In this document: piece by piece, positions 1 to 64,000 of the stretch
Layout of the letters: each line of letters starts with the position of its first letter
Numbering within the stretch: the first letter of the stretch is position 1
Source: Candidatus Moraniibacteriota bacterium
GTDB lineage: Bacteria; Patescibacteriota; Minisyncoccia; Moranbacterales; UBA2206
Length of the DNA stretch: 64,000 nt
NCBI GenBank assembly: GCA_030645735.1
Contig: JAUSNP010000003.1
Coordinates: forward strand, 27,608 to 91,607
Reading direction: 5' to 3'
Position numbers and translations under genes: made by a program
Notes under the pieces: generated by a model
Seen by the model: the letters and a program-made list of their open reading frames with translations, nothing else
What the model was told of the DNA's origin: nothing
Database searches by the model: none

Positions 1-243
1 TCTGAGAATGCCAAAGAGACCATGCTCCAAAATTCAGATTGCAGAATTTCTTGGCCAAACGCGAAAACAGCCATTGAAAAAACTGCCATTGATGTGCCTA
101 GACCTAGGCGAGAAATCAACAGCTTTTTCCGAATGACCCTATCTTTTTCCGCTTCAACAGCCTGAAAAATCCTACCACTCAATTTTGAGTCAGGACCCAC
201 TTCCGGCAGATTCGCAAATATTGTATGCAAATTTCGGTTCATA
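1..243 (-). CDS. Partial CDS running off the window start. Possible anti-sigma-factor-like membrane protein; only the N-terminus is present (MNRNLHTIFANLPEVGPDSKLSGRIFQAVEAEKDRVIRKKLLISRLGLGTSMAVF...).
   Basis: ATG at 243-241 on the minus strand, open to position 1. A hydrophobic segment follows a charged N-terminus. It lies downstream of the ECF sigma gene on the same strand. No homology claim. Confidence 0.3.
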
Positions 244-376
244 TTAGATAATACGAGCGACCCAAGCATTCAGGCGCAATCTATTGACATTTACTTATTA
301 TGCCCCTATTCTATTGATAATTGTTCTTCGACTAAAAGAGTCAAAAAAACCATCAACTTAGCTGCGAGGTACGATC

Positions 377-685
377 ATGAAAAACATGCTGGAAGAAGCA
401 CGCATGGCATTGGCAAAACTACTCAGAAATCCTGCCAACAATGTTGACGAGATTAGGGTTATTTGCCTCACCAAAAGTCCCAAACGTTGCAAGGAGGGTC
501 ATTGCGCGGCAGCACTTTCGCTTGAGAATGATGTTTACACCTGCGTGACGGGCATCATTCCCAATGCCGATTTCTTGGGCAATACCAAATTTCGCCTTGA
601 AGATGTGCAGGATGTCAGTGGAGATGCAGTGCAAATCCAAACACGCAATCACGGCATCATGCGACTTGAGCCAAAGCCTGCTTGA
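377..685 (+). CDS. Hypothetical protein (102 aa)
   Basis: ORF with a GAGGT about 8 nt upstream of the ATG. No recognisable motif. It could be spurious, since it sits between two minus-strand genes. Confidence 0.3.
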   Translation: MKNMLEEARMALAKLLRNPANNVDEIRVICLTKSPKRCKEGHCAAALSLENDVYTCVTGIIPNADFLGNTKFRLEDVQDVSGDAVQIQTRNHGIMRLEPKPA

Positions 686-744
686 GGCAAAGATGAGCAA
701 GTATTCAAAAAATGAGGTTCGGGCAAAACTGCCCCAACCTTATT

Positions 745-1317
745 TTATTTTCTGTAGGGGTGAAACCCCTGCAGAATTTTCTTCAAATTGGCCAACGCTC
801 GTGCGTGTTGACTTTTGACGGTGTTATAGGATAAATTCAAGATTTCAGCGATTTCTTGGAGGGAAAAGTCATCTTTGTAGCGCATAAGCAGAATAATGCG
901 ATAATTGTCGGGCAATTCTTGCAGTTTCTGATCGAGTTCTTTTTCTAAATCCTGTCTTTGTAGAATTTCATCTGGCAAAGGATTTTCTTCACTGATATTC
1001 TCCAAGGGACTATCCCCTTCGCTATTTTCAAAGAATGAAAAAGGAATGGTTTTTTTCTTTTTCAAAAAGTCATAGGCGGTGTTTTTGGCGATGGCGAAAA
1101 GCCAGGTGCGGAAGTTTTTTTCCGGATCAAATTTGCGAATGTTTTTCCAGACCTTGATGAAAGTTTCCTGCGTCAAGTCATCCAACGAATCACGGTCTTG
1201 AGTAAATTGGTACAAAAAATTATAGATCGATTGCAAATGTCGATTCACCAATTCCTCGAAAGCCTCATCTGATCCATCTAGAAATTCAGCAATCAATTGT
1301 TTATCTTCTTTTTCCAT
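745..1317 (-). CDS. ECF-type (sigma-70 family) RNA polymerase sigma factor
   Basis: Region 2-like LVNRHLQSIYNFLYQFTQDRDSLDDLTQETFIKVW and region 4 HTH SLQEIAEILNLSYNTVKSQHARAL. I take the start at the internal ATG (MEKEDKQL) rather than the extended track ORF (745..1464). Confidence 0.8.
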   Translation of the reverse strand: MEKEDKQLIAEFLDGSDEAFEELVNRHLQSIYNFLYQFTQDRDSLDDLTQETFIKVWKNIRKFDPEKNFRTWLFAIAKNTAYDFLKKKKTIPFSFFENSEGDSPLENISEENPLPDEILQRQDLEKELDQKLQELPDNYRIILLMRYKDDFSLQEIAEILNLSYNTVKSQHARALANLKKILQGFHPYRK

Positions 1318-1381
1318 TTTTATTATTTTGTGCGTGTTCCTAAAGCTGAGCTTTTTGAGAACGCCACGCCAACTCAAAAAG

Positions 1382-2695
1382 CTAAGCTTTTTGCGCAGCA
1401 TAAGTTCCCGCGGCATAGCCTGTACTCCAGCAGACTTGCAGGTTATAACCGCCCGTTGGACCATCCAAATCCAAAATTTCCCCAGCTAAGTATAGATTTT
1501 TAATAATCCGCGATTGCATCGTCTTGGAATCAACTTCGCGAATATCCACGCCGCCACTAGTGATGATGGCTTGGTTATAACCGGTGGTGCCATCAGTGGT
1601 CAGGCGCAAATCTTTCAACAAATCAACTAGCTTCTTGCGCTCGTCTTTGGTCACAAAATTTATTTTCTTTCTTGGGTCGATACCCGACAAAGTGATGATG
1701 GTTGCAATCATTTTTTGTGGCAACAATTCCGGCAAATAATTGATAAAATCTTTATTAATATTTTCCTTGAAATCTTTTTGCAAACGCGCGTCCAATTGAT
1801 CGTGCGTCAAAGCCGGCTTCAAATCAATAGAAACAATCACTTCACCTTTTTTTTCCAACTCGCCAACTTTCTTGCTTAAATCTAACACGATTGGCCCAGT
1901 CAAACCGAAATGCGTAAACATCATTTCACCAAAACGCGAATCTTGCTTTTTGTTGTTTTGAAAAAGATTGATGGCCACATTTTTCAAGCTCAAGCCTTGC
2001 ACGTCCTTGACCCACACTTCTTTGGTTTTCACTGGCACCAAAGCAGGCGCTGTTTCTACAATTTTGTGACCACAATCCTTGGCCCACTGATAACCATCTC
2101 CGGTTGAACCAGTCACCGGATAGGACTTGCCACCAGTACATAAAATGAATTTATCGGCAAAAATGCGTTGATCAGAAGACATGGCTTTTTTCTCAGGAGA
2201 CATATATCCTTTGGTTGCCAATTTCACACTGGCAATTTTGCGTCCTCCAGCCAACGGTGTCACGTCAAAACCATCTACTGACACATTATAAACTATCTTC
2301 ACCCCATTTATTTCTAAATATTTTTCCAACACGCGCAACACATCTTGCGCCTTGTCAGATTTGGGAAACACCCGCCCACCTCTTTCAATTTTGGTCATCA
2401 CGCGCCGATCTTCAAAAAATTTGATCACTTCTTCCGGACCAAAGGCTGCCAAAGAAGAAAACAAAAACTTGCCGTTCTTGCCAAACTTCTTGATAATCTC
2501 TTTGTCATCAAATTCAGCCTGAGTGATATTGCAACGGCCCTTGCCCGTGATCAAAAGCTTCTTGCCGAGACTGGCATTTTTCTCGAGTAGCACTACGCGC
2601 GCGCCCAATTCAGCTGCCCGTCCTGCTGCCATCATGCCCGTAGGCCCACCGCCAATCACGGCCACATCAAATTTGTCTATATTATTTTTTGCCAT
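1382..2695 (-). CDS. HI0933-family FAD-dependent flavoprotein (aminoacetone-oxidase/BaiN-like)
   Basis: N-terminal Rossmann motif VAVIGGGPTGMMAAGRAAELGARVVLLEK, about 437 aa, C-terminal GGYNLQ.CWSTG region typical of the HI0933 family. Confidence 0.8.
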   Translation of the reverse strand: MAKNNIDKFDVAVIGGGPTGMMAAGRAAELGARVVLLEKNASLGKKLLITGKGRCNITQAEFDDKEIIKKFGKNGKFLFSSLAAFGPEEVIKFFEDRRVMTKIERGGRVFPKSDKAQDVLRVLEKYLEINGVKIVYNVSVDGFDVTPLAGGRKIASVKLATKGYMSPEKKAMSSDQRIFADKFILCTGGKSYPVTGSTGDGYQWAKDCGHKIVETAPALVPVKTKEVWVKDVQGLSLKNVAINLFQNNKKQDSRFGEMMFTHFGLTGPIVLDLSKKVGELEKKGEVIVSIDLKPALTHDQLDARLQKDFKENINKDFINYLPELLPQKMIATIITLSGIDPRKKINFVTKDERKKLVDLLKDLRLTTDGTTGYNQAIITSGGVDIREVDSKTMQSRIIKNLYLAGEILDLDGPTGGYNLQVCWSTGYAAGTYAAQKA

Positions 2696-2784
2696 ATTTT
2701 TTCTATGCTTTAATCCTAGCAGGTTAGCTCAAAAAATTCCAATCAAAAAAGCTCCACACGAGGCGGAGCTTTTCTGCTTGAAAA

Positions 2785-2985
2785 CTAGATTCTTGAAACG
2801 TTGATAGCGTTTGGTCCTTTTGGAGACTCGCTAACTTCGAATTCAACTGCATCGCCTTCCTTCAAGTCATTGAATTGCGCACCTTGCAATTCTTTTGCAT
2901 GAAAGAAAAGATCCTTATCACTACCCTCTTGAGTAATGAAACCAAATCCACGGTCAGTCAATCTTTTGATTGTTCCTTGTGCCAT
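2785..2985 (-). CDS. cspA: Cold-shock protein (CspA family)
   Basis: MAQGTIKRLTDRGFGFITQEGSDKDLFFHAKEL carries the RNP1/RNP2 cold-shock-domain motifs. Start taken at the internal ATG, giving 66 aa. Confidence 0.9.
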   Translation of the reverse strand: MAQGTIKRLTDRGFGFITQEGSDKDLFFHAKELQGAQFNDLKEGDAVEFEVSESPKGPNAINVSRI

Positions 2986-3088
2986 TTTGATATAGTACAA
3001 ATTGATTAAATACACATACCGCAATGCAAAGGAAGTTCGACTACGCTACTTGCTGCACGCTACTGTGATTAAGACTAGTATAGCATGC

Positions 3089-4540
3089 CTAGCGCTCCAA
3101 GTCAAGCGTTTCATCAATGTGGATCTGCTCCACAAATTCCGGTACATGGGAGACTAAAATCATGGCACCTTCAAATTTATCCAAAGCTTTGGCAATGACT
3201 GGCAAATGACGGAAGTTGATATGATTAGTTGGTTCGTCTAAAATCAACAATCCAGGCTCCAACAGCACTAATTGCGCAAAGGCCACCAAGCCTTTCTGCC
3301 CTTCTGACAGTGTGCCGATTTTGGCATTGATGATTTCTTTGGTTAGCAAAAAGCCTGAGGCTACAGCCCTCATTTGCTCCTCATTTTCTGAAGGCATGAC
3401 GGAAAAAAGCGATTCGCGCACAGTGTGATCAAAATTCAAAGTCGAAAAATCTTGTCGATAATATCCTACTTTCACGCCCTCAGCAATTTTGGCACCTTTG
3501 GCTTTGCCTAGAGCCAAAGCTTCAATCAAGGTGCTCTTGCCAATGCCGTTGGGGCCAGAGATCAAAAGATGTTGTCTTTTTTTCAAGGAAATGCGCGCTT
3601 CTTTTTCCACAATCTCATGATTTTGCATAATCGAAAAAGATGAGATCTTCAAAATTTCTCCGCCCAAGCCCTCCTGAACTGGAATGGTGAAATCACGAAT
3701 AGCCTTGTCTTCTCGACGCACAGCCACCTTGGCTTCTTCCATGGCCGCCGCCTTGTCGCGCATCTTCTTGGCTACCAATCTCATGCCACCACCTTTGTTG
3801 GCAAAGAAGTTGGCCTTATCCTTGTTGGCTTGAATTTCTTTTTCATACTGCGCGTTTTTTCTTTCATCCTTTTCAATCTTGTCCGCAATTTCTGCCACCA
3901 CTACATAGTAGTCACCAATATATTGATCAATTTTCTTGGTAAAAATATCTAAGTAAATTACGCCATCGGTAAACATATTCAAAAAGTCAGCATCATGTGA
4001 AATCACGATGCAGGTCTTGTGATAGCTCATCAAAAATTGCGTCAGATGTTCAATTCCTGCTTTGTCTAAGTTGTTAGTTGGCTCATCAAGAATCAACAAA
4101 TCCGGATCTTGAATCAAGGCGGAAGCCAAAAGCAGACGCGCTTGTTGCCCACCGGAAAAATCTTTGATCAGCCGATCATGAGGCGCTTTCAAATTCACCA
4201 CTTCCAACACATCATCAATCAAGCGATCAATGTCATATCTTTTTTCAGAAAAACAATTTTCAAAAAATTCTCGCATAGTGAGGGTCATTTGCTCACGCGG
4301 AATCACCTGTTTGGCATAAGCAATGGTCATGTCTGGATCAACAAAAATTGAACCGTCATTCTGCTTAAGTTCGCCCGTAATCATATTGAGAATCGTACTC
4401 TTGCCAGCGCCATTCTGTCCCATCAAGGTCATTTTGGTGCCATGACGCAACGCAAAAGACGCCTCGTCCAAGATTTGCTTGTCACGGCTATATTCGAAAG
4501 ACACCTTATTAAACCGAATAGCTACATTGTCCTTGCCCAT
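3089..4540 (-). CDS. ABC-F family ATPase (two ABC nucleotide-binding domains, no TM domain)
   Basis: Two Walker A motifs (GQNGAGKSTIL and GPNGIGKSTLI), two LSGGQ signatures and Walker B LLILDEPTN repeated twice. Confidence 0.85.
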   Translation of the reverse strand: MGKDNVAIRFNKVSFEYSRDKQILDEASFALRHGTKMTLMGQNGAGKSTILNMITGELKQNDGSIFVDPDMTIAYAKQVIPREQMTLTMREFFENCFSEKRYDIDRLIDDVLEVVNLKAPHDRLIKDFSGGQQARLLLASALIQDPDLLILDEPTNNLDKAGIEHLTQFLMSYHKTCIVISHDADFLNMFTDGVIYLDIFTKKIDQYIGDYYVVVAEIADKIEKDERKNAQYEKEIQANKDKANFFANKGGGMRLVAKKMRDKAAAMEEAKVAVRREDKAIRDFTIPVQEGLGGEILKISSFSIMQNHEIVEKEARISLKKRQHLLISGPNGIGKSTLIEALALGKAKGAKIAEGVKVGYYRQDFSTLNFDHTVRESLFSVMPSENEEQMRAVASGFLLTKEIINAKIGTLSEGQKGLVAFAQLVLLEPGLLILDEPTNHINFRHLPVIAKALDKFEGAMILVSHVPEFVEQIHIDETLDLER

Positions 4541-4612
4541 AACTAAATTTGCTCAATTATTACTGAGCTTCTATCATATACTATATTCTTGAATTTGGGA
4601 AGAGCAAGATTA

Positions 4613-5422
4613 TTATTTCTGAACCACCACCATCGCCTTTTTTAATTTTCCAGTAGGCACCGCCACAGATGCGGATCCGCTAGGATATGCCCAAATGGCA
4701 TTGAAGAAAACATTCTCATCATAGCGATAGCCATCACCTTTGCGTGTACCTGGGTCATTAGTAATGAATTCGCGAGTGGCTGGATCATAACCGATGACCA
4801 CCAGCATATGTTCAATGGGCCCAGGCGCCGTGTAGTTTGGATTGCCCAAAGCTTGGCCGAAGGCTGGCACCATCACCAGCTGGCCATTTCGCAGTGCTTG
4901 TTTGATGTCATCTACAACGATGCTTTCTTTGACTTCAACTGACTGATATTGGAAATATCTTTGAAAAATTTTTGCCACATCAAACACATCCGTATCGGCA
5001 TTATATCCAAAATTAGCATCTTCAAAATCCACGATATCCAATATCTGCTTCCTAGCTGAAAATTGAGAAACATCGTCAATCCCGCGAATCCAATTCATCG
5101 CCATGGCAATGGAAGCTTCTTCACATCCATTTTGAAAAACCGGATTGCTCCAATTGCCAAATGGCGCCTGCACGATAAACGGCACATCCAATTGAATTGT
5201 GTTTTTTATCTCAACTGCTGAAGCCGTCGTTGCAGATTGACTAGATTGAATTGTTTGAATTGGTTGAGCTGGTTGATTATTTGAAGTATCTGGCAACATA
5301 ACCTTGTCAGATGAAATATTGGCTATTGGCGCCATTGGCTTATCTAAAAACATCACTAATAAATAGCCCGCTCCCAATAAGAGCAACGCGACACTCAAAC
5401 TAATTAGCAATTTCTTTTTCAT
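4613..5422 (-). CDS. Secreted or membrane-anchored papain-fold (peptidase C39-like) domain protein
   Basis: N-terminal signal/TM MKKKLLISLSVALLLLGAGYLLV. Candidate Cys (NGCEEASIAMAMNW) and His (IEHMLVVIGYD) arranged as in C39_2-type domains. Start taken at the ATG that gives the signal peptide. Confidence 0.5.
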   Translation of the reverse strand: MKKKLLISLSVALLLLGAGYLLVMFLDKPMAPIANISSDKVMLPDTSNNQPAQPIQTIQSSQSATTASAVEIKNTIQLDVPFIVQAPFGNWSNPVFQNGCEEASIAMAMNWIRGIDDVSQFSARKQILDIVDFEDANFGYNADTDVFDVAKIFQRYFQYQSVEVKESIVVDDIKQALRNGQLVMVPAFGQALGNPNYTAPGPIEHMLVVIGYDPATREFITNDPGTRKGDGYRYDENVFFNAIWAYPSGSASVAVPTGKLKKAMVVVQK

Positions 5423-5513
5423 ATATTCTAAAATAATTGACGCCTGCATTATAGCAAAAAACACTGGCCTATGCCAATGCTTTTGTTTTATTTCTATTTG
5501 ATAACATTAGATT

Positions 5514-6218
5514 CTAATTTAACACTTTTTTGGCATACATATCCACGTCTTGCACCCATTTGTCAGCGGCCGCTTGTCCGCCAGTCACCGAACAGTCAGA
5601 GCCACACTTCCAAACAACCATATCCTTGGCTGATTGCGCATCATTTCTTTCAATGATTTGGTCTATTCTAGTAGCCACGGCATTCACTGCTTCTTTGGGC
5701 GTGTCAAAACAAGTGTGTCCGCCACTGCCCATACGATCTCGTTTCGCTCGGAAGCCCCAATAGTTATAACAATCTTCACCATTTAACACCGGCTTTCTTT
5801 CTCCCCAAGCGCTTTCCTTTTTGGCGATACCGATGATATAAGCCGCTGTCTTTCTGTCCTTTGAAGAAATAAAAGGAATCATTTCTTCAATTGGATGACC
5901 TTTCACCAAAGCCTGCAAATCTTTTCTCAGAATTTCTTTTTTAATTTCTTGCGGATTTTTTTGCTCAACAATCTTCGCTTGGCACAAAATATTATTAGAA
6001 TAATATTGTTTTACCAAAACTACATAGCCAGCAAATATAATTAGACCCACCAAAACTACAATTCGCACTTGGACTTGATTGAGTTTGCCAGGCACAAGGC
6101 TTTGTCTGAAATCCTCAACTACCTGCTTGGCATTTCCAGAAAAATCGCTAAAATAAGCGCTTATTTGAAGTTTCGCCTTTTTGGACAGATTATTCAATTT
6201 TGTTTGTATTTTGTTCAT
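5514..6218 (-). CDS. Membrane-anchored hypothetical protein (N-in, single TM, Cys-containing extracytoplasmic domain)
   Basis: TM segment VRIVVLVGLIIFAGYVVLV. An AAGGA SD precedes the internal ATG (MNKIQTK). No family recognised. Confidence 0.5.
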   Translation of the reverse strand: MNKIQTKLNNLSKKAKLQISAYFSDFSGNAKQVVEDFRQSLVPGKLNQVQVRIVVLVGLIIFAGYVVLVKQYYSNNILCQAKIVEQKNPQEIKKEILRKDLQALVKGHPIEEMIPFISSKDRKTAAYIIGIAKKESAWGERKPVLNGEDCYNYWGFRAKRDRMGSGGHTCFDTPKEAVNAVATRIDQIIERNDAQSAKDMVVWKCGSDCSVTGGQAAADKWVQDVDMYAKKVLN

Positions 6219-6360
6219 TTTTTCCTTTAATTTTGTGGAAAAGTGGCTAGAAAAAAGCAAAAAACGGGTTCACCCGCTTTTTCAAATCTCTAGACCTAAT
6301 ATCCCACTACTATTCTATTATACACCACTTTTCGACAAAAAGCAAGCATTTTTGAATCTG

Positions 6361-7176
6361 CTACTTGAAATAATAAACTAGTAACACAATCATTCCGAGC
6401 ATCAAGCGATACCAGAAAAAAATTCCGTAGCCGAATTTTTCCAAAAATTTTAATAAATATTTGATAGCTAGATAACCAAAAAATGCTGAGGATAAAATTG
6501 CAATTATGATTGTAGAATTAATTCCTCCCTTGATCAGATCGGGCAATTTCAAAATAGCTGCACCAGCGATGATTGGTGTGGATAATAGAAAAGAAAATCT
6601 AGCCGCATTGATTTTGTTTAGTCCACAGAAAAGTCCAGCCGTGATAGTTGTGCCAGAACGAGAAAAGCCAGGAATAATCGCCAAAGCTTGTGAAAGACCA
6701 ATAATAATCGCATCTTTCCAAGTGATGCCAGTCACATCCTTTTGACCTTTAGATTTTTTGTCAGCCCAATATAAGACTGCGCCAGCTACGATCAGGGTGA
6801 CAGCGATTAGTGGCAATGAGCGAAAGATTGTTTCGGCTTTTTTCTCAAACAACAATCCAAAAATCACCGCTGGAACAGTGGCTACAATCAAAAAATATAA
6901 TGTCTCTTTTTTGAAACTACTGCCTCCCTCTTTTTTGAAACCCGCCCAGGCGGAAGATAAGATTTCCAACCAATCTTTCCAAAAGAAAGCCACCACTGCA
7001 ATCAAAGTTCCCAGATGCAAAGCCACATCGAAGGACAAGCCTGGGTCTTCCCAGCCCGTGAAAGCTGGCAACAAAATCAGATGCGCGGTGGAAGAAATCG
7101 GCAAAAACTCGCCGATGCCCTGCACTAGGCCAAAAACTACGGGCTGTATAAAATGTAACATAAAATTGAAAAACAT
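6361..7176 (-). CDS. uppP: Undecaprenyl-diphosphatase (BacA/UppP)
   Basis: GxGEFLPISSTAHLIL and GFSRSGTTITAGL motifs. Polytopic membrane protein of 271 aa. Confidence 0.85.
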   Translation of the reverse strand: MFFNFMLHFIQPVVFGLVQGIGEFLPISSTAHLILLPAFTGWEDPGLSFDVALHLGTLIAVVAFFWKDWLEILSSAWAGFKKEGGSSFKKETLYFLIVATVPAVIFGLLFEKKAETIFRSLPLIAVTLIVAGAVLYWADKKSKGQKDVTGITWKDAIIIGLSQALAIIPGFSRSGTTITAGLFCGLNKINAARFSFLLSTPIIAGAAILKLPDLIKGGINSTIIIAILSSAFFGYLAIKYLLKFLEKFGYGIFFWYRLMLGMIVLLVYYFK

Positions 7177-7291
7177 ACTTATATGCTTATATTATCACAA
7201 TATCCCTATGCTGTCGTTAGCCTATAGATACCCTCGTGGTGTATAATAAACACAGAAATAAATAATCTACAAAAAGAAAGGTGGTGAAATT

Positions 7292-7618
7292 ATGATCAAA
7301 CACAGAAATATTTTCCTAGTTTATATTTTTTCATTTATAACTTTTGGGATCTATGCTCTTTATTGGATGGTTTCTACAAAAAATGAAATCAACCGACTGG
7401 GCGCCAACATTCCAACGGCTTGGCTTTTGATAATCCCAATTGCCAATCTATATTGGGCTTACAAATATTGCGAAGGTTTTGCAAAATTTGTAAAAAAGGA
7501 TGACAACACGATTCTTTGGTTCATCCTATACATCTTGATTGGAATCATCATGCCAGCTATTGTTCAATCCGAACTCAACACTTTGGCTGACGCCGGGGCA
7601 GTTAACACCACCGCATAG
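7292..7618 (+). CDS. Small two-TM membrane protein (DUF4234-like)
   Basis: AAAGGTGGTGA SD 6 nt upstream of the ATG. Two hydrophobic hairpin segments (FGIYALYWMV..., WFILYILIGIIMPAIV). Confidence 0.6.
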   Translation: MIKHRNIFLVYIFSFITFGIYALYWMVSTKNEINRLGANIPTAWLLIIPIANLYWAYKYCEGFAKFVKKDDNTILWFILYILIGIIMPAIVQSELNTLADAGAVNTTA

Positions 7619-7637
7619 AAAAAATTGAATAAAAAAA

Positions 7638-7665
7638 CACGATCCCACAAAGGTCGTGTTTTGTT
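7638..7665 (+). terminator. Rho-independent terminator-like hairpin followed by a T-run
   Basis: acacgatcccacaaaggtcgtgt followed by tttgttttt, immediately after the 7292..7618 CDS. Confidence 0.5.
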
Positions 7666-7732
7666 TTTAGAAATAAAAAAGCTGAACCCAAAAAGAGCTC
7701 AGCCTATGTGCCACGCGAGTTTCCGCGTAGGG

Positions 7733-8170
7733 TCAATTTGGATGTAAAATGATTCCCCATCCAAAAGCAGTGACTACGAAGCTCACTGCGAACCAAATCT
7801 CCATAAAAGGCAACAGGGGAAATGCAGGTGTTCCATTGGGATTATGCAAAACCAATGTTTTAATTTCTATCAGAGCATCTCTCCGCTCCAACTGAGATAC
7901 TGACACCGGATTTTTTTCAATTTTTTCTATTATACTTCTGGAGTACCTCCTTACTTCATTAATCTGTTCATACAGGACACCCTTCTGGTCGCTTTCCTCC
8001 AGACAAACAAGTGCCAAACCAAGCACCTCGTTGACTTCTTCGATGGTCGTGGCATTCTCCACGCGATTCAAATGCCCACTAAACTCTTCGAATGAAATCC
8101 CATAAGGGATCACTGCTGAGCTCATGATTAACGATATTGTTGCGATTATTGCTACAATGTACTTTTTCAT
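7733..8170 (-). CDS. Hypothetical exported protein (N-terminal signal/TM, C-terminal TM)
   Basis: MKKYIVAIIATISLIMSSAV signal-like N-terminus and a C-terminal hydrophobic stretch WFAVSFVVTAFGWGIIL. Confidence 0.5.
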   Translation of the reverse strand: MKKYIVAIIATISLIMSSAVIPYGISFEEFSGHLNRVENATTIEEVNEVLGLALVCLEESDQKGVLYEQINEVRRYSRSIIEKIEKNPVSVSQLERRDALIEIKTLVLHNPNGTPAFPLLPFMEIWFAVSFVVTAFGWGIILHPN

Positions 8171-8437
8171 CTTAATCCTCCTTTTGCAAATTGTAAAAGA
8201 AAAGTGACAGGATGTTAAAATTTGAATTCTTTAACTTTATATGATAGCATATACACGCAATTTAGTCAAGTGATTTTCTCCATTCCAACAAAAAAGGCCT
8301 GAATAAGCCTTTGATTTGACGATACTCTCCCTGCTTGATATGTTTTATAATATAAGTCTTACCCGGATTGAGTTAGATATGCAATTACTGTCAATTTCTA
8401 CACAAAGTTGCTGACTTACAAAACGGCGACTGTTTCG

Positions 8438-9355
8438 TTAGACAGTTTTTTCAAAGCCATATTGAGTTTGTTTTTGCTTGGCGGTTGTCAAAAGAAACAG
8501 CCCAAAAAGACTTGGGATTATAGCGAAAATTTGGACAGTGCTTGGCGCATTCTTCAAAATCATCCAAGCAAAAATAAAAGTGAAAACTGGCGCCAATGAA
8601 TTAAAAGAAATAGTGTGTGTAACAGAAGTTTTTTTAAAACTGAAAAAATTTACCATCTTCATTAGACCTAGAAAGACTAAGCCGCTATACAAAAGATAAG
8701 GTAAGCTTTTTAGGATGACTTCGAATGGAATTGTTTTTTCAAAAATTAGAGAAGCAATGGAAAAAATAATTACTCCAGCTAAACTCCTAATAAACAACAG
8801 GTAGTGGATAGAGACTTGGTGCAGAGCTCTTTTGGCAAAAATATTTCCAATCGGAGCAATTATTACTGCGCAAAACATAAGTAAATCTCCAATATTTATA
8901 GATGTTTGGTGATTGTTAAAAAGAACTACTCCGGCCGCGAAAAGCATAAGCATTGCACCAAAAAGATGCTTACGAGAAACTGGTTCTTTCTTGGCAATCC
9001 AACCGATTATTAGGAAACTAAAAGCTGCTTCAGTCATACTTATAAGCGCTACATTTTGTGGAGAAGTGAGGCTAAGAGCTATATAGTACAAAAGATAATA
9101 TCCAATGGCAATAAACAATGTTGCCATCACTATATCTTTAATGGCTTGGATATTGGTAATATTTTTCTTCCATTCTTTTTTTACTGTTAAAATAATTGCA
9201 AAAAAAATAGTTGCGACAATATAACTCCAAGTGAGAGTACTTAGGGGTAAGAGATGGTTTGTATAGGCAATGACAGTAAGAACAGGAAATAATCCGGAAA
9301 AAATATTTTTTATAAGTAAGATGCCTTCAGCCTGTCTTTTCTCTGAAATAATCAT
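8438..9355 (-). CDS. DMT-superfamily (EamA-like) transporter
   Basis: About 10 predicted TM helices in two similar halves, 305 aa. Confidence 0.7.
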   Translation of the reverse strand: MIISEKRQAEGILLIKNIFSGLFPVLTVIAYTNHLLPLSTLTWSYIVATIFFAIILTVKKEWKKNITNIQAIKDIVMATLFIAIGYYLLYYIALSLTSPQNVALISMTEAAFSFLIIGWIAKKEPVSRKHLFGAMLMLFAAGVVLFNNHQTSINIGDLLMFCAVIIAPIGNIFAKRALHQVSIHYLLFIRSLAGVIIFSIASLIFEKTIPFEVILKSLPYLLYSGLVFLGLMKMVNFFSFKKTSVTHTISFNSLAPVFTFIFAWMILKNAPSTVQIFAIIPSLFGLFLLTTAKQKQTQYGFEKTV

Positions 9356-9513
9356 AAGAAGAATAATTTAATAATCTTACAATATTCTATCACGAAAAGT
9401 TCTGGCAGCATATTAGAGCATACATAAAATAGGCTCTTTTAAGCCTTTTTATTATGTTGCTCCACGAGTTGAAAATACTCAGCAAGGACCGTCCTCGATT
9501 AGACACTCATTTC

Positions 9514-9543
9514 CCCAAAATAAAAAAGTGCAAGGCTCCGCGA
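9514..9543. repeat. Left copy of a 30-bp direct repeat (cccaaaataaaaaagtgcaaggctccgcga). It duplicates the 3' end of tRNA-Asn plus 20 bp of flank.
   Basis: Exact 30/30 match to 10586..10615, with 2-3 more similar bases upstream. Confidence 0.8.
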
Positions 9544-9742
9544 GTTAGAAATAATGCGAACCTATCGGTAAATAATTATCAACAACTTTTATACCAAATT
9601 AGACAATACTCAATCTTACAGTTGAAATCTCGCGTCCTTGCCATTTATGCATAAACCTATTACCATTTATACAAGCAAAGAAAAGAGTTGAGTATAACAT
9701 CTAATTCTTTAGTCATTGCACAAACAACCAAGGGAGGCACCA

Positions 9743-10465
9743 ATGGACTCAAAAGGAACTATTTGGGCAGCACTGGACACGGAGAAGAGGAAGGCATTGG
9801 AAATCGCCAAAGCCATCGCTTCAAACCCAGCAATTTTCGGATTCAAGCTCAATCGTCTGATTGACCAGGAGGTTTTTCGCAAAGACGGAGAAGTGGCTTT
9901 GTTTGAGGAATTGGCAAAGCTTGGTCTTCCGCTTTGGGTTGACCTAAAGCTTCATGACGTTCCCAGAACCGTTGTCGAAAGGCTTATGCCGTACATTCAG
10001 TCGGGGTACGTCCAGTTCGTTACAGTTATGGCCAAGGGTGAAGTCGATATGATGTCCGATGCCGTCAACGCAATGGGAGCCAATGGAAACATTATCGCCG
10101 TCACCGAGCTAACATCGTTGTCCGAGGAGCAGATTCACCTGGGAAGCGGACACCCGTCGAAAGCTTCAGTAATCAACCTCGCTCGCCTTTCCGTACTGGC
10201 CGGAGTCCGCCACATGGTCTGCTCATCCCAAGAGCTTGGGGCACTTAAGGAGCGGAAGGAACTGAGAGTTCTTCAAAAATTTGTACCCGGCATAACACCC
10301 GACTGGAAAGGTAAAAATCAACCGGATCAGAAACGTGTCGGCAGTCCCGCATTCGCATTAAGCGGAGGTGCAAGCAAGGTTGTCATCGGCGGAGCCATTG
10401 TCAATGATGATGATCCCCTGGGTGCAGTCGAAAGAACAGCCGAGGAAATCGAGGCGATCAGCTGA
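9743..10465 (+). CDS. pyrF: Orotidine-5'-phosphate decarboxylase
   Basis: LWVDLKLHDVPRTV (the DxKxxDIPxT catalytic motif) and IIAVTELTSLSEEQ, PGITPDW, VVIGGAIV blocks align with PyrF. GC is about 50%, clearly above the neighbours. A strong AGGGAGG SD precedes the ATG at 9743; the track ORF starts at an upstream TTG at 9716. Confidence 0.8.
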   Translation: MDSKGTIWAALDTEKRKALEIAKAIASNPAIFGFKLNRLIDQEVFRKDGEVALFEELAKLGLPLWVDLKLHDVPRTVVERLMPYIQSGYVQFVTVMAKGEVDMMSDAVNAMGANGNIIAVTELTSLSEEQIHLGSGHPSKASVINLARLSVLAGVRHMVCSSQELGALKERKELRVLQKFVPGITPDWKGKNQPDQKRVGSPAFALSGGASKVVIGGAIVNDDDPLGAVERTAEEIEAIS

Positions 10466-10585
10466 ACCACACCATTTTCAATCACAACAGAAAGCCGAAA
10501 GTTCGCAGTGCGAACCGTAGGCTTTTTTATTTTCTAAAAATATAAATTGCCTAGCAAGGACAATTCTCAACTTAGTGCTATTTTT

Positions 10586-10615
10586 CCCAAAATAAAAAAG
10601 TGCAAGGCTCCGCGA
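10586..10615. repeat. Right copy of the 30-bp direct repeat; overlaps the 3' end of tRNA-Asn
   Basis: Identical to 9514..9543. Confidence 0.8.
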
Positions 10616-10679
10616 CCAGGACTCGAACCTGGAACCAATTGATTAACAGTCAACTGCTCTACCATTGAGCTATCGCGGA
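10606..10679 (-). tRNA. tRNA-Asn (anticodon GTT)
   Basis: Reverse complement reads TCCGCGATAGCTCAATGGTAGAGCAGTTGACTGTTAATCAATTGGTTCCAGGTTCGAGTCCTGGTCGCGGAGCC. 7-bp acceptor stem, D-loop AGCTCAATGGTAGAGC, anticodon loop CTGTTAA, T-arm GGTTCGAGTCC. Confidence 0.85.
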
Positions 10680-10772
10680 ACTTTGCACTTTTCTAGTGAT
10701 ACAAAGGTTGAATTTTTAAAGCCTAGTCATTATACCAAACCCAGATAAAAAATCAAGTTTTGGCCTCAAATC

Positions 10773-12248
10773 CTAATAATCCTTGAGTTTCTTGATCCCA
10801 TCATGCTCTCTGATCTTTTCCAAGGCTTTGGCCTCAATCTGACGGATACGTTCGCGGGTGACGCCAAATTCTTGACCCACCTCTTCTAAGGTGTGAACTA
10901 CACCGTCTTCCAAACCAAAACGGATTTTCAAGATTTTTTGTTCACGCGGAGTCAGAGAATTCAAAACTTCGGTCACATGATCTCGCAAAAGTTTGCGGGA
11001 AGCTACATGATGTGGCATGACGGTTTCGGTGTCTTCGATGAAATCTCCCAATACACTGTCGTCATCACTGTCGCCCACTGAAGTTTCCAGAGAAACTGTT
11101 TCTTGGGAAATTTTCATAATGTGGCGAATCTTATCTACTTCAATGCCCATTTCCACGGCCACTTCTTCCGGCAATGGTTCACGTCCCAAGTCTTGAACTA
11201 GTCTTCGAGTTATCTGAGTATACTTGTTGATTGTTTCCACCATATGCACTGGAATACGAATGGTTCGAGATTGATCAGCCAACGCTCGCGTGATGGCTTG
11301 GCGAATCCACCAAGTTGCATAAGTTGAGAATTTATAACCTTTAGTATAATCAAATTTTTCTACGGCGCGGAAAAGTCCAATATTGCCTTCTTGAATCAAA
11401 TCCAACAATGACAAATTGTGTGAGCGACCCACATATTTCTTGGCGATACTCACTACCAAGCGCAAATTGGCTTCAGTCAATTTTTGCTTGGCAATTGGAT
11501 CACCTTTTTCAATTCTTTTGGCCAATGAAATTTCTTCTTCTGTTTTCAGCAAATCTACGCGTCCAATTTCTCGCAAATACATTTGGACAAGATCAGAAGA
11601 TGCTTCTTCCGGCACATCAATTTCTTTTTTCTTTCTTTTCTTGCTAACTTTTTCTTCTTCAAAATCAGACACCACTTTGTCAGTTTCCATCTTGATCATC
11701 TCATCTGACCCCAAGACGCGCACGCCCATATCCTCCAGCTTTTCATAAAGATTACCTAGGTCTTCAATGCTTTTTTCGGCATCTGGAAAAGCATGCAAAA
11801 TTTCATCTTCGGTGATGAAACCTCTTTGCTTGCCACGATAGAGCAATTCTTCAGCGATGCTTTTTTTCTTTTCTTCCTTGGCTTTGTAGGGCACTACTTG
11901 TTTGCCTTGGCTGATTTTTTTCTCAGCACGACTTTGACCAACCTTGGCAGGCTTGGTAGCCTTTTTTGGTTCCACAACTTTGATAGCTTTGATAGCTTGT
12001 TTAGCTTTGACTGGCGCTGTCACTTTTTTCACAACTTTTTTTTCTTTTTTGGCCACTTTTTTCACCACCTTGGCAGTTTTTTTCGCCACAACTTTGCTAG
12101 CCTTTTTTGCAGGCTTAGTGGTTTTTTTAATAATCTTTTTGATAATTTTTTTGGTTACTTTTTTAACGGCTTTTTTGATAGTCTTTTTCACGAGAGCTTT
12201 TTTCTTTTTATTATTTAGAGGCTTTTTGCTGATTTTCTTTTTGGCCAT
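10773..12248 (-). CDS. rpoD: Primary sigma-70 factor RpoD with a ~120-aa Lys/Ala/Val-rich N-terminal extension
   Basis: Regions 1.2 to 4 are present ([40 protein letters not shown]; [24 protein letters not shown]). The N-terminus is KKxxKK repeats ([29 protein letters not shown]...). Confidence 0.9.
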
Positions 12249-12377
12249 ATTTTTGCTAATTTACAATTTCCAATTTTCAGTTTACAATGAATTTTCAATT
12301 ATTAAATTTTCAAAAAATAATAATTGAACATTGTAAATTTATTGTAAATTGTGAATTGATAATTGAAGATTTGTATA

Positions 12378-14252
12378 CTAGTTTATTGCTTTGTTTAGCA
12401 CGGCTTGTTCTGCATTGATGTTAGTGTATTCTTCACCTAAGAATTTCACGGCTAGCGCGTCAGATTTTTTTCTGGCAGCATCCAAGTCTTTTGAGATTTT
12501 ATCTAAACGACTTTTGTTAATTTCATATTTAATTTTTTGCAATCTATTTTTTGCTTCTGCCAAAGGTTTTTCGAGAACAATTTCTTCCAGACTATTGTCC
12601 AGACCGATTTTATATCGAGTTTCGAAATATATTTTTTCAGCCGCAGTTCTGTCGGATTGGGATTCAAGATTTTTAGTTAGCTCATCGAAACTAAAATGAA
12701 ACCCTCCGCCGTTTTGAATCATAACACTTAGAAGGCTATCTTTTGGAACAAAGGATAAATCCTCATTGTCCAACATTTCCTTCCAAACGTCGCTATAGAC
12801 TAGCATTAATCCAATTAGGTCTTTTGTGAGAGTTTCAATTTTGCCACTAGGGGCGAAGATCTTGCTTTCTTGCGGCAAGTCTTGTGAAGTTCTAACTACT
12901 CTATCTCTAAGACTAGCCTTTTTCAGCATATCCGTCAATATGTTCTCCTGAATATCAATTTCAGCCGCCAACTTTTTCAACCAATGGCTCTTCTCAATTT
13001 CATTGGCCAAAAAACCAATCATCTCCAAAAGTTCTTCGGAAATTATTTTTTTATCTTCAACTTTTTCCTTGTTATATTTCGAAAGCACTTTGTCAAAAAA
13101 ATATTCCATCGCCGGTCTCGCCTTCTCCACCGACTCACGCAAAATTTCTGGATTGTTCTTGGCCAAGTCAGCTGCGTCTTTGCCAGATGGCAATTGCACC
13201 ACGCGCACATTCACTTCTTTTTCAAAACACAGCTTGATGCTTTTTTTCGTGGCCAATTCACCGGCATTGTCCATATCAAAACACATATCAATTTTGTCAG
13301 CATATCTCTTGATGATGTTCAAATGTTCTTGCGTCAAAGCCGTGCCCGAAACGGCCACCGTGTTTTTGAGTCCGGCTTGATGCGCCGCAATTACATCCAT
13401 GTTGCCTTCCACTAAAAGTGCTGATTTTTGCAAACGAATTTCGTTCTTAGCGCGACTGATTCCATAGAGAATTTTGCTCTTGTGATAGACTTCGGTTTCG
13501 GGTGTGTTCACATATTTGGCTTGCGATTCATCTCCGCCTGGTGCCACACGGGCGCTATAGCCCACAACTTTGTCATTGGAATCAGCAATGGGAAACATTA
13601 TTCTATCTCTGAAACGGTCGTAGAAATTTGAAGCTACGCCAAGGTTCAACCTTGACGATGCCTGTGCGTTCTCCAAAGGTTGAACCTTTGAGTTGTTAGA
13701 ATTGTCTCTTTTCTCAACCAACAATCCTGTCTTTGCGATTTCTTCAACTGTAAAACCTTTCTTCATTAAAAATGACATTGTATTACTCCAACCATTGGGC
13801 GCATAACCCAAACGAAAATCTTTGATTGATTCATCATTGATGCCACGATCTTTCAAATATTCCAAAATTTTCTTGCCAGGCGCAGTTTGCAACAGATGGG
13901 CTTGATAGAATTTTGTGGCCATTTCCAAGATTTCCAAGGTGCGATTTTTTTCGGCCGCTTGCTTGGGATCAGTTTTTTTGAGTTCGACACCGGCCTTGTC
14001 TGCTAACAGAGTCAAAGCCCCTTTGAAATCCAAACCTTCAATATCCATCACAAAGCCAAAAATGTCGCCACCCTTCTGACAACCAAAACAATGCCAAATC
14101 TGTTTGTCTTCGCTGACCATAAAAGACGGGCTTTTTTCGTTGTGAAACGGACAATTGGCGCGCCAATTAGTGCCGGCTTTTTCCAAGCGGATATACCCTC
14201 CCAGAACATCCACGATGTTCAGACGCGATTTTATATCGTCAATATCAGACAT
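12378..14252 (-). CDS. dnaG: DNA primase
   Basis: Zinc-binding CPFHNEKSPSFMVSEDKQIWHCFGCQKGGD, TOPRIM region EGNMDVIAAHQAG, 624 aa. It sits upstream of rpoD in the classic dnaG-rpoD arrangement. Confidence 0.9.
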   Translation of the reverse strand: MSDIDDIKSRLNIVDVLGGYIRLEKAGTNWRANCPFHNEKSPSFMVSEDKQIWHCFGCQKGGDIFGFVMDIEGLDFKGALTLLADKAGVELKKTDPKQAAEKNRTLEILEMATKFYQAHLLQTAPGKKILEYLKDRGINDESIKDFRLGYAPNGWSNTMSFLMKKGFTVEEIAKTGLLVEKRDNSNNSKVQPLENAQASSRLNLGVASNFYDRFRDRIMFPIADSNDKVVGYSARVAPGGDESQAKYVNTPETEVYHKSKILYGISRAKNEIRLQKSALLVEGNMDVIAAHQAGLKNTVAVSGTALTQEHLNIIKRYADKIDMCFDMDNAGELATKKSIKLCFEKEVNVRVVQLPSGKDAADLAKNNPEILRESVEKARPAMEYFFDKVLSKYNKEKVEDKKIISEELLEMIGFLANEIEKSHWLKKLAAEIDIQENILTDMLKKASLRDRVVRTSQDLPQESKIFAPSGKIETLTKDLIGLMLVYSDVWKEMLDNEDLSFVPKDSLLSVMIQNGGGFHFSFDELTKNLESQSDRTAAEKIYFETRYKIGLDNSLEEIVLEKPLAEAKNRLQKIKYEINKSRLDKISKDLDAARKKSDALAVKFLGEEYTNINAEQAVLNKAIN

Positions 14253-14359
14253 TTTAGTATATATTAAGGTATATACACTATATTATACTAAGAGAAATAA
14301 GGCAAAAAAATATTCAGTATCCTAATTATAATTTAAGAAAAAAATTTAATAATACAAAA

Positions 14360-14391
14360 GACCCTGCCAACCGTTTTCGGCTAGCAGGGTC
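14360..14391 (-). terminator. Rho-independent terminator of the leuB-like gene
   Basis: gaccctgc...gcagggtc is an 8-bp GC-rich stem. On the minus strand it is followed by ttttgtatt. Confidence 0.6.
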
Positions 14392-14411
14392 TTACTCCTC
14401 ATTGTTCTAAA

Positions 14412-15506
14412 TTATTTGTTGCGAATGATTTCAACGACCATGTCGCCAAAACCACTCGTGGAAAGAATCTTCTCCGCGGGATAGCCACCAGCGAGTTCAT
14501 TGGTGGTATAACCCCGTTCGAAGACAGCAAAGAGAGTATCCCAAACCTCTTTGCCTTCCACTGGCAGATTGAGACATTTTTCAAACATTAGGGCAACACT
14601 GCCAATCATCGAATAGGGATTGGCGATGTTTCGGCCAGCAATGTCCGGAGCTGAACCGTGAGCCGGCTCCACATAGCCTTTATTAGGCCCAATGCAGGCC
14701 GAAGGCATCAAGCCCAACGAACCAATCACTCCGCCAGCCTGATCAGTGAGAATATCGCCCATCATGTTTTCCAGCAGACAGACGCCGTTGAACATGCTCG
14801 GATTGATTACCAACTGATAGGCAGCGTTATCAACCAGCACCGATTGATACGGCACTTCGGGATAATCCTTGGCCACTTCCTCAACCACTGCGTTCCAGAA
14901 GCGCGAGGTGGCCAAGACATTGGCCTTGTGAATGTTGATCATCTTACATTTCCGTTTTCGCGCCTCATCGAAAGCGACCAGCGCCACCCGACGTACCTGT
15001 TCTTCGGTGTAACAACAGTCATCCACTGCATACTGCATGTGGGTAGTTGGTCCCTCAACTTTTCCCCCAAAATAAATGCCGCCGACTAATTCCCGAATCA
15101 TCAGAATATCGATGCCGTCACCGAGATTCTCCGGCTTGAGCGGTGAAAAATGAGACAACGCCTTTGGCAATCTGACGGGCCGGTAATTGGCAAAAGTGTC
15201 ATAGCGCTGGCGCAGGGGTAGGATGGCACCGACTTCAGGCCGGTACTGCTGAGGAATCTCGTTCATCCGCTCAACCGCCAAACCGACCGGCCCCTTCATA
15301 ATTACATCGGCCCGATCGCAAACCACTTTGGTCTTCTCCGGGAAGGGCGAGCCCTCACTGAAGTAGGCACCGGCTCCGAAAGGCGCGAATTCCAAAGTGA
15401 ACTGATGGCCGTATTTTTCCTCAACTGCCTTCAGTACCTTTAAGGCCTCGCGCATGATTTCCGGACCAATCCCGTCTCCTTCCAGAACTGCTATCATACT
15501 CTTCAC
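14412..15506 (-). CDS. Isopropylmalate/isocitrate dehydrogenase-family enzyme (LeuB-like)
   Basis: IAVLEGDGIGPEIM N-terminus and HGSAPDIAGRNIANP C-terminal motif. GC is about 50% against about 38% for neighbours. An AAAGGAGG SD precedes a GTG start inside the longer track ORF (14412..15566). Confidence 0.75.
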   Translation of the reverse strand: MKSMIAVLEGDGIGPEIMREALKVLKAVEEKYGHQFTLEFAPFGAGAYFSEGSPFPEKTKVVCDRADVIMKGPVGLAVERMNEIPQQYRPEVGAILPLRQRYDTFANYRPVRLPKALSHFSPLKPENLGDGIDILMIRELVGGIYFGGKVEGPTTHMQYAVDDCCYTEEQVRRVALVAFDEARKRKCKMINIHKANVLATSRFWNAVVEEVAKDYPEVPYQSVLVDNAAYQLVINPSMFNGVCLLENMMGDILTDQAGGVIGSLGLMPSACIGPNKGYVEPAHGSAPDIAGRNIANPYSMIGSVALMFEKCLNLPVEGKEVWDTLFAVFERGYTTNELAGGYPAEKILSTSGFGDMVVEIIRNK

Positions 15507-15723
15507 TTGTACACCTCCTTTTGTTAAAGTATCGACTAAACCACAGTTTAAATAACAACTAAGCAATTTGCTTAGTTAAATAATGTATCAAAACGACGCA
15601 TCAGTGTCAATTTATTTTACAATTTAAAAAACACGTTGTTTGCGTGTTTTCCTTGATATAGATACTTAATATTCTCTTGCTTATATTATGCTACCCATAT
15701 ACTAACAGCGTATGGGCAGTAAA

Positions 15724-16599
15724 TCAATTGCCTATCTTTCTAACTTTTCCACCATGCAACATTTTTGCATTTTTATTTGTAATAACTTTCTTACCTGTTT
15801 TAGTTTCAATGTCTTTACGTGCATTGCCCGCTATGCCCCCACCTTCCCGCGCTACAATCTTGTTTTCATCTAAATTCTTTGGTTCACGAGTTTCAGAAAT
15901 TTCAGTGGTGGCTGTTTCGGCCAACATATTCAAAACCAATTCCAGATTAGTCATATTGTCACGCAAATTTTCTTTCTTGAGATTTTTATAGCTTTTGTAT
16001 TCTTTAGTTGTCATGCCCGCCCATGCCTGTGTGATTTCATTGGTCAAAATTGCAAACTCCAAGCCCTCTTTGACGCCTCGTTTTTCCCACTCATCTGTCA
16101 AAGATTTGCGAATTTCAATGCTCTTCAATCGTTGATTCACCCATTCTGGAGAATAGCCTTTTTGCAAATATGTTTTGAGAGCGCGATTGATTGCCAGTTC
16201 AGGATCAGCCATTTCCTCCAATCTTTCATAACCCACGCGTGCCAACCATAATTTGAATGGCTCTGCATTGGGTGAAGGAATAGATTGGATGAGACGCAAT
16301 AATGTTTCTGTATCAGCAACATCAGTGAGGCGCATTTTTCCATCTTGAGCAATCATTTTCAAACCGTTACATTTTGTAACGGTTTCATTTGAACCTTCAT
16401 CAATTAAACGCTTTTTAAGAACGCGCCAATATACTTGAGGATTATCACTATTTGTCAAAATTGAAATTACATCAACCACTGAAAAATACCACAATTCCTT
16501 TTCGCCATCCCACTGTCGACGGATTTCATTGCCTTCAAAAATTGCAACGACTTTTGTTTTTATTTTTTTCATACTATTTTTTTGAAAAATTAGACTCAC
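15724..16599 (-). CDS. DinD-like protein with an N-terminal Bro-N-type domain (paralogue 1 of 3)
   Basis: N-terminus FEGNEIRRQWDGEKELWYFSVVDVISIL is Bro-N-like. The C-terminus shares the ENLRDNM..ELV..ML and KKGGxIAGxAR blocks with the 20937..21779 and 39980..40828 copies, and from memory with E. coli DinD. An alternative start is the ATG at 16572. Confidence 0.65.
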   Translation of the reverse strand: MSLIFQKNSMKKIKTKVVAIFEGNEIRRQWDGEKELWYFSVVDVISILTNSDNPQVYWRVLKKRLIDEGSNETVTKCNGLKMIAQDGKMRLTDVADTETLLRLIQSIPSPNAEPFKLWLARVGYERLEEMADPELAINRALKTYLQKGYSPEWVNQRLKSIEIRKSLTDEWEKRGVKEGLEFAILTNEITQAWAGMTTKEYKSYKNLKKENLRDNMTNLELVLNMLAETATTEISETREPKNLDENKIVAREGGGIAGNARKDIETKTGKKVITNKNAKMLHGGKVRKIGN

Positions 16600-16600
16600 A

Positions 16601-16615
16601 GTGATATTATATCAT
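16601..16615. promoter_or_regulatory. 15-bp palindromic operator-like site GTGATATTATATCAT (consensus GTGnTATnATAnCAC), directly upstream of dinD-like paralogue 1
   Basis: The same motif with the same spacing occurs upstream of the other two paralogues (21807..21821 and 40852..40866). It is embedded in a TATAAT-like -10 sequence. Confidence 0.5.
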
Positions 16616-16677
16616 CTATCCATAGCCTGTCAATACACCTACGAAAAAACAGCCCAAAAGCTGTTTTGTTCATTTAT

Positions 16678-16765
16678 TGGCGGAAGAGGAGAGATTCGAA
16701 CTCTCGGTGAGTTTCCCCACACACGCTTTCCAAGCGTGCGCACTAGGCCACTATGCGACTCTTCC
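16678..16765 (-). tRNA. tRNA-Ser (anticodon GGA)
   Basis: Reverse complement reads GGAAGAGTCGCATAGTGGCCTAGTGCGCACGCTTGGAAAGCGTG...GAGAGTTCGAATCTCTCCTCTTCCGCCA. It has a long variable arm, anticodon loop TTGGAAA and an encoded CCA. Confidence 0.85.
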
Positions 16766-16780
16766 AGATTGTCACTTTAG

Positions 16781-16870
16781 CATATTAACATATTATCACG
16801 CCAGCATGCTAACAAAAAAGCATATTAACAAAAATAGATTTTTGCTAATATGCTAAAATGCTAGCATGTT
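16781..16870. promoter_or_regulatory. Direct and inverted repeat cluster (agcatattaaca x2, gctaa/ttagc, catgctagcatg) in the pyk upstream region
   Basis: agcatattaaca occurs at about 16781 and 16819. tgctaatatgctaaaatgctagcatg follows. Function unknown. Confidence 0.3.
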
Positions 16871-16878
16871 ACTATGTT

Positions 16879-18288
16879 TTATTCAACTATACGAATCCCA
16901 ACTAGCGCAATATCTTTGCCGCCTGGGACTCGTCCCAAGATGACCACTACTTTGTCTCCAGAAACCAAACGACCAGCGGCTTTGTTGAGTTCAATCATGG
17001 TGGTCACCAATTCTTCGCGATCTTGAGTTTCAAACAGATAGGCGCGGGCACCCCAAACGATGGCCATCTGATTGTAGGTCTTGGGATTGTGTGTGCCAAC
17101 CAGCATCATTTGCTCTGGTCGATGGTGCGCCATCATGCGCGCTGAGACCCCTGATTCACTGAAAAGCACGATGGCCTTGGCGCCAGCATTCATAGCCATC
17201 TCATGTGCACTGTGCATGATTGAGGCATAATCACTGTGCACAAAATTATCTTGGAAATGATCATTGATATCATCATAAGGTGATTCTTCCGTGTCAGTGA
17301 TGATTTGGGTCATAGTTTCCACCGCTTCGATTGGATATTTGCCATTGGCGCTTTCCCCCGACAACATCACCGCATCGGTGTGGTCAATGACCGCATTGGT
17401 CACATCTGACACTTCCGCGCGAGTTGGAATGGGATTGGTTATCATCGAATCTAACATTTGCGTGGCCACAATCACTGTCTTGGCTGCCGTCAAACACTTG
17501 GCAATGATTTCTTTTTGATACAAAATCACTTTGCTTTCAGCCAGTTCAATTCCCAAATCACCTCGTGCCACCATCACCACATCCGTGGCGGCAATAATTT
17601 CGTCGATATTATCAATCGCCTCTTTTCGCTCCACTTTCACAATGATTTGTGGCAAACTATCTTTTCTACCAAGAATTTTCTTGATCTGTTCACGGGTTTC
17701 CAAAACTTCTTGCGCATTGCTCACAAAAGACAAAGCAATGAAATCAACTTCTTCTCCCAAAGCAAATTCCAAATCTTTCTGATCTTTGTCTGTCACTGCG
17801 CCAAAAGGAACTTTTGTATCTGGCACATTAATACCTTTCCTTGGCTTGATTGTTCCACCATTTAAAACTTCAGCTCTGACACAATTTTCCAATTTCTCAA
17901 CAACTTTCAAGCGCATCACACCATCTTCAACCATAATCCGTTCACCCACTTGCAAAGCGGCAGCTACTCGATCAGAATCAATAATCATTTCTTTTTCCTC
18001 AGTAGTCTTTTGATCACTCACAAAAATTGTTTCGCCTTTTTCAATTTCAAAAGGCTCAGTGTTGCCCACCCGAATTCTTGGTCCTTGCAAATCAGCAATG
18101 ATACCTAACGGTCGCTTGATTTCTTTACGTAAGTCCTTAGCTAAATCAATAATTTTTTTGTGTGATTCATGCGTACCATGAGAAAAGTTCAAGCGAAAAA
18201 CATTCACACCCGCTTCCACAATTTTTTTCATATTTTCCTTGCTGTCTGAAGCTGGTCCGATAGTGGCAACTATTCTAGTTTTTTTCAT
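16879..18288 (-). CDS. pyk: Pyruvate kinase
   Basis: MKKTRIVATIGPASDSKENMKKIVEAGVNVFRLNFSHGTHESH and MVARGDLGIE motifs, 469 aa. Confidence 0.9.
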   Translation of the reverse strand: MKKTRIVATIGPASDSKENMKKIVEAGVNVFRLNFSHGTHESHKKIIDLAKDLRKEIKRPLGIIADLQGPRIRVGNTEPFEIEKGETIFVSDQKTTEEKEMIIDSDRVAAALQVGERIMVEDGVMRLKVVEKLENCVRAEVLNGGTIKPRKGINVPDTKVPFGAVTDKDQKDLEFALGEEVDFIALSFVSNAQEVLETREQIKKILGRKDSLPQIIVKVERKEAIDNIDEIIAATDVVMVARGDLGIELAESKVILYQKEIIAKCLTAAKTVIVATQMLDSMITNPIPTRAEVSDVTNAVIDHTDAVMLSGESANGKYPIEAVETMTQIITDTEESPYDDINDHFQDNFVHSDYASIMHSAHEMAMNAGAKAIVLFSESGVSARMMAHHRPEQMMLVGTHNPKTYNQMAIVWGARAYLFETQDREELVTTMIELNKAAGRLVSGDKVVVILGRVPGGKDIALVGIRIVE

Positions 18289-18385
18289 AAAATTTTATTT
18301 ACTTCTTTTATCAGTCTATATAATCGCACATAAAATAAAAACAGGCAACATCATAGTCGCCTGTTTTTATTTTATCGAATTGTAA

Positions 18386-18904
18386 CTAGTTTTTATACAT
18401 ATCCTTCACTTGGAATAGAATATACCATCCGATGATTGTGCCAATAATTGTGCCGACGATACCATGTACCGCAAGGATACCTCCGATCAAGCTGACAATA
18501 CTAGCATAGAAAAGCAATTTCCATGCGCCTTTAGTCCGTTTGAACAATCCTGGCACAGCAATGATTTCCATAACCACAGTAATAACTGCCACAGCAAGGG
18601 AAACGATTGTAGCGAAACCCCAGCCATATCCATAACCATAGCCATAGTAGCCATAGCCACCCATCATTGAAAATGGAGTCAGAACAGCGGTCAAACCGAT
18701 TGCAGCCAAAATAACTGGCAAGCCCATAACCGCAAAAATGATAATCAGATAGGGTGAAACTTTGACGATGAATTCCTTCACTTCTTTTGGCAAAGCAAAA
18801 GGAGCTTTTTTCACCATATATTCATCCAGCATAGCCTCCAATTGATTGGTGGCAGCTGCAGCCGTTTTTTCTGTTTCTTTTGTTTCTTCTGTCATATATA
18901 ACAC
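18386..18904 (-). CDS. Polytopic membrane protein with a GYGYYGYGYGYGWGF aromatic-Gly repeat
   Basis: Four predicted TM helices. The GY-repeat is in a loop. No family assigned. Confidence 0.5.
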   Translation of the reverse strand: MLYMTEETKETEKTAAAATNQLEAMLDEYMVKKAPFALPKEVKEFIVKVSPYLIIIFAVMGLPVILAAIGLTAVLTPFSMMGGYGYYGYGYGYGWGFATIVSLAVAVITVVMEIIAVPGLFKRTKGAWKLLFYASIVSLIGGILAVHGIVGTIIGTIIGWYILFQVKDMYKN

Positions 18905-18976
18905 CTGCCTTTCTAGTTTAAATATATAGATTTTCTAATTTCATTATATCACATATCCGGTTTTTGCCGTTATCCA

Positions 18977-19405
18977 CTATTCCCTGTTGCTTTCCACGAT
19001 TTCCCGCAGAATTTCTTCAGGAATTGGATTGTGCTCCGGACTCACCCCTGGATAGCGCCAGGCGCTGATGATTTTGATTTTGGACGGATTCAGAATCTTT
19101 TGCAAATTGTGAAAATGCAAATTTTGAATTTCATTGGCAATTTTGACTTTGGATTTTTTCTCCTTCTTAGTCTGATACATTGCCCAAATCTCCGTCTTCC
19201 AACTCATCTTGCCTTTGGCATCCATCTTCACTGACACGGGCTGCATCACGGCAATGGTGTTTTTCACAATACCCTCTTCTTTTCTCTTGGGCCGTTTCAC
19301 AATGCCCAGAACTTTCTGTTCGCTCAAACCATAAAACTTCATTTTCTCAATTGAATGAAGTGTCCACTGATATCGATCATTATTTTTTGGAAGTTTGAAT
19401 TGCAT
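18977..19405 (-). CDS. Hypothetical protein (possibly DUF4258-like, weak)
   Basis: 142 aa, Lys-rich. YQWTLHSIEKMKFYGLSEQKVLGIV resembles the H..ERM..RGI motif of DUF4258-type proteins. It ends 4 nt before the TrmB-like gene start. Confidence 0.4.
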   Translation of the reverse strand: MQFKLPKNNDRYQWTLHSIEKMKFYGLSEQKVLGIVKRPKRKEEGIVKNTIAVMQPVSVKMDAKGKMSWKTEIWAMYQTKKEKKSKVKIANEIQNLHFHNLQKILNPSKIKIISAWRYPGVSPEHNPIPEEILREIVESNRE

Positions 19406-19409
19406 AAAA

Positions 19410-20156
19410 TTATCTTTTCCAAATCAAATTAAAAATATTTCTTTGCAAATCTGCAATAGCTTTGTCTTCTATAATCACACCGACTAAATTTTTGAAAGAA
19501 ATCATAGCGACTGTATCATCCACAATCAACAAATCTGTTTCAAACTTGAAACCCTCAGGCAATAGCTTGTTTTTCACAAAAGCATTATATTCTTTTTGTT
19601 TCAATCGTTCAACAGCCTTGTCTGATTTTTCAACTAGATTTCGCAAAATTCCTCCATTGTTATACAGCTTCATCAGCAATTCATGATTTTCTTTCATAGA
19701 AAATAATTTGAAAAAACTAGCAGGTGAAAAAATGGAATAAACATCTTTATGAGTGTTTAGCATTTCTTCATAGACTTTTCTGATTCCTTCCTTGCCTTCA
19801 TAAAAACTGACATTTGGCTTGTTGAACGACAATGAATATAAAAATTCCAACTCGGGAATAATTTTTTCTACTTTTAGTTTCTTATTTTCGAGTTCATTTT
19901 TTCTCCTATCAATCAATTTCATGATTTTTTTTGGATCTTCGGCACAATAGGCTATTCTTTTTTTATAAGCCGTCTTGTAGATCAATCCTTTTCCCAAAAG
20001 ACTTTCAATATACTCATACACAGTCGTTCTTTTCATTTTAGCCTTGCGTGCAACATCAGAAATAGTGCTTTTGCCAAGCACCAAAACAGCCAAATATACT
20101 TCAACTTCTCTTTTCGACAAATCTAGGTCAGCTAGTTTTTCTTTTAATCTATCCAT
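19410..20156 (-). CDS. TrmB-family HTH transcriptional regulator
   Basis: N-terminal HTH LSKREVEVYLAVLVLGKSTISDVARKAKMKRTTVYEYIESLLGKGLIY with a C-terminal sensor-like domain. Confidence 0.7.
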   Translation of the reverse strand: MDRLKEKLADLDLSKREVEVYLAVLVLGKSTISDVARKAKMKRTTVYEYIESLLGKGLIYKTAYKKRIAYCAEDPKKIMKLIDRRKNELENKKLKVEKIIPELEFLYSLSFNKPNVSFYEGKEGIRKVYEEMLNTHKDVYSIFSPASFFKLFSMKENHELLMKLYNNGGILRNLVEKSDKAVERLKQKEYNAFVKNKLLPEGFKFETDLLIVDDTVAMISFKNLVGVIIEDKAIADLQRNIFNLIWKR

Positions 20157-20358
20157 AAATACAATCTATACCTAACTCTACAAAGTGTCAACTTTTTTCG
20201 TCATATAAAATAAACCGGTCATAAAATATAGCCATAATAAAGCAATTACATCTAATTTTATTGTGTAATAGTAGCGCATATCTATAGCATTTGTATAATA
20301 AACTATTCTTTAACAACAGCTTATAAAAGATGCCTTTAAAAAAACATTGGGAGAATTT

Positions 20359-20551
20359 TATGCAAAAGATAGAACCGTTTTGGCTCATATTACCATCCCT
20401 TGCAATAGCCGCATTAATAGTAAATGCAATAGATGCCATTTATCCACTCACTAAGGATAATTGGGACTATATTTGTATACCAGTATATGTAGTAGTTCGA
20501 ATAATATTTGCTGCATGGAGAATGCCAAAAACTACAAGGAGACCGCTATGA
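20359..20551 (+). CDS. Small hydrophobic peptide 1 of 3 (about 63 aa, MQKIEPFWLILPSLAIAALIV...)
   Basis: GGGAGA SD before the ATG. The stop overlaps the next start (ATGA). The start coordinate is +/-1 nt, because my reading of a homopolymer here disagrees with the ORF track. Confidence 0.4.
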
Positions 20552-20742
20552 TTGCAAAGCTGATTGCAGGAACCGTAATAGCCATGTTTATCTTTATGTA
20601 TGGATGGTTAGAAACAGGCGTGGCACTGAAAACAGCTACGGGAATATACAGCGGCTGGTCAGCATTATCACTAGGTATTCTCATTGGCACTTGGTGTCCA
20701 TTCTTTTTAAAAAAAATTAAAATGGAAGGGGGTCGTTTATGA
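20548..20742 (+). CDS. Small two-TM peptide 2 of 3 (64 aa, MIAKLIAGTVIAMFIFMYGWLETGV...)
   Basis: AAGGAG SD 6 nt upstream. Start and stop overlap both neighbours. Confidence 0.45.
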   Translation: MIAKLIAGTVIAMFIFMYGWLETGVALKTATGIYSGWSALSLGILIGTWCPFFLKKIKMEGGRL

Positions 20743-20885
20743 TTAAGCTTTCCTTACTAGCAAGCATTCCGACATTCGCAATTGATGTGCTTCTGCTTTC
20801 TCATGACATAAATATTGGCCCTCTTGGTGCAGCTTTACTATTTTTATTGTGTTTATCCATTACAATCAGAACCAAACTGAGATAA
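20739..20885 (+). CDS. Small hydrophobic peptide 3 of 3 (48 aa, MIKLSLLASIPTFAIDVLLLSHDINIGPLGAALLFLLCLSITIRTKLR)
   Basis: GAAGGGGG SD before the ATG. It is below the ORF-track size cutoff. A bidirectional hairpin terminator follows at about 20911-20940. Confidence 0.4.
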   Translation: MIKLSLLASIPTFAIDVLLLSHDINIGPLGAALLFLLCLSITIRTKLR

Positions 20886-20936
20886 TCCTATTGTCTCTTC
20901 TAAAAGAGCCCACTTTAACACAAGATGGCTCTTTTT

Positions 20937-21779
20937 TTATTTTCCATTTTTCAACAATTTTTTATTCTGCGGAACTTGCAAATAATTTTCTTTTTTAATA
21001 ACCATGCTACCAGATTCTAGTTCTAGATTTTTTCGAGCGTCGCCAGCAATTTTTCCACCCTTTTGGGCGGCCACTTTGTTTTCAGAAAATCCGACGGCAT
21101 TTTTGCTAACAGCGATTCTAGTCGTGGAAGCTTCACCTAACATAGAAAAGATCAACTCCAAGTCATCCATATGATCACGCAAGTTTTCTCTCTTCAATCC
21201 CTTGTGTTCTTTGTATTCGCTGGGTGTCATATCAAAAGTTGCCCTGGATATTTCGGCTGTCAAAATTGCAAACTCCCGATCTTCTTTGATGTCTCGATTT
21301 TTCCATTCATCCGTCAATTCTTCACGAATGGCAATACCTCGCATTCTTTTTTCAATCCATGCTTCTGAATATCCTTTTAGCTTATACAATTCCCTAGTCC
21401 GCTTAGTTGCCAACTCAGGATCTTCAATTTCCTTTATTCTGTCATAGCCAACTTTAGCCAACCACCTTTTCAGTGGTTCAGCCTTTGGCGAAGGAATCGA
21501 TTGAACTATACGAAGCATGGTTTCAGTGTTGGCACAATCAGTTTCTCTAAACTTGCCGTCAGTAGCTTCCATTTTCAACTGTCCGATTTTATCGGACACT
21601 TCAATATAACCCTCACTCACTAACTTTGTTTTAAGATCACTCCAATATTTCCTTGCTCTGTCCGTGCCCGTTAAAATTCCTACTACGTCAATAACCGAAA
21701 ACCACCATTCATCCTGATATACAGCTTTTCTAATTTCCATGCCTTGAAAAATAGCTAATCCTTTATTTGTTTTTTCCAT
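20937..21779 (-). CDS. DinD-like protein with Bro-N-type N-terminus (paralogue 2 of 3)
   Basis: FQGMEIRKAVYQDEWWFSVIDVVGIL and ...ENLRDHMDDLELIFSMLGE...KGGKIAGDARK. It shares a conserved 5' region (tttttatttttattg..cttaYAGTG) and the palindromic site with paralogue 3. Confidence 0.65.
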   Translation of the reverse strand: MEKTNKGLAIFQGMEIRKAVYQDEWWFSVIDVVGILTGTDRARKYWSDLKTKLVSEGYIEVSDKIGQLKMEATDGKFRETDCANTETMLRIVQSIPSPKAEPLKRWLAKVGYDRIKEIEDPELATKRTRELYKLKGYSEAWIEKRMRGIAIREELTDEWKNRDIKEDREFAILTAEISRATFDMTPSEYKEHKGLKRENLRDHMDDLELIFSMLGEASTTRIAVSKNAVGFSENKVAAQKGGKIAGDARKNLELESGSMVIKKENYLQVPQNKKLLKNGK

Positions 21780-21806
21780 GATTTTTATTTTTATTGTTGC
21801 TTATAG

Positions 21807-21821
21807 TGATATAATAACACC
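21807..21821. promoter_or_regulatory. Palindromic operator-like site GTGATATAATAACAC upstream of dinD-like paralogue 2
   Basis: Matches GTGnTATnATAnCAC. Confidence 0.5.
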
Positions 21822-21891
21822 TCTGGAGTTTTCTTGTCAATACATGAAAAAAACGAGGAGCAATCCTCGTTTCCATGAAGTTATATTCAAT

Positions 21892-22344
21892 TTATTTTCT
21901 ATCCTTATCAATTCCGAATCTCTCCTTATTTAATTCTTCGTAAAAACTTTTAATTCGAGCTCCTTTTAATGTCTTCTCGCCAATACATGAATCTTTTGGC
22001 ATTTCTACTTTTTCATTATTTTCAGACGAATTTTCTTGATCTGCTTTGGTTATAATATCTCGAATAACACAACGTAAAATATTCAAAGAGTGCTGACTAA
22101 TATCTCTTGGACAATCCTCCAAAATCAAGCCGACAAAATCATCACTAGCAAGATCTATTGTCCGCCCAGCTTCAACAACTTGCCTTCTCTTCTCCAACAC
22201 GCGATTAATAAAACCTCTGTAATCTACAAATTGATTAAATACATAGTCCTCTTTATCCACAACCTTTTCTTTACCATTGGTCACAACACTTGGATTTTCT
22301 ATGCTCATAAATTTACCTGTAAATATTTTAAACTGACATATCAC
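21892..22344 (-). CDS. Hypothetical protein (150 aa)
   Basis: ORF with a hairpin terminator downstream (aacgaggagcaatcctcgtt at about 21849-21870). No family recognised. Overlaps the htpX 3' end by a few codons. Confidence 0.45.
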   Translation of the reverse strand: MICQFKIFTGKFMSIENPSVVTNGKEKVVDKEDYVFNQFVDYRGFINRVLEKRRQVVEAGRTIDLASDDFVGLILEDCPRDISQHSLNILRCVIRDIITKADQENSSENNEKVEMPKDSCIGEKTLKGARIKSFYEELNKERFGIDKDRK

Positions 22345-23221
22345 GCAATAATTTTACGCGCTCCTCAATTGGCGGATGAGTTTGAAAAAGTGAAGATATT
22401 TTTTTACCTTTGAAAGGATTGGCGATGTACAAATGAGCGGTGGCACGGTTGGCCGCTTCCAGCGGTTCTTGATCGGCCGAGATTTTTTCCAAGGCACTCG
22501 CCAAGCCTTCCGGATAACGAGTGAGCAAAGCGCCTGAAGCATCGGCCAAAAATTCTCGTTTGCGTGAAATAGCCATTTGCATAAACACGGCGGCAATGGG
22601 TGCCAAGATTGAAAGAATGACAGCCAGAATAATCAACACCATTTGCAATTGCCCACCACCTTCATTGTTATCCCGACTGCGACCTCCAAAAAATGCCCAA
22701 TGACGAAACCAGTCCGCCAGCAATGTTACAAATCCTACCAAAATCACCACGACTGTGGACAGTAAAATGTCGCGATTGCCAATGTGTGACAATTCGTGTG
22801 CAATCACACCTTCCAATTCTTTTTTTTCTAATTTTGCAATGATGCCCGTGGTCAAACAAATCACCCCGTGTTCTGGATCGCGCCCTGTGGCAAAAGCATT
22901 CGGTGCACTATCATCAATCGTGTATATTTTTGGCACCGGCAGTCCAGCGGTGATGCACAAATTTTCCACTATGTGATAAATTTCTCTACCATTGTCATGC
23001 GTCAATTCCTTGGCACCACTCATCGCCAACACAATCTTGTCACTCCACCAATAGGACACGAAGCTCATGCCCACAGAAAAGGCCACAGCAATATAAAGAA
23101 TCAAGCTGTTGCGCATTGCCCCCGCAAAGACATAGCCCACGCCCATTACGAAAATCAAAAAGCCTGTGATATAAACCCAGGTTAAGCGCGTGTTTTTGTC
23201 GGCTTGTGTATAAAGAGTCAT
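22328..23221 (-). CDS. htpX: M48 family zinc protease HtpX
   Basis: HELSHIGNRD (HExxH), four TM segments and a downstream Glu-containing motif. Confidence 0.85.
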   Translation of the reverse strand: MTLYTQADKNTRLTWVYITGFLIFVMGVGYVFAGAMRNSLILYIAVAFSVGMSFVSYWWSDKIVLAMSGAKELTHDNGREIYHIVENLCITAGLPVPKIYTIDDSAPNAFATGRDPEHGVICLTTGIIAKLEKKELEGVIAHELSHIGNRDILLSTVVVILVGFVTLLADWFRHWAFFGGRSRDNNEGGGQLQMVLIILAVILSILAPIAAVFMQMAISRKREFLADASGALLTRYPEGLASALEKISADQEPLEAANRATAHLYIANPFKGKKISSLFQTHPPIEERVKLLRDMSV

Positions 23222-23263
23222 AAGGATGTTCTAATGATAAAATTGTTCTATTTGTTCTAGCTG

Positions 23264-23653
23264 TTAAGCGTTACTTGTTTTGTTTGTTAGGAATTTATCT
23301 AAAGCAATGAGCTTAAAATATAGCTCCTGAATTAACTTTTGAGATTTTTCATAGTCCTGCATCGTAATATATTTTTGACTAAGAGAAATCTCTAAACAAG
23401 TCATGGTTTCCATCAATGATCCGAGAGCAATTCTTATGAAAGAGGCAAAGTCCTTCTTAGTTCTTTTTATACTGCCTTCCGCGATATTAAGTGGCCCTGA
23501 AACTGCCGATCTTCTTATTTGAGAGACCAAAGAAAACTTTTCCTCACTTGGAAATTTTTTTGTAATTTCATAAATCATATCAACAAGTTGCATTCCAAGC
23601 TTCCAAACTTCTAGACGATAGAATCCATATTCAACTTTTTGCATAATTTTCAA
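23264..23653 (-). CDS. Four-helix-bundle protein (23S rRNA intervening-sequence protein family)
   Basis: YRLEVWKLGMQLVDMIYEITKKFPSEEKFSLVSQIRRSAVSGPLNIAEGS is characteristic of TIGR02436-type proteins. Confidence 0.7.
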   Translation of the reverse strand: MKIMQKVEYGFYRLEVWKLGMQLVDMIYEITKKFPSEEKFSLVSQIRRSAVSGPLNIAEGSIKRTKKDFASFIRIALGSLMETMTCLEISLSQKYITMQDYEKSQKLIQELYFKLIALDKFLTNKTSNA

Positions 23654-23680
23654 CTACAACAAGTAGATCAATTAGAACAA

Positions 23681-24229
23681 CTAGAACTTTACTTCTACAT
23701 TCTCCTTCTCACCTTCTTTGGCTTCGAAGAATTCTCGCTTGGCAAAGTTCAGCATGCCAGCGATGATGTTGTTGGGGAAAAGTTCGATTTTGATGTTGAA
23801 GTCTCGGACATTTCCATTGTAGAATCGGCGAGAAGCTTGAATTTTGTCTTCAGTGTCAGTCAATTCACGTTGCAGTTCCAAGAAATTTTGATTAGCTTTC
23901 AAATCCGGATAGGATTCAGACACCGCAAACAAACTTTTCAAAGCACCACTTAGCATATTTTCAGCACCAGCCTTTTCTTCAGTTGATCCAGCGTTCATTG
24001 CCATGGTTCGCGCTTGGGTCACTTTTTCAAACACATCTTTTTCATGTGCGGCATAGCCTTTCACCGTGTTGATCAAGTTGGGAATCAAATCATAGCGTCT
24101 TTTCAATTGCACATCAATGTCACTCCACGCTTCGTCCACTCGGTTCTTCAGGGTGATAAGTCCATTATAAATCCCAACTGCCCACAAAACTGCCAACACG
24201 ATAATACCTAGAAATATTAGTCCGAACAT
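23681..24229 (-). CDS. lemA: LemA family protein
   Basis: N-terminal TM followed by YNGLITLKNRVDEAWSDIDVQLKRRYDLIPNL. Confidence 0.8.
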   Translation of the reverse strand: MFGLIFLGIIVLAVLWAVGIYNGLITLKNRVDEAWSDIDVQLKRRYDLIPNLINTVKGYAAHEKDVFEKVTQARTMAMNAGSTEEKAGAENMLSGALKSLFAVSESYPDLKANQNFLELQRELTDTEDKIQASRRFYNGNVRDFNIKIELFPNNIIAGMLNFAKREFFEAKEGEKENVEVKF

Positions 24230-24345
24230 ATATTTTTAACTTAAATAATTAACATCCTGATTCTAGCACTTTTTGCAGAAAAATAAAAGCGGTGCCAAGG
24301 GAAGTTTCCCCCAGCACCGTTTCGGACTACGATGTAATCCATGCC

Positions 24346-24567
24346 CTACCAATTGGCAAAACCACCGCTGCCAGGATCTCTTCTGTCCATACAACGTAGA
24401 TCATCACTCGCAGAAAGGCCATTCGACTGACCGCTTGGTCCAGCTGCAGGATCAGGTGGATATTGCACATCACCTACTGCACTATTCTTGACCAAATCCT
24501 CCCTGGTGTCACTTCCCCCAGCAACATTATCTAGTCCAGGTTGAACAAAATAAGTGCCCTTTTCCAT
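24346..24567 (-). CDS. Small GC-rich hypothetical protein (about 73 aa)
   Basis: AAAGGAGAG SD before the ATG (MEKGTYFVQPG...). GC is about 55-58% in an AT-rich context. It could instead be a non-coding region. Confidence 0.3.
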   Translation of the reverse strand: MEKGTYFVQPGLDNVAGGSDTREDLVKNSAVGDVQYPPDPAAGPSGQSNGLSASDDLRCMDRRDPGSGGFANW

Positions 24568-24917
24568 GACTCTCTCCTTTGGCACAATGTGCCGGCTTGA
24601 TTTGAAAAACGAAAGAACTACTCACAAAACAAAAAACGACCATCTTCCGAGGCCGTTTTCTTTTGATTTTTGACTATACTCTAAAAATCACAAAGAAACG
24701 ACCCCTGAATAAAGGCCATAAAATAAAACCAAAAATTTCTTTGTAACATATTTATCATATTCACAATATATACCCAAGTCGTTTTTTCGTCAATAGGTAT
24801 GCGAAAAGCGCACTACGAATGCGCACATGCGAATAAGTTCGTAGATTCGTGTTCGTTTCGTAGTTTCGAATCGGCTATGTTATAATCAAAATACAATAAC
24901 ATCTAAAAACAAATATT

Positions 24918-25370
24918 ATGAAAATGCTCACTCCCTATCTCGTTGTCTTGATTCCCTTGATTGTTTTGGCCTTGGTTCGAGTTTTGAAATTTGTCATTTT
25001 CTATTTCCGCCACAACCGCGATTTCAAATACACTCTCGAGCATGCCATGACCTATGGTCACATGCCCAGCGTTCATTCAGCCCTGATGGCTTCGATGGTG
25101 GTTTCAGTTGGTCACTATGAAGGCATTGGTTCTGGCGCTTTCGCCATTGCACTTATCATGGCTATCTTGACTATTGATGATGCCACTCGTCTACGAGTTT
25201 ACATGGGTGAGCACAGTCGCTACATCAACATGATCGTCGACAAAATCGGTGCCGATGAAACAGACTATCCCCGCCTCAAAGAAAGAATGGGTCACAAACC
25301 CGAAGAAGCACTAGTGGGTGGAATTCTTGGCCTAGCATTAACTATCCTACTTATAACATTTTTGAAATAA
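24918..25370 (+). CDS. Divergent PAP2-family membrane protein (YuiD/DUF212-like)
   Basis: GHMPSVHSALMASMVVSVG and the helical layout typical of divergent PAP2 proteins. Confidence 0.7.
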   Translation: MKMLTPYLVVLIPLIVLALVRVLKFVIFYFRHNRDFKYTLEHAMTYGHMPSVHSALMASMVVSVGHYEGIGSGAFAIALIMAILTIDDATRLRVYMGEHSRYINMIVDKIGADETDYPRLKERMGHKPEEALVGGILGLALTILLITFLK

Positions 25371-25419
25371 GTCTAAATTCTAAAGACTAAAAACTAAACC
25401 AAGACTAAGGAATTTAAGT

Positions 25420-25773
25420 ATGAAGACTAATAATTTAGAAATTCGTACCGTAAAATTTAGTGGTGAAATTATCGTCCTTGTTAAGAAATTAAAAAGAGAC
25501 ATTATTAATATCCCATTGATAAGTCAAATTGTAAGATCAGCCACAAGTATTGGCGCAAATTATTGCGAATCACAGGGCTCCAGTTCTAAAAAAGATTTCA
25601 AGAACAAGCTTTATATTTGTAAAAAAGAATGCAAAGAAACAAAATATTGGCTAGAAATTATAGCGAAATCAAATCCTGAGCACGCAGAAGAATGTCGAGA
25701 ATTATGGAAAGAAGCTCAAGAATTAACTCTTATTTTTTCTAAGTCCATCCTGACTTTAGAAAACAAATCGTGA
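25420..25773 (+). CDS. Four-helix-bundle protein (23S rRNA IVS protein family), second copy
   Basis: IPLISQIVRSATSIGANYCESQGSSSKKDFKNKLYICKKECKETKYWLEII. Confidence 0.7.
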   Translation: MKTNNLEIRTVKFSGEIIVLVKKLKRDIINIPLISQIVRSATSIGANYCESQGSSSKKDFKNKLYICKKECKETKYWLEIIAKSNPEHAEECRELWKEAQELTLIFSKSILTLENKS

Positions 25774-25828
25774 TTGAAAATTTATACTTTATTACTTTAA
25801 ACTTCTTTTAGTCTTTGGTACTTAGTCC

Positions 25829-27124
25829 TTAGACTTTTATTTTAGCTAATTCTTCTTGAATAACCTTTTTATCATTCCACTCAATTCTCTGATCCCCAAC
25901 TGCCATTGTTTCCTCAGCGCCTTTGCCAGTGACAATTACAATATCATTCGCCTTTGCTAATGACAGCGCTTTGGCGATGGCTTCACGGCGATCAAAGATT
26001 TTCCAAAAGTTTTGTCCTTCGGTTTTGTTCTTCACACCACTAGCCACTTCGTTGATGATTTGTTGTGGGTCTTCATGATAGGGGTCTTCATTGGTGACGA
26101 TGACATAATCAGCAGAAGCCGAAACAATCTCACCCATCAAAGGGCGCTTGCCACGATCACGCTCACCACAGGAACCAAAAACCGCAATGATTCGGCTATC
26201 AGTTTTTTTCACTGAGGTCAGATATTGATAGAGCTTTTGCAAAGAGTCAGGCGTCACCGCATAATCAATCATCACGTTCAAATTTTTGTCGTTGGCAATT
26301 GATTCAAGTCGTCCGGCCACACCAGTGATTTTTGCCAAAGCATTTGCTGATTGTTCCAAGGAAATGTTTTGTGAAATTCCCACAGCCACCGCTGCCAGAG
26401 AATTTTCAATATTAAATTCCCCGGGAAGATTAATTTTAAATTCACAACCTGAAACCTGAAATGCAGAATTATAAATGTCCAACTTGATATTATTCGCAAA
26501 AATATTTTGAGATTTGAGATTTGAGATTTGAGATTTTTTTGTATCTTGTATCTTGTGATTTGTATCTTTCAAGCTGTATCCAAACTTAACTGCATTATTG
26601 TATTGTAAAAACTCCTCGGGTTTTTCCATATCCAAATTCACCACCGCCACATCTGCCATCCCAAATAATTTAGCTTTGGCCTGGCGATATTGCTCAATAG
26701 TCTTGTGATAGTCCAAATGTTCACGCGTCACATTGGTGATGACTGCCACAGCATAGTGAATCCCCCACACGCGACACTGGTCCAAAGAATGTGATGAAGT
26801 TTCCAAAATCAGATAATCACATTTAGCCTCCACCGCTTTTTTGATGAACTTCTGAGTGGCAAATGGAGAAAGGGTGGTGTACTTGGTCACATTCACCCAC
26901 TCCTCAGCGCCCAATTTGAAATTTATAGTTGAAGCCATGGCGACAGTGTGTCCTGCTTCTTCCAAAATTTTGGCAATCATCTGACAAGTGGTGGTTTTGC
27001 CGTTAGTTCCAGTCACCCCAATCACCTTGATATTTCTCGACGGAAAACCATACGCAAAATTCGCCACTACCGCTTGCGCCAAGTGGTAGATGTTTTTGAT
27101 GGATTGTGGGATCAGTTTTTTCAT
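25829..27124 (-). CDS. Mur ligase family protein (MurE-like), carrying an in-frame 7-bp-unit tandem-repeat insertion
   Basis: IGVTGTNGKTTTCQMIAKIL P-loop, Mur ligase middle and C-terminal domains. A (gagattt)x4 plus (gtatctt)n block at 26509..26570 encodes ...KIQDTKKSQISNLKSQ... Confidence 0.75.
   Translation of the reverse strand: MKKLIPQSIKNIYHLAQAVVANFAYGFPSRNIKVIGVTGTNGKTTTCQMIAKILEEAGHTVAMASTINFKLGAEEWVNVTKYTTLSPFATQKFIKKAVEAKCDYLILETSSHSLDQCRVWGIHYAVAVITNVTREHLDYHKTIEQYRQAKAKLFGMADVAVVNLDMEKPEEFLQYNNAVKFGYSLKDTNHKIQDTKKSQISNLKSQNIFANNIKLDIYNSAFQVSGCEFKINLPGEFNIENSLAAVAVGISQNISLEQSANALAKITGVAGRLESIANDKNLNVMIDYAVTPDSLQKLYQYLTSVKKTDSRIIAVFGSCGERDRGKRPLMGEIVSASADYVIVTNEDPYHEDPQQIINEVASGVKNKTEGQNFWKIFDRREAIAKALSLAKANDIVIVTGKGAEETMAVGDQRIEWNDKKVIQEELAKIKV
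26509..26570. repeat. 7-bp-unit tandem repeats (gagattt)x4 followed by gtatctt-like units, inside the Mur ligase CDS
   Basis: ttgagatttgagatttgagatttgagatttttttgtatcttgtatcttgtgatttgtatctttc. The reading frame is maintained. Confidence 0.8.
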
Positions 27125-27164
27125 ATATTCATTATACCTTGATTTTCTTATTTAAAAAAATACA

Positions 27165-27188
27165 GGCCGAGTTCATTTGAACTCGGCC
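27165..27188 (-). terminator. Hairpin terminator for the 27224..28186 gene
   Basis: ggccgagttcatttgaactcggcc is a perfect 9-bp stem, with a T-run on the minus strand. Confidence 0.5.
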
Positions 27189-27223
27189 CTTTTAATATGC
27201 GCTCTCCTTATTTCCAAAGAAAA

Positions 27224-28186
27224 TTATTTGGATTCTAACATCTTGCTGTCAAATAAAGGGATTGCTAACTGGATATTATTTCTATGCATCCAAGCTAGCC
27301 GTAGTTTTCTTGCAAGACCTGGCAAAGACCACGCCCGCAAAAGTTCACCTCCTGGACAGAAAGTGCGTTGACAGCAATGCCAGCAAGCCCTCTCTTGCAA
27401 ACTATAACCCATATCAATCCCCGAATGTATGCCATTGAAAACCAGTCCTTTAGGACATCCGCCAAATTCTGCTAACATCTTGTCTATTGGGACTCCGACC
27501 TCGCCGTTTTCAAGCTCAATAATTGGCAGATTCCAACCATTAACAATAATCCTTCCGCCGCCACAACCGCCAATCAAATCCGCGGCTCTCAGTTGCTGAC
27601 CCATGAGATCGTCATCATCTATAATTGGAAGTGCAGGAATCATGATGATATCTGGATCAAGCTGATCTTCGATGGCTATCTCAGAGACTTCACGCGTGCC
27701 TGAATCTTCATTTGGATATTCAGAAAAAATTCTGGCCACACCTTCTTCTGGTGGATTTTCCAAAAAAGACCTAAGCGTTTCTATGAAATACCTGAAGTCA
27801 TTGTCCTGAAAAAATCCCCCTGCTCCCTGCCAAGACCAACTGCTTTTAACCTCCTCTTTAGCTAAATTTATAAGCCCGTCAACTGCATCTAGAATCAAAA
27901 CTGCTTCTTGTCTATCCTGTTCAGACAATTGCCCGTCTCTGATTCTTGACCAAACTTCATTGAGTATGAACTGAATTTTCATTTTCCAATAGCTCGACAA
28001 CCTCTCAGTATACCCTTGCCTTCTTGAAATATCACGCTCCTCCTTTTCCATGATAGCCAGCATCTCCCTAATCTCAGAATCAAGCTCCGGCTTATACTGT
28101 CTGATCAATTCCCACATCCTTGAATAAAAATGCGGGAGGGATACCAAGATGCCACCAAACATAACTCCACAAATTTCCTGTGTCAT
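27224..28186 (-). CDS. Hypothetical protein (320 aa), moderately GC-richer than neighbours
   Basis: Long ORF with a terminator downstream. Acidic N-terminal half, Gly/Cys-containing C-terminal half (GGCGGGRIIVNGW...CWHCCQRTFCPGG). No family recognised. Confidence 0.5.
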   Translation of the reverse strand: MTQEICGVMFGGILVSLPHFYSRMWELIRQYKPELDSEIREMLAIMEKEERDISRRQGYTERLSSYWKMKIQFILNEVWSRIRDGQLSEQDRQEAVLILDAVDGLINLAKEEVKSSWSWQGAGGFFQDNDFRYFIETLRSFLENPPEEGVARIFSEYPNEDSGTREVSEIAIEDQLDPDIIMIPALPIIDDDDLMGQQLRAADLIGGCGGGRIIVNGWNLPIIELENGEVGVPIDKMLAEFGGCPKGLVFNGIHSGIDMGYSLQERACWHCCQRTFCPGGELLRAWSLPGLARKLRLAWMHRNNIQLAIPLFDSKMLESK

Positions 28187-28295
28187 CTCGCTACCCCCAA
28201 AAGTTTAAGTTTAATAGGATGATTATGTTAAAGGACTGATTAAATATTTAATCATTAAATAACATAAAATGCAAGTGTTCTGCTAAAGCTTATTT

Positions 28296-29318
28296 TTAAA
28301 AGAAACTTTTGATTTTCTGAATAATACGATAGGCCAAATATTTTCTTCGGCCAATTATAATGTCATAACAACCGGGGAACTTGATTGAAACAGTTACTGG
28401 AGAAAAACTTTGTTTGAATCTGGTGATGCCCGCCCAATTATTATCCGCTGTTCCTGTTTTCACTCCGCCGAAATCATACCCAATCGCCCCAAATTTTTTA
28501 GCATCTTGAATTTGCTTCCATTGCAACAGATAGGGCGCCATCACATTGCGAAAACGATCATCCGAGGCGCCATGCAAATAAGTTACTGTGTCATCAAAGA
28601 AAATCACAATATTAGCTGCAATTATTTCCCCGCCTCGCGTCGACGAGCGGTCGTCTCCGCAAGTCGAGGCGGGACCTTCAAATTCTGCATAATATAGTTT
28701 TATATTTTCTCCTGGAATTGCCTCAAACATTTTTTGATAATAATCGCGCGGATGCGGAGTGATGCTTTGACGAGCGGAAGTGATTTCCACTAAGTCGCAA
28801 AATTTGTCCACATATTTTTTTTCATTGGAAATTCCCACTCGCACACCTTTCTTTTCAGCTAGTCTGATGTTATAACGGGTTTTCGGTTTCATCTCAGCTA
28901 GCAATGTTTCTTCACTTTTGGTGATATCAATAATAAATAATTCTCTAGGTTGCATATCATGTGGCGCTTTCACGACAAACGCATCAACACTTTTCTTGGT
29001 CAAATCCAAAATTTCTTGTGACGCGGGTTCAATGCGAATCCAGCCAGCATGATGGTCTTCAGCCAAGCCAATTAGATTTTTAAAATAATTAGAAACATTC
29101 TTGTCTCTGATGTTAAAAATATTGCCCCGCGGGATATAAAAATATTTGCCGACGATTGGCAATTTGTGCTCGATGATGTTGGACCAGAATCGTTCGCCCT
29201 TGATGTTCAAAGTTTTTTTGCCAGCCAATTCTTGAAATTCTCGCCACCAGTCCGACTGTAAAAATCCTTCCCCAGGGGCTTGTTGCATCAGGTCATTAAT
29301 TTTCAAATTATCTCGCAT
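28296..29318 (-). CDS. FemAB-family peptidyltransferase (aminoacyl-tRNA-dependent peptidoglycan branch formation), with an in-frame palindromic-element insertion
   Basis: FemAB-like architecture and length. The insertion encodes GPASTCGDDRSSTRGGE. Confidence 0.65.
   Translation of the reverse strand: MRDNLKINDLMQQAPGEGFLQSDWWREFQELAGKKTLNIKGERFWSNIIEHKLPIVGKYFYIPRGNIFNIRDKNVSNYFKNLIGLAEDHHAGWIRIEPASQEILDLTKKSVDAFVVKAPHDMQPRELFIIDITKSEETLLAEMKPKTRYNIRLAEKKGVRVGISNEKKYVDKFCDLVEITSARQSITPHPRDYYQKMFEAIPGENIKLYYAEFEGPASTCGDDRSSTRGGEIIAANIVIFFDDTVTYLHGASDDRFRNVMAPYLLQWKQIQDAKKFGAIGYDFGGVKTGTADNNWAGITRFKQSFSPVTVSIKFPGCYDIIIGRRKYLAYRIIQKIKSFF
28627..28672. repeat. GC-rich ~47-bp palindromic element, copy A (ccccgcctcgcgtcgacgagcggtcgtctccgcaagtcgaggcggga)
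   Basis: 9-bp terminal inverted repeat cccgcctcg/cgaggcggg with internal palindrome cgtcgacg. About 65% GC inside an AT-rich gene. Near-identical to 36275..36321. Confidence 0.85.
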
Positions 29319-29321
29319 AAT

Positions 29322-29894
29322 TTATTTCTTGCCTAAACTCCGTAAAGCCAAACCAATGCGTTGCCCAATATCAGTCACATCCTTGGCCACCAGCTTCAAA
29401 GCATCGCGCGCCTCGGTCACAGAATAGCCCATAGAAACCAAAGCTTCAATCGCATCAGAATCTGAGACAGCATCCTCCTTTTCGCTCTCTGGCATGTCCG
29501 CCACCTTGTTTCTGAGCTCCAAAATGACCCGCTCAGCGGTTTTCTTACCTACCCCTGAGACTTTGGTCAGAATCGATGAATCCTCGTTCAGAATGGCCGT
29601 TTTGATAGTTTGCGGGGTTGCAATCGACAAAATCCCCAAACCAGCTTTAGGGCCGATGCCTGAGATGGAAATCAAGAGCTCAAACATGTCCAATTCTTCC
29701 AGTGTCAGAAAGCCATACAAATCCAAGGCATCTTCACGCACCGAAGTGTGAATGAAAAAATCCACCCTTTCCACGCCCGCAATTTTGCCCAACGCATAAG
29801 TTGTGAGATGCACTTTGTAGCCCACGCCAGCCACATCCACCACGACAAACTTGTCCTTGCGATATTCAATTGTGCCCTTTATCTTCGCAATCAT
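29322..29894 (-). CDS. ruvA: Holliday junction helicase subunit RuvA
   Basis: MIAKIKGTI..., HhH domains ISGIGPKAGLGIL and VSGVGKKTAERV. Confidence 0.9.
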   Translation of the reverse strand: MIAKIKGTIEYRKDKFVVVDVAGVGYKVHLTTYALGKIAGVERVDFFIHTSVREDALDLYGFLTLEELDMFELLISISGIGPKAGLGILSIATPQTIKTAILNEDSSILTKVSGVGKKTAERVILELRNKVADMPESEKEDAVSDSDAIEALVSMGYSVTEARDALKLVAKDVTDIGQRIGLALRSLGKK

Positions 29895-30005
29895 CCTGTG
29901 TGATTTGCCTATTTATTAACTACTAGAATTCTAGCTTTTTTTCACCAAAAAGAAAAGCGCTGTTGCCAGCGCTTTCCCCCTATTCATATTCCACTCGGGC
30001 TAGCT

Positions 30006-30125
30006 TAGGATTTTTGCAAAAGCTAGCGTTACTACCAAGATGCCATAGCTGGCTAATCCAACAGCAACCATTACAACAGTTGCCATCGAAAGATGAAACA
30101 ACATTTCTAATTTATCCATATGATT
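30006..30125 (-). CDS. Possible 39-aa hydrophobic peptide (MDKLEMLFHLSMATVVMVAVGLASYGILVVTLAFAKILS)
   Basis: Small ORF followed by the hairpin aaagcgctgttgccagcgcttt at about 29958-29980. Below the ORF-track cutoff. Speculative. Confidence 0.25.
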
Positions 30126-30316
30126 TAAAATTAAATAAATTACGATAATTTTATCCATTTACCCTTAAATACAGTGAATATAATGGATATGTGAACTTAG
30201 CACCCAGCCAATTTTTTGTCAAATAAATTTAGCGCTTTTTGCCCCAGCTCTTGCCTAAACCAAAATACTATGCTAAAAATAGTAGGTAACTAAAAAGAGA
30301 TAAATTTCAAAAAACT

Positions 30317-30589
30317 ATGCCAATCAAAACATCCGCTAAGAAATACATGCGCGTGACTGAGCGAAAGACTGAGATTAACAAGAAAATCAAAGGTCTTTTC
30401 CGTAGCGCTATCAAGAAAGCCACTGAAGCCATCGCCAAAAACGATGCCAAGACAGCTGGAGAATGGGCCAAAAAAGCCTTCCAAGCCTTGGATAAAGCTG
30501 CCAAAAAAGAAGTGATCAGCAAAAACACCGCTGCTCGCAAGAAATCGAGATTGAACAAGAAAGTTAAGGCTATTACAATCAAGAAATAA
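30317..30589 (+). CDS. rpsT: 30S ribosomal protein S20
   Basis: MPIKTSAKKYMRVTERKTEINKKIKGLFRSAIKKATEAIAKND, 90 aa. Confidence 0.9.
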   Translation: MPIKTSAKKYMRVTERKTEINKKIKGLFRSAIKKATEAIAKNDAKTAGEWAKKAFQALDKAAKKEVISKNTAARKKSRLNKKVKAITIKK

Positions 30590-30606
30590 TCCTCCTCAAT
30601 CAAAAA

Positions 30607-30632
30607 ACACCCCCGAAGGGTGTTTTTTGATT
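30607..30632 (+). terminator. Rho-independent terminator after rpsT
   Basis: acacccccgaagggtgt followed by tttttga. Confidence 0.6.
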
Positions 30633-30762
30633 GCAAGTCTAATTTCTAAAGTTTAAAGTCTAAAAGAAGTATTTAAGTCTAAAGTTTGAAGTATTTTTTA
30701 ACTTTATACTTTTAAACTTTAGTCTTGCTTTAGACTTTAGTATTTAGACCTTAGACTTTCCG

Positions 30763-31728
30763 TTAAAGTTCAACTACAAACTTATCTAGTGCCACCTTCA
30801 CCTCAATCTGCCCGGTTTTGATTTGCGTGTCGAGCTGGCTGAGTTTTTCATAGACGGCTTTCAATTTCGGCAAAGGGAAATTGCGCAATTGGCCGAGACT
30901 TTTTTTGACCACAAAGGGATGCAAACCAGCCGTTTTGGCTATCGCTGATTCATTGCCAAAAAACTGACCTTGCAAATCCGCCACCTTCAAAAGATTGCGG
31001 AATTGATAAACAAACATCGAGAAGATGTAGAAAGGATCCTCGCCTTTTTTCAAATGTTCCTGCAACAAACGCAAAGCCTCTTTTTTGTTGTTATTGGCCA
31101 ACGCGTCAATGGTATTGAAAATGTTGGTATCCAAATTGGCGCGCACTAGCAAATCTACATCTTCTGATTGAATGACTTTTCCGTGGGCAAAATCAACCAA
31201 CTTGCGCAATTCCTTGTCTAATGAATTGGTATCACTCCCGACAAACAAAATCAATTTTTCCAAAGCGCTTCTGGAGATGCCACTCTTATCATCAAGCTCT
31301 TTGATTCTTTGCACAATCCACTGAGTCAATTTGAGACCGCTCAATTTTTCGAAATTCTGAGACTTGGCAATTTTTTCCAACACTTTATACAGCTTGCCGT
31401 TTTTCTTGGGCTGGCCATCTTCCCAAAAAATCAACACTAGATCTAGATCAGTTTGAATATTTTTTTCATACTTTTTCAAATAATCTAGCAATTCGTCTTT
31501 TTCAATGTCTGTCCCCGCCTCAACCATATCCCGCACAATCACCAATCTTTTAGGCGCCAACAGATTGGGCGTGTTCAAAACATCTAACAATTTCTGTTTA
31601 TTGTTTTGCCCATAATCAAAAACTGACAAACCCGAGCCAATCGTGTCGGTTGCCAAAAACTTATTTTTGATTTCTAGAACTTTTTGACTAGATCGAAATG
31701 AGTCTTCGCCGTACAAAAAAAATAACAT
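30763..31728 (-). CDS. holA: DNA polymerase III delta subunit
   Basis: MLFFLYGEDSF N-terminus, 321 aa, delta-subunit-like helical C-terminal domain. Confidence 0.7.
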   Translation of the reverse strand: MLFFLYGEDSFRSSQKVLEIKNKFLATDTIGSGLSVFDYGQNNKQKLLDVLNTPNLLAPKRLVIVRDMVEAGTDIEKDELLDYLKKYEKNIQTDLDLVLIFWEDGQPKKNGKLYKVLEKIAKSQNFEKLSGLKLTQWIVQRIKELDDKSGISRSALEKLILFVGSDTNSLDKELRKLVDFAHGKVIQSEDVDLLVRANLDTNIFNTIDALANNNKKEALRLLQEHLKKGEDPFYIFSMFVYQFRNLLKVADLQGQFFGNESAIAKTAGLHPFVVKKSLGQLRNFPLPKLKAVYEKLSQLDTQIKTGQIEVKVALDKFVVEL

Positions 31729-31832
31729 GCCTAAATTTTTAGTGATTATTCTCTAATGTCTAGTATATAGCATATCAGGCAAACAAAAAAGAAAGCCCTT
31801 TTTCAAGGGCTTTCTAATGAATTCTATTGAGA

Positions 31833-32990
31833 CTAAACTCCCGGTGTCCACTTCAAGGATTGTCCTGGTTCTAGAATTTCCACCCAGATCTGACCTGGCA
31901 CAAATTTCATTTCTTGACCAGCTTGGTCATAAAAGAATAGTTTGCTATCTAGTCTTGCTTTGTCTTTCTTCCAAGTTCCGATATATTCTTTACCGTTCAA
32001 ATAATAATGCGCTTCGCCTGAATCGGATGAATCATACCATGGGTCACCGATTTGAACATTGTTATAGCGACCAGAAATGCTTTCTACTCCAGTCTTTTTG
32101 ATTTCTTCTACATTCTTCCATGGGTCACTCATACCTTTTCCAACATAATCATAGTCCGCCATAATTTGCTCTGAAGCTGCGGTCAAAACCACAACATTTT
32201 TTGGCGCCACTCGTTGGTCATTGTTGCGATCAGTGTCAATGGCCTCACCCCAAGTTCGCAAATATGAGTTGGTAGCTTTGTCATAATCATATTCAGCATC
32301 ATACGGTTTTTTGAAAGCTACACGCAAATGACCGCCTGTTGGTCTCTGATCTTCTGGAGCCTCTCCTTGATGAGCATAGCCAGAAAATTTTCCTTCCGTG
32401 CGATATTTCTTATCAGCAATCATAGCCAAAATATTGTCCTTAGTGATGTGACCAGTGTCCTCCAAGCGCATTTTGCCAGAAACATCCCAGCGGGCGCAAT
32501 AGTTGCCAGTCATACAATCATAATTGTCGATTACCTTTTCTTTCAAAAGATCTAGTGCAAAATGTGATCCGCCCCAGTGAATGAAGACTGCGTCCAATCC
32601 TTTGGCCAAAGCGATGTAGTCATGTCGTGAACTGCGAATTGCGCCAACCTCCTTCGGGATGTCACAAACATACACGCCCATAAGCCTAGTCACTGAGCCT
32701 GTGAAAGCGGGCATTTCAATCACCATATCCGCTTGAGAAAATCCAGCAGCTGGTCGCGCTTGCACATCCGACGGTTGCATCACGGCCACTGGTCGCTTGT
32801 TCCAATTTTCACAAGCAATGCCAGAAATTGGACTGACTGGTCCTTCGTTGGCAATTGGATATTCCTGTGGTTGACCTCCATTGTTAATTTCGATTTTTTT
32901 GACATCTTTTGATGAGGAGAAAAAATACCATCCTCCTGCCACCACTACGATTGCCACTATAGCAATAATCGCTTTCTGCTTCGTACTCAT
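31833..32990 (-). CDS. DUF3048-domain exported protein (YerB-like)
   Basis: N-terminal TM, then ...RPVAVMQPSDVQARPAAGFSQADMVIEMPAFTGSVTRLMGVY, typical of DUF3048 N/C domains. Confidence 0.65.
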   Translation of the reverse strand: MSTKQKAIIAIVAIVVVAGGWYFFSSSKDVKKIEINNGGQPQEYPIANEGPVSPISGIACENWNKRPVAVMQPSDVQARPAAGFSQADMVIEMPAFTGSVTRLMGVYVCDIPKEVGAIRSSRHDYIALAKGLDAVFIHWGGSHFALDLLKEKVIDNYDCMTGNYCARWDVSGKMRLEDTGHITKDNILAMIADKKYRTEGKFSGYAHQGEAPEDQRPTGGHLRVAFKKPYDAEYDYDKATNSYLRTWGEAIDTDRNNDQRVAPKNVVVLTAASEQIMADYDYVGKGMSDPWKNVEEIKKTGVESISGRYNNVQIGDPWYDSSDSGEAHYYLNGKEYIGTWKKDKARLDSKLFFYDQAGQEMKFVPGQIWVEILEPGQSLKWTPGV

Positions 32991-33053
32991 TTATTTTTTA
33001 GACAGGAAAATGAAATTTAGTGTTTCATGTTTCATGTTTTATGTTATATGAAT

Positions 33054-34001
33054 TTATTTTTGACATTTAGGACAAAAGAAAACACTTCTCTGTCCAATTG
33101 TTTCACGCACGATTATTGTATCACATTTTTGACATTTTTCACCAGCCTTGCGATAAACTTTCAAAACTTTCTGAAATCCACCAGGGGCGCCTGAGGTGTC
33201 GCGATAATCTGAATCAGAAGTTCCGCGCAATTTGATGGCATGGCGCAAAATCTTGCCGATCCAGCCAAAAAGCTTTTTTCTTTCAATTGTTGAGATGTTT
33301 CCTGCCAGCCTAGTTGGTAAAATTCCGGCGACAAACAAAATCTCACTCCGATAGATATTGCCAATGCCAGCAATCAAATTTTGATCCATCAATATGATGC
33401 CTATTGGACTCTTGGCTTTTCTATCCAAAATCTCATTGAATTTTTTGAAAGTGAAATCCGGACTCACCGCGTCAATTCCCAAAGCTTTGATTTCTGGCAA
33501 CTCCAAAACCTTGTCTGTGTCCACCAAAACAATTTTGGCAAATTTACGCACATCTGAAAACTCTATTACTTTATTGAATTTAATATTTTTTTTATCTTTG
33601 GTGTTTTGAGTTTCAGTTTTTGATATTGTTTCGGATTTCGATTTTCGGATTTCGGATTTTAAATAAAATTTATGTCGAATATACTGATTCACCCTATCTT
33701 CAAAATAATCCTTTCCATCCACTTTCGACTTTCGACTTTGGACTTTGGACTTGATTAAAAGGTGTCCCGTCATCTTCAGATGCAAATATAGCGTTTTCTC
33801 GCCCGACAAATCCACAAAAATATTTTTACCGATTCGGCGCACGCCCAAAATTTTTCGTCCCACAATTTCTTTTTTGAAAACAGCCAAGGTTTTTCCTTTG
33901 ATGGCTTTGGGCCACTCACTCCAAAAATCGGTGATTGTGTCACCCTTGATTTTTTCATTCAAATCATTCACCACCGTCTGGACCTCTGGCAATTCTGGCA
34001 T
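33054..34001 (-). CDS. mutM: Formamidopyrimidine-DNA glycosylase, with internal tandem-repeat insertions
   Basis: MPELPEVQTVVNDL N-terminus (Pro2, Glu3), H2TH region, and a C-terminal zinc finger CQKCDTIIVRETIGQRSVFFCPKCQ. Repeat blocks at 33601..33670 and 33719..33756 encode KSKxxxx-type low-complexity segments. Confidence 0.85.
   Translation of the reverse strand: MPELPEVQTVVNDLNEKIKGDTITDFWSEWPKAIKGKTLAVFKKEIVGRKILGVRRIGKNIFVDLSGEKTLYLHLKMTGHLLIKSKVQSRKSKVDGKDYFEDRVNQYIRHKFYLKSEIRKSKSETISKTETQNTKDKKNIKFNKVIEFSDVRKFAKIVLVDTDKVLELPEIKALGIDAVSPDFTFKKFNEILDRKAKSPIGIILMDQNLIAGIGNIYRSEILFVAGILPTRLAGNISTIERKKLFGWIGKILRHAIKLRGTSDSDYRDTSGAPGGFQKVLKVYRKAGEKCQKCDTIIVRETIGQRSVFFCPKCQK
33601..33756. 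repeat. Two blocks of short tandem repeats (tttcggatttcgattttcggatttcggatttt; ctttcgactttcgactttggactttggacttg) about 50 bp apart, inside fpg
   Basis: Seen directly. The fpg frame is maintained. Confidence 0.8.
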
Positions 34002-34120
34002 AAAAATTTATTACTTTTTATTAAGCTATTTTAGCATTATTCACGCATTACATCAATTTGACCATTATAAAAGGGCTCGTGCAGAATCACACAAGCCCTT
34101 TGTTTTGAAGTATTCAGCAT

Positions 34121-34537
34121 TTATGCAGCTAGGTCATAATCGTACGGCGTACATTTACAACTTACGCCGACTAGCATCAGAAAATTTTCACTAGTAATCT
34201 CCTTGACTACATACACTCGACTCTTGCCCCTTACGACAACATTGCAGCCTTTGACAATCCCTTTTCTGGTAATGTTTTCCAAACGACCTGCTATTGCCTT
34301 CGTTCTTGCATTTGCAAACTCGCAGTCCGTTGTTGCCTTGTTTGAAAGAGATGCATCGATCGCTGGTAATGCATGATTTCTTCCTTGATAAACCTTGTAA
34401 CTCTTCCAATTCATATCTCCTTCTAACTGCGACATAGAAAAAATCCTTCTAAATAAAATTATTCTTCCCGTCGAATTTTCGACGACCCATTGCCCAAAAG
34501 AACTAAACACTATCAGAAAATTTACAGCAAAAATCAT
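34121..34537 (-). CDS. Hypothetical exported protein (138 aa)
   Basis: N-terminal hydrophobic segment MIFAVNFLIVFSSFGQW. No family recognised. Confidence 0.4.
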   Translation of the reverse strand: MIFAVNFLIVFSSFGQWVVENSTGRIILFRRIFSMSQLEGDMNWKSYKVYQGRNHALPAIDASLSNKATTDCEFANARTKAIAGRLENITRKGIVKGCNVVVRGKSRVYVVKEITSENFLMLVGVSCKCTPYDYDLAA

Positions 34538-34604
34538 TTTGTGTCAATCAAAAAAGTCGGGAAACCCGACTAATTTTTAATTTTGAGATTTCAATTTTAA
34601 ACTT

Positions 34605-37343
34605 TTATATTTCTCCCCAATTATCCCCAATCTGCACATCCACTACCAATGGAACCTTGAGTTTGATGACTTGTTCCATGGCGGTTTTTATTTTTTGCGC
34701 AAAAGTTTCCGCGATTTCTTCTTTGACTTCAAACAAAAGTTCATCATGCACTTGCAAGATTGTGCGGGCCTGGCCGGCAAATTCAGCCACGACTTTTTCA
34801 GCTTCAATCATAGCCAATTTCATGATGTCAGCCGCCATGCCTTGGATTGGCATATTGATGGCCATACGTTCAGCACCAGATTGCACTTGGAAATTGGCCG
34901 AGTTTATTTCTGGAATGTAACGACGGCGACCCAGTTGTGTTTCCACGAATAAATTTTTCTTGGCTTCCTGCTTGGTGTCGTGCATATATTTGGCCACGCC
35001 CGAGAACTTTTCCATATATTCATTGATGAAATTCTTGGCTTCTTCACGATCAATGCCGGCCGAAGCCGCAAAGCCAAACACGCCCATACCATAGATGATG
35101 CCGAAGTTCAACGCCTTGGCCTTGCTGCGCATTTTTTCTGTGACTTGCGACATGGAAACCTTGTTGATGATGGAAGCAGTCGCGCGATGAATGTCTTCGC
35201 CTTTGGTGAAAGCTTCGATCATGTTTTTGTCGCCCGACACATGCGCCACCACTCGCAAATCAATTTGTGAATAATCAGCACTGACCAATTTGAAACCTTT
35301 CTCTGCCTCAAAAGCCGTGCGCAAAAGTTGCCCCACATCAGTTTTGATCGGAATGTTTTGCAAATTTGGATCAGAAGATGACAGTCGTCCAGTGGCTGCC
35401 ACCGCTTGATTGAACGAGGTGTGAATGCGTGAATTATCATCCACCAACTTCGGCAATGAATCTAGATAGGTTGTCTTCAATTTGAAAATTTCACGATATT
35501 CTTCAATCTTTTCAATGATCTTGTGTTCTCCGCGCAATTTTGTGAGCTCAGCTGAAGCAGTAGAAAAACCAGTTTTCAATTTCTTCACATTGTCTGTCGG
35601 AATCTGCAAAGTTTCAAACAAAACATCCGCCACTTGTTTGGGCGAACTGATATTGAAATCTTTGCCCGCCAGCTGGTGAATGCTTTTTTCCAGAATGGCG
35701 ATGCGTTTTTCAATGGTTTCCGAAATGCCAACAAAAATAGTCTTGTTTAAATGGATGCCATGCATTTCAATCTCAGCCAAAATCTTGACCAAGGGCATTT
35801 CAATTTTTTGCAAAACAGTTTCCAGATTATGCTTCTCACCCTGTTGCATGGAAATATCTTGAATTTTTTTCTGATGAATGCTTTCCACTTTGAAAACATA
35901 GTCTGCGCGCTGACAAATCTGTTGTGCCACTTCAGTCGCCGATTCAATTTCCAAGCCCAGTTGGCCTTTTTTGTTAGCTGCTGACAATTCTTCACCCAAT
36001 TCTTCCAAAACGATGTTTTCCAATTCAACTTTGCCACCGGGATTCAAAACATAGGCCGACAACATCACGTCCCAATAAATATTTTTGAGTTCAATTCCAT
36101 ATTTTCGCAAAACTTCAAACGCATGTTTCAAATCATAACCAATTTTTCTGATTTTTTCATTTTCAAAAATGGTTTTCAACCTGGCAAAACTCTCAACTGA
36201 ATATTCCACATAACCGGCGCGTCCGGTCTTGTGACAAATCGCCACGCCCTGGATGGTGCTGGCAAAATATTTTTCCCCGCCTCGCGTCGACGAGTGGTCG
36301 TCTCCACGAGTCGAGGCGGGTCCAACTGTCTTTAGTGTAATCGCAATTTCTTCTTGCTCACTTAATAATTTCACGAAATCATCCATTTTTTCTGGGGTTA
36401 TCAATTCAAATTTGAAATCTTTCACGCCAGCCGCATCAGTACTACTCGCTTTCATATCTCCACTTCCTTGTCCTGGCAATCGCTTAATCAATGAAAAGAA
36501 ATTCAATTCTTGAAAAAGTCTGACAATCGTCGGCCGATCAAACTCGCGCGTCACCGCTTTTTCCAAATCCAATTGCACCGGCGCGTCCAACACAATGGTT
36601 GCCAACCACTTGCTTTTGAAAGCCAAGACTTTGTTTTTTTCCAATTTGTCTTTCACTGCGCCTTTGATTTCCGCAATGTTTTCATAAACCTTTTCCACCG
36701 TGTCATATTTTTGCAAAAGAGTGGTAGCGGTTTTTTCACCGATGCCTTTGACGCCTGGAATATTGTCCGAAGCATCCCCACGCAAACTCTTGTAATCAAT
36801 CATTTGATCCGGTCGCAAACCGAACCTTTCAAAAACTTCTGGTGCGCCATAGAGCACAGTGTCAGTAATGCCACGACGCAACGCAAAAACTTTGGTAGTG
36901 TCATTCACTAATTGCAAAGTGTCCAAATCGCCAGTCACGATGATATTTTCAATGCCTGCATTCAATTTTTTTGATTGTGTCACGATGGTTCCAATCACAT
37001 CATCCGCCTCAAAACCTTCTTTTTCATAAATCGGAATGTTGAAAGCGCGCACCAATTCCTTGACGCGATCAATCTGCGCATACAACTCATCCGGCGCCTT
37101 GGTGCGAGTGGCTTTGTATTCCGCATATTCCTCATGACGAAAAGTCGGCGCCTTCAAATCGAAAGTGGCGATGATATAGTCCGGCTGAAATCTTTCAATC
37201 ACGCTGAGCAGTGTCGAAGCAAAACCATAAACCGCATTCACCAACTCGCCTGACTTGGTCGACAACGGTGGCAAAGCATGAAACGAACGATGAATAATCG
37301 CATTGCCGTCGATAACTACTAGTTTTTTAGTCTTTTTTTCCAT
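34605..37343 (-). CDS. polA: DNA polymerase I (5'-3' exonuclease, 3'-5' exonuclease-like and polymerase domains), with an in-frame palindromic-element insertion
   Basis: 5'-nuclease N-terminus (VIDGNAIIHRSFHALPPL), and polymerase motifs RRxAKxxNFGxxYG (RSKAKALNFGIIYG) and VHDELLFEV. The insertion encodes GPASTRGDDHSSTRGGE between the nuclease and polymerase regions. Confidence 0.9.
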   Translation of the reverse strand: MEKKTKKLVVIDGNAIIHRSFHALPPLSTKSGELVNAVYGFASTLLSVIERFQPDYIIATFDLKAPTFRHEEYAEYKATRTKAPDELYAQIDRVKELVRAFNIPIYEKEGFEADDVIGTIVTQSKKLNAGIENIIVTGDLDTLQLVNDTTKVFALRRGITDTVLYGAPEVFERFGLRPDQMIDYKSLRGDASDNIPGVKGIGEKTATTLLQKYDTVEKVYENIAEIKGAVKDKLEKNKVLAFKSKWLATIVLDAPVQLDLEKAVTREFDRPTIVRLFQELNFFSLIKRLPGQGSGDMKASSTDAAGVKDFKFELITPEKMDDFVKLLSEQEEIAITLKTVGPASTRGDDHSSTRGGEKYFASTIQGVAICHKTGRAGYVEYSVESFARLKTIFENEKIRKIGYDLKHAFEVLRKYGIELKNIYWDVMLSAYVLNPGGKVELENIVLEELGEELSAANKKGQLGLEIESATEVAQQICQRADYVFKVESIHQKKIQDISMQQGEKHNLETVLQKIEMPLVKILAEIEMHGIHLNKTIFVGISETIEKRIAILEKSIHQLAGKDFNISSPKQVADVLFETLQIPTDNVKKLKTGFSTASAELTKLRGEHKIIEKIEEYREIFKLKTTYLDSLPKLVDDNSRIHTSFNQAVAATGRLSSSDPNLQNIPIKTDVGQLLRTAFEAEKGFKLVSADYSQIDLRVVAHVSGDKNMIEAFTKGEDIHRATASIINKVSMSQVTEKMRSKAKALNFGIIYGMGVFGFAASAGIDREEAKNFINEYMEKFSGVAKYMHDTKQEAKKNLFVETQLGRRRYIPEINSANFQVQSGAERMAINMPIQGMAADIMKLAMIEAEKVVAEFAGQARTILQVHDELLFEVKEEIAETFAQKIKTAMEQVIKLKVPLVVDVQIGDNWGEI
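36275..36321. repeat. GC-rich ~47-bp palindromic element, copy B (ccccgcctcgcgtcgacgagtggtcgtctccacgagtcgaggcgggt)
   Basis: About 43/47 identical to copy A and in the same orientation. Similar A/T-then-CCCC left flank. Confidence 0.85.
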
Positions 37344-37389
37344 ATATTAAGTATATACATTCAAAACACTTATTACAAACAATTTCAAA

Positions 37390-38172
37390 TTAACTTTCTT
37401 TAGCATTTTCCCACAGCTTATCCACGATGCTTTCCATCATCTCAACTAAATATTTATCTTCAATCACAATGGCCAAGGGAGCCAATGGTTGCCAGAAGAT
37501 AACTTTGTTGCCAAAAAGTTGAAAAGACGTCTGAAATGGGAAGAAGCCCTTGAGCAATCTTGTCTCTCGCAATTCCTTCTCATCTGTTTCTTTTAGAGTT
37601 TCGGCATCCTTACTTGGCAAAAGCAAGGCATTGATGAAAAGTTTCTTTTCTAAACGTTCTTTTATCCATTTCTTTTCATCCGCCCAAGAAATAAACCCAA
37701 TAAAATCCTGTACCGATCCACAAAACCAGATTTTTCCATTGGCCTCTTCCAGAATGTTAAAAAATATTTTTCTAAAATCATCATTGCCATGAAATATTTT
37801 TATTTTCGTTGGCATTTCACCTTGTTGATAATTAGCCAACAGACTTGGCATAGCTGACACCAATGCATTTTCTTTTTGAGAATATTCTTGTTTTTTCTCT
37901 CTAAATTTTTCCAAAACTAGAGATGGTGGCTCAACAAAAAAGTTTCTGGAATATTTCTTCTTATCAGAAAATTTTGCCAGGCCTTTTTCTTCCAACCTTT
38001 TAATAATCTTATATACATTTGGTCTAGCAATATTCAAATGCTTGGCAATTCCAGATATCGAAGAAGCGCCCATCTTTAGGGAAATTATGTATGTTTCTAT
38101 TTCCAAATCAGACAAACCAAGCTCCTTTAGAGGATTGTATAGAACATTATAAATGTTATTGTTTTCTTCCAT
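37390..38172 (-). CDS. TrmB-family HTH transcriptional regulator
   Basis: LSDLEIETYIISLKMGASSISGIAKHLNIARPNVYKIIKRLEEKGLAKF. Confidence 0.7.
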   Translation of the reverse strand: MEENNNIYNVLYNPLKELGLSDLEIETYIISLKMGASSISGIAKHLNIARPNVYKIIKRLEEKGLAKFSDKKKYSRNFFVEPPSLVLEKFREKKQEYSQKENALVSAMPSLLANYQQGEMPTKIKIFHGNDDFRKIFFNILEEANGKIWFCGSVQDFIGFISWADEKKWIKERLEKKLFINALLLPSKDAETLKETDEKELRETRLLKGFFPFQTSFQLFGNKVIFWQPLAPLAIVIEDKYLVEMMESIVDKLWENAKES

Positions 38173-38257
38173 GGCTTAAAATCAAGTAAAAATCACTATT
38201 TTTATGTTGTAAGTGTATACTCATGATATACATATCAAAGAAATATGTCAATATTCC

Positions 38258-38286
38258 TTGACTTTTACCAATTTATAGTGTATACT
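38258..38286 (+). promoter_or_regulatory. Sigma-70-like promoter (TTGACT, 17 nt, TATACT) upstream of the 38388..38693 CDS
   Basis: Consensus-like -35/-10 with 17-nt spacing. Direct repeats agtgtatact at about 38211 and 38276 flank it. Confidence 0.4.
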
Positions 38287-38387
38287 ACATAGTCAAGCTA
38301 AGAACAGGAAACGAACCCAAAGCTTGAAGAACCTTAAAAACTCAATAGTCCAATATCGGATAAAACCAATTTTCCAAGGAGAAAACA

Positions 38388-38693
38388 ATGAGAAACAGTA
38401 TCTGCAAAAAGAGTGGGGTTATTACGAGGATAAAAATAACCTTCACTAAGAAGGGTAGCACTTCCGTATCAGAGGCATTCTTTGATACACGAGAAGTGAC
38501 AACGGCGACTAGAGCAGAATCTCCACAATACAGTGATTTGACTAGTTGTGGCTCGTCAATGCCCTTTGTTACAAAAATAAAGGGTACACAAGAGGTCAAG
38601 GCACTGATAAAACAGCGCTACGGGACAGAAATTGAAGTTCAAAAAATACAGACCGAATGTTGGTATTCACCAACATATTCATACGGTCCGTAG
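38388..38693 (+). CDS. Hypothetical protein (101 aa)
   Basis: AAGGAG SD before the ATG and a strong terminator after it. Confidence 0.5.
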   Translation: MRNSICKKSGVITRIKITFTKKGSTSVSEAFFDTREVTTATRAESPQYSDLTSCGSSMPFVTKIKGTQEVKALIKQRYGTEIEVQKIQTECWYSPTYSYGP

Positions 38694-38764
38694 TGTAGTA
38701 ATGCCTTATCCAAACTCCGATTACCACAGGCTTCGAGGCAACCTGACAGCAAGCCTCTCAATCA

Positions 38765-38800
38765 CCCCGAACAATTATCACATTGTTCGGGGCTTTTTAT
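38765..38800 (+). terminator. Rho-independent terminator
   Basis: ccccgaacaattatcacattgttcgggg followed by ctttttatt. Confidence 0.6.
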
Positions 38801-39053
38801 TGTTGAAAAATTTAAAAGCCGCTGGGAAGTTATTCCACAGCGGCTTTGTCATACTAAATAAACAGAATTGCCATAATTTATGGCGACGGGGTCAAGTTTT
38901 GAAGATTTGAAGTCTGACCCTCGAGAATTGGCATGGTTGGGATTTGAATTAGCTAAAACAAATCATTCCACCAATTCAAAGTTAGATTGTCACTACTCGT
39001 GCATCACGCAATGCACATCACAACAGAATTACTAAACAGCGAGTATTGGATGC

Positions 39054-39491
39054 CTAGCACTCCTCATCCTTGTCATCAATTTCCATATCCCATGATTCAA
39101 GCTCGGGATATTCATCCTGATCTAAACCAGGGAATCCATCATCATCAACATCCTCTTCCGAAAAATTGGAATCGTCGTCGTCAGCACCGTCAACAGCGGC
39201 GGCATCTGCAGCATCTTCACGTCGTTGTTCCTCTGCTGCATCATCAATCTTATCTAAGCACTTGTCGCAGTGAAAAAACGGCTGGGATAAAAGCTCCTTT
39301 TTAGCTTCTTCCTGCATTTCTTCATTAGAAACGTTGTATGGATTGTTCTCACTATCCTTAGCGAAGACACCCAATACAAGAACATCTACCGTTTCAGGAC
39401 ACAAGCAACACCTAATTTCCTTGCCTCCCTCTCTGGTTTCACGCTCAATAAAAGCCGTGAAATTACCCATTGGAAAGATATCCATGTGCAT
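39054..39491 (-). CDS. Hypothetical protein with an N-terminal Cys cluster (CCLCPE...HCDKC) and a highly acidic Asp/Glu-rich C-terminal tail
   Basis: 145 aa. GC-richer than its surroundings. Possible zinc-ribbon followed by a disordered acidic tail. Confidence 0.45.
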   Translation of the reverse strand: MHMDIFPMGNFTAFIERETREGGKEIRCCLCPETVDVLVLGVFAKDSENNPYNVSNEEMQEEAKKELLSQPFFHCDKCLDKIDDAAEEQRREDAADAAAVDGADDDDSNFSEEDVDDDGFPGLDQDEYPELESWDMEIDDKDEEC

Positions 39492-39807
39492 GACATACTC
39501 CTTTGTAACTTTACTACGTTATTGCTCAAATGAGCCTAACAAGATCCTACAACTTTAAAAATATCCTCCTTAATTTATTTGTTAAACAACAATTCCTCCA
39601 GTGAACACTATTGTCCACCACAAGCTAGTTTATTTGAAAAGCGTGTCTTTGTCAACGTAAAACTAGCCTGCTGGAAATTCCAGCATACTGAAATTTTACA
39701 ACACACATATCATTATCACGAATTATAACTTCGAGTTTTTGAACTATAAAGAAACTCTTAATAGTTCGAATGGATTTATTTTTTAAATTGCGCTGGCTTA
39801 GCTAAGC

Positions 39808-39834
39808 CAATTCCGGAAATTCCGGAATTGGCTC
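39808..39834. repeat. 27-bp near-perfect palindrome gccaattccggaaattccggaattggc
   Basis: Shares the core TTCCGGAA(A)TTCCGGAA with 39939..39965. Another palindrome, ggcttagctaagcc, sits immediately upstream. Confidence 0.7.
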
Positions 39835-39866
39835 TAATAGTGAATCGCTTATCTTACGAAATATAC

Positions 39867-39889
39867 AAAAAACCCGCCTTTCAGAGGGT
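39867..39889. repeat. Direct repeat aaaaaacccgcctttcagagggt, a degenerate copy of the hairpin at 40904..40926
   Basis: 20/22 identical to 40904..40926. The two copies bracket dinD-like paralogue 3 and its promoter. Confidence 0.6.
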
Positions 39890-39938
39890 AAAAAATTTTC
39901 ATCAGTTTATATTATTTTTTATTTTTAATCCATTTGAG

Positions 39939-39965
39939 TTATCCGGAATTTCCGGATAACTCAGG
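39939..39965. repeat. 27-bp near-perfect palindrome gagttatccggaatttccggataactc
   Basis: TCCGGAAxTTCCGGA core. Lies just 3' of dinD-like paralogue 3. Confidence 0.7.
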
Positions 39966-39979
39966 CAACACTCAAATAA

Positions 39980-40828
39980 CTAATTTTTCAATTTTTTTAC
40001 AGTTTTATTTTTTAGCAAAAAATTCCTGCCAGTCACCACACTTTTGCCAGTTTTTTCTTCCAAGGCTAGTCTCGCGTCTTTGGCGATTTTGCCACCTTTT
40101 TTCGCTGGGATTTTATTTTCTTCCAAACCTCTCGCCTCATCTGTTTCCGCAATTCTTCTGGTAGAAATTTCAGCCAGTGCCGTGAAAATCAATTCTTCTT
40201 CACTCATGTGATCACGCAAATTTTGTGTTTTCAGGCCTTTCAAATTTTTGTGATCTTTGACTGATAAATCTGTCCATTCTTCATGAATGATGTTGGTCAG
40301 GATCGCAAACTCTTCGCCTCTTTTCACTTCATTGCCACTCCAATAATCCGTCAGCTTATTTCTCACTTCCTGCCCCATCATTCTTTGTTGAATCCATGCC
40401 GCACTGCGTCCTTGTTTTTGCCAATATTCTCTGGAACGATTGAGGGCTATTTCCGGATCAGTCATTTCCTGCATTCTTTCATAACCAACTTTCGCTAACC
40501 ACAATTTTACTGGTTCGGCTTTTGGACTTGGTACCGATTGAATCAATCGCAATAAAGTTTCTACATTAGCTGCATCAGTCTCATAATATTTACCATCAGT
40601 AGCCATAAATTTCAGTTGGTGACAATTTGTCACCGACTCATTTCCCTCTTTCCCCAATCTCTCCTTAAGTTTATTCCAGTATTTTCTAGCTGTTTTATAA
40701 TCATTCTGTTGAATTAAGGCTTGCATAATATCAACCACCGAAAAATACCAAACCTCAGTTTTCTCGTCATAATGCCGACGAATCTTAAAGTTTTCAAAAA
40801 TAGCCAGTGAGTTTTGATTTTTTTCCAT
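39980..40828 (-). CDS. DinD-like protein with Bro-N-type N-terminus (paralogue 3 of 3)
   Basis: FENFKIRRHYDEKTEVWYFSVVDIMQAL and ...QNLRDHMSEEELIFTALAE...KKGGKIAKDAR. Confidence 0.65.
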   Translation of the reverse strand: MEKNQNSLAIFENFKIRRHYDEKTEVWYFSVVDIMQALIQQNDYKTARKYWNKLKERLGKEGNESVTNCHQLKFMATDGKYYETDAANVETLLRLIQSVPSPKAEPVKLWLAKVGYERMQEMTDPEIALNRSREYWQKQGRSAAWIQQRMMGQEVRNKLTDYWSGNEVKRGEEFAILTNIIHEEWTDLSVKDHKNLKGLKTQNLRDHMSEEELIFTALAEISTRRIAETDEARGLEENKIPAKKGGKIAKDARLALEEKTGKSVVTGRNFLLKNKTVKKLKN

Positions 40829-40851
40829 AGTTTTTATTTTTATTGCTTACA

Positions 40852-40866
40852 GTGTTATTATATCAC
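40852..40866. promoter_or_regulatory. Palindromic operator-like site GTGTTATTATATCAC upstream of dinD-like paralogue 3
   Basis: Perfect GTGnTATnATAnCAC palindrome. Confidence 0.5.
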
Positions 40867-40903
40867 TAGGCATCTTTCCGTCAAGTCACCTATCCACACA
40901 AGC

Positions 40904-40926
40904 AAAAACCCGCCTTTCAGCGGGTT
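40904..40926. terminator. Hairpin aaaaacccgcctttcagcgggtt. It terminates the cyclophilin gene and is the right copy of the direct repeat.
   Basis: 7-bp stem aacccgc/gcgggtt. On the minus strand it is followed by cttgtgtgga, so the T-run is weak. Confidence 0.5.
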
Positions 40927-40945
40927 TTCAAGTTCAACTAGATTT

Positions 40946-41698
40946 CTATTTTTCCAAAAGTTCCACACCAGTGATCACTACATTCTCCACTGGTCGATCC
41001 CCAGGGACGGTTTTCACGTTTTCAATTTTGAGGGCCACGTCCATGCCAGAGACCACACTACCAAACACGGTGTAGCTGGGTGGCAATGGCGCTTCGGGGC
41101 TGGCAGTCACAATGAAAAATTGTGAACCATTAGTATTTGGTCCTGCATTGGCCATCGCCAGTGTGCCTTGTGGATATTTTTCTGTGCCTTTCAATTCATC
41201 CTTGAAACGATAGTCTGGGCCACCCATGCCCCAATTGCTCGTGTTGGCATTTCTTGAGTTCGGGTCACCACCTTGAATCATGAAGCCCTTGATCACACGA
41301 TGAAATTTCAAATTGTCATAGAAACCAGCACTGGCTAGTTTCAAAAAGTTGCCCACTGTCACTGGAGTTTCAGCGTTGTTGAATTTGAATTGGATGTCCC
41401 CCATACTGGTTTTCAAAACGGCTCCGGTATATTTTTTGACCAAGGCTGAATTATCGCCCAATGTTTTTGCTACGTCTCCCATAGAATTGTTTTCGTTTAA
41501 TGTATTATTTAGTCTTTCGTTTTCTTTGTTGGTCGCATCCTGGACATTTTGTTGCGCTGTGTTTTTCAAAGCAATCATGTCCTTGGTGTTGCCCACCGGA
41601 TCGGTAATCGGATTGGCAATCCCCGTCTTGTCACCACCCGAGCACCCCGCCAGCACCAAGATCGCCAGCATCGGCAAAACAATTCTCATTTTTCGCAT
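40946..41698 (-). CDS. Cyclophilin-type peptidyl-prolyl cis-trans isomerase, lipoprotein
   Basis: Lipobox LAGCSG. Cyclophilin core FHRVIKGFMIQGGDP...GTLAMANAGPNTNGSQFFI. Confidence 0.85.
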   Translation of the reverse strand: MRKMRIVLPMLAILVLAGCSGGDKTGIANPITDPVGNTKDMIALKNTAQQNVQDATNKENERLNNTLNENNSMGDVAKTLGDNSALVKKYTGAVLKTSMGDIQFKFNNAETPVTVGNFLKLASAGFYDNLKFHRVIKGFMIQGGDPNSRNANTSNWGMGGPDYRFKDELKGTEKYPQGTLAMANAGPNTNGSQFFIVTASPEAPLPPSYTVFGSVVSGMDVALKIENVKTVPGDRPVENVVITGVELLEK

Positions 41699-41853
41699 AC
41701 TTTTTTTTATTTTTAATTATTTGGGTTAAGAACTCTTTAACCCGTTAATTCTTTAACTCGTTAATCATCATTATACAGTAAAATAGGAATATGATAAATT
41801 CCCATTTTTTCTCTTTCAAGCTATAATCACATCATAATTATTATTCAATATCA

Positions 41854-42855
41854 ATGACTCATTCCAAGACTTCTGGATTTTGGCCGGTAGCTTCAGCGTT
41901 GGGTGGCAATCTTTTGGTCACTATTTTCAAATTTGTTGGTTTTTTCCTATCCGGCTCGGGGGCGCTTTTTTCCGAGGGCATTCACAGTTTTGCTGACACA
42001 GCTAATCAAGCCTTTCTGATGATTGGTATTCAGAGGTCATCCAAAAAAGCAGACGCTGAATTTTCCTATGGCTATGGCCATGAAAGATTTTTCTGGGCGC
42101 TCATTTCCGCTTGTGGAATTTTCTTTTTGGGCGCTGGCGTGACAATCTACAAGGGCATCACCGATTTGCAACATTCTGTTGCGGTCCACATTTCACCAAT
42201 TATTTTTATCTTGCTTTTTGTTTCTTTTTTGATTGAAGGCGCCACCTTCATCATTGCTTTTCGCGCTATCAAAATCAAAGATCGTAGCATTGCCTATTCC
42301 TTGCGCGTTGGCGACCCATCTTCTATTGCCGTGCTCTATGAAGATGGCGTGGCCGTGTTGGGCATCCTCATTGCTTTTCTCAGTATTGCTCTGACCTATC
42401 TAACTGGCAAACATTATTGGGATGCGCTGGGTTCAATTTTGATTGGAGTTCTCTTGGCCATTGTAGCTGTCATCTTGATTGCCAAAAATCGTGAATATCT
42501 AATGGAAAAATCCATGCCCGAAGAAATGCGCGATCGCATCATCAAAATTTTGGAAAGTGAAATTGCCATTGAAAAAGTCATCGACTTCAAATCCTCAACT
42601 TTGGATTTTGGCAAATATCGCATCAAATGTGAAGTTGAATTTCATGGCCCAGCCTTGATCAAATCGATGTATCGCGATGGCGATCTCAAGGAAGAATTTG
42701 AATATATCAACAATGACTATGATGAATTTGTGCGCTTCTGCGTAGACTACATTGATCGCGTCCCCCGCCTCATTGGTAGCAAAATCGACAAGATTGAAAA
42801 GAAAATTCAACAAGAATTTCCCGAAGTGATCCATGTGGATATTGAAATAAACTAA
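41854..42855 (+). CDS. Cation diffusion facilitator family transporter
   Basis: Six TM helices, then a C-terminal cytoplasmic domain. HSFADTANQAFLMIG in TM2 is typical of CDF proteins. Confidence 0.85.
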   Translation: MTHSKTSGFWPVASALGGNLLVTIFKFVGFFLSGSGALFSEGIHSFADTANQAFLMIGIQRSSKKADAEFSYGYGHERFFWALISACGIFFLGAGVTIYKGITDLQHSVAVHISPIIFILLFVSFLIEGATFIIAFRAIKIKDRSIAYSLRVGDPSSIAVLYEDGVAVLGILIAFLSIALTYLTGKHYWDALGSILIGVLLAIVAVILIAKNREYLMEKSMPEEMRDRIIKILESEIAIEKVIDFKSSTLDFGKYRIKCEVEFHGPALIKSMYRDGDLKEEFEYINNDYDEFVRFCVDYIDRVPRLIGSKIDKIEKKIQQEFPEVIHVDIEIN

Positions 42856-42906
42856 AACAAAGAAAAAAGCCGTCATTCCTGACCGGCTTTGATGTCATGC
42901 CAAACC

Positions 42907-43107
42907 TCATTGCAGAATAATTTCTGCTTCTTCGGGGTATAGCCTGATGAGGCATTTTCTGCAAAGACCATGGCTTACCCAAAACATAGACAAACAACCG
43001 CCCTCACAATCGTGGCAGAGTTTGCCAAAAGAACATTTCAAAACACTGTCGGGACGCCGCTTCTTGCTTTTCTCGCATGCGACACACACAACAACATGTT
43101 CTGGCAT
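42907..43107 (-). CDS. Small Cys-rich protein (66 aa, eight or more Cys; CVACE...CSFGKLCHDCEGGC...CRKC)
   Basis: Strong AGGGAGG SD 6 nt before the ATG. GC-richer than neighbours. A hairpin terminator (aagccg...cggctt) lies downstream. Confidence 0.5.
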   Translation of the reverse strand: MPEHVVVCVACEKSKKRRPDSVLKCSFGKLCHDCEGGCLSMFWVSHGLCRKCLIRLYPEEAEIILQ

Positions 43108-43248
43108 AGTGGCCTCCCTTGGTAAAATTGTTGATAAAAAAATAATATTTTTTTATTTCAATTGCATATTGCAATTCATTCTTTTTAAAGAGCCTGTAAT
43201 AATTGTAGCACTTTTCGACTATATCAAAAAAACGACTGATCGTCGTTT

Positions 43249-43776
43249 TTATTTAAAGCATATTTTTCTTTGATTCTTATCCAGCCATTCAAATTTTATT
43301 TTGAGTGCATCTTTCGGTAATATTTTCTTGACTCGTTCTGACCATTCAACAATGACGATGTTTTTATCATCTGCCACAATTTCCTCCCAACCCAAATTCA
43401 ACAAGTCCTTTTCATCAATCCGGTACGCGTCAATGTGATAAATGCCGTGGATCGTGGATCGTGGATCGTGGATCGCATCGCTTTTTAATTTGCGTTTTGC
43501 GTTCCACGTTTTGCGTTCCACGTTTTGCGTTATGCGATATTCTTTCATTATCAAAAAAGTCGGACTTGTATATGGTCCTTTGACTTTCAATCCCTTCAAC
43601 AATCCTTGCGTGAATGTCGTTTTGCCAGCGCCCAAATCACCTTCCATACACAAAACTTCTCCGCCTTGTAATTCCAAAGCCAATAACTCTCCAAGTTTTT
43701 GGGTTTCTTTGAAATTGTTAGTTATAAATTCTTTACTCATTATTCCCATTACAACGCACAAATCCTCTAAAGTCAA
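43249..43776 (-). CDS. tsaE: tRNA threonylcarbamoyladenosine biosynthesis protein TsaE, with an in-frame repeat insertion
   Basis: P-loop GDLGAGKTTFTQGL and ...YHIDAYRIDE. The 43441..43545 block of gtggatc and cacgttttgcgtt units encodes extra residues. Confidence 0.8.
   Translation of the reverse strand: MTLEDLCVVMGIMSKEFITNNFKETQKLGELLALELQGGEVLCMEGDLGAGKTTFTQGLLKGLKVKGPYTSPTFLIMKEYRITQNVERKTWNAKRKLKSDAIHDPRSTIHGIYHIDAYRIDEKDLLNLGWEEIVADDKNIVIVEWSERVKKILPKDALKIKFEWLDKNQRKICFK
43441..43545. repeat. (gtggatc)x4 plus a cacgttttgcgtt-unit repeat block inside tsaE, related to the block at 57975..58080
   Basis: cgtggatcgtggatcgtggatcgtggatcgcatcgc...ttgcgttttgcgttccacgttttgcgttccacgttttgcgttatgcgatattc. 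Confidence 0.8.
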
Positions 43777-43782
43777 GGATTT

Positions 43783-43945
43783 AAGGCTCTGTTATGAGAT
43801 AAGTTGTGCAAGTCCGTGCTCAGGTTTGCGTCAGATTTGTTTTAAAAAATTTGAAGATGTATCGAGATACTTCGAGAATTTTTTAAAACAAAGATGTCGT
43901 GAAGATGAGTGCGAAATTGTATGAATTATCTCATAACAGAGCCTT
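43783..43945. repeat. Nested inverted repeat. A 20-bp perfect outer stem (aaggctctgttatgagataa / ttatctcataacagagcctt) encloses a 16-bp perfect inner stem (tttgttttaaaaaatt / aattttttaaaacaaa).
   Basis: Outer arms at 43783..43802 and 43926..43945. Inner arms at 43836..43851 and 43877..43892. Located in the tsaE / nrnA-like intergenic region. Confidence 0.8.
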
Positions 43946-44009
43946 AGCCAGATATTTGACACAAACAATTTCAATTGCTATTCTATGAAACTAACTTAAA
44001 CATACCTAT

Positions 44010-45140
44010 ATGAGCCTTGAACCGCAGGAACAATTCAAGAATTTCGTGGAAAAATCTAAGGAGGTTTTGATTTTGATTCCCGAAAATCCCAGTGGCGATG
44101 CAGTCGGCAGTGCTTGGGCGCTCTATTTTTTCCTGCAGAAAAAAGAAATCAATGCCACCATTGCCTTCTCCAATCATTTGTCTGATAAATATTCTTTTCT
44201 GCCCAAACCTGAGCAAATTCTGACAGAAATTTCTGGGGCGCGCGATTTTGTGCTTTCCTTCAACACGACTTATAATAAAATTTCTAATGTCCGCACGGAA
44301 GAATCTGAAGGTAAATTGGAGATTCACCTGACTCCGGAAAAGGGAACCCTCAATCCCAAGGACTTCTCCTTTATCCTAGCCAAGTTCAAATATGACTTGA
44401 TGGTGATTATCGACAGTCCAGACTTGGAAGGTTTGGGCAAGATTTATGAAAAAAATCCGGATCTTTTTTTCGAAGTGCCCATCATCAACATTGATCATCG
44501 CAGTACTAATGATAATTTTGGCCAAATCAATCTAGTAGATATCACCGCTTCATCTTGCAGTGAAATCTTGAGCATTGCCTTGGAACATATTGATTATAAT
44601 TTGATGGACAAAACGATTGCTGATTGTTTGTTGACTGGCATCATCAGTGCTACGGAAAGTTTCCAAAAGAAAAACACCACTCCCAAGGCCTTGTTGGCTG
44701 CCGCCACTCTGATGGACAAAGGCGCAGACCAGCAAACTATCATTCGCTGGCTATATAAAACTCAACCATTGCATGTTTTGAAATTGTGGGGCCGCGCCAT
44801 GGCCAACTTGAATTGGGATGAGCAATCTAAACTTGTTTGGACCAATCTCGGTGTGGAGGATTTTGTGCAAAGCCGTTCCAACCCGACGGATGTTTTGATA
44901 ATTCTCGAGAAATTGCAAGAAAATTATAGCGAAGGCAAGATATTCATGGCACTTTACAATGACACACCAGCAACAACGATAGCCCTACTTAAATCAGTTG
45001 ACCAAGCGCTGTTGAAAAAAATCCAACCCTTTTTCAATGGCACCCTCAAACGCGATGTCCTAGAAATTAAATTGGAAGCTTCAATGTTGTTCGAAGCTGG
45101 AACGGATATTGCCAAAAAGATAAAAGAGATGGGCGCTTAA
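44010..45140 (+). CDS. DHH-DHHA1 family phosphoesterase (NrnA-like)
   Basis: N-terminal DHH-type metal site (PSGDAVGSAW) and the INIDHRSTND motif. C-terminal DHHA1-like region GIISATESFQKKNTTPKAL. Confidence 0.65.
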   Translation: MSLEPQEQFKNFVEKSKEVLILIPENPSGDAVGSAWALYFFLQKKEINATIAFSNHLSDKYSFLPKPEQILTEISGARDFVLSFNTTYNKISNVRTEESEGKLEIHLTPEKGTLNPKDFSFILAKFKYDLMVIIDSPDLEGLGKIYEKNPDLFFEVPIINIDHRSTNDNFGQINLVDITASSCSEILSIALEHIDYNLMDKTIADCLLTGIISATESFQKKNTTPKALLAAATLMDKGADQQTIIRWLYKTQPLHVLKLWGRAMANLNWDEQSKLVWTNLGVEDFVQSRSNPTDVLIILEKLQENYSEGKIFMALYNDTPATTIALLKSVDQALLKKIQPFFNGTLKRDVLEIKLEASMLFEAGTDIAKKIKEMGA

Positions 45141-45259
45141 AAATCCGCTTTCTTTCAGACACACAGTGATCTTTGGACACTGCGTGTCTTTTTTATTTTA
45201 TAAAAGTAGCAAAATTACCTAAAATACAGTAGAATAGAGTTATAAAATAAAAAAATACT

Positions 45260-48200
45260 ATGCCAAAAATACTTCACAAAAAATCATCCGCGGAACCCTC
45301 CAAGGCTGATATGCAAAAACAAGAAGATACCCAAAAAGTTTTGTCCAAAATGCGTCATCAATCTGAAGAAGAACGCGCTTCAGCTTTTGCGGCGGTCATT
45401 GGCATGACTTACATTGATACCAATTTAATTCCCATCGAAACTGACGCTATCAAAACCCTCTCTGAAGAAGAAGCTCACCAATTCAATGTAGCCGTCATCG
45501 CTAAGACTGGTAAAAAAATAACTGTCATCTCGACTGATCCAACCGTGCCAGCAACCTTGGAGTTTTTGAAAAACTTGCGCGAATCCAATGGCTGGGAACT
45601 GAATGTTTTTGTGGTTTCTCAATATAACCTGGAGAAGGTTTTGGACCGCTACAAAAAAATTGTTTTCACTGACATTCTTTCACAACTCAGTGTCAGCCTA
45701 ACAGGCGAAGATTTGCAGAAATTTGATGAGTATTTGAAAGATCTGACCACCCTCAAACAAAGAATCAATGAATTGCCTACTACCCAAATTTTGAATGTAA
45801 TGATGGGTGGGGCCTACAAACTAGGCGCCAGTGACATCCACATCGAACCACAAGAAAAAGAATTTCGTTTGCGCTATCGTATCGATGGAATTTTGCACGA
45901 TGTCGCTTTTTTACCATTGAATGTTTTCAAAACAGTGGTAAATCGTGTGAAAATGATGTCCGATATGAAACTCAATTTGAGAGACATTGCGCAAGATGGA
46001 ACTTTTGAAGTAAATATTGAAGACAAAAAAATTGCCATTCGTGTTTCAATTATTCCTGGTAGCTATGGCGAAAGCATCGTAATGAGAATTCTTGACCCAG
46101 CGTCTATCCAAGTAGCGGTAGAAAATTTGGGTTTACGCGGATTGGCTTATGAAATTATTCAGAAACAAATCAATGCTCCTAGCGGCATGATTCTAACTAC
46201 TGGCCCGACTGGTTCCGGGAAAACCACCACCCTCTATGCTATTGTCAACAAACTCAATGATCCCGAAACAAAAATCATCACTATTGAAGACCCAATTGAA
46301 TATGAAGTGACTGGCATCTCCCAAACTCAAGTTGAAAAATCCCGCGGTTATGATTTTGCCTCAGGCCTTCGAGCTATCGTCCGTCAAGATCCAGATGTAA
46401 TTCTCGTGGGAGAAATTCGCGATGAAGAGACCGTGGACATTGCCATTAACTCGGCATTAACTGGTCACCTAGTGTTATCTACGATTCACACCAACAGTGC
46501 CATCGCCACCATTGCGCGAATGATTGAAATGGGCGTCAAGCCAACTTTGATTGCGCCAGCTACCAATGCCTTCATTGGACAACGTTTGGTGCGCAAATTG
46601 TGTGATTGCAAAGAAGAATACACCCCTGCCAAAGAATCACTAGAATCTTTGAAAAAAATTATTTCTATTATTTCACCAAAATCAAAATTGGAAGTGCCCA
46701 AGGAAATCAAAACGCTCTTCCGACCCAAGGGTTGTCCAAAATGCAACAACCTTGGCTACAAAGGACGCATGGGAATTTTTGAAGTTTTCACCATCAATGA
46801 AGAAATTGAAAAATTGATTGTCAATTTTGCTTCCGAAGCGGAAATCACTATGGCCGCCTTGGAAGCTGGTATGATCACGATGTTGCAAGACGGAATTTTG
46901 AAATCTCTAGAAGGCATCACTTCGATTGAAGAGGTGAAACGCGCTACAGGTGAAGGCGATTTTTTGCAAAATATTTATGAAAAATTGATGGCTTCCACTT
47001 TGGGTCACGGTGTTTTGATTGAACCAATTCATTATTCAACCGCTCTAGAAAATATCAAAGACTTTCAAAAATTGCAGACAGTCATCAGCACTTCTGCCAC
47101 CAAAGATATCAATAAAATAGTTTTTGCAGCTGCTTCAATTTTGCGCACGGGTGACATTCACATTGAACCAGGACCTGATAATGTCAAAGTTCGCTTCCGT
47201 ATTGATGGAATTTTGCAAACTGTTGTCACCTATCCGCTCAATGAATATCCAAATATCTTGGGTGAAATAAAAATCCTGTCTGGTGTCAAAACCGAAGTGC
47301 GAGAAGGTGTGATTGATAGTCGTTTCAGCATCAAGTTTGACGAGGAAATTCCTGATATCAAAGAAAGGTCAGTTGATGTGCGTGTTTCCATCATTCTGGG
47401 TGGCTATGGTGAGACTGTGGTAATGCGTCTTTTGAGCAAAGCTTCGCAAGAATTGGATATCAACAAATTAGGCATCAGTGAACAAAACAAGAAAAAAATC
47501 ATGCATGAAATTTCCAAACCCAATGGCGTGTTTTTGAACACTGGCCCAACTGGCTCTGGAAAAACTACTACATTATATTCAATTGTAAATATCCTCAATA
47601 AACCGGAAGTCAAAATCATCACTGTTGAAGATCCAATTGAATATCAAATAGAAGGTATCTTGCAAACTCCAACCAATGACAAAGAAGGCTACACTTTTGC
47701 CACCGCTTTGCGCGCACTTCTGCGTCAAAACCCTGACATTATGATGATTGGTGAAATCCGTGATGATGAGACCGCTCAAGTGGCCGTACAAGCCGCTTTG
47801 ACTGGTCATATGGTGCTTTCCACCATTCACACCAACAATGCCGCTGGCGCGGTCCAGAGAATGCTCAACATGGGTGTTTCACCATCCGACATCGCCTCAG
47901 CCGTCAACGCTTTTATGGCACAACGCTTAGTGCGCAAATTGTGTGACTGCAAAGAAAAAATTTCTTTGACTACTGAAGACAAAGAAAAGATTGAGCGAGT
48001 CTTGAAAACTATTTCTCCCAAAGCTGGTGTAGAAATTCCCGCCATTGGTGAAATTTATACTCACAAAGGTTGCGAAAAATGCAACAACATCGGCTACAAA
48101 GGCCGAACCACTATCAGCGAAATCTTTGTCATCGATCGCGACATCCAAGAACTCATCAATCGTGGCGCTATCACTTCCGAACTGGCCGACAAAGCCACTG

Positions 48201-48295
48201 AAAATGGCATGATCACCATGGCACAAGATGGAGTTTTGAAAGTGTTGAATGGTGAGACGACGTTGGAAGAAGTGGAGAGAGTTACCGAGATCTAG
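45260..48295 (+). CDS. Tandem-duplicated GspE/PilB-type secretion ATPase. Two complete ATPase cores are fused in one 1011-aa polypeptide.
   Basis: Walker A appears twice (TGPTGSGKTTTLYAIVNKL and TGPTGSGKTTTLYSIVNIL). Asp box / Walker B appears twice (DPDVILVGEIRDEET and NPDIMMIGEIRDDET). His box appears twice (HLVLSTIHTN and HMVLSTIHTN). The tetracysteine motif appears twice (CDCKE...GCPKCNNLGYKGR and CDCKE...GCEKCNNIGYKGR). There is an N-terminal T2SSE_N-like domain. Confidence 0.85.
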   Translation: MPKILHKKSSAEPSKADMQKQEDTQKVLSKMRHQSEEERASAFAAVIGMTYIDTNLIPIETDAIKTLSEEEAHQFNVAVIAKTGKKITVISTDPTVPATLEFLKNLRESNGWELNVFVVSQYNLEKVLDRYKKIVFTDILSQLSVSLTGEDLQKFDEYLKDLTTLKQRINELPTTQILNVMMGGAYKLGASDIHIEPQEKEFRLRYRIDGILHDVAFLPLNVFKTVVNRVKMMSDMKLNLRDIAQDGTFEVNIEDKKIAIRVSIIPGSYGESIVMRILDPASIQVAVENLGLRGLAYEIIQKQINAPSGMILTTGPTGSGKTTTLYAIVNKLNDPETKIITIEDPIEYEVTGISQTQVEKSRGYDFASGLRAIVRQDPDVILVGEIRDEETVDIAINSALTGHLVLSTIHTNSAIATIARMIEMGVKPTLIAPATNAFIGQRLVRKLCDCKEEYTPAKESLESLKKIISIISPKSKLEVPKEIKTLFRPKGCPKCNNLGYKGRMGIFEVFTINEEIEKLIVNFASEAEITMAALEAGMITMLQDGILKSLEGITSIEEVKRATGEGDFLQNIYEKLMASTLGHGVLIEPIHYSTALENIKDFQKLQTVISTSATKDINKIVFAAASILRTGDIHIEPGPDNVKVRFRIDGILQTVVTYPLNEYPNILGEIKILSGVKTEVREGVIDSRFSIKFDEEIPDIKERSVDVRVSIILGGYGETVVMRLLSKASQELDINKLGISEQNKKKIMHEISKPNGVFLNTGPTGSGKTTTLYSIVNILNKPEVKIITVEDPIEYQIEGILQTPTNDKEGYTFATALRALLRQNPDIMMIGEIRDDETAQVAVQAALTGHMVLSTIHTNNAAGAVQRMLNMGVSPSDIASAVNAFMAQRLVRKLCDCKEKISLTTEDKEKIERVLKTISPKAGVEIPAIGEIYTHKGCEKCNNIGYKGRTTISEIFVIDRDIQELINRGAITSELADKATENGMITMAQDGVLKVLNGETTLEEVERVTEI

Positions 48296-48315
48296 CAACT
48301 TCACCCTCACCTCAG

Positions 48316-48433
48316 CCCTCTCCCTTAGGGAGAGGAGGTTCGCTTTTTCTCCTTCTCCCTCAAGGGAGAAGGTGCCCGAAGGGCGGATTCTGAACTTATT
48401 AACATTGTCATCCCGGGCTTGACCCGGGATCTA
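48316..48433. repeat. Cluster of four GC-rich hairpins (cctctccc-tta-gggagagg; ccttctccc-tcaa-gggagaagg; gccc-gaa-gggc; atcccggg-cttga-cccgggat)
   Basis: About 60% GC over about 120 bp, between the gspE fusion stop and the GIY-YIG start. The first two hairpins are variants of each other. Confidence 0.75.
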
Positions 48434-48439
48434 CTTTTT

Positions 48440-48751
48440 ATGCAACACCAATATTGTGTTTACATATTAACTAGCCAAACAAACCGAGTTTTGTATGTTG
48501 GTGTGACAAGTAACTTACCCAAAAGAATCTTCGAACACAAAAATAAATTGGCAGATGGTTTTACGAAAAAATACAATGTCGATAAATTGGTTTATTTTGA
48601 GCAAGGCGAGGATGTGAGTTCTGCCCTGCATAGAGAAAAACAATTGAAAAAATGGAAAAGGGAGTGGAAACTTGAATTGATCGAGAAGTCTAATCCTGAA
48701 TGGAAAGATTTGAGCGATACCTTAGTAGATTCCGGCTCAAGGCCGGAATGA
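48440..48751 (+). CDS. GIY-YIG nuclease-domain protein (small, UPF0213-like)
   Basis: YCVYILTSQTNRVLYVGVTSNLPKRIFEH with Y..Y..G and a downstream R/E (REKQLKKWKREWKLELIE). Start taken at ATG 48440; the track ORF starts at 48419. Confidence 0.7.
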   Translation: MQHQYCVYILTSQTNRVLYVGVTSNLPKRIFEHKNKLADGFTKKYNVDKLVYFEQGEDVSSALHREKQLKKWKREWKLELIEKSNPEWKDLSDTLVDSGSRPE

Positions 48752-48821
48752 CAAATCTTAGACAATTAAAAAACAGCGGCCCCTCCTAGGTCGCTGCTTT
48801 GCTTTCGCCGGCATTACCGAT

Positions 48822-49310
48822 TTAATTTTGAAAATTCACTGCCATCCCAAACATGGCATTTAGAGCCGCCTCCACATTCTTTTTGGGAACAACGATTAGG
48901 CTACCCGATTCATCTTCACCGAGCACCCTAACAAATGCATTGACATGAACCTTGTGAGATTCACTTCCAACTATGGGTTGGTAGCCATAAAAGAATGTGC
49001 CATCAAACCCGCTGGAAGCTATCACCATAAGGCCTTGCATCCTGTTGCTTGCTACGACCATATCGCCTGGCTGGACAGGATCAAGAACCTTCTCAACTTT
49101 TTTCAGAGTCTTCTCGATTCTGTTGGTCGTTGAGATTTTTTCTGGAGACCGCTGAGAAATGTTCATCAAAAGTACTACCACGCAACTGGCCAAAAGCGCA
49201 GCGACAATCAATAAATTTCTCTTAACTTTTCGTTCGTTCATGTCCCGCTCCTCTAAATTTGTAAAGAAGTTGTCTTTAATTTCACCACTCAGTGAAATCA
49301 GTGGTTTCAT
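48822..49310 (-). CDS. Hypothetical membrane-anchored protein
   Basis: TM LLIVAALLASCVVVLLM followed by a soluble domain. No family assigned. Somewhat GC-richer. Confidence 0.45.
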   Translation of the reverse strand: MKPLISLSGEIKDNFFTNLEERDMNERKVKRNLLIVAALLASCVVVLLMNISQRSPEKISTTNRIEKTLKKVEKVLDPVQPGDMVVASNRMQGLMVIASSGFDGTFFYGYQPIVGSESHKVHVNAFVRVLGEDESGSLIVVPKKNVEAALNAMFGMAVNFQN

Positions 49311-49720
49311 GTGCTAATCTGTGATTCTGACAATAATCTGCAGGCAAGTCCCAAGAGTTAGACCCTCGGGGAAGGAACAGTATCGAGGCACGACCCAGCC
49401 GAAACCAGAACGCCCATATCTTGATAAAAAGTTCCCAAAATTGATGACAAAAGATAGAAGTCACCAATTGCCTACAGCTTACTGCTAGCCATATAAAAAG
49501 GCATTGTTTCAGCCGAACTCATATGACTAAGTAGCTTAGCATAGCTTGGGTTTTTTGTCAAGTAATGCTAAGATGAGCCTAGAGCTCAAAAAGGCTAAGG
49601 CCTAAAGACCAAAGACTAAACAAAGCATTAAGACCAAAATAATAACCACTTAAACCTTTCTACTTTTTAAGCTTTAGACTTGTTTTAGTCTTTAGTAATT
49701 AGACTTTAGACTTAAAATTT

Positions 49721-50770
49721 ATGCTAATAGATTCCTCCGAACAATTCAATACTCTTGATTCAGTCGTTGCTCCCAAAGAAAATCCAGATGATAGAAATCT
49801 GGACAATACTTTACGTCCACAAACTTTTGCTGAATACATTGGCCAAGACAAAGTCAAAAAGAATTTGGATTTTTTGATTCGCGCGGCCAAGAAACGTGAA
49901 GAACCGATTGAACATATTTTGCTCTATGGTCCAGCCGGTCTAGGCAAAACTACTTTGGCCAACATCATCGCCAAAGAAATGGGTGTCAACATCAAAACCA
50001 CTTCTGGCCCAGCCATTGAACGCGTCGGCGATTTTGGATCGATCCTCACCAACTTGCAGGATGGCGACATTCTGTTCATTGATGAAATTCATCGTCTAAA
50101 CAAATCCATTGAAGAAATTCTCTATCCAGCCATGGAAGATTTCAAATTGGACATCATCATCGGCAAAGGTCCGTCAGCTCGAACTATTCAATTGGATTTG
50201 CCAAGATTCACTTTGATTGGCGCCACCACCAAACTTGGCTCACTCACCAATCCCCTCAGAAATCGTTTCGGTGCCACCTATCGCTTGGAATTTTATAACC
50301 AGCAACATATTCAGGACATTGTGAAACGCTCCGGTAACATTTTGGGTGTGGACATTCATGAAACTGGTCTAGAAAAAATTGCCAGTTGCGCCAGACAAAC
50401 TCCGCGGGTTGCCAATCGTCTTTTGAAACGCGTGCGTGATTATGCGCAAATCAAAAATCACACACTCGTAGATGGTGTCGTGGCGCAAGAAGCCTTGGAG
50501 ATGATTGATATTGATCCAATTGGCTTGGAACCATCAGACCGCCACATTTTGCGCACCATCATTGAGAAATTCAATGGCGGACCAGTCGGGCTTGGCACCA
50601 TTGCGGCCGCCACCAGCGAAGAAATCAAAACCATTGAAGATGTTTATGAGCCCTATCTTTTGCAAATCGGTTTTATGACCCGCACACCGCGCGGTCGCGT
50701 CATCACCGAACACGCCTACAAACATTTGGGCATTCCCTATTCCAATAAAACTCAAAATGCTTTATTATAA
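49721..50770 (+). CDS. ruvB: Holliday junction helicase RuvB
   Basis: [12 protein letters not shown], Walker [28 protein letters not shown]. Confidence 0.9.
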
Positions 50771-50796
50771 AATTACAATCTCTTAAAAAATAAAAA

Positions 50797-51021
50797 ATGA
50801 TTAATCTAGTTTTGTTGGCCTTGTATGGAATTATTATTTTAACCTTCTTAATTGTTTCTTTTTTTATCGTCTACCACTTAGTTACCTATTCCATAAATTC
50901 AGAGCTGAATTTCATCATGCTCTTTTTGTTTGTAGCCGTAACGGCTGGACTGCTTATTTCGAATTTAGCGCTTTTCTTTTCCATTGACTGGAATATGCTA
51001 ATTACAGACCTGCTACCCTAA
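50797..51021 (+). CDS. Small two-TM membrane protein
   Basis: 74 aa, two hydrophobic helices. Precedes the bPH_2 protein. Confidence 0.4.
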   Translation: MINLVLLALYGIIILTFLIVSFFIVYHLVTYSINSELNFIMLFLFVAVTAGLLISNLALFFSIDWNMLITDLLP

Positions 51022-51040
51022 TTGTTACTAAAATAAATTT

Positions 51041-51643
51041 ATGAGCCTAGGTTCAAATATCCATTTCAAAGGTCAGCGCGATGATGAGACAATCATCAGC
51101 GTCGTTCGTCGCCATTGGTTCAATATCTTGCAACAACTTTTTCTAGTTTTCATCATGGTGGCTTTTGTTTTCGGCAGTCTGACCTACCTGCCTCTGCTTT
51201 TCCCCATCCTCAACACATCCTCAGCGCATGATTTGTTTATATTCCTAACCAACTCCTTTGCGCTAGTAACTTGGATAATGTTTTTCTTGATTTGGATTGA
51301 TTATTATTTTGATGTTTGGATTATCACGACACGCCGGATTGTGAATATCGAACAGAAAGGGCTTTTCATCCGCACTGTCAGTGAATTGGAATTTGATAAA
51401 ATCCAAGATATAACCACAGAAGTTAAAGGTATTATTCCAACCTTTCTCAATTTTGGTGATGTATTCGTACAAACCGCCGCCGAAAAAGACCGCTTCACTT
51501 TCAGACAAATTCCCAATCCTTATGCTGTCAAAGACCTCTTGATGAATCTTGAAGAAAAGGGCGAGAAATCCGAAGCCACACAAAGAGCTCAGGAAGGAGC
51601 TCAAGCACTGGGCAATGTTTTGAAAGATGAAAACTTGCACTAA
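51041..51643 (+). CDS. Bacterial PH-domain (bPH_2, YdbS/YdbT-like) membrane protein
   Basis: Two TM helices, then ...WIITTRRIVNIEQKGLFIRTVSELEFDKIQDITTEVKGIIPTFLNFGDVFVQTAAEKDRFTFRQIPNP. Confidence 0.6.
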   Translation: MSLGSNIHFKGQRDDETIISVVRRHWFNILQQLFLVFIMVAFVFGSLTYLPLLFPILNTSSAHDLFIFLTNSFALVTWIMFFLIWIDYYFDVWIITTRRIVNIEQKGLFIRTVSELEFDKIQDITTEVKGIIPTFLNFGDVFVQTAAEKDRFTFRQIPNPYAVKDLLMNLEEKGEKSEATQRAQEGAQALGNVLKDENLH

Positions 51644-51688
51644 AAACATTTCTCACAATTTAGCTATCCAAGCAAATTTTATTTTAGG

Positions 51689-53671
51689 GTGAAAAATAAA
51701 AACAAAATCAGCTCACTGAAAAAATCGGTTGTAATACTTTTATTTTTCTCCTGCCTCCTGGCAGGTTTTTTTGTACTTGAAAACGATGCCATTGCCGAAG
51801 ACAAAACGATTATTATTAGCGCTGTGCAAACATCAGGACAAACTGCCAATGATGATTTCATAGAGCTATACAACAATACTTGTGCTGATATTGAACTGAC
51901 AAATTGGAAAATCAAACGCAGAACTGCCAGTGGTTCTGAATCAATCATTGGCTCACTAAAAAATACTATTCCTGGCAAAGGCTACTTTCTCTGGAAAAAT
52001 ATCAGCGCCAACTCAGTTGGCAATCCAGATTATGCTACAACTTCTTATTCACTTTCTGATAATTATAGCATTGCTCTTTTTGATTCAACCAACGCGCAAG
52101 TTGATGCATTGACTTGGGGCAACAATCTTTTGCCTTTTGCTGATACCCCATATTATCCTTTGAATTTGAAAGCCTTCGAAACTATTTTACGCAATCTTTC
52201 TGATGAAACCTCTATCCAACTAAATTATGCTCCCAAAAATTCCTCTGTACTCAAAACGGAAGAATTGTCATCTTGCACAATTGAAGATCCAGCACCAGAC
52301 CCAATCGACCCGTCTCCGGCAGAAATTTATTCTGACCAATTGCGCCTCAACGAAATCTTGCCCAATCCAAAAGATGATGAAACCACTGGTGAATTTATCG
52401 AGCTCTACAATGCGGAAGATTTTCCTATTGATTTGGAAAACTGGGGTCTGCAAGATTCTTCCGACACCCAATTTATTTTCCCGGCCGGCTATATTATTGG
52501 TGCTAATGATTATCTAACAATCTACCGTGACATATTTAGATTTGCGCTCAACAATTCTGGACAAGAAGATATTTATCTACTCAATCCCAATGGGGACACG
52601 GTGTCTGAAATAACTTATGAAAACGCCAAAGAAAATGTTTCCTTTAGTTTTGATGAAGCGGATTGGAAATGGACCAAATATTTGACCCCTGACAAAGCCA
52701 ATGAATTTGATGCTGTTTCTCAAATCAAAGCTGAGCATATCAAGGAAGGTTTTGTGGTTTTTCCAATCGAATTTTCACTCGATCCAGATTTTGCTGATTT
52801 TTCTAAAGTAGTTTGGAATTTTGGAGACACCAAAAAAAGTTATCTGAAAAATCCCAAACACACCTATCTCAAAAAGGGCAATTATACTGTAACTGTTTCC
52901 ACTTCTGGAGAAGCTGAAGACACCTCCGATTCATTTGTTTTGAAAATCAAAGATTATCCGCGAGAAAAAGTGGAGATAGTTGGACTCATCCCCAATCCAC
53001 TGGGGACAGACGCGGAGCAAGAATGGATTGAAATCAAAAACAATGAAAAAAATGTGGTGAATCTGAAAGGCTGGAAGCTGGCCACTGGCAAAAAAGTTCT
53101 CGTCAATCACCCAATCAAAGATGATTTTGAAATACAACCAGGCGAAACTGCCCAACTCACACGAGAGCAGGCCTTTTTCACCCTACACAACAAAGCTATG
53201 ATTTTGGAACTGCGCTATCCGGATGGCAAAACTGCTGACCGTGTTTCTTACTCCAAAGAAACTATTGGCGATGATGAGCTATATTCCAAAGAATCTGGTC
53301 GCTGGACTTGGATTTCAGCCGAGGGTGACGAGAGAGCTGCTGAAGATATTTCTGAACCAATCGAAGCCCCTGTGCAAACTGAACCTGAGTCTGAGCCAGT
53401 TCCAGAAGAAGCACTCATAGAAATCGTAGAAGCTGTTCTAGAAGAATCCCCAGAAAACATGGGCAAATTCTCAGTCTCCAATGAGTGGCAAGCCAAGAGA
53501 AAAAATTGGCTAAACTATTTGGCCTATGGGTTGCCAACAAATACTTCGCCGAAATTAGCCTCTGAAAACATCGCTCTGCAAGAAAAATCACAACCCGCAA
53601 CCTCAAATCAAAAAGTTTCCACCAAAAACATTTTCTTGCAAATAAACTCCTTTCTGAATAGTGTTTTGTAA
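51689..53671 (+). CDS. Exported protein with three lamin-tail domains (LTD) and one PKD-like domain
   Basis: Signal/TM anchor, then LTD-like blocks IIISAVQTSGQTANDDFIELYNNTCADIELTNWKIKRR, LNEILPNPKDDETTGEFIELYNAEDFPIDLENWGLQD and IVGLIPNPLGTDAEQEWIEIKNNEKNVVNLKGWKLATGKK. PKD-like WNFGDTKKSYLKNPKHTYLKKGNYTVTVS. Acidic Pro/Glu-rich C-terminal region. Confidence 0.7.
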   Translation: MKNKNKISSLKKSVVILLFFSCLLAGFFVLENDAIAEDKTIIISAVQTSGQTANDDFIELYNNTCADIELTNWKIKRRTASGSESIIGSLKNTIPGKGYFLWKNISANSVGNPDYATTSYSLSDNYSIALFDSTNAQVDALTWGNNLLPFADTPYYPLNLKAFETILRNLSDETSIQLNYAPKNSSVLKTEELSSCTIEDPAPDPIDPSPAEIYSDQLRLNEILPNPKDDETTGEFIELYNAEDFPIDLENWGLQDSSDTQFIFPAGYIIGANDYLTIYRDIFRFALNNSGQEDIYLLNPNGDTVSEITYENAKENVSFSFDEADWKWTKYLTPDKANEFDAVSQIKAEHIKEGFVVFPIEFSLDPDFADFSKVVWNFGDTKKSYLKNPKHTYLKKGNYTVTVSTSGEAEDTSDSFVLKIKDYPREKVEIVGLIPNPLGTDAEQEWIEIKNNEKNVVNLKGWKLATGKKVLVNHPIKDDFEIQPGETAQLTREQAFFTLHNKAMILELRYPDGKTADRVSYSKETIGDDELYSKESGRWTWISAEGDERAAEDISEPIEAPVQTEPESEPVPEEALIEIVEAVLEESPENMGKFSVSNEWQAKRKNWLNYLAYGLPTNTSPKLASENIALQEKSQPATSNQKVSTKNIFLQINSFLNSVL

Positions 53672-53687
53672 AAATAAAAAAAGCCGA

Positions 53688-54032
53688 TCAACCTGACCGG
53701 CTTGCGCTTCTTTTCACAGCGCAGGATATTCCCATACCAAGCACGCCTACTATGAACCACAATGTGACTAAGATTTTTATTGGGTGTATATCCAATAAAT
53801 AGGCCAGCTCCAATAGTGGCGCTGTTTTATACTTAGCCATTTCTTTCAAACCCGAACTAGCGACTGGCAAATATAAAATTTTCAAGCCATCACTCCAAAT
53901 AGAAGCAATGTAAAGCAGAATGCAAAACAAAACCATTGAGCTCATAAAAATCATTGTCCTTATCTTCCGCATACACCACTCCTTGCTATTGGGGTTTCTG
54001 CCTGCAAATAGTCTCCAAAGAACATTCATCAT
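53688..54032 (-). CDS. Hypothetical membrane protein (114 aa)
   Basis: Two or three hydrophobic helices. The 3' end overlaps the aagccgatcaacctgaccggctt hairpin. Confidence 0.4.
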   Translation of the reverse strand: MMNVLWRLFAGRNPNSKEWCMRKIRTMIFMSSMVLFCILLYIASIWSDGLKILYLPVASSGLKEMAKYKTAPLLELAYLLDIHPIKILVTLWFIVGVLGMGISCAVKRSASRSG

Positions 54033-54132
54033 AGCTTATTGTTTTTTCTGTTAAAAGTCAACTGCCACTAAAATTTAAAAGCCCCGCACCTGTTTCAGGT
54101 TTGGGGCTTCTTATTCAAATTAACTCGCCTTG

Positions 54133-54462
54133 TTATTTTTGATTTGGTGGTTTTGATCCACGAACGAATGTATTCACCCATCTTGCCTCTTCTGCTTTTT
54201 TCTCCTCCGTCTTCTTAGGAATTTGCTTGCCAAGTTTCTTCTCTATAGTATTTTTTCTTTCTTCATACTTGCTAAGCAAATTCCTATTTTCTCTGTGATA
54301 ATACCTTGCAGAATCAGGCAATTGCATTGCAATGTCCAGCTCTTCCTTAATTGTTTTGATTTGCCGATCTACCCAAGCAAGCTCCTTTTCCATTTTCTTC
54401 CTGCGATATTCGCTACTAAAAATGGATTTGAAAAGATTTATAATTATTGGTATAAATTTCAT
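54133..54462 (-). CDS. Hypothetical protein (109 aa; N-terminal hydrophobic helix, Lys/Glu-rich)
   Basis: ORF that overlaps the next gene's stop. Confidence 0.35.
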   Translation of the reverse strand: MKFIPIIINLFKSIFSSEYRRKKMEKELAWVDRQIKTIKEELDIAMQLPDSARYYHRENRNLLSKYEERKNTIEKKLGKQIPKKTEEKKAEEARWVNTFVRGSKPPNQK

Positions 54463-54746
54463 TTTTCCTCCTCCGCTTGTTTGAGAATTTCCGCGTACTC
54501 CGGATTTTGTTTGAGAAAATTATGTCTCCAAATCTCCCTATTTCTCTTTTCCAACCTAAATTGGAAAAAATAAAAACCAATTACACAAATAATTACAATC
54601 AACATTCCTAGAGGAAAGATATCACTGGAGGGCTTCTTTTTCATGATGAAATACCAGAAACAAAACCATCCGATCCAGCTTAGACTAGCCAATATTATAT
54701 TAGCAGAAAACATTAATGCTCTAAATTGGTCAACCTTGGCGTTCAC
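54459..54746 (-). CDS. Hypothetical two-TM membrane protein (95 aa)
   Basis: ORF, translationally coupled to 54133..54462. Confidence 0.35.
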   Translation of the reverse strand: MNAKVDQFRALMFSANIILASLSWIGWFCFWYFIMKKKPSSDIFPLGMLIVIICVIGFYFFQFRLEKRNREIWRHNFLKQNPEYAEILKQAEEEK

Positions 54747-54801
54747 AAAGTCATTTTTGGCATCCGTAGCTGATTTTTTTATGTCAGCCGTTTCTCTTGA
54801 G

Positions 54802-55011
54802 TCATTTATAACTACCCCCTAAGCAATAAAACCAGCCTACACAACAACATCCAACAATAAATAATGCCATCACATCAAATCCGCTTTGTACGGCACCTGT
54901 TTCCCCTAGCCAAATACTCTTGCAAACAACTGCAACTACAATTAACATTGCTGCGATTGGAAGTATATTTGTATACTTTCGATATTTTTCGAGTTTCGCC
55001 ATGACTATCAC
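54802..55011 (-). CDS. Hypothetical small membrane protein (69 aa)
   Basis: Two hydrophobic helices. Confidence 0.3.
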   Translation of the reverse strand: MIVMAKLEKYRKYTNILPIAAMLIVVAVVCKSIWLGETGAVQSGFDVMALFIVGCCCVGWFYCLGGSYK

Positions 55012-55185
55012 CTTTTTATGTTTTTAAACAACTTTCCGTTGAAACAACGATTGATGTTGACATATTATTAACAATTTATCAACATAATTGTATTTATATG
55101 TGGCTATTTTTGGCTTAAATTTGATATTTTATTATTTTTTTATCAAAAATATTGACAAATTCTGTCAGTGTGCTACGCTTTTTAT

Positions 55186-55929
55186 ATGGACAAAGATCTC
55201 ATAAAACTCTTAGAACAAACTGGCTTCACCCAAAAAGAAGCTGCAGTGTATTTGGCGCTTTTGGAGTTGAGCCAAGGCACGGTGACGGAAATCGCCAAGA
55301 TAACCAAATTGAAGCGTTCGATTATATATGTACTTCTGGAAGGATTAATCAAAAGAGGCTATGCCAGTGAATTGCCAGACAAAAAAATCAGCGTCTTTCA
55401 AGCCACTGATCCATCATTGATTTTGTTCCAACTCAAAGCCACGACCAAAAATTTTTCTGAAATGTTACCAATGTTTCGCACTTTGCACAACAAGGGCAAA
55501 CGACGACCTAAAATCACCTATCATGAAACTAAAGAGGGCATTTGGAAAGCTTATGAGTCTTTCAATCTAGCCCCGGAAGCTTTTTTCATTTCCTCCTATG
55601 AAAAAATTGAAAAACATTTTCCTGGCGCTATTGATGGATGGGTGCGTGATTATCACAAAAATCTCATTCCAGTCAAAGGCAAACATCTTGTTCCAAACAA
55701 TCCTTTTGAAATTGCGGTCGCCAAAAAACTTTCTGCCAATGGACAACAAGCGCGCTATCTCTCAGAAATACCAACTTTCAATATGGACTTTTCTCTATGT
55801 GAAAATAAACTAGCTATCACCTCTCTCGAAGATGAGCCATTTATTGTCGTTATCGAATCAGAAGAGTTGGTCAAGTCCATCCGCCCAATTTTTGAAATGG
55901 CGTGGAATAATGGCAAAGAAATCAAATAA
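55186..55929 (+). CDS. TrmB-family HTH transcriptional regulator
   Basis: MDKDLIKLLEQTGFTQKEAAVYLALLELSQGTVTEIAKITKLKRSIIYVLLEGLIKRGY. The ATG at 55186 lies inside the longer GTG-started track ORF. Confidence 0.7.
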   Translation: MDKDLIKLLEQTGFTQKEAAVYLALLELSQGTVTEIAKITKLKRSIIYVLLEGLIKRGYASELPDKKISVFQATDPSLILFQLKATTKNFSEMLPMFRTLHNKGKRRPKITYHETKEGIWKAYESFNLAPEAFFISSYEKIEKHFPGAIDGWVRDYHKNLIPVKGKHLVPNNPFEIAVAKKLSANGQQARYLSEIPTFNMDFSLCENKLAITSLEDEPFIVVIESEELVKSIRPIFEMAWNNGKEIK

Positions 55930-56053
55930 TCTTGAACATAAGCTTTTCAAGTGTTATCATAAATTCACAGATAATGAACTAATTCAAACGAATTTAAGTG
56001 AACATATTAGCTTTAATTAGCTAAAAATTCGCGCTCTATTCGTGAGTATCTAT

Positions 56054-56776
56054 ATGTCAGGACATAATAAATGGTCGGGAATCAAGCACAGAAAGGCTGC
56101 TGTGGACTCAAAACGCGCTCAGAGCTTCACTAAGCATGCCAAATTGATCACGATCGCGGCGCGTGATGGAGGTGGGGATCCGATCACCAATTTTCAGTTG
56201 CGCCTAGCCATCGATCGGGCACGCTTGGACAATATGCCCAAGGACAACATTGATCGCGCAGTTAAGCGTGGGACAGGTGAACTCAAGGATGGCGCTGAGA
56301 TTGTGGAAATCATCTATGAAGGCGTGGGGCCAGGCAATGTCATGATGCTCATCAAAACCACTACTGACAATCGCAATCGAACTGTCAGTGAAGTCAAAAG
56401 CATCTTCACTAAAAATGGTGGCAAACTGGGTGAAATGGGCAGCGCAATGTGGAACTTCAAAAAAGTCGGCAGCATCGGTGTGTCCATAACTGAAGGTGCT
56501 GACCGAGATGCCTTGGAAGAACAAGCCATCGATGCTGGAGCAGATGACCTGCTTTTTGTGGATGACATTTTGGTGGTCTACACTGCGCCAGAAAATTTGA
56601 AAACTGTGCAAGAAAACTTGGAAAAAGCCGGCCTCAAAATCGAAGCGGCTGAAATGGCTTATCTCCCGCAGCAAACAGTCACCCTTTCCCCTGACCAACA
56701 AATCGACTACGAAAAACTTCTCGAAGTCTTGGATGAGCATGATGATGTTCAAGAAATTTTCGATAACATCGCATAA
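56054..56776 (+). CDS. yebC: YebC/PmpR family DNA-binding regulator
   Basis: MSGHNKWSGIKHRKAAVDSKRAQSFTKHAKLITIAARDGGGDP; start at the internal ATG. Confidence 0.9.
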   Translation: MSGHNKWSGIKHRKAAVDSKRAQSFTKHAKLITIAARDGGGDPITNFQLRLAIDRARLDNMPKDNIDRAVKRGTGELKDGAEIVEIIYEGVGPGNVMMLIKTTTDNRNRTVSEVKSIFTKNGGKLGEMGSAMWNFKKVGSIGVSITEGADRDALEEQAIDAGADDLLFVDDILVVYTAPENLKTVQENLEKAGLKIEAAEMAYLPQQTVTLSPDQQIDYEKLLEVLDEHDDVQEIFDNIA

Positions 56777-56782
56777 TATAAA

Positions 56783-57292
56783 ATGACACAAACTAAACCT
56801 CAAACAATTCGTGTTCTCGGAATAGACCCAGGCACTGCAACTGTGGGCTGGGCAGTTATTGAGGAAAACAACGGGATTTTGCTTCCGGTGGCTTTTGGGC
56901 ATATTTCAACAGAGAAACATAATACCGAAGAACATCGATTGGCGGAGATTTCCAAGGATTTAATTAGCATCATAGAAAAGTTTCAACCCCAAGAAGCGGC
57001 TGTGGAGCAACTTTTCTTTTTCAAAAACCAAAAAACGATCATTTCGGTGGGGCAATCTAGAGGCGGAATTCTCTTGACACTCGAGCAAAAAGGTGTTAGG
57101 ATAGCTAACTATACGCCATTGCAAGTGAAGCAGTCTGTGACGGGCTATGGCAAGGCTGAGAAGAAACAAGTGCAACTTATGGTCAAAAATATTTTGAAGC
57201 TCCAAGCCGTGCCCAAACCGGACGACACGGCCGATGCTATTGCTTTGGCAATTTGTCACATCAATAGTCGCAAAATTTCCAGTCTCATCTAA
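56783..57292 (+). CDS. ruvC: Holliday junction resolvase RuvC
   Basis: IRVLGIDPGTATVGWAVIE and ...DTADAIALAICH catalytic residues, 169 aa. Confidence 0.9.
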   Translation: MTQTKPQTIRVLGIDPGTATVGWAVIEENNGILLPVAFGHISTEKHNTEEHRLAEISKDLISIIEKFQPQEAAVEQLFFFKNQKTIISVGQSRGGILLTLEQKGVRIANYTPLQVKQSVTGYGKAEKKQVQLMVKNILKLQAVPKPDDTADAIALAICHINSRKISSLI

Positions 57293-57318
57293 TTTGTAAA
57301 TAATAAGTAGAAAACATT

Positions 57319-57975
57319 ATGGAATTAAACATTAGCCCAATAATTCATTTTTTTACTAACGAGGGCGTGCCAATCGAAACAATTATTTTACTTTTGATGT
57401 TACCAATCATCGCCACTTTCATCGCTTTCTTGCGACAAGTGGTTGGAATCAAGGCTTTCGGCATCTACACACCGCTTATTATAACCTTCGCTTTTTTGGC
57501 CACCAATGGCTTGCGCTATGGCGTAGCAATTTTTTTGGCGGTTATTTTTATCGGCATGCTTATGCGTTTTGTGATGAAGCCTTTTCGTTTGCTCTATCTG
57601 CCACGCGTAGCTATTATGCTCACCATTGTTTCCCTAACAATCTTAGTGATGCTAGTTTTAGGTGGCAATCAAAGACGCACGGGACTGGCATCAGTTTCTA
57701 TTTTTCCAATCTTGATTATGATTACACTCGTAGAAAAATTTGTAGCTGTGCAAATCGAGAAGGGCAACAAGACAGCTCTGATTTTGGCTTTTGAAACTTT
57801 GATCATTTCTATCTTCGGTTTCTACATCGCGAGTTGGAAACCACTTATTGAAATCCTGATTGGTTACCCATGGCTTATTCTATTGACTATTCCAATGAAT
57901 ATTGTAATCGGCAAATGGACAGGACTCCGCATCAGTGAATATTTCCGCTTCAGACACATAATCAAACAACTCTAA
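57319..57975 (+). CDS. Seven-TM membrane protein (resembles the 7TM module of 7TM-transglutaminase partners of ATP-grasp systems but lacks the soluble domain)
   Basis: Seven hydrophobic helices in 218 aa. First gene of the ATP-grasp operon. Confidence 0.55.
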   Translation: MELNISPIIHFFTNEGVPIETIILLLMLPIIATFIAFLRQVVGIKAFGIYTPLIITFAFLATNGLRYGVAIFLAVIFIGMLMRFVMKPFRLLYLPRVAIMLTIVSLTILVMLVLGGNQRRTGLASVSIFPILIMITLVEKFVAVQIEKGNKTALILAFETLIISIFGFYIASWKPLIEILIGYPWLILLTIPMNIVIGKWTGLRISEYFRFRHIIKQL

Positions 57976-58080
57976 TCGTGTAACGCAAAACGTGGATCGC
58001 AAAACGCACATCTCCATGACGCAAAGCAAAAAACTGCGTTATGCGATATGCGTTCTACGATTTGCGAATATTCTATGTTT
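57975..58080. repeat. Repeat block related to 43441..43545 (inverted copy aacgcaaaacgtggatcgcaaaacgc plus direct tgcgttatgcgatat), at the boundary between the 7TM gene and the ATP-grasp fusion gene
   Basis: gcgttttgcgatccacgttttgcgtt (the reverse complement here) matches gcgttttgcgttccacgttttgcgtt in tsaE. tgcgttatgcgatat is shared in direct orientation. Confidence 0.7.
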
Positions 58081-59478
58081 GAATTTTTCAAAAACAGTCG
58101 CAAGCTTTTAGGCATGAACTCAAGAAATCTTGAGTTCATTCGGCCGTTCAATCGCGCCAAGGCCAAACGATTGGCGGACAACAAAATGCGCAGTAAGCGT
58201 GTGCTGAAAAAGAATGGCATTTCTGTTTCCAAACTGATTGCCACCATCAAAACAATTGAGGACTTGGAAAATTTTGATTGGCAAAAGTTGCCCAATAGCT
58301 TTGCCTTGAAACCTAATCGCGGTTTTGGTGGTGAAGGAATTGTTGTCGTCTATGGCAAGAAAAAGGGCCGCGATGATGCCTGGGTCAAAGCTGATCGCTC
58401 CCTCATCACCATTGAAGATTTAGTTAGTCACATTCGCAACATTTTGGACGGTTCTTTTTCACTTTCCAACACGCCTGACTTTGCTTTTTTTGAAGAACGC
58501 TTACAACTTTTGAAGTTATTCAAGCCCTATTCATATAAAGGTATTCCTGATATTCGCGTGATTGTTTTCAACAAAATTCCTGTGATGGCCATGTTGCGCT
58601 TGCCTACTAAAGAATCCGGTGGCAAGGCCAACTTGCATCAAGGCGCTATCGGGGTGGGTATCGACTTAGCTACTGGCGTAACAACCACCGCTATTCAAAA
58701 CAATCGCCTGATTGAAAAAATTCCTGGTACGCAACTTTCTACCAGTGGTTTGCGTATTCCCTATTGGAAGGATATTTTATTTTTAGCCACCAAGGCGCAA
58801 GAAATTTCTGGGCTAGGTTATCTGGGGGCTGACATCGCCATCGACAAAGAAAACGGTCCAACCATTTTGGAACTCAATGCCCGCCCAGGACTCGCCATTC
58901 AAGTGGCTAATTTGGCAGGTCTTGCGGAAAGACTCAAAAGAGTTTCTGGGATCAAGATAAAAACCGTCGAAAAAGGCGTACGCGTGGGCATGGATCTTTT
59001 TGGTGGAGAAATTGAAGAAGAACTAGAGGAAATTTCTGGTCGGAAAGTCATTGGCACAGTGGAAAAAGTGAAAATTACTGGTAAAAATGGCAAGGAAGTT
59101 GAGGTTGAAGCTAGAATAGATACTGGCGCCGGCATATCCGCCATCAGCAAAGAATTGGCCATCGAACTAGGCTTTGACGAAGCAGTTCGTTATTGGGAGG
59201 AATTTAATCTGGACAAGGTTCTCTCTGAAGAAGAAATACAAAAACTTAGCGCCAACAAAACTTGGAAGGAATTAGAAAAACATCCTGATATTGTGGGCGT
59301 CGCAAAAACATATTCCGCTCATGGCGCAACTTATCGAATAGAAATCAAAGTTTCATTATTAATAGATAATCTGGCTGTCCTATCAAAACTGTCCATTTCC
59401 AACAGAAGTGGTCTTGCCTATCCAATTCTTATCGGCCGCAGAGATCTGAATAAGTTTTTAATAGATGTAAAAAAATGA
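58048..59478 (+). CDS. ATP-grasp ligase (alpha-L-glutamate-ligase-like / ATPgrasp_ST type) fused to a C-terminal retropepsin-like aspartyl-protease (DUF785 / 'ATP-dependent zinc protease'-type) domain
   Basis: N-terminal GMNSRNLEFIRPFNRAKAKRLADNKMRSKRVLKKNGISVSKL, then an ATP-grasp core (GGEGIVVVYGKK..., ...LGYLGADIAIDKENGPTILELNARPGL). C-terminal EVEARIDTGAGISAISKELAIELGF carries the D-T-G-A signature. The true start is probably downstream (58078 or 58114), because the annotated start lies inside a repeat element. Confidence 0.6.
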   Translation: MRSTICEYSMFEFFKNSRKLLGMNSRNLEFIRPFNRAKAKRLADNKMRSKRVLKKNGISVSKLIATIKTIEDLENFDWQKLPNSFALKPNRGFGGEGIVVVYGKKKGRDDAWVKADRSLITIEDLVSHIRNILDGSFSLSNTPDFAFFEERLQLLKLFKPYSYKGIPDIRVIVFNKIPVMAMLRLPTKESGGKANLHQGAIGVGIDLATGVTTTAIQNNRLIEKIPGTQLSTSGLRIPYWKDILFLATKAQEISGLGYLGADIAIDKENGPTILELNARPGLAIQVANLAGLAERLKRVSGIKIKTVEKGVRVGMDLFGGEIEEELEEISGRKVIGTVEKVKITGKNGKEVEVEARIDTGAGISAISKELAIELGFDEAVRYWEEFNLDKVLSEEEIQKLSANKTWKELEKHPDIVGVAKTYSAHGATYRIEIKVSLLIDNLAVLSKLSISNRSGLAYPILIGRRDLNKFLIDVKK

Positions 59479-60452
59479 TAAAAAATCCGCCACTAATTAA
59501 AAAGATTGTCGAAGAAATGGGTGGGACTTTTGAAGAGGTCGTTCCCGAACGCGGTTGCTATTATATTCATGTGAAAGGCAAGGTTTTTATGATTACCCGA
59601 AAATTTAGAATTGCTAAAAATTTCATTAGTGTTGCTGGAGCAACTGCTTACAAAGATTTAACCTATACTTTGCTCAAGCGGCAGTCCCTTCCTACGCCTA
59701 CTACAGTTTTTTTCTTTAGAAAAAATTTCAAACCAGCAGACATTAAAAACAAATTGTTGGATATGCAATTTCCAATAATTATTAAGGATTCCGCTGGTTC
59801 AAATAGCCAGGGTATTTTTCCATATATAAAAAATTTAAAGGAAGCTCAATCTATTATAAACAAAGAGATTTTGAATTTCAGATCACTCATCGCCCAAGAA
59901 ATGATTTTTGGCAAAGAATATCGCATTTTAATTTTGGACGACAAAGTTATCGGGGCATTAGAAATGATCCCGCCACGAGTTTTTGGTGATGGAAAATCTA
60001 CAATTGCGCAACTAATCGCAGAAAAGCAAAAACATACTCATCGCAAGACGCCTATCGATCCGGCTCTAAAAATAATCCTGCAAGAACAAGGCTTTTCCCT
60101 TGATTCTGTTCTAGCTGCTAATGAGATTGTCTCAATCAAAAAAAGTTCTTCTCTGGCAGAGGGCGGGGAAACTCGCGATGTCACCGAACTAGTTAATAAA
60201 AAAATTGTTGCTATTTGCGCGCAAGCGTCTGACGCTATTGGCGATTATCTAGCTGGTATTGATATAATCTGCGAAGACATTTCAAAAAATCCAACCACGC
60301 AAACATTCGGCATTTTAGAAATAAACGGCAAGCCTGATATTTATATTCACTACAACCCAACTTTTGGAAAATCTAGAAATGTCATAAAGGACATCATAAA
60401 TTTTATTCTGAAATTGAGCACCACACAAAAAAGTGCCCTATCAAAAAAATAA
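59475..60452 (+). CDS. ATP-grasp ligase, cyanophycin-synthetase-N-terminal-like
   Basis: EYRILILDDKVIGALEMIPPRVFGDGKSTIAQLIAEKQ resembles the CphA/Mur-associated ATP-grasp core. C-terminal GIDIICEDI...GILEINGKPDI. The start overlaps the upstream stop (ATGA). Confidence 0.55.
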   Translation: MIKNPPLIKKIVEEMGGTFEEVVPERGCYYIHVKGKVFMITRKFRIAKNFISVAGATAYKDLTYTLLKRQSLPTPTTVFFFRKNFKPADIKNKLLDMQFPIIIKDSAGSNSQGIFPYIKNLKEAQSIINKEILNFRSLIAQEMIFGKEYRILILDDKVIGALEMIPPRVFGDGKSTIAQLIAEKQKHTHRKTPIDPALKIILQEQGFSLDSVLAANEIVSIKKSSSLAEGGETRDVTELVNKKIVAICAQASDAIGDYLAGIDIICEDISKNPTTQTFGILEINGKPDIYIHYNPTFGKSRNVIKDIINFILKLSTTQKSALSKK

Positions 60453-60455
60453 CCT

Positions 60456-61379
60456 ATGAAAAAGATTCTGCTAATTGGCATTGGGGAAGAAAATAGCCCC
60501 AAACAATATCTTCCGCCTGCCTTTAAAAAAAATGCAATGCCTTTTATCTATGCAAAGTGGTCAGACTTATCTTTTCAAGGAAAAGATGTTTTCGTTGGAC
60601 AAATCAAGCTTGACTTCAAAAATATAAAGACTGTTATTTTTGATATTTTTCGCTTTCCTATTATAAAAAAGGTGAGCAAGCAAGCCTTTAACTATAATTT
60701 GGAGAACGAGTTTAATATTTTGCTTAATATTCTAAAAGAAAAAGGAATTTACACGCCTAACCATACATTCTTTTTGCAATACCCTTTTTATAATAAATTC
60801 TCACAGATGCACATATTTGCTAGCAAAAAAATCCCCACTATTTCAACCTTGCACCTGTGCGATAACAAAAAAAACAAAGTCCTTAGTTTGCTCAAAAAAC
60901 AATCCATACCCTTTCCCTTAGTCGCCAAAGAAAGTTATGGAGGTGGCGGAAATAATGTTTGGAAAATATCCAATAAAAAAGCGTTGGAAAGTTTTATTGA
61001 AAATCGCAGGAATATCAATACTGTATTCCAGCCTTATATAAAAAATGATGCTGATTATAGAGCTATTGTGATAAATGGGGAATGTATTGGGCTAATGAAA
61101 AGAAGCGCCCAGAAGGGTCAGTGGAAAAACAATTTTTCGCTCGGTGGAAAAGTACAAAAATATATCGATCCCAAGATGAGTCGTTTTGCCGTCAATGTTT
61201 GCAAGAAAATGGGGCTTGAAATGGTGGGGTTAGATATTCTCGCCACCAAAAATGGGTTTGTGATAATTGAGGCTAATTTATTTTTTGGCCTTGATGGATT
61301 TCAATCAGTCCATCCAGAAATAAATATAGCCGAAAAAATAATAAAATTAATTTCAACTAAAAACATATGCAAAAAGTGA
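60456..61379 (+). CDS. RimK-like ATP-grasp ligase
   Basis: FPLVAKESYGGGGNNVWKI, DYRAIVINGECIGLMKRSAQKGQWKNNFSLGGK, MVGLDILATKNGFVIIEANLFFGLDG. Confidence 0.6.
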   Translation: MKKILLIGIGEENSPKQYLPPAFKKNAMPFIYAKWSDLSFQGKDVFVGQIKLDFKNIKTVIFDIFRFPIIKKVSKQAFNYNLENEFNILLNILKEKGIYTPNHTFFLQYPFYNKFSQMHIFASKKIPTISTLHLCDNKKNKVLSLLKKQSIPFPLVAKESYGGGGNNVWKISNKKALESFIENRRNINTVFQPYIKNDADYRAIVINGECIGLMKRSAQKGQWKNNFSLGGKVQKYIDPKMSRFAVNVCKKMGLEMVGLDILATKNGFVIIEANLFFGLDGFQSVHPEINIAEKIIKLISTKNICKK

Positions 61380-62323
61380 TGATTCTCTTCGGCAAAAGCG
61401 ACTGGCGCAAGGCCAAGCCGTTTGCTAATAAGGACTACCAGTATTCTTATGAATACTTCTATTCTTTGTGTAAAAAAAACAACATTCAGATGTATCGAGC
61501 CTCCTACCAATGGTACGACCACACAAACAATCTTTTCAAATATGCTTGGCTCTATGAAGGAGAGGGTGGCAAGTGGAAGAAAGTTAAAAATATAAAACCC
61601 GCCTTAGTTTATGACAAAACCAAGGCTCGCATGGAAGTCTACCACATCAAGGAATTGATAGGCCAAAATTATCCATTCATAAATGATCAGATTTTTACAA
61701 GATTAATTGATGATAAATTCACTACTAGTTTAATTTTTGAAAAATGGAGTAAAAAAAATTGGCTGATACAAAATCATGCTGACTTGAAAAAAACTCTCCC
61801 AAAAATAACAACTAGTAAAGTCGTGCTAAAGCCACTGATGGAAAGCGGCGGCAAAGGCGTTCAGGTTTTGAACAAAAAAGACGCTGCGAGCAAGGCTCAG
61901 ATTGAGGGGGTGAGTTTGATTCAGGATTTCATCGATTCATCCAACGGCGTTCCGGGCGTAAGCACGGCCATGCATGATTTGCGCGTTGTTATGATCAATG
62001 AAAAAATTATCTATGCCTACATCAGAGAGCCTCAGGCGGGCAGTTACCTGGCTAATTTGGCTCAAGGCGGATCCCTGAAAATTGTACCTAAAGAAAAATT
62101 GCCAAAAGCCCTTTTGCCTATTATAAATTTCGCTAACAACGCTCTCGCCTCGTTTAACCCTAGAATTTTTTCCATCGATTTTATGTTTGATGAAAATAAA
62201 AAACCTTGGGTAGTAGAATTGAATTCTATGCCAGGCCTGTTTTTTACTCCAGAAGAAAAGCCCTATATGCTAGAAATGTATGCTGAGCTACTCCAGGTTT
62301 TTAAAACTGCTTTAAAAAAATAA
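61367..62323 (+). CDS. RimK-like ATP-grasp ligase
   Basis: VVLKPLMESGGKGVQVL, HDLRVVMINEKIIYAYIREPQAGSYLANLAQGGS, IFSIDFMFDENKKPWVVELNSMPGLFF. Overlaps the upstream gene by 13 nt. Confidence 0.55.
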   Translation: MQKVMILFGKSDWRKAKPFANKDYQYSYEYFYSLCKKNNIQMYRASYQWYDHTNNLFKYAWLYEGEGGKWKKVKNIKPALVYDKTKARMEVYHIKELIGQNYPFINDQIFTRLIDDKFTTSLIFEKWSKKNWLIQNHADLKKTLPKITTSKVVLKPLMESGGKGVQVLNKKDAASKAQIEGVSLIQDFIDSSNGVPGVSTAMHDLRVVMINEKIIYAYIREPQAGSYLANLAQGGSLKIVPKEKLPKALLPIINFANNALASFNPRIFSIDFMFDENKKPWVVELNSMPGLFFTPEEKPYMLEMYAELLQVFKTALKK

Positions 62324-62334
62324 TTTGATCCTTT

Positions 62335-63219
62335 ATGCGTATCTGCGTGATTACCGACTCTGCCTCGTCTTATGCCTCAAAAAGATTTCTAGCCGAATCC
62401 CTTCTGTTAAATATTGATCTGACTTTTGTTTCTTGGAAAGACATCTTCTTCAATGGAGAAAGCGGAGATGTTTTTTTTGATACGGATTCGCAAATTTCCA
62501 TAAAAAAATTTGATGCCGTAGTGTTGCGCAGTTCACTCGCTTCCATAACCCCGCAATCGCTGCTTGTTGAATATTGCCAGAGCCAAAAGATTCCACTTCT
62601 CAACGACATTTTTTATTCAAGATACCAGAGCACCAACAAATTGCGCCAGCAAATGCTGTTCTCATCTAAAAATATCCCTTGTCTAAAAACAATTTATAGC
62701 GAAACTGCTCCGTTTAGTTATCTAAAAAAATCTCTTGGCCTGCCTTTTGTCGCAAAAATGGCCAGTGGCAGCCTAGGAAAACAAGTATTTAAAATATGCT
62801 CAGAATCTGAATTTGAATTATTCATAAAAAACCGGAAAAGAGACCGCAAATTATATATTTTTCAAAAATTTTATAAGAACACTGGGGATTATAGGATGTT
62901 TATTATCGGCAAAGAAATTTTTGGCCCCGTTAAACGAATTGCCAAAAAAGGTGAATGGATAACAAACCTAGCTGGCTCGACACATGCACGAGCGCCGAAA
63001 AATAAAAAAACAACTACTTTGGTTGAGGATCTCGCTAAGAAAATAGGCTTAGAATTTGGAGGTATTGACGTTCTTATTGATTCAAAGGGCGTAGCGCGCA
63101 TTATTGAGATAAACACCATGGCCCAATTTAAAGTTTTTGAATCGGTTTTTCCTGAAATAAATATTGCCCAAAAAACCTTATTATTGTTAAAATCTAGGTT
63201 GCGCGCTTCTGGCAAATAA
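62335..63219 (+). CDS. RimK-like ATP-grasp ligase
   Basis: LPFVAKMASGSLGKQVFKI, DYRMFIIGKEIFGPVKRIAKKGEWITNLAGSTHA, GGIDVLIDSKGVARIIEINTMAQF. Confidence 0.6.
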   Translation: MRICVITDSASSYASKRFLAESLLLNIDLTFVSWKDIFFNGESGDVFFDTDSQISIKKFDAVVLRSSLASITPQSLLVEYCQSQKIPLLNDIFYSRYQSTNKLRQQMLFSSKNIPCLKTIYSETAPFSYLKKSLGLPFVAKMASGSLGKQVFKICSESEFELFIKNRKRDRKLYIFQKFYKNTGDYRMFIIGKEIFGPVKRIAKKGEWITNLAGSTHARAPKNKKTTTLVEDLAKKIGLEFGGIDVLIDSKGVARIIEINTMAQFKVFESVFPEINIAQKTLLLLKSRLRASGK

Positions 63220-63340
63220 ACTCTCTCTTAACACTTGATAAATAACCCAAAATATTATAAAATAGTAACTATCTTTGCAAGAAATCTTGCAAAATTTAAA
63301 AAGGCTTTGATCAGCCCTATTAAGCAATAATATCTATTTT

Positions 63341-64000
63341 ATGAAACATGTTTTTATCGCCTTCAAGGACTTCAAAAGTGCTTCTACGCAAGACCGCTGG
63401 AAGATGATTCGCCAATGGTCACTCTACGTGGCCGGTGTTTTTGTCATTCTTACGATTGGAGTTTTTGCCTATTTTGCCAAAGATTTGCCGGATGCCAGCG
63501 GTGTCAGCAAGCGAGCGATGGTGGAGTCAACCAAGATTTATGACCGCACTGGTGATCATTTGCTCTATGATATTCATGGCGAAGAAAAGCGCACCCAGAT
63601 CCAGTTCAAGGATATGCCCGATACCATCAAATTTGCCACCATCTCACTGGAAGACCAAAATTTCTATTCTCACCCTGGCTTTGATGTGAAGGGCTTACTC
63701 AATGCCGTTATCTCAAATGTTTTGCAAAGTGGTGGTGGCCGAGGAGGATCTACTATAACTCAACAATTTGTTAAAAATTCCATCCTGACTGGTGAGCGAT
63801 CAATGTCACGTAAAATCAAAGAATTAATCCTAGCTATTGAGTTGGAATTTAAATTCTCTAAAGATGAGATTTTGGGCATGTACCTCAATGAAATCCCGTA
63901 TGGCTCCAATGCCTATGGGATTGAGGCGGCGGCGCAAACTTTTTTCGGCAAACATGCTTCGCAACTAACGCTAGATGAATCAGCTCTTTTGGCGTCCCTG
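63341..64000 (+). CDS. Class A penicillin-binding protein, N-terminal transglycosylase domain (partial; runs off the window end)
   Basis: N-terminal TM, then GT51 motifs ISLEDQNFYSHPGFD, RGGSTITQQFVKN, KIKELILAIELE, ILGMYLNEIPYG. Confidence 0.8.
   Translation, partial: MKHVFIAFKDFKSASTQDRWKMIRQWSLYVAGVFVILTIGVFAYFAKDLPDASGVSKRAMVESTKIYDRTGDHLLYDIHGEEKRTQIQFKDMPDTIKFATISLEDQNFYSHPGFDVKGLLNAVISNVLQSGGGRGGSTITQQFVKNSILTGERSMSRKIKELILAIELEFKFSKDEILGMYLNEIPYGSNAYGIEAAAQTFFGKHASQLTLDESALLASL

Follow-up and report, generated by a model that had tools for sequence, protein, structure and literature searches.

The polA gene examined here carries a short in-frame insert, which is most probably one copy of a family of tiny (38-47 bp), GC-rich palindromes multiplying and spreading in Patescibacteria (CPR). 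The element is probably a selfish coding palindrome similar to the RPEs of Rickettsia, possibly mobilised by GIY-YIG nucleases; it would be selfish or neutral DNA and not a working part of PolA. In the window, the whole stretch of 64,000 nt that was analysed and that comes from a Candidatus Moranbacteria MAG, polA occupies 34605..37343 on the minus strand. It encodes a protein of 912 aa composed of a 5'-3' exonuclease, a vestigial 3'-5' exonuclease-like domain and a family A polymerase in which the motifs DYSQIDLR, KALNFGIIYG and QVHDE are intact. The hairpin copy is a 45-nt imperfect palindrome at 36276..36320, reading CCCGCCTCGCGTCGACGAGTGGTCGTCTCCACGAGTCGAGGCGGG on the plus strand, and the asymmetric arm of the family, CCCGCCTCGCGTCGACGAG, is found on this strand. 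By transcription and translation of the minus strand it encodes residues 342-356 of PolA (PASTRGDDHSSTRGG). It is composed of two arms of about 19 nt each with a 6-nt loop between them, in the manner of the terminal inverted repeats of MITEs, and is GC-rich in a low-GC, AT-rich host genome. The fold of its mRNA-sense strand has an energy of -27.4 kcal/mol (z = -3.05 against dinucleotide shuffles).

The boundaries of the copy were taken from an empty site in the orthologue P0002, whose PolA is 90% identical. The empty site reads ACT GCG GGA/GAA AAA TAT, the slash marking the insertion point, and the filled site of the window reads ACA GTT GGA/45 nt/GAA AAA TAT. When the insert is left out, the window sequence around this point is ..GTTGGA/GAAAAATA... 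As the empty site is GGA/GAA, the insert measures exactly 45 nt or 15 aa and the target duplication of MITEs is absent. At the level of the aligned sequences, the polA copy is thus shown to be inserted cleanly, 45 bp having been added where a Gly codon meets a Glu codon. The initial annotation had placed the element at 36275-36321, which is the right locus with ends lying one base too far out on either side. It had also assigned 17 residues to the insert, two more than the empty site allows; the G and E on either side belong to the native protein. Alignment of PolA homologues agreed with its expectation that the insert is not a general feature of the protein, which lacks it in 117 of the 120 closest homologues, the 90% identical one among them. 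The same nucleotide site is occupied in PolA proteins of only 64% identity, and a decayed remnant of 21 nt is left at this site in P0005.

The position of the insert in the protein was analysed in an AlphaFold2 model of PolA (mean pLDDT 84), which showed a TM score of 0.91 to the Bst large fragment. In the model, the fold matches the Bst/Klenow large fragment and is otherwise intact despite the insert. Residues 343-356 have pLDDT below 50 and are bordered by confidently predicted strands at 332-340 and 363-372. An exposed, insertion-tolerant loop, as had been supposed for this place, therefore fits the model, and the fold appears compatible with a surface position as in RPEs. The loop is not in the linker between the exonuclease and polymerase parts, where it was first thought to be. 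The true interdomain linker comprises residues 292-307 and the insert is situated about 35 residues beyond it, in the 3'-5' exonuclease-like domain, where it falls within the β1-β2 hairpin and three residues past the position of the Exo I motif. In a hand-extended alignment with Klenow, this motif is degenerate in the window PolA, with T and K at the positions of D355 and E357. The element would survive only where an added loop is harmless, and the harmless place in PolA would be this first β-hairpin of a catalytically dead domain.

The window possesses a sister copy of 45 nt at 28629..28673 on the plus strand; with respect to its host gene, its orientation and frame are the same as those of the polA copy. 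The host (28296..29318, minus strand, 340 aa) encodes a FemAB-family peptidoglycan bridge-formation transferase, in which the copy is translated as PASTCGDDRSSTRGG, residues 216-230. The two copies are identical at 42 of 45 positions, and two of the three differences form a compensatory pair, C:G in one copy and T:A in the other. The window contains the 19-nt left arm at 28629 and 36276 and nowhere else, where shuffles expect 0.01 occurrences. Each copy has the 9-nt outer arm once on either strand, which makes four occurrences (0.13 expected). These repeats, together with the reading frame kept through the 912-aa ORF, bear out the original description of the polA locus as a second in-frame copy of a palindromic element. 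Chance similarity or an assembly artefact is already refuted as an explanation for the pair and retains practically no probability. Nothing but the small size of the element favours it; against it stand the expectation from shuffles, the recovery of the element from over 100 independent assemblies (NCBI, ENA and JGI), and an NCBI-recorded DNA polymerase I of 'Candidatus Moranbacteria bacterium' (233-kb contig), identical to the insert-bearing window PolA.

To the two window copies, a large family spread across the bacterial group and including copies in non-coding DNA and tRNA fragments can be added, which the initial annotation had missed. A scan with the exact 19-mer matched at least 118 stretches, at least 112 of them low-GC loci with the full element. 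These loci belong mostly to MAGs of Moranbacteria, Parcubacteria/Paceibacterota, Saccharibacteria, Buchananbacteria, Komeilibacteria and Doudnabacteria. The 127 copies censused are 38-47 nt in length, and family members start with CCCGCCTCG. Besides FemAB and PolA, in which three or more sites are used, the hosts include ORFs resembling GyrB, SecA, UvrA and RecG, labels given by eye from N-terminal sequences without a search. Full-text literature searches for palindromic or in-frame elements in CPR/Patescibacteria and for the arm sequences returned no description. A permissive Rfam search with the element gave only chance-level matches (E ~1).

Alignment of the copies showed nearly invariant arms on both sides of an apical stem that varies but is kept by compensatory changes. 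The apical pairs 20:31, 21:30 and 22:29 gave 22 double-change cells, a value reached by none of 500 shuffles. A symmetric register of the hairpin was ruled out, covariation being absent from it. Apical parts differ by 3.81 edits within an assembly and by 4.91 between assemblies (0 of 1000 permutations), and this likeness is read as a sign that copies may be active or concerted inside genomes. At the FemAB site the element is found in 13 of 120 homologues with nearly unchanged arms, and an empty site is seen in a homologue of 82% identity (P0122). Together with the 64% identical PolA proteins, this occupancy of identical sites is not predicted by purely neutral random insertion; it needs a preferred target, exchange between alleles by recombination, or selection that favours the element. 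The recurrent sites may reflect either repeated insertion or an ancient insertion followed by repeated precise loss.

Some of these features would also be expected if the hairpin benefits its host, is inherited vertically and is lost repeatedly. It could act as a nucleic-acid signal, in protein binding, replication, recombination, DNA uptake or mRNA pausing or stability, or as a peptide module. The preserved stem and the shared sites in distant PolA and FemAB proteins fit such a role, as do arms that hardly change among several candidate phyla and between lineages with only 50-60% identity in their host proteins. Some occupied FemAB pairs also cluster (P0165/P0213, 59% identity). The distribution among the 120 FemAB homologues is patchy, with at least eight changes between presence and absence. 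The closest relatives of both window proteins lack the insert, the remnant in P0005 is decayed, the density is low (two copies per 64 kb), and the element is placed at unrelated sites in unrelated genes and in both orientations. A beneficial hairpin is therefore considered unlikely, and a spreading selfish or neutral palindrome is preferred.

About 40% of the censused copies are situated inside long ORFs. Embedding was scored after in-silico excision of the element, so out-of-frame copies were not excluded by construction. Lengths of 39, 42 or 45 nt were observed in 45 of the 46 copies in long ORFs and in 54 of 78 (69%) elsewhere (Fisher p = 4.8e-5). The in-ORF copies are almost always stop-free, and 34 of the 46 fall exactly between codons. 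As in RPEs, the insertions are thus in frame in unrelated genes. Among 54 ORF copies, 36 are read in the frame PAST..STRGG and 11 in the frame PPRVDE..RVEAG (chi-square p = 5e-21), and genic copies avoid four of the six frames. Genic lengths in multiples of three and a single favoured orientation and frame indicate that the copies are most likely translated. The bias in orientation is confined to ORF copies, suggesting selection on the product and not strand-specific insertion. Non-coding copies are unbiased with respect to GC skew (31 vs 35) and to the coding strand, and strand-specific insertion of the IS200/IS605 kind was discarded on this ground. From the frame statistics, the element would be kept in the mRNA and translated as a hydrophilic loop rich in Gly, Ser, Thr, Arg and Asp.

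The frame pattern also bears on the idea that the insert is removed or skipped, as a tiny intron-like element or a gap bypassed by the ribosome, leaving PolA without the 15 residues. The element forms a stable mRNA hairpin, and the polA insert begins after the Gly codon GGA and ends in GGC GGG, so that a hop from Gly to Gly would restore the ancestral sequence. However, bypass or removal would free the length of the insert, which the genic copies do not show, nor would it account for the avoided frames. The putative take-off codon GGA is followed by CCC and not by a stop codon. Copies in the D-arms of tRNAs, where an insert of 38-45 nt left in place looks harmful, would fit removal, but those tRNAs with a hairpin that were examined proved truncated or redundant, with an intact copy nearby, so that RNA processing need not be invoked. 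After in-silico excision, aragorn restored a tRNA in one locus only (L059), which turned out to be another such copy, and the tRNA intron idea was dropped. At the Rfam gathering threshold the window contains only two tRNAs, with no intron or other RNA family matching the element. Removal or bypass is thus judged very improbable, and translation of the insert remains the favoured reading.

The tRNA fragments share their surroundings with small GIY-YIG nuclease genes. In many genomes the hairpin is positioned 10-55 nt upstream of such a gene in a truncated tRNA copy, and the recurring order is a tRNA 5' fragment with the hairpin, a GIY-YIG gene of about 80 aa and an intact tRNA. The encoded proteins match Pfam GIY-YIG (PF01541) with E values from 1.9e-13 to 4.9e-18. 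Among loci selected by the hairpin, 14 of 16 GIY-YIG ORFs have a copy at a distance of 8-100 nt. When 80 loci were picked by the protein alone, the 48.7 kb lying up to 200 nt from the ORF contained 32 copies and the other 144 kb contained one, an enrichment of about 95-fold. An intact tRNA follows the nuclease gene directly in 55 of 76 loci. The hairpin class equals the class of the nearest GIY-YIG neighbour in 45 of 50 cases (permutation 1/2000), a correlation of class and clade that is confounded by shared ancestry. The window itself contains a small GIY-YIG gene of this protein class at 48419..48751 on the plus strand (103-110 aa; E = 4.9e-18). The small GC-rich palindromes on its flanks (48317-48335, 48351-48372, 48410-48430 and 48729-48749) are not of the polA type, and the gene may be linked to the polA copy. 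The layout of a homing-endonuclease cassette, a GIY-YIG domain beside the targeted gene, appears to be present for the associated gene and not for the polA copy.

The orientation of the hairpin relative to the nuclease gene is not fixed (8 vs 5) and its position in the D-arm varies, which is awkward for a simple model of the hairpin as the end of the element. The association could also be indirect, with duplicated tRNA fragments serving as neutral landing sites. Other vehicles were sought as well. No transposase-like ORF was evident between paired copies when ORF listings were inspected by eye, without a family-library search, and no parent IS with matching ends was found in about 840 kb of loci. 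A phage vector was rejected, as the scan of viral contigs yielded a single half-match, put down to chance and lacking the right arm, in a high-GC phage tail-like gene.

More speculatively, the small stand-alone GIY-YIG nucleases would move the element or make its landing sites. In its fullest form, which is put forward tentatively as a possibility and not as the expected outcome, the polA hairpin would be the dispersed non-autonomous partner of a new mobile system of Patescibacteria. A GIY-YIG protein of about 80 aa in a tRNA cassette would recognise its cognate hairpin and move it or make sites for it, thereby seeding in-frame palindromes at recurrent sites of essential genes across candidate phyla. 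Alternatively, the hairpins might not move by themselves and might be filler DNA from the repair of double-strand breaks by the GIY-YIG nuclease, made on target in the tRNA D-arm and off target elsewhere, for example at GGW/GAWA in polA and FemAB. Insertion without target duplication, repeated hits at identical sites, the tight placement in the D-arm beside the nuclease gene and a GAN codon after 21 of the 36 genic copies in sense orientation agree with this. It rests wholly on inference, has no known source of free hairpin DNA, and lacks a consistent flanking motif that genic, tRNA and other non-coding copies would share in the orientation of the element. The filler explanation is accordingly given little credence beside that of a spreading palindrome.

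Rickettsia has been regarded as peculiar in having coding palindromes in its essential genes, and a much smaller, unrelated family in CPR would mean that the phenomenon recurs in reduced genomes. Such inserts inflate the protein alignments of these MAGs, can pass for lineage-specific loops and break tRNA and gene callers. The recurrent sites and the tight link to a minimal GIY-YIG protein offer a testable route to the spread of REP-like hairpins, a long-open question. The pair also points to a compact structure- or sequence-specific nuclease and hairpin of possible biotechnological interest.

Among known systems, RPEs are closest in their coding behaviour. They are in-frame coding palindromes, roughly 100-150 bp long, and are confined to Rickettsia (Ogata et al. 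2000 Science; 2002 Genome Res, following the summary in PMC10969869). Both families are repeated palindromes in frame in unrelated housekeeping genes, translated at positions compatible with the fold and found also in non-coding DNA, and each is interpreted as selfish DNA of host-dependent bacteria with small genomes. The present element differs in its length of 38-47 bp, in its high GC content against an AT-rich genome, in being common to several candidate phyla, in recurring at identical sites of distant orthologues and in its link to GIY-YIG genes beside tRNAs. Judged from size and taxon only, it falls outside the RPE sequence family.

In overall arrangement the hairpins resemble REPs and their RAYT partners. 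Both kinds are imperfect GC-rich hairpins of 20-45 nt with a conserved asymmetry, dispersed in many copies, and both adjoin a small single-domain nuclease gene which is itself flanked by hairpins and with whose lineage the hairpin class co-varies. REPs are extragenic, have a conserved GTAG/GTGG head and a Y1 HUH partner (RAYT). In contrast, many copies here are intragenic, no such head was seen in the flanks, and in place of a repeat-flanked Y1 transposase the associated gene is a GIY-YIG gene between a tRNA fragment and a tRNA. The pairing would thus resemble REP/RAYT with a different nuclease fold. Most MITEs carry a target duplication, while IS200/IS605 derivatives insert without one. The element shares with both that it is a short non-autonomous inverted repeat, and with the latter the missing duplication. 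It differs from MITEs in this last point, and the loci covered, about 840 kb, gave no IS element whose ends would make it a parent. Unlike in IS200/IS605, no fixed tetra- or pentanucleotide was found 5' of the element across the context classes, and replication-strand bias is absent.

The GC clusters or 'byps' of yeast mitochondria and the gap of T4 gene 60 are skipped by the ribosome between matching take-off and landing codons, with a stop codon and free of the triplet rule (10.1101/2022.08.31.505936; PMC5009743). These too are short mobile GC-rich hairpins in coding genes of AT-rich genomes, and GGA precedes the polA copy as it does the T4 gap, but in the present family length and frame are restricted and the stop codon is missing. 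For the nuclease, the nearest parallel is T4 SegB, a free-standing GIY-YIG homing endonuclease in a tRNA gene cluster (PMC2330249). SegB-type enzymes are larger, possess DNA-binding domains and are not tied to a dispersed hairpin, whereas the proteins described here have about 80 aa and the catalytic domain only. In both, a GIY-YIG gene is positioned among tRNA genes, and the layout suggests a mobile cassette which spares the intact tRNA.

The element in polA is a 45-nt imperfect palindrome at 36276-36320 of the window, where the plus strand reads CCCGCCTCGCGTCGACGAGTGGTCGTCTCCACGAGTCGAGGCGGG. A sister copy differing at 3 positions is situated at 28629-28673. The 19-nt left arm has exactly 2 matches in the window against 0.01 expected from dinucleotide-preserving shuffles, while the 9-nt outer arm has 4 matches, one on each strand of each copy, against 0.13 expected. 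The mean G+C of the window is about 40%, and the two copies form its strongest GC-rich hairpins (about -27 kcal/mol). The polA copy is located in a minus-strand gene (34605-37343) for a DNA polymerase I of 912 aa, which possesses 5'-nuclease, 3'-5'-exonuclease-like and family A polymerase domains and is identical to a database protein from a Candidatus Moranbacteria MAG. The sister copy is located in a minus-strand gene for a FemAB-family transferase of 340 aa. Both copies show identical orientation and reading frame in their ORFs, and the second in-frame palindromic copy reported inside polA by the initial annotation is confirmed.

The inserted segment was absent in 117 of the 120 best PolA homologues aligned, including the closest among them, P0002 (90% identity). 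At the site, the DNA of P0002 reads ACT GCG GGA directly followed by GAA AAA TAT, while the window reads ACA GTT GGA, the 45 nt and then GAA AAA TAT. Comparison of this empty site with the filled one shows that the 45-nt palindrome and nothing else was inserted. Placed between two codons, it extends the protein by 15 residues, PASTRGDDHSSTRGG (residues 342-356), and has no target-site duplication in this comparison. The glycine and glutamic acid counted in the peptide by the initial annotation are native flanking residues, as they are present at the empty site.

An AlphaFold2 model of the window PolA, built on 51 homologues (mean pLDDT 84), superposed on the Bst large fragment with a TM of 0.91-0.92. 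In this model, residues 343-356 have pLDDT below 50, and the insert is situated between strands 332-340 and 363-372, which form the first beta-hairpin of the 3'-5' exonuclease-like domain. This supports the earlier suggestion of a tolerated surface loop and not the placement in the exonuclease-polymerase linker, since the linker proper, which follows the 5'-nuclease domain, spans residues 292-307. The window PolA was also aligned to Klenow by HMMER, with extension by hand over the Exo I motif. Threonine and lysine occupy the positions of the Klenow Exo I residues D355 and E357 in the hand-extended part, and alanine at the position of D424 was seen directly in the HMMER alignment. Due to these replacements the 3'-5' exonuclease domain is considered vestigial, like those of Bst and Taq; the insert is 3 residues past the dead Exo I motif. 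As region 330-480 is devoid of the 3'-5' exonuclease catalytic carboxylates, the protein is predicted to lack proofreading.

An exact-match scan with the 19-mer, using one genome per species, matched at least 118 stretches. Six of the matches listed were half-matches in high-GC genomes, and at least 112 low-GC loci carry the complete element. Among the loci listed, most belong to MAGs labelled Moranbacteria, Parcubacteria/Paceibacterota, Saccharibacteria, Buchananbacteria, Komeilibacteria, Doudnabacteria or 'Patescibacteria group'. In a few low-GC MAGs with Bdellovibrionales, Gammaproteobacteria or Burkholderiales labels, orthologous loci are nearly identical to those of Patescibacteria MAGs (loci L001 and L058, which match each other, L044 and L077, likewise, and L061, L035, L063, L072, L081, L091 and L092), and these labels may be wrong. 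The 127 copies censused among the matches listed are about 38-46 nt long, with length peaks at 39, 42 and 45, and have near-invariant arms and a variable apical part. The conservation of the right arm is independent evidence because this arm is outside the search pattern. Across 40 distinct 45-mers, the apical pairs 20:31, 21:30 and 22:29 showed 22 double-change cells (C:G, U:A, G:C, A:U), a number reached in none of 500 shuffles; no covariation was found in the alternative symmetric register. In the supported fold, a 6-bp stem is followed by a 5-nt bulge (TCGCG) and a 5-bp stem; a tandem GA/AG mismatch then precedes a 4-bp stem and a hexaloop. It follows that a hairpin is formed by the element in vivo, either in single-stranded DNA or in RNA, and that it matters for persistence of the element. 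Apical parts were closer within an assembly than between assemblies (3.81 vs 4.91 edits; 0 of 1000 permutations), which fits multiplication or homogenisation within genomes.

For analysis of the genic copies, each copy was excised in silico and its junction had to fall within a frame that stays open for 60 codons or more on each side, which avoids circularity. Among the 46 copies which passed, 45 have lengths divisible by 3, compared to 54 of 78 others (Fisher p = 4.8e-5), and 34 lie exactly between codons. The element has no stop codon in any of its six frames. The frame of the window, PAST(R)GDD.SSTRGG, is used by 36 of 54 ORF copies and the opposite-orientation frame PPRVDE..SPRVEAG by 11. 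The orientation bias is confined to ORF copies; among non-coding copies, the two orientations relative to GC skew are about equally frequent (31 vs 35). These patterns of length, frame and orientation are those predicted by selection on a translated product and would not result from splicing, bypass or strand-specific insertion; translation is inferred here from the frame statistics.

The same sites are occupied in distant homologues. P0035, a PolA 64% identical to that of the window, has a 39-nt copy at the same nucleotide position, and the PolA P0005 retains there a 21-nt remnant ending GGCGGG. Two other PolA sites are occupied, one in P0100 and P0112 and another in P0117/L007. Other palindrome-like coding inserts (SPQPSPYQGEG, SPQPLPTGQAGSPYKGEG, PPAGG) were observed in the exonuclease-like domain, in the loop of the window insert (P0069, P0071, P0096, P0110, P0117) or in the neighbouring one (P0015, P0029, P0030, P0049), so this region appears to host coding palindromes of several families. 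In FemAB, the site occupied in the window also holds the element in 13 of 120 homologues, and it is absent from the two closest relatives of element-bearing proteins, P0122 (82% identity) and P0139 (87%). A UPGMA tree of the 120 homologues requires at least 8 changes of element state, and the arms are almost unchanged while the host proteins diverged to 50-60% identity. Such recurrence is not predicted for a randomly inserting neutral element. It may be explained by target preference, by allele conversion, or by an ancient gain combined with selection and recurrent precise loss. Nested inserts were also seen: the element-encoded peptide of the FemAB homologue P0196, at the window's site, contains an 8-residue insert, PASPNRGE, and the element loop at L111 6165-6225 contains a second small hairpin, CCGCCTGCCTCGACGGCAAGGCGG.

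Several non-coding copies sit in tRNA D-arm-like sequence. Rfam and ORF analysis revealed a recurring layout of a 5' tRNA fragment reaching approximately the anticodon loop, with a D-arm hairpin, followed by a GIY-YIG ORF of about 80 aa (Pfam GIY-YIG catalytic domain, E = 1e-13 to 1e-18) and an intact tRNA copy. This layout was seen in L014, L044, L057, L077, L078, L079, L094, L111, L113, L116 and L122-L201; the ORF begins near the former anticodon loop, and the downstream tRNAs include Glu, Gln, Leu, Asn, Arg, Ala and Val. It looks like a tRNA-targeting mobile cassette which restores its target. In L059, a full-length tRNA-Glu(CTC) bearing the hairpin is a second copy, the intact one following the GIY-YIG gene. 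As an intact copy is present nearby, such tRNA hosts are redundant and no processing is needed. In L045 (about 950-1130), a tRNA-Thr-like sequence has the hairpin in its D-loop, small palindromes TCTCCCTACGGGAGA and TCACCCGTAGGGTGA in the T-loop region and unpaired acceptor ends, with intact tRNAs nearby; it is probably a degenerate tRNA copy that has accumulated inserts. Another recurrent non-coding context, ..ATTCGTA.ATTCG...ATTCG, the hairpin and TA.TTCGTAAA.., often just ahead of a gene start, is shared by many non-coding copies (L004, L013, L017, L020, L022, L027, L031, L034, L039, L046, L064 and L105) and represents a composite repeat or else a favoured target.

The association of hairpin and GIY-YIG gene is strong. 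In an independent test on 80 metagenome loci chosen by GIY-YIG protein only, 32 polA-type hairpins were found within 200 nt of the ORF (48.7 kb), compared to 1 in the remaining 144 kb. Upstream hairpins end 10-55 nt ahead of the ORF, and a tRNA is directly downstream in 55 of 76 loci. Other GIY-YIG loci have different GC-rich hairpins at the same place, e.g. CCCGCCCG..CGGGCGGG. Hairpin class tracks GIY-YIG relatedness: in 45 of 50 cases the nearest neighbour agrees in class (permutation 1/2000). This relation is confounded by shared ancestry. In two assemblies, maybe mutual close relatives, the GIY-linked copy equals genic copies in its apical part. Hairpin orientation relative to the gene (8 vs 5) and position within the D-arm vary. 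The window itself has a plus-strand GIY-YIG gene (48419-48751) after a large ATPase gene, with no adjacent tRNA. On its two sides are four short GC-rich palindromes of other sequence families, at 48317-48335, 48351-48372, 48410-48430 and 48729-48749, the last of which encodes C-terminal residues of the protein. A partnership with minimal GIY-YIG nucleases is the best lead on movement of the element, a tentative and rather doubtful one.

No earlier description of the element was found in the searchable literature by arm sequences and keywords. The nearest related report is a recent one on group I introns in Patescibacteria tRNA genes (PMC13011429), and an intron at L037 3780-4021 (Rfam Intron_gpI, 65.9 bits), in an intact tRNA after a GIY-YIG gene, fits it. 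Among known systems, REP/RAYT was ruled out as the element is intragenic and has neither a GTAG head nor a Y1 enzyme. A typical MITE was ruled out by the lack of target duplication, an IS200/IS605 derivative by the lack of target tetranucleotide and strand bias, and a bypass element by the triplet rule of genic copies and the absence of a stop codon. The polA insert is best interpreted as a copy of a small mobile palindrome whose behaviour resembles that of the Rickettsia palindromic elements. It does not belong to that group, being set apart by size, taxon and sequence, with non-homology judged from size and taxon. It would be selfish DNA persisting in essential genes wherever an extra hydrophilic loop does no harm. 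Coding palindromes are already known; what is unusual here is that distant orthologues are occupied at the same site and that the element is tightly linked to tRNA-associated GIY-YIG cassettes.

Follow-up and report, generated by a model that had tools for sequence, protein, structure and literature searches.

Two copies of a terminator hairpin around a Bro-N gene

In the 64-kb window, which is the whole stretch of DNA that we analysed, one gene and its promoter are enclosed by two copies of a terminator hairpin and perfect palindromes stand beside it, which raises the question of whether this gene arrived as a mobile cassette, as an earlier note had proposed, or whether the repeat has another origin. 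The ~22-bp direct repeat lies exactly where that note had placed it (23-mers including the A-run at 39867-39889 and 40904-40926), and it does bracket exactly one gene and its promoter, the Bro-N gene with TTGACG-16-TATAAT at 40884-40857. The hairpin, of 23-25 nt, occurs in exactly two copies in the window, one on either side of this gene: the pattern AACCCGCCTTTCAG[A/C]GGGT, with up to 3 mismatches allowed, matches solely 39871-39889 and 40907-40925, and its chance expectation is 0.01 matches in the window. The two 23-mers differ by one stem substitution and one base in a homopolymer run, and the hairpins are true copies of one sequence.

Fold and relatives both identify the right copy, T (40903..40925, minus strand), as the intrinsic terminator of the cyclophilin gene, as had been claimed. 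It consists of the stem ACCCGCU, the loop GAAA, the stem GGCGGGU and U5, lies directly 3' of the gene on the same strand with a G+C-rich stem of 7 bp, and folds at -16.3 kcal/mol (z -4.4). The same hairpin follows the cyclophilin gene in the related loci L002/L087, with 3 mismatches in L004 and as a close variant in L005; T is an orthologous, locus-specific cyclophilin terminator. The left copy, T' (39866..39889, minus strand), lies ~90 nt past the stop codon of the Bro-N gene; it ends in a U6 tract, and a single G-to-U substitution has cost it a central stem pair. It was rightly called decayed, since it folds at only -6.2 kcal/mol (z -0.7, like shuffled sequence) versus -16.3 kcal/mol for T. 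In 3 Mb of related loci the only sites of a T-type hairpin are those behind cyclophilin genes, plus T' itself. T' shares the GAAA loop of the window's own T (the loop in L002 is GCAA), and the resident T is its best match among the hairpins compared.

The similarity of T and T' stops sharply at the hairpin edges and the flanks are unrelated. Local and hairpin-anchored alignments, compared with shuffles and with AT-matched segments of the window, gave no significant longer duplication into the cyclophilin 3' end or the promoter, and the trace ATAATGATAT, sought as a decayed promoter copy behind T', was not significant (p 0.05-0.12). The sequence now behind T' begins gtatatttcgtaag, and no relative compared joins T to it.

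The enclosed gene (39980..40828, minus strand) is the third of three Bro-N paralogues in the window, which score 34.8 (this gene), 38.2 and 39.7 bits with the Bro-N profile (PF02498), all above the gathering threshold of 25.6 bits, and it matches PADLOC family PDC-S13 over its full length (E 3.1e-115). "DinD-like", the name first given to it, is a loose label, because paralogue 3 has no match to the DinD equivalog (E. coli DNA-damage-inducible protein D, PRK11525; cut-off 242 bits) and paralogue 1 reaches 27.7 bits in a C-terminal stretch only. Paralogue 3 has >8000 homologues; among the 120 listed, identity is 76-100% and the named ones come from Patescibacteria lineages. All three paralogues begin right behind a terminator with a common promoter, and at paralogues 1 and 2 the hairpin on one side is unrelated to that on the other. 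Close homologues occur across CPR in many unrelated contexts, and no shared flanks or cassette borders were found around them in the contexts compared.

A gene slot between cyclophilin and polA

Taken alone, a duplicated terminator and two hairpins would be a modest curiosity, and the context is more informative. The conserved left border of the locus is the cyclophilin-type peptidyl-prolyl isomerase gene (40946..41698, minus strand; Pfam Pro_isomerase, E 5.8e-45), whose orthologues adjoin polA in relatives, and the conserved right border is polA (34605..37343, minus strand). Behind T comes a DnaA-box-like motif read from the sequence, cTATCCACA (40890..40898, plus strand), with TTATCCACA at the equivalent place in L008, L091, L101 and L168, and then a conserved sigma-70-type promoter (40847..40884, minus strand; TTGACG-16-TATAAT, 11/12 consensus matches) whose -10 hexamer is overlain by the palindromic operator-like element GTGATATAATAACACTGTAA. 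The element precedes all three paralogues in the window and, in relatives, RhuM, ORF6N, GIY-YIG and DUF3276 genes. The terminator-promoter module is kept next to T in four relatives (L002, L004, L005, L168) and the genes behind it differ, those found behind the conserved promoter in relatives being RhuM, ORF6N or GIY-YIG. The window and L002 share ~90% identity in the cyclophilin gene and 78% in the module, and homology ends right after the promoter. L168 is collinear with the window over 1611 nt (cyclophilin, terminator, promoter, Bro-N gene), and its slot contains neither a second hairpin nor the palindromes.

The remainder of the variable region holds a 145-aa acidic, Cys-rich ORFan (39054..39491, minus strand) with a promoter-like site at 39655-39627 and, in its right part and directly upstream of polA, a TrmB-family regulator gene (37390..38172, minus strand; Pfam TrmB, E 4e-13), with TrmB-like genes at the equivalent place in L004, L089 and L168. 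The 145-aa protein had no match in Pfam, PHROG or PADLOC and no homologue but itself among 5.8 billion proteins, and it therefore gives no synteny anchor.

The interval has the properties of a hot spot: the same two conserved genes flank it in relatives, its content varies, and empty sites exist. Cyclophilin adjoins polA, with no gene in the slot, in L003, L010, L099 and L102, and different genes fill it in L002/L087, L004, L005, L007/L095, L089, L091, L101 and L168; in L008 a RhuM gene is truncated shortly past its palindrome. Slot genes match the PADLOC candidate families PDC-S13 (3e-115) and PDC-S05 (3e-130), which are still only untested defence candidates (bioRxiv 10.1101/2024.01.29.577857). 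Searches of 38100-40000 for remnants of ORF6N, GIY-YIG, AlbA_2, SLT and the 113-aa protein of L168 gave nothing convincing. Exact-protein look-ups of Bro-N, cyclophilin and TrmB and a metagenome scan returned just the same contig and an L002-like lineage, with no closer strain or intermediate arrangement. Rfam 15 gave two tRNAs only in the whole window and nothing meaningful at E<=1 in 38100-41000.

Perfect palindromes beside and inside the slot genes

Two perfect 14+1+14 palindromes, pal1 (39805..39833, core TTCCGGAAATTCCGGAA) and pal2 (39935..39963), bracket T' almost symmetrically (61 and 69 nt centre to centre). The note had reported them correctly as palindromes, with a length of 27 instead of 29 bp and starts off by 2-3 nt, and the further palindromes it saw near pal1 are also present (gctggaaattccagc at 39670-39684 and ggcttagctaagcc at 39795-39808). 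The folding energies of pal1 and pal2 are -23.5 and -20.9 kcal/mol (z about -6); the two have no U tract or real loop, and share the 15-nt core TCCGGAAWTTCCGGA, which has no further exact match in the window. Lying 16 nt behind the stop codon of the Bro-N gene, pal2 would be translated on that gene's strand as V-I-R-K-F-R-I-T-Q. A viral RhuM gene (L195) has the same 18-nt core in its in-gene palindrome, and the inner 27 nt of pal2 recur unchanged in an intergenic hairpin of phage contig L188. A third palindrome, pal0 (39669..39696, 28 nt), lies 13 nt ahead of the -35 hexamer in the promoter-like site of the 145-aa gene. It agrees at 25/28 nt with the palindrome inside the RhuM gene that occupies this slot in L002, the closest relative (1284-1311 there), with an ungapped score of 19 versus 10.9 +/- 1.1 in shuffles (0/300 as high). 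A RhuM pseudogene around pal0 was rejected: anchored DNA alignments in both orientations were not significant on either side, and translated searches gave weak matches in mutually inconsistent frames and of ambiguous orientation.

The core GGAAWTTCC is common to pal0, pal1 and pal2, which lie within 290 bp at spacings of 130 and 142 bp. Perfect hairpins with arms of at least 10 nt number 8 in the window versus 0.29 +/- 0.53 in shuffles, and the palindromes are not chance. Since the arms are perfectly symmetric within each copy yet different between copies, the pattern argues for DNA self-complementarity over a fixed protein site, as far as comparison of the copies can tell. Avoidance of the restriction site TCCGGA was rejected (19 observed versus 16 expected), and megablast found no match to the palindrome core in E. 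coli genomes, in which enterobacterial-type prophage matches were sought. Solo palindromes of the ORF6N type occur within this slot or next to it in L005 and L091; in L008 they lie past tsaE. Palindromic DNA also stands in frame inside genes of the lineage, as insertions in polA and a FemAB-family gene, and in ORF6N genes.

As a by-product of the repeat analysis, we observed a perfect palindrome inside the Bro-N gene itself, ggtgacaaAttgtcacc (40618..40634), which covers the codons S-V-T-N-C-H-Q. Homologous palindromes are present in 14/16 members of the Bro-N/PDC-S13 family, from four phyla (CPR included) and two gut phage-like contigs. They are perfect, stay at one fixed codon position, and covary in their arms across phyla, so that the encoded amino-acid pairs change together and the DNA remains self-complementary; related in-gene palindromes lack G-U pairs. 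RhuM and ORF6N genes have comparable in-gene palindromes, and those of Bro-N and RhuM are not insertions but coding sequence for a conserved portion of the domain, at a fixed place. The Bro-N genes of L168 and of the window carry different palindrome subtypes, for which reason vertical inheritance of the slot occupant is not proven. We found no published description of the in-gene palindrome, and its regularity is, as far as we found, unreported; if functional, it would be a feature at the level of DNA structure in a very abundant, functionally uncharacterised gene family.

Origin of the second hairpin and of the palindromes

The explanation that we prefer, and to which we give an even chance, is that the locus is a gene-turnover hot spot for candidate defence genes in this Moranbacteria (CPR) lineage, in which T' is an ectopic copy of T and the palindromes are solo copies of the RhuM type. 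The conserved module of T and the strong promoter with its palindromic operator-like element would open the slot and drive whichever candidate defence gene stands behind it, here Bro-N/PDC-S13, and the 0.5 kb downstream of the Bro-N gene would be debris of earlier replacements: T' a short copy, since degenerated, of the T that this lineage itself carries, and pal0, pal1 and pal2 solo copies of the palindrome carried inside RhuM-family coding sequence. Two terminator-promoter-gene units, Bro-N and RhuM, may have been stacked in tandem by recombination through the shared module, after which the rear unit would have been eroded by deletions ending at hairpins until the hairpin-forming pieces alone were left. 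At present T would end the cyclophilin transcript and the promoter would drive the Bro-N gene, whose transcript would carry pal2 and the weak T' within its 3' untranslated region or where that region ends. A simple stacked unit would not have left the remnants in this order and at these distances, with ~160 nt including pal1 between T' and the non-significant promoter-like trace, and one lost gene is insufficient for three separate RhuM-type palindromes. Also counting against this reading are the lack of a significant RhuM flank at pal0, the different palindrome subtypes of the Bro-N genes in L168 and the window, and the absence of an intermediate arrangement among the related strains found.

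An unlikely alternative is that T' is a short templated patch, ~25 nt copied from the nearby T during break repair or rearrangement downstream of the Bro-N gene, by template switching or by snap-back priming at the hairpin; no second unit would ever have been stacked, and the copy may have been kept as a makeshift Bro-N terminator. The shortness of the copy, with borders sharp exactly at the stem and the U tract, a source 1 kb away on the same strand, and the position of T' shortly past the stop codon with its U6 tract all agree with such copying, and the unusual richness of this genome in perfect palindromes points to active hairpin-templated processes. However, T' folds as poorly as shuffled sequence does, which makes selection for termination doubtful; moreover, a patch leaves the adjoining RhuM-type palindromes unexplained.

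A separate proposal addresses what the palindromes do and would agree with several different origins of T': pal0, pal1 and pal2 could be operators bound by a dimeric protein, such as the adjacent TrmB-family regulator or one of RhuM/KilA-N type, that would recognise CCGGAAWTTCCGG and thereby regulate the 145-aa gene or transcription reading through from the Bro-N gene. The shared core at three closely spaced sites, the placement of pal0 just upstream of a promoter-like site, a regulator gene 1.3 kb away, and the fact that related in-gene palindromes contain no G-U pairs, as fits duplex DNA symmetry, are consistent with it. We consider it unlikely, as each site is perfectly symmetric over 14 nt although its outer arms are not those of the other sites, a pattern rare for operators, and no more sites were found in the window or, outside RhuM genes, in the 3 Mb of related loci.

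It is more doubtful still that the perfect palindromes (those inside the candidate defence genes, the solo pal0, pal1 and pal2, and perhaps also T') function as hairpin or cruciform sites in DNA for a novel system. Such a system might direct recombination to hairpins and in this way exchange or truncate defence genes in promoter-equipped slots, on a principle like that of attC but with no known integrase; alternatively, it might be a means of control or sensing, built into these genes, that relies on DNA structure.

That the promoter and Bro-N gene form a mobile cassette, which hit the terminator hairpin and duplicated ~23 nt of target, is in our judgement very unlikely. The direct repeats enclose exactly this unit, the three paralogues share their position behind a terminator and their promoter, and the family is found in many unrelated contexts across CPR; a hairpin-recognising enzyme encoded elsewhere (IS200/IS605-like, RAYT-like or integron-like) would then have moved the unit in trans. 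However, relatives with other genes in the slot keep the same terminator-promoter junction, which is therefore not an insertion junction; L168 has its Bro-N gene in the same place without repeats, a condition that the note itself had set for refuting its model; and the hairpins on the two sides of paralogues 1 and 2 are unrelated. The hairpin itself is limited to its two copies in the window, and none was found outside cyclophilin terminators in the related loci. The note had already remarked on the absence of a transposase gene, and we likewise found no transposase, TnpB or integrase among 28 genes tested (19 within ~15 kb of the site and others including the three Bro-N paralogues), all domain matches being to housekeeping, regulator or Bro-N families. 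It had also invoked IS200/IS605-like behaviour for the target duplication; to our knowledge, IS200/IS605 elements make none, and a 23-nt target duplication is atypical for transposases. Cyclophilin adjoins polA in four relatives, and none of the relatives compared joins T to the sequence behind T'; what stands of the proposed arrival is a site where genes come and go, and insertion into the terminator with target duplication is not supported.

Least likely of all is a single non-autonomous MITE- or REP-like palindromic element behind the Bro-N gene (pal1, T' and pal2, 39805-39963) that contains a terminator-like hairpin by coincidence: palindromes with an identical core do bracket T' nearly symmetrically and the genome has other palindromic insertions, including those in frame in polA and the FemAB-family gene, but no second copy of the module occurs in the window or related loci, T' is closest to the resident T, and no target duplication is seen around the module.

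Under the preferred reading, a turnover slot with debris, the context suggests that ultra-small CPR genomes keep a promoter-equipped slot that exchanges candidate anti-phage genes, and the locus also indicates what such exchange leaves behind.

Comparison with known systems

Defence islands and integration hot spots between core genes are known from the pangenomes of E. coli, Pseudomonas and Vibrio and from the P2/P4 prophage hot spots. The present locus resembles them in that two housekeeping genes, cyclophilin and polA, flank an interval that differs between close relatives and takes its content from defence-associated families (PDC-S13, PDC-S05, Schlafen/AlbA_2, toxin-antitoxin, restriction-modification and AbiEii nearby). 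It differs in that the slot's own conserved terminator-promoter module stays while the gene behind it changes, in having no integrase, tRNA gene or mobile-element borders, in belonging to a reduced CPR genome, and in that its genes are candidates. T is a textbook intrinsic terminator (7-bp G+C-rich stem, GAAA loop, U5), whereas T' has lost the central stem pair and pal1 and pal2 lack a U tract and a real loop. IS200/IS605 and REP/RAYT elements and class C group II introns likewise use hairpin DNA and intrinsic terminators as landmarks, but they work without target duplication, in several copies and with TnpA, RAYT or reverse transcriptase, and neither further copies in the window nor such enzymes among the genes tested were seen here. 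Rickettsia palindromic elements (RPE) are similar as in-frame palindromic DNA in genes (here polA, FemAB-family and ORF6N) with related solo intergenic copies, whereas the Bro-N and RhuM palindromes, with their fixed position in a conserved domain and covarying arms, are not insertions. With integron cassettes the slot shares one resident promoter, interchangeable single genes, a palindrome right behind the gene (pal2, 16 nt past the stop) and hairpin-forming DNA at junctions. No IntI integrase (among the neighbours tested), attI site, cassette array or attC with R''-L''/L'-R' structure was found, and the slot palindromes, unlike attC sites, which are imperfect, 57-141 bp long and have extrahelical bases, are perfect, 29 bp long and of a type that also occurs inside coding sequences.

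Gene turnover between cyclophilin and polA

The stretch from cyclophilin to polA in this Candidatus Moranbacteria (Patescibacteria/CPR) genome holds, on the minus strand and in this order, the cyclophilin gene (40946-41698), its terminator hairpin T at the 3' side, a promoter TTGACG-16-TATAAT (40884-40857), a Bro-N domain gene (39980-40828), then 3' of it the palindrome pal2, a degenerate hairpin copy T', and the palindromes pal1 and pal0, followed by a predicted 145-aa ORFan (39054-39491, two Cys pairs, C-terminal half very acidic), a stretch of ~0.9 kb in which no convincing gene was found, a TrmB-family regulator gene and polA. The ORFan had zero homologues among 5.8 billion proteins. The label "DinD-like", given to the Bro-N gene in the earlier note, was loose: the Pfam Bro-N model passed and the NCBIfam DinD model failed. 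The Bro-N gene matched candidate family PDC-S13 of PADLOC over its full length (E 3e-115), and RhuM and ORF6N proteins matched PDC-S05; the PDC families are candidates for phage defence (bioRxiv 10.1101/2024.01.29.577857). Elsewhere in the window, 45260-48295 encodes a 1011-aa protein made up of two T2SSE-type secretion ATPase units in tandem, with internal DNA repeats at 46184/47525 and 46726/48064.

With polA and cyclophilin as synteny anchors, public genomes and metagenomes were searched for the same slot. It was empty in L003, L010, L099 and L102, where cyclophilin adjoins polA. It held a RhuM gene in the closest relatives L002/L087 (polA 90% aa, cyclophilin 94% aa), ORF6N in L004 and L089, GIY-YIG, ORF6N and a 668-aa protein in L005, a Schlafen/AlbA_2 protein in L007/L095, and DUF3276, pilin-like, toxin-antitoxin or restriction-modification genes in other relatives. 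One common promoter lies directly 3' of the cyclophilin terminator in the window, L002, L004 and L005; it terminates in (T)AGTGATATAATAACACTGTAA, and homology among these loci is lost right there. The same promoter with its palindromic -10 element is also found 5' of the Bro-N paralogues 15724-16599 and 20937-21779, and in relatives 5' of RhuM, ORF6N and DUF3276 genes at other sites. Since the promoter is constant while the gene behind it varies, the terminator-promoter module is resident and the gene behind it exchangeable, and the interval is a gene-turnover slot with such a module.

The operator-like palindrome on the -10 hexamer, TAGTGATAT(A/T)ATATCACTA (window 40847-40866, 16596-16615, 21801-21820; L008 4242-4262), occurs in promoters of Bro-N, RhuM, ORF6N, GIY-YIG and DUF3276 genes, which look like one regulon. 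Two of the three Bro-N paralogues in the window have a TrmB-family gene nearby, and the slot of L004, L089 and L168 contains one; the half-sites GTGATA/TATCAC recall the Thermococcales TrmBL1 motif with the order reversed. Several such promoters have a DnaA-box consensus, TTATCCACA on one strand or the other, ahead of the -35 hexamer and behind the preceding terminator (window 40890-40898; also L008, L091, L101, L168).

A copy of the cyclophilin terminator

A window motif search with three mismatches tolerated returned AACCCGCCTTTCAG[A/C]GGGT at two sites, 39871-39889 and 40907-40925, and no third in 64 kb (0.01 chance matches expected), which confirmed the two matching hairpins of the earlier note. 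Its reading of the right copy as a sound terminator and the left as a decayed one also held: T, on the minus (gene) strand ACCCGCU-GAAA-GGCGGGU-UUUUU, folds at -16.3 kcal/mol (z -4.4), whereas T', in which a single G-to-U change disrupts the mid-stem, reaches -6.2 kcal/mol, and shuffled sequence does equally well. Because the T hairpin was found exclusively 3' of cyclophilin orthologues in 3 Mb of fetched loci, and because the loop of T' is GAAA, as in the T of the window, and not GCAA as in L002, T' is a copy of the resident terminator that arose in or near this lineage.

The likeness of T and T' is limited to ~25 nt, the stem-loop and U tract, and the flanks had no significant similarity in local and hairpin-anchored alignments (p 0.1-0.5). 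Gradual decay of a long duplication was rejected, since it would not yield a near-intact 25-mer with unrelated flanks; such flanks place the break points of the rearrangement at the hairpin borders. That these ~25 nt are a short patch, templated by T and copied at a repair junction, is possible but unlikely.

Solo palindromes behind the Bro-N gene

The two TTCCGGAA palindromes described earlier exist and are perfect across 14+1+14 nt; their starts had been placed 2-3 nt off, and they lie at 39805-39833 (pal1) and 39935-39963 (pal2). They have in common the 15-mer TCCGGAAWTTCCGGA, with no further exact match in the window, and fold at -23.5 and -20.9 kcal/mol, respectively. A third, shorter relative, pal0 (39669-39685), belongs to a 28-nt stretch (39669-39696) that matches RhuM at 25/28 positions in L002, L087 and L008 (ungapped score 19 against 10.9 +/- 1.1 in 300 dinucleotide shuffles, 0/300 as high). 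The RhuM segment so matched is a 27-nt palindrome, CAGTATGCCGGAAATTCCAGCATACTG, which codes S-V-C-R-K-F-Q-H-T at the beginning of the Pfam RhuM domain, and its core CCGGAAATTCC is also in pal1 and pal2. Translated on the gene strand, pal2 gives V-I-R-K-F-R-I-T-Q. A RhuM gene in viral contig L195 has the identical 18-nt core, ATCCGGAAATTCCGGATA, as its in-gene palindrome (T-I-R-K-F-R-I-V-Q), and the inner 27 nt of pal2 recur as an intergenic hairpin 3' of a folE-like gene in the AT-rich phage contig L188. DNA and translated comparisons found no RhuM coding sequence surviving around pal0, and all three are solo palindromes. L005 and L091 have analogous ORF6N-type solo palindromes inside or next to the slot, and L008 has them past tsaE, together with a RhuM gene broken off soon after its palindrome. 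The alternative that the palindromes are operator sites of a dimeric regulator is rather improbable. There was no TCCGGA avoidance in the genome, and Rfam gave no family match.

Origin of the arrangement

By these comparisons, a genuine though very short copy of the resident terminator lies behind the current occupant, with RhuM-type solo palindromes beside it. The arrangement would best be explained by the stacking of two units, one with Bro-N and one with RhuM, via the common module, after which deletions ending at hairpins would have eroded the rear unit. Against this, the remnants fit poorly in order and spacing, a single lost gene would not account for three palindromes, and the relatives searched yielded no intermediate allele. 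Recombination between two such module copies could just as well have produced L002.

From the hairpins on both sides of the gene, the earlier note had suggested that it may have arrived as a mobile cassette inserted with target duplication. We consider this very unlikely, and the comparison with relatives that had been suggested as a check largely refuted it. In L168 (cyclophilin 72% aa identity), cyclophilin, terminator, promoter and Bro-N gene are collinear with window 41584-39988 (75% nt identity, 1611 nt), and homology stops at the Bro-N 3' end, past which come a single bidirectional terminator of ordinary type, a gene for an unrelated 113-aa protein, then TrmB and polA. The gene is in the same place, with neither a second copy of the upstream hairpin nor a TTCCGGAA-type palindrome at the locus, the arrangement that the earlier note had itself named as speaking against its model. 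The Bro-N family is so conserved (>8000 homologues; 120 matches listed at 76-100% identity) that the 81% identity between L168 and the window is no proof of orthology, and the palindrome subtype of the L168 gene differs. Transposon-type insertion is further disfavoured because the hairpins on the two sides of Bro-N paralogues 1 and 2 are mutually unrelated, no transposase, TnpB or integrase was among the 28 genes tested (19 within ~15 kb of the site), and IS200/IS605 elements are not known to duplicate their target. A composite MITE-like element made of pal1, T' and pal2 is likewise very unlikely.

Palindromes within genes

Perfect hairpins with arms >=10 nt numbered 8 in the window against 0.29 in shuffles (~28-fold enrichment), and related Moranbacteria loci had many within genes, including polA, tsaE, ORF6N, RhuM and Bro-N. 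All three window Bro-N paralogues have a palindrome at the same codons V-T-K/N-C-H/D/N with differing arms (40618-40634, 16361-16385, 21580-21598), as do homologues at just 43-50% identity (L294, L295, L296, L297, L298, L299). The arms were 14 nt in Arcobacter, 12 nt in Parabacteroides and in Haliscomenobacter, 10 nt in Paracaedimonas, and 13 and 8 nt in two gut phage-like contigs; the palindrome was absent from two Chlorohelix homologues. This Bro-N/PDC-S13 palindrome (arms 8-14 nt) is spread over CPR, Bacteroidota, Campylobacterota, Alphaproteobacteria and the two gut phage-like contigs. Mirrored amino acids covary as reverse-complement codons demand (GTG/CAC, GTC/GAC, GTT/AAC, GCT/AGC, ACT/AGT, CTT/AAG). 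In a small sample of 16 sequences, from which the structure was itself derived, 82% of cells paired (62% in shuffles, 0/500 as high; <=37.5% with the register slid), 42 cells were altered on both sides (14 in shuffles, 0/500 as high), and G-U pairs filled 1/192 cells. So few G-U pairs suggest symmetry of the DNA rather than an RNA helix. A literature search found no description of this covarying palindrome, which is the part worth following up.

Long perfect palindromes (arms 10-15 nt) likewise occur in RhuM (L002 1290-1316; L090 10326-10352; L195) and ORF6N genes (L005 7186-7252; L089 6887-6917; L101 1462-1531); those of L005 lie within a ~22-aa insertion relative to the Pfam model, those of L089 and L101 are similar, and the GTCACA...TGTGAC cores recur across differing reading frames. 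Orthologous tsaE genes have covarying perfect palindromes on the conserved motif S-P-T-F-L-I-M-K-H-Y-K-K (L010 8775-8805; L011 9651-9679; L092 5273-5299). Two unrelated genes, polA (36272-36323) and one of the FemAB family (28625-28676), each have an in-frame insertion of a G+C-rich palindromic repeat of 52 nt, with 92% identity between the copies; it resembles Rickettsia palindromic elements. Related pieces are in polA of L003, L106 and L107, and in other polA genes different in-frame palindromes occupy the same linker region (arms 19 nt in L008, 16 nt in L089).

Two further repeats were also observed: a 60-nt intergenic repeat family of TTTAGACTT/TTAGTCTTT-rich units in three copies of 68-80% identity (25778-25837, 30700-30759, 49655-49714), and a three-hairpin module with AACTATCCGGAAATTCCGGA(G/T)AGTT between two other palindromes, which recurs in prophage-like contigs of ~40-48% G+C (viral contigs L179, L184, L185, L197, L200, L204, L234), has no Rfam match and was not found in E. 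coli genomes.

Comparison with known systems

Held against the defining tests of each, as far as the 64-kb window, the 28 genes tested and the relatives compared allow, the locus does not qualify as an integron, as an IS200/IS605 or REP element, and as an insertion with target duplication. It behaves like the defence or integration hot spots between core genes, and has one trait in common with integrons, a single resident promoter that serves interchangeable genes.

What the first reader, a model, noticed from the sequence alone, without database searches (positions are those of the whole stretch)
45260..48295. Covalently duplicated GspE/PilB secretion ATPase (two complete ATPase cores in one 1011-aa protein)
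What the sequence shows: every hallmark of the type II/IV secretion ATPase core appears twice in one ORF.
- Walker A: TGPTGSGKTTTLY twice.
- Asp box / Walker B: DPDVILVGEIRDEET and NPDIMMIGEIRDDET.
- His box: H(L/M)VLSTIHTN twice.
- C-terminal tetracysteine: CDCKE...GC(P/E)KCNN(L/I)GYKGR twice.
- A second N2-like segment (TGDIHIEPGPDNVKVRFRIDGILQ) separates the two cores.

The two halves are diverged, roughly 50% identical, so this is an old fusion and not an assembly artefact.

Established knowledge: GspE/PilB/PilT work as homohexamers with alternating conformations.

Inference: a fused dimer would give a trimer-of-dimers with built-in asymmetry. No pilC, pilM or pilin genes lie adjacent.
Basis: seen in the sequence. 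Interest (0 to 1): 0.5.

Follow-up and report, generated by a model that had tools for sequence, protein, structure and literature searches.

The report
Tandem two-core PilB pilus-motor ATPase
A candidate-phyla-radiation (Moranbacteria) genome encodes a type IV pilus assembly ATPase with its whole motor core duplicated in one chain; both copies keep their catalytic residues, the form is conserved across Parcubacteria, and it has apparently never been described.

Summary
ORF 45260-48295 (+) encodes a 1011-aa protein with the layout N1 domain, core A (N2+CTD), 30-aa linker, core B (N2+CTD). The cores are 47% identical and every hallmark motif occurs twice, 447 residues apart.

It is not an artefact:
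- More than 200 protein clusters at 90% identity, and about 14 at 50% identity, share the architecture. All named ones come from Moranbacteria, Parcubacteria or Paceibacterota MAGs.
- 26 complete genes were found in GTDB species genomes.

Both cores are PilB/GspE-type, and neither is PilT-like. Both are equally conserved, and all catalytic residues and the four zinc cysteines are invariant in each.

The gene sits at a conserved housekeeping locus (PolA...TsaE | DHH -> ATPase -> RuvB). In related lineages that locus holds a single-core PilB, so the duplication arose in place. Core A keeps ancestral residues and core B carries derived ones. I also found independent duplications and a three-core variant.

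No pil genes lie nearby, apart from one relative with a pilin immediately downstream.

A trimer forming an A3B3 six-core ring is the most plausible assembly, but it is inferred only. Two AlphaFold runs did not resolve how the cores are arranged.

Verdict: real, and a new variant of a known kind. No paper describing it was found.

The parts
45197..45225 (+). Promoter-like site (TTTATA-17-TAAAAT) in the 119-bp gap upstream of the ATPase gene. It follows a terminator-like hairpin at 45175-45189 that ends the DHH gene.
   Evidence: Consensus scan only, which found fewer sites than the shuffled controls. This is weak evidence and merely suggests the ATPase may have its own promoter.
45260..48295 (+). 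Complete gene for the 1011-aa tandem PilB/GspE-type ATPase, stop codon included.
   Evidence: ORF listing. The exact protein is in NCBI as 'MAG: GspE/PulE family protein [Candidatus Moranbacteria bacterium]' on a 233-kb contig.
45260..45727 (+). N1 domain (aa 1-156), N1E/MshEN-like. It is present once only, ahead of core A.
   Evidence: Pfam MshEN at aa 48-131 scores 19.8 bits, below the 23.1 cut-off. TIGR02538 PilB N-terminal region, E = 8e-7. AF2 pLDDT is about 75-86. The c-di-GMP-binding MshEN motif is absent.
45728..46954 (+). Core A (aa 157-565): N2A (aa 157-290) plus CTD_A (aa 291-565). It carries Walker A K321, Asp box E343/D344/E347, Walker B E385, His box H403/H410 and Zn cysteines C448/C450/C492/C495.
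   Evidence: NCBIfam scores GspE 467, PilB 450 and PilT 188 bits. The listed residues are invariant in 36 sequences. Mean identity to family members is 77%.
46949..47005 (+). Conserved connector helix (aa 564-582), G-E-G-D-F-L-x-x-I-Y-E-K-L-M-x-x-x-L-G, forming the first half of the inter-core linker.
   Evidence: G564, G566, L569, Y573 and L576 are 100% conserved; F568, K575 and M577 at least 96%; E574 and L581 95%; G582 90%, in 119 family sequences. A related 'AGDxxYIExLY' occurs in tandems with 38-47% identity. AF2 predicts a helix but with pLDDT below 50.
46955..47047 (+). Inter-core linker (aa 566-596). Its second half is variable.
   Evidence: Mean identity to family members is 53%, against 76-77% for the cores. 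GC3 is 0.27.
47048..48292 (+). Core B (aa 597-1011): N2B (aa 597-737) plus CTD_B (aa 738-1011). It carries Walker A K768, Asp box E790/D791/E794, Walker B E832, His box H850/H857 and Zn cysteines C895/C897/C938/C941.
   Evidence: NCBIfam scores GspE 425, PilB 409 and PilT 169 bits. The listed residues are invariant. Mean identity to family members is 76%. It carries derived 'B-type' residues at 19 positions that are fixed but different from core A.
48410..48430 (+). Intrinsic-terminator-like hairpin (8-bp stem, 6 GC pairs, T-rich tail) 115 bp after the stop codon.
   Evidence: Consensus scan.
44010..45140 (+). DHH-family phosphoesterase gene (376 aa), the conserved upstream neighbour on the same strand.
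   Evidence: Pfam DHH and a weak NrnA-like match. It lies upstream of the ATPase in nearly all relatives whose contig reaches that far. It also precedes the single-core orthologues (38-39% identity, E 1e-66 to 1e-85).
43249..43776 (-). tsaE, the divergently oriented anchor of the conserved locus.
   Evidence: Pfam TsaE. Synteny shown.

Best explanation
The gene encodes the assembly-type (PilB/GspE-class) motor ATPase of a type IV filament machine in a Moranbacteria (Parcubacteria, CPR) cell.

SHOWN:
- The N2+CTD motor core was duplicated inside the gene, giving N1-coreA-linker-coreB.
- The duplication arose in place at a conserved PolA/TsaE | DHH -> PilB -> RuvB locus. In related lineages that locus still holds a single-core PilB.
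- Both cores are under equal purifying selection and retain every ATP-binding and hydrolysis residue and the zinc module.
- Core A keeps the ancestral, single-core-like sequence state. Core B carries a set of derived, fixed substitutions.

INFERRED:
- Three chains assemble into one six-core ring with strictly alternating A and B positions (A3B3, exact C3 symmetry), equivalent to the PilB/GspE homohexamer.
- Both core types hydrolyse ATP, as the rotary cycle of these motors needs all six sites.
- Only three N1 anchor domains are present per ring.
- The hard-wired A/B alternation would match the alternating Cyto1/Cyto2 ring modelled for a trimeric PilC/GspF platform. N2A and N2B could then each specialise on one platform domain.
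For: Architecture and reality. More than 200 clusters of about 1005-1060 aa. About 14 tandem clusters among 1.84 billion representatives. 26 complete two-core ORFs in GTDB species genomes.

Class: each core alone scores GspE/PilB at 409-467 bits against PilT at 169-188. The closest solved structures are Geobacter PilB, Thermus PilF and Vibrio GspE, with TM 0.85-0.88 per core.

Both cores active: the Walker A Lys, Asp box, Walker B Glu, both His-box histidines, the N2 arginines and four Cys are invariant in both cores in the close family. The catalytic residues are also invariant in tandems only 38-47% identical; there the four Cys are invariant or at least 90% conserved, because P0126 core B has lost them. 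Core A and core B are 77% and 76% conserved.

In-situ origin: single-core P0412 and P0469 lie at the same DHH/TsaE/RuvB locus. They are closer to core A (52-53%) than to core B (45-46%).

One shared ring:
- A three-core orthologue exists at the same locus (P0002). Two and three are both divisors of six.
- Its middle core is an A/B mosaic, as unequal crossing-over would produce.
- The connector helix is conserved.
- Concatenation arose independently several times: P0129, P0130 and P0138.
- A published AF2-multimer model has a PulF trimer presenting an alternating Cyto1/Cyto2 ring. Each domain binds one N2D of a PulE hexamer at 6:3 stoichiometry, and TadB/TadC is proposed as a trimer of heterodimers (PMC10790770).

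Link to pili: one relative (L031) has a classical prepilin gene immediately downstream. T4P components are widespread in CPR (PMC6744442).
Against: - The oligomeric state was not tested. AF2 of the full chain gives pTM 0.43. AF2 of the CTD_A-linker-N2B segment gives pTM 0.48, with the linker below pLDDT 50. No defined inter-core packing is therefore predicted.
- No PilC, PilM, PilN/O, PilD, PilT or pilin gene lies in the 64-kb window, or within 10 kb in 37 of 38 related loci. The partner machine is unseen.
- I could not establish whether the same genomes also carry a separate pil-operon PilB.
- The three-core variant is a single observation: one contig, one sequence.
- The monophyly of B cores has weak NJ bootstrap support, 27 overall and 60-66 for subclades.
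Confidence: 0.6

Rival explanations
1. Two-tier or double-ring assembly. Six chains associate, core A forms one homotypic hexameric ring and core B a second one, stacked or side by side. This would resemble type II AAA+ proteins (p97, ClpB) or the multi-ATPase EccC, which I cite from my own knowledge.
For: The 30-aa linker is long enough to allow it. AF2 gives no defined A-B packing. B cores form their own sequence type with fixed differences, which could equally reflect a separate ring.
Against: No PilB/GspE/PilT-family structure shows stacked rings; every PDB match covers a single core. A three-core orthologue at the same locus would then need three rings. Recently duplicated tandems, such as P0130 with 71% identical cores, would start out as interchangeable subunits of one ring.
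Confidence: 0.13
2. The protein is a ring ATPase of the PilB fold but is not the pilus assembly motor. As a DHH-linked orphan at a DNA-repair and housekeeping locus, it could serve another process, such as DNA or nucleotide uptake or some other substrate translocation. A separate operon-encoded PilB would then build the pili.
For: No pil genes lie in the window or in 37 of 38 flanks. The DHH -> PilB pair is conserved across single-core and tandem lineages. Another single-core CPR PilB (P0164) sits beside a pilin gene, showing that pilin-linked PilB genes exist in related bacteria.
Against: Both cores keep the complete PilB/GspE signature, including the Zn module and N1 domain. One relative has a prepilin gene directly downstream. 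DHH is separated from the ATPase by 2-5 kb in several genomes (L012, L031, L033, L036), and P0130's locus lacks DHH altogether. In this window a terminator-like hairpin and promoter-like site lie between DHH and the ATPase. Together these argue for synteny rather than an obligate operon. Orphan motor ATPase genes are common in T4P systems (own knowledge).
Confidence: 0.17
3. One core is a catalytically dead regulatory or scaffold pseudo-ATPase.
For: Core B carries derived substitutions next to motifs: D377->N824 before Walker B, and Q357->P804. In the unrelated non-CPR tandem P0138, the first core has lost the Walker A lysine.
Against: In this family the Walker A Lys, Asp box, Walker B Glu, His box and Arg residues are invariant in both cores across 36 close sequences and 12 distant ones. 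Conservation of the two cores is equal.
Confidence: 0.04
4. Fusion of an extension motor (PilB-like) with a retraction motor (PilT-like), giving a bifunctional chain.
For: None beyond the presence of two cores.
Against: Each core scores GspE/PilB at 409-467 bits against PilT/PilU at 169-188 bits, below that model's 319 cut-off. Both carry the tetracysteine module typical of PilB/GspE. In the tree neither core groups away from the PilB-type proteins sampled.
Confidence: 0.01
5. Assembly or annotation artefact: two adjacent genes joined by a frameshift or a lost stop, or a repeat mis-assembly.
For: One GTDB relative has an in-frame TAA inside core B (L037), and one long-read MAG has a fragmented gene (L041).
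Against: The same uninterrupted architecture occurs in more than 200 clusters from independent samples and assemblers, and in 26 complete GTDB ORFs. The identical protein was found on a second, independent Logan contig. Nucleotide identity between the cores is only 57%. The connector helix is conserved as protein.
Confidence: 0.01

Closest known systems
PilB, the type IVa pilus assembly ATPase (Geobacter metallireducens and G. sulfurreducens; PDB 5TSG, 5TSH, 6OLJ, 5ZFR)
   Same: Best sequence matches in the PDB, E about 1e-109, and best fold matches, TM 0.85-0.88 per core at 42-44% identity. It shares the N1-N2-CTD order, all ATPase motifs and the Zn tetracysteine.
   Different: PilB has one N2+CTD core per chain and forms a homohexamer. 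Here two cores are covalently joined by a conserved helix, the N1 domain occurs once per two cores, and the two cores have diverged to 47% identity with fixed A/B differences.
GspE/EpsE, the type II secretion ATPase (Vibrio; PDB 1P9R, 4KSR, 4KSS, 4PHT)
   Same: It is the top NCBIfam model for each core, TIGR02533 at 467 and 425 bits. Domain order and Zn module are the same.
   Different: Each single core scores below the equivalog cut-off of 630. The organism is a CPR bacterium, a group for which microscopy suggests no Gram-negative envelope and in which the PilQ secretin was not found (PMC6744442), so a T2SS is unlikely. No GspF or GspL genes lie nearby.
Thermus thermophilus PilF (PDB 6F8L, 5IT5, 5OIU), a PilB with internally repeated domains
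   Same: It is a PilB-type motor whose chain was enlarged by internal duplication.
   Different: As I recall it, PilF repeats the N-terminal GSPII/N1-type domains and not the ATPase core. It still has one ATPase core per chain; one search shows a single matched stretch.
Platform proteins PilC/GspF (internal Cyto-TM duplication, modelled as a trimer) and TadB/TadC (proposed trimer of heterodimers)
   Same: The same logic of building a six-fold ring from three chains that each hold two diverged repeats (PMC10790770). This is the presumed partner of the ATPase.
   Different: It is a different protein family, a membrane protein. The correspondence with the tandem ATPase is my inference.
Two co-operating extension motors, PilB and TfpB, in Acinetobacter baylyi (PMC8213720)
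   Same: It is a precedent for two diverged PilB-type paralogues acting on one pilus system (title and abstract).
   Different: They are separate genes and proteins. The paper's text does not mention mixed hexamers; one search found no such terms.
P0138: a T2SSF-T2SSE-T2SSE fusion from a non-CPR MAG (GCA_964384625.1)
   Same: It also has two PilB-type cores in one chain, and they are each other's closest relatives.
   Different: It arose independently. It carries a PilC-like (T2SSF) N-terminus, and its first core has lost the Walker A lysine (GSGTTT), so it is probably a degenerate core.

Membership tests
PilB/GspE-class type IV filament assembly ATPases (Pfam T2SSE PF00437; TIGR02538/TIGR02533) | Walker A, Asp box, Walker B and His box of the PilT/VirB11-like secretion ATPases | tested here: met
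   All four motifs are present twice and invariant in both cores. Pfam T2SSE scores 754 bits in two stretches.
PilB/GspE-class type IV filament assembly ATPases (Pfam T2SSE PF00437; TIGR02538/TIGR02533) | N2 domain plus RecA-like CTD fold | tested here: met
   The AF2 model (pLDDT 75.9) matches PilB, PilF and GspE chains at TM 0.82-0.89 normalised to the target.
PilB/GspE-class type IV filament assembly ATPases (Pfam T2SSE PF00437; TIGR02538/TIGR02533) | C-terminal tetracysteine zinc module, present in PilB/GspE and absent in PilT (the PilT absence is my own knowledge) | tested here: met
   C448/C450/C492/C495 and C895/C897/C938/C941 are invariant in the close family.
PilB/GspE-class type IV filament assembly ATPases (Pfam T2SSE PF00437; TIGR02538/TIGR02533) | N-terminal N1E/MshEN-type domain | tested here: inconclusive
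   Pfam MshEN scores 19.8 bits, below the 23.1 cut-off. The PilB model matches aa 5-134 at E = 8e-7. The domain is present once, not once per core.
PilB/GspE-class type IV filament assembly ATPases (Pfam T2SSE PF00437; TIGR02538/TIGR02533) | Score above the curated equivalog cut-off | tested here: inconclusive
   The full chain scores 891 (GspE, cut-off 630) and 882 (PilB, cut-off 676), but only by summing two cores. Each core alone scores 409-467, below the cut-off.
PilB/GspE-class type IV filament assembly ATPases (Pfam T2SSE PF00437; TIGR02538/TIGR02533) | Genomic association with pilC/gspF, pilM and pilins | tested here: not met
   None in the 64-kb window. None within 10 kb in 37 of 38 related loci; one prepilin gene lies downstream in L031. 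The rest of the genome could not be examined.
PilB/GspE-class type IV filament assembly ATPases (Pfam T2SSE PF00437; TIGR02538/TIGR02533) | Homohexamer of single-core chains | not testable with these tools
   There are two cores per chain, so the canonical stoichiometry cannot apply. The oligomeric state is unresolved by AF2.
PilT/PilU retraction ATPases (TIGR01420) | Score above the family cut-off of 319.1 | tested here: not met
   The cores score 188 and 169 bits.
MshE-type c-di-GMP-binding ATPases | The 24-residue MshEN c-di-GMP motif RLGxx(L/V/I)(L/V/I)xxG(L/V/I)(L/V/I)xxxxLxxxLxxQ, recalled from memory | tested here: not met
   Neither the regex nor a relaxed form found a match anywhere in the protein.
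Stacked double-ring ATPases (type II AAA+-like organisation) | Each tandem ATPase domain forms its own homotypic ring | not testable with these tools
   No multimer prediction was available. The indirect arguments against it are the three-core variant and recent duplicates.

The most novel reading that the evidence does not exclude
Parcubacteria have replaced the homohexameric PilB motor with a hard-wired concatemer. A trimer of two-core chains (A3B3) has alternating N2A and N2B domains that have co-specialised with the Cyto1 and Cyto2 domains of a trimeric PilC platform. Concatenation is under recurrent selection: there is one ancient duplication, at least two or three independent ones, and a three-core form that would give an exactly C2-symmetric dimer. 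These natural 2x and 3x concatemers would be ready-made reagents. Position-specific mutants could test whether these motors run with C2 or C3 symmetry and how many active sites they need.
Probability: 0.4. Interest if true: 0.65.

Novelty: new variant of a known kind. Interest (0 to 1): 0.5.

Why it matters
PilB/GspE/PilT motors are studied as homohexamers, which raises two difficulties. Individual ring positions cannot be mutated separately. The operating symmetry is also debated: C2 versus the C3 and C6 crystal forms (PMC6858323, abstract seen).

A natural covalent dimer of cores, and a rare natural trimer, fix which core sits at which ring position. Walker A or Walker B mutations in core A only or core B only become possible without engineering concatemers.

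The architecture also fits, and could test, the recent proposal that the platform protein is a trimer. That trimer is modelled as presenting six alternating cytoplasmic domains to the six ATPase N2 domains (PMC10790770).

For CPR biology, it defines a clade-wide, DHH-linked PilB variant in organisms whose type IV pili are thought to be central to their episymbiotic lifestyle (PMC6744442; PMC9894109).

Tried and rejected
- **AF2 of the full chain** (36-sequence MSA): the domains fold, but pTM is 0.43, so the arrangement of the cores is unresolved.
- **AF2 of CTD_A-linker-N2B** (17-sequence MSA), testing for an intramolecular 'packing unit': pTM 0.48 and linker pLDDT below 50, so inconclusive. 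No coordinates or PAE are returned, so contacts could not be inspected.
- **Extension plus retraction fusion:** rejected.
- **Degenerate second core:** rejected.
- **Artefact:** rejected.
- **c-di-GMP-binding MshEN motif:** absent.
- **Canonical PilB in the same genomes:** I compared contig lengths in the single-core hit list with those of tandem-bearing contigs. There was no overlap, which is uninformative either way.
- **Profile search aimed at divergent tandems**: it returned mostly Moranbacteria-type tandems again. Direct context look-ups were more useful.
- **Literature:** five full-text searches and targeted reading found no description of a tandem-core PilB/GspE.
- **First NJ bootstrap run:** timed out and was redone with my own distance code. 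Deep nodes are weakly supported.
- **dN/dS between cores:** not attempted, because synonymous sites are saturated (third-position identity 40%).


Full report
**Observation**

The window contains one long ORF at 45260-48295 on the + strand, 1011 codons with an ATG start. Its product carries each hallmark of the PilT/VirB11-like secretion ATPases twice:
- Walker A GPTGSGKT at aa 315 and 762.
- GEIRD (Walker B end) at aa 384 and 831.
- His box STIHTN at aa 407 and 854.
- CDCKE at aa 448 and 895, and KCNN at aa 494 and 940.

The offset is a constant 447 residues (446 for KCNN). Aligning the N-terminal 580 residues against the rest gives 47% identity over 414 residues, E = 4e-137. Pfam reports two T2SSE stretches and a sub-threshold MshEN/N1 domain at aa 48-131.

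The layout is therefore N1 (aa 1-156), core A (N2A+CTD_A, aa 157-565), linker (aa 566-596), core B (N2B+CTD_B, aa 597-1011).

**Not an artefact**

- The identical protein is deposited as 'GspE/PulE family protein [Candidatus Moranbacteria bacterium]' on a 233-kb contig. It also occurs on an independent Logan contig.
- The best 120 hits of the first database search are all 1005-1055 aa and 66-84% identical, apart from one 1460-aa protein. A second search added about 80 further clusters of 1003-1057 aa.
- An exhaustive HMMER pass over 1.84 billion cluster representatives found about 14 tandem clusters at the 50% level (978-1018 aa, 38-52% identity). Single-core proteins of about 550 aa follow them in the ranking.
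- Named members come from Moranbacteria/Moraniibacteriota, 'Parcubacteria group' (for example KKU82539.1 of GW2011_GWA2_47_8), Paceibacterota and 'Patescibacteria group'.
- A junction-spanning query (end of core A, linker, start of core B) matched in full, or nearly so, in 34 GTDB species genomes. Of these, 26 carry a complete ORF with two Walker A and two His boxes. Most of the others are cut by contig ends. One has an in-frame TAA and one is fragmented.
- Loci that matched only part of that query all encode single-core proteins of 536-653 aa, from other CPR groups and other phyla.
- At the DNA level the two cores are 57% identical, with third codon positions at 40% and no long repeat.

**What the two cores are**

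Scanned separately against NCBIfam:

| Core | GspE | PilB | PilT/PilU |
|---|---|---|---|
| A | 467 | 450 | 188 |
| B | 425 | 409 | 169 |

Both are assembly-type cores, and both carry the tetracysteine module. The idea that one half might be retraction-like is refuted.

Across 119 family members, core A averages 77% identity to the window protein and core B 76%. The linker averages 53% and N1 50%.

In a 36-sequence alignment the following are invariant in both cores:
- Walker A lysines K321 and K768.
- Asp boxes E343/D344/E347 and E790/D791/E794.
- Walker B glutamates E385 and E832.
- His-box histidines H403/H410 and H850/H857.
- N2 arginines R203/R205/R207 and R645/R647.
- All eight cysteines.

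The catalytic set is also invariant in both cores among twelve tandems that are only 39-47% identical to each other. Neither core is a degenerate regulatory domain.

Nineteen aligned positions are at least 95% conserved within each core type but differ between them, for example Q357/P804, D377/N824 and S354/L801. This is a signature of sub-functionalisation, not decay.

**Origin**

The gene lies in a conserved housekeeping neighbourhood: PolA ... PPIase - TsaE(-) | DHH(+) -> ATPase(+) -> [variable] -> RuvB - bPH - LTD/PKD protein - YebC - RuvC - 7TM/ATP-grasp genes.

- The same order surrounds relatives at 72%, 69% and 52% identity. It also surrounds a 43%-identical tandem of the GW2011_GWA2_47_8 type and most of the 34 GTDB loci.
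- The closest single-core PilBs (P0412, 563 aa; P0469, 560 aa, on a 1.14-Mb chromosome) occupy the same position: PolA ... DHH -> PilB -> RuvB, and TsaE-BacA | DHH -> PilB. Their DHH neighbour is orthologous (38-39% identity, E 1e-66 to 1e-85).
- These single-core proteins are 52-53% identical to core A but only 45-46% to core B. At the 19 diagnostic positions, single-core proteins mostly carry A-type residues.

The tandem is therefore the positional orthologue of a DHH-linked single-core PilB. The N2+CTD unit was duplicated in place. Core A kept the ancestral state and core B acquired derived residues.

In a neighbour-joining tree of individual cores, most B cores group together. Support is weak: 27 overall and 60-66 for subclades. 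A cores intermingle with single-core CPR PilBs.

Three tandems have cores that are each other's sisters, implying independent duplications:
- P0130: bootstrap 100, cores 71% identical.
- P0129: bootstrap 100, cores 54% identical.
- P0138, from a non-CPR MAG: bootstrap 94.

In P0129 and P0130 both cores are A-type. P0130 sits at the same TsaE-flanked locus.

The 1460-aa protein P0002 has three complete cores at the orthologous locus. Its middle core is a mosaic of A-type and B-type residues, intermediate in identity (53% to A, 58% to C). This is what unequal crossing-over within a tandem would produce. It is a single observation.

**Context and expression**

No PilC, PilM, PilN/O, PilD, PilT or pilin gene is present in the 64-kb window. 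In 593 kb of flanking sequence from 38 related loci there is no second T2SSE gene. There is only one prepilin gene, but it lies immediately downstream of the tandem ATPase, in L031.

A single-core CPR PilB that carries part of the B-type signature (P0164) sits beside a pilin gene.

In this window, consensus scans place a terminator-like hairpin and a promoter-like site between DHH and the ATPase, and a strong terminator-like hairpin 115 bp after the stop. In several relatives DHH is 2-5 kb away. The pair is a conserved neighbourhood and not demonstrably an operon. The N1 domain lacks the MshEN c-di-GMP motif.

**Structure**

AF2 folds all domains (mean pLDDT 75.9) but with pTM 0.43. Foldseek matches each core to Geobacter PilB, Thermus PilF and Vibrio GspE at TM 0.82-0.89. 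No solved chain, by sequence or by fold, covers more than one core.

I ran a second AF2 job on CTD_A-linker-N2B alone. It tested whether these pack as the rigid N2D(n)-CTD(n+1) unit known between subunits of PilB hexamers. The result was pTM 0.48 with a low-confidence linker, which is inconclusive.

The first half of the linker is nevertheless a highly conserved amphipathic helix, G-E-G-D-F-L-x-x-I-Y-E-K-L-M-x-x-x-L-G. A related motif occurs in the distant tandems. This argues for a structured connector.

**Most likely mechanism**

Shown: a conserved, catalytically intact, two-core PilB-class ATPase that arose by in-situ duplication.

Inferred: three chains form one six-core ring with fixed A-B-A-B-A-B order. 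The arguments are:
- Members of this family act as six-core rings (PDB entries).
- Freshly duplicated cores, as in P0130, must begin as interchangeable positions of one ring.
- Both 2x and 3x concatemers occur at the same locus, and both divide six.
- Both core types stay catalytic, as a rotary cycle through all six sites requires.
- The published AF2-multimer model of PulE6:PulF3 has a platform trimer presenting alternating Cyto1 and Cyto2 domains, each bound to one ATPase N2 domain. That paper proposes TadB/TadC as a trimer of heterodimers (PMC10790770). A tandem ATPase would make the same alternation permanent on the motor side.

A trimer of two-core chains has exact C3 symmetry, and opposite ring positions are always one A and one B. 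A dimer of the three-core form would have exact C2 symmetry. Only three N1 domains would be present per ring.

The main rivals are a two-tier arrangement with homotypic rings, and a cellular role other than pilus assembly for this DHH-linked paralogue. Neither is excluded.

**Comparison with known systems, and novelty**

The protein works like, and each core is a member of, the PilB/GspE class. It fails the canonical definition in three respects: one core per chain, a homohexamer, and linkage to a pil or gsp operon.

Databases label it generically, as 'GspE/PulE family protein' or 'type IV pilus assembly protein PilB'. Five full-text searches and targeted reading found no paper describing a tandem-core PilB/GspE. 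The library searched does not include most subscription-journal papers, so absence is not proof.

I rate it a new variant of a known kind, of moderate interest. It is not a new kind of machine. It is a clade-wide natural concatemer of a much-studied motor, and it makes questions of symmetry and site usage experimentally approachable.

**Limits**

- The oligomeric state, the partner proteins, and the presence of a second PilB in the same genome were not determined.
- Deep tree nodes are weakly supported.
- The promoter and terminator calls are consensus matches only.

Noticed in passing
L002:10001-14383 (protein P0002, JGI 3300022698): A 1460-aa orthologue at the same TsaE | DHH locus has three complete PilB cores. 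The middle core is an A/B mosaic, consistent with unequal crossing-over. It is a single sequence on a single contig.
   Followed up: partly
L007:10001-13144 (protein P0138, GCA_964384625.1): An independent fusion in a non-CPR MAG, whose neighbours include sulfatases, an ECF sigma factor and BatA/VWA genes. It combines a PilC-like T2SSF N-terminus with two PilB-type cores. The first core has lost the Walker A lysine (GPTGSGTTT).
   Followed up: partly
L006:3226-6213 (P0130); protein P0129: Two tandems whose cores are each other's closest relatives (71% and 54% identity) and are both 'A-type'. This implies independent, more recent duplications, or complete gene conversion, in the same protein family; for P0130 the gene also lies at the same TsaE-flanked locus (P0129's locus was not examined).
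   Followed up: partly
window 44010-45140; L091:8707-9864; L092:8791-9930: A DHH-family phosphoesterase, distantly NrnA-like, lies directly upstream of this PilB lineage in both single-core and tandem forms and across deep divergence. Whether the link is functional is unknown.
   Followed up: partly
L031:11602 onward (+): A classical type IV prepilin gene (…SRGFTLVELLVVIAILGILAAVV…) lies immediately downstream of the tandem ATPase in one GTDB MAG. It is the only pilin in 593 kb of flanks. That record is titled 'Candidatus Bathyarchaeia archaeon', evidently a mis-binned or mislabelled contig.
   Followed up: no
window 15724-16599, 20937-21779, 39980-40828 (all - strand): Three paralogous proteins of about 280-290 aa, each with an N-terminal Bro-N domain, are scattered through the window.
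   Followed up: no
window 48419-49310: A GIY-YIG nuclease ORF (48419-48751, +) and an unannotated 162-aa ORF (48822-49310, -) occupy a variable slot between the ATPase and ruvB. In relatives that slot is empty or filled with other cargo, such as IS110 transposases in L004 and AbiEii in L005. The listed TTG start of the GIY-YIG ORF overlaps the terminator-like hairpin at 48410-48430, so the true start is probably the ATG at 48443.
   Followed up: no
window 57319-61379 (+): A cluster of a 7TM_transglut membrane protein followed by three ATP-grasp (RimK/ATPgrasp_ST) proteins. It is syntenic in distant Parcubacteria (L003, L005).
   Followed up: no
window 51041-53671 (+): A bPH_2 membrane protein followed by a 660-aa protein with lamin-tail (LTD) and PKD domains. 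The pair lies downstream of ruvB in most of the related loci examined.
   Followed up: no
L037:1187-1189; L041: One GTDB relative has an in-frame TAA inside core B where others encode Gln or Ser. Another, from the MAG MFD04408.bin.2.190, has the gene broken into pieces. These are possible pseudogenes or sequencing errors.
   Followed up: no
L015-L017, L021, L022, L025, L026, L030, L039 (record titles): Several GTDB MAG records carrying this Parcubacteria-type locus are titled 'uncultured Bdellovibrionales', and others 'Saccharibacteria'. The record names look unreliable for these bins.
   Followed up: no
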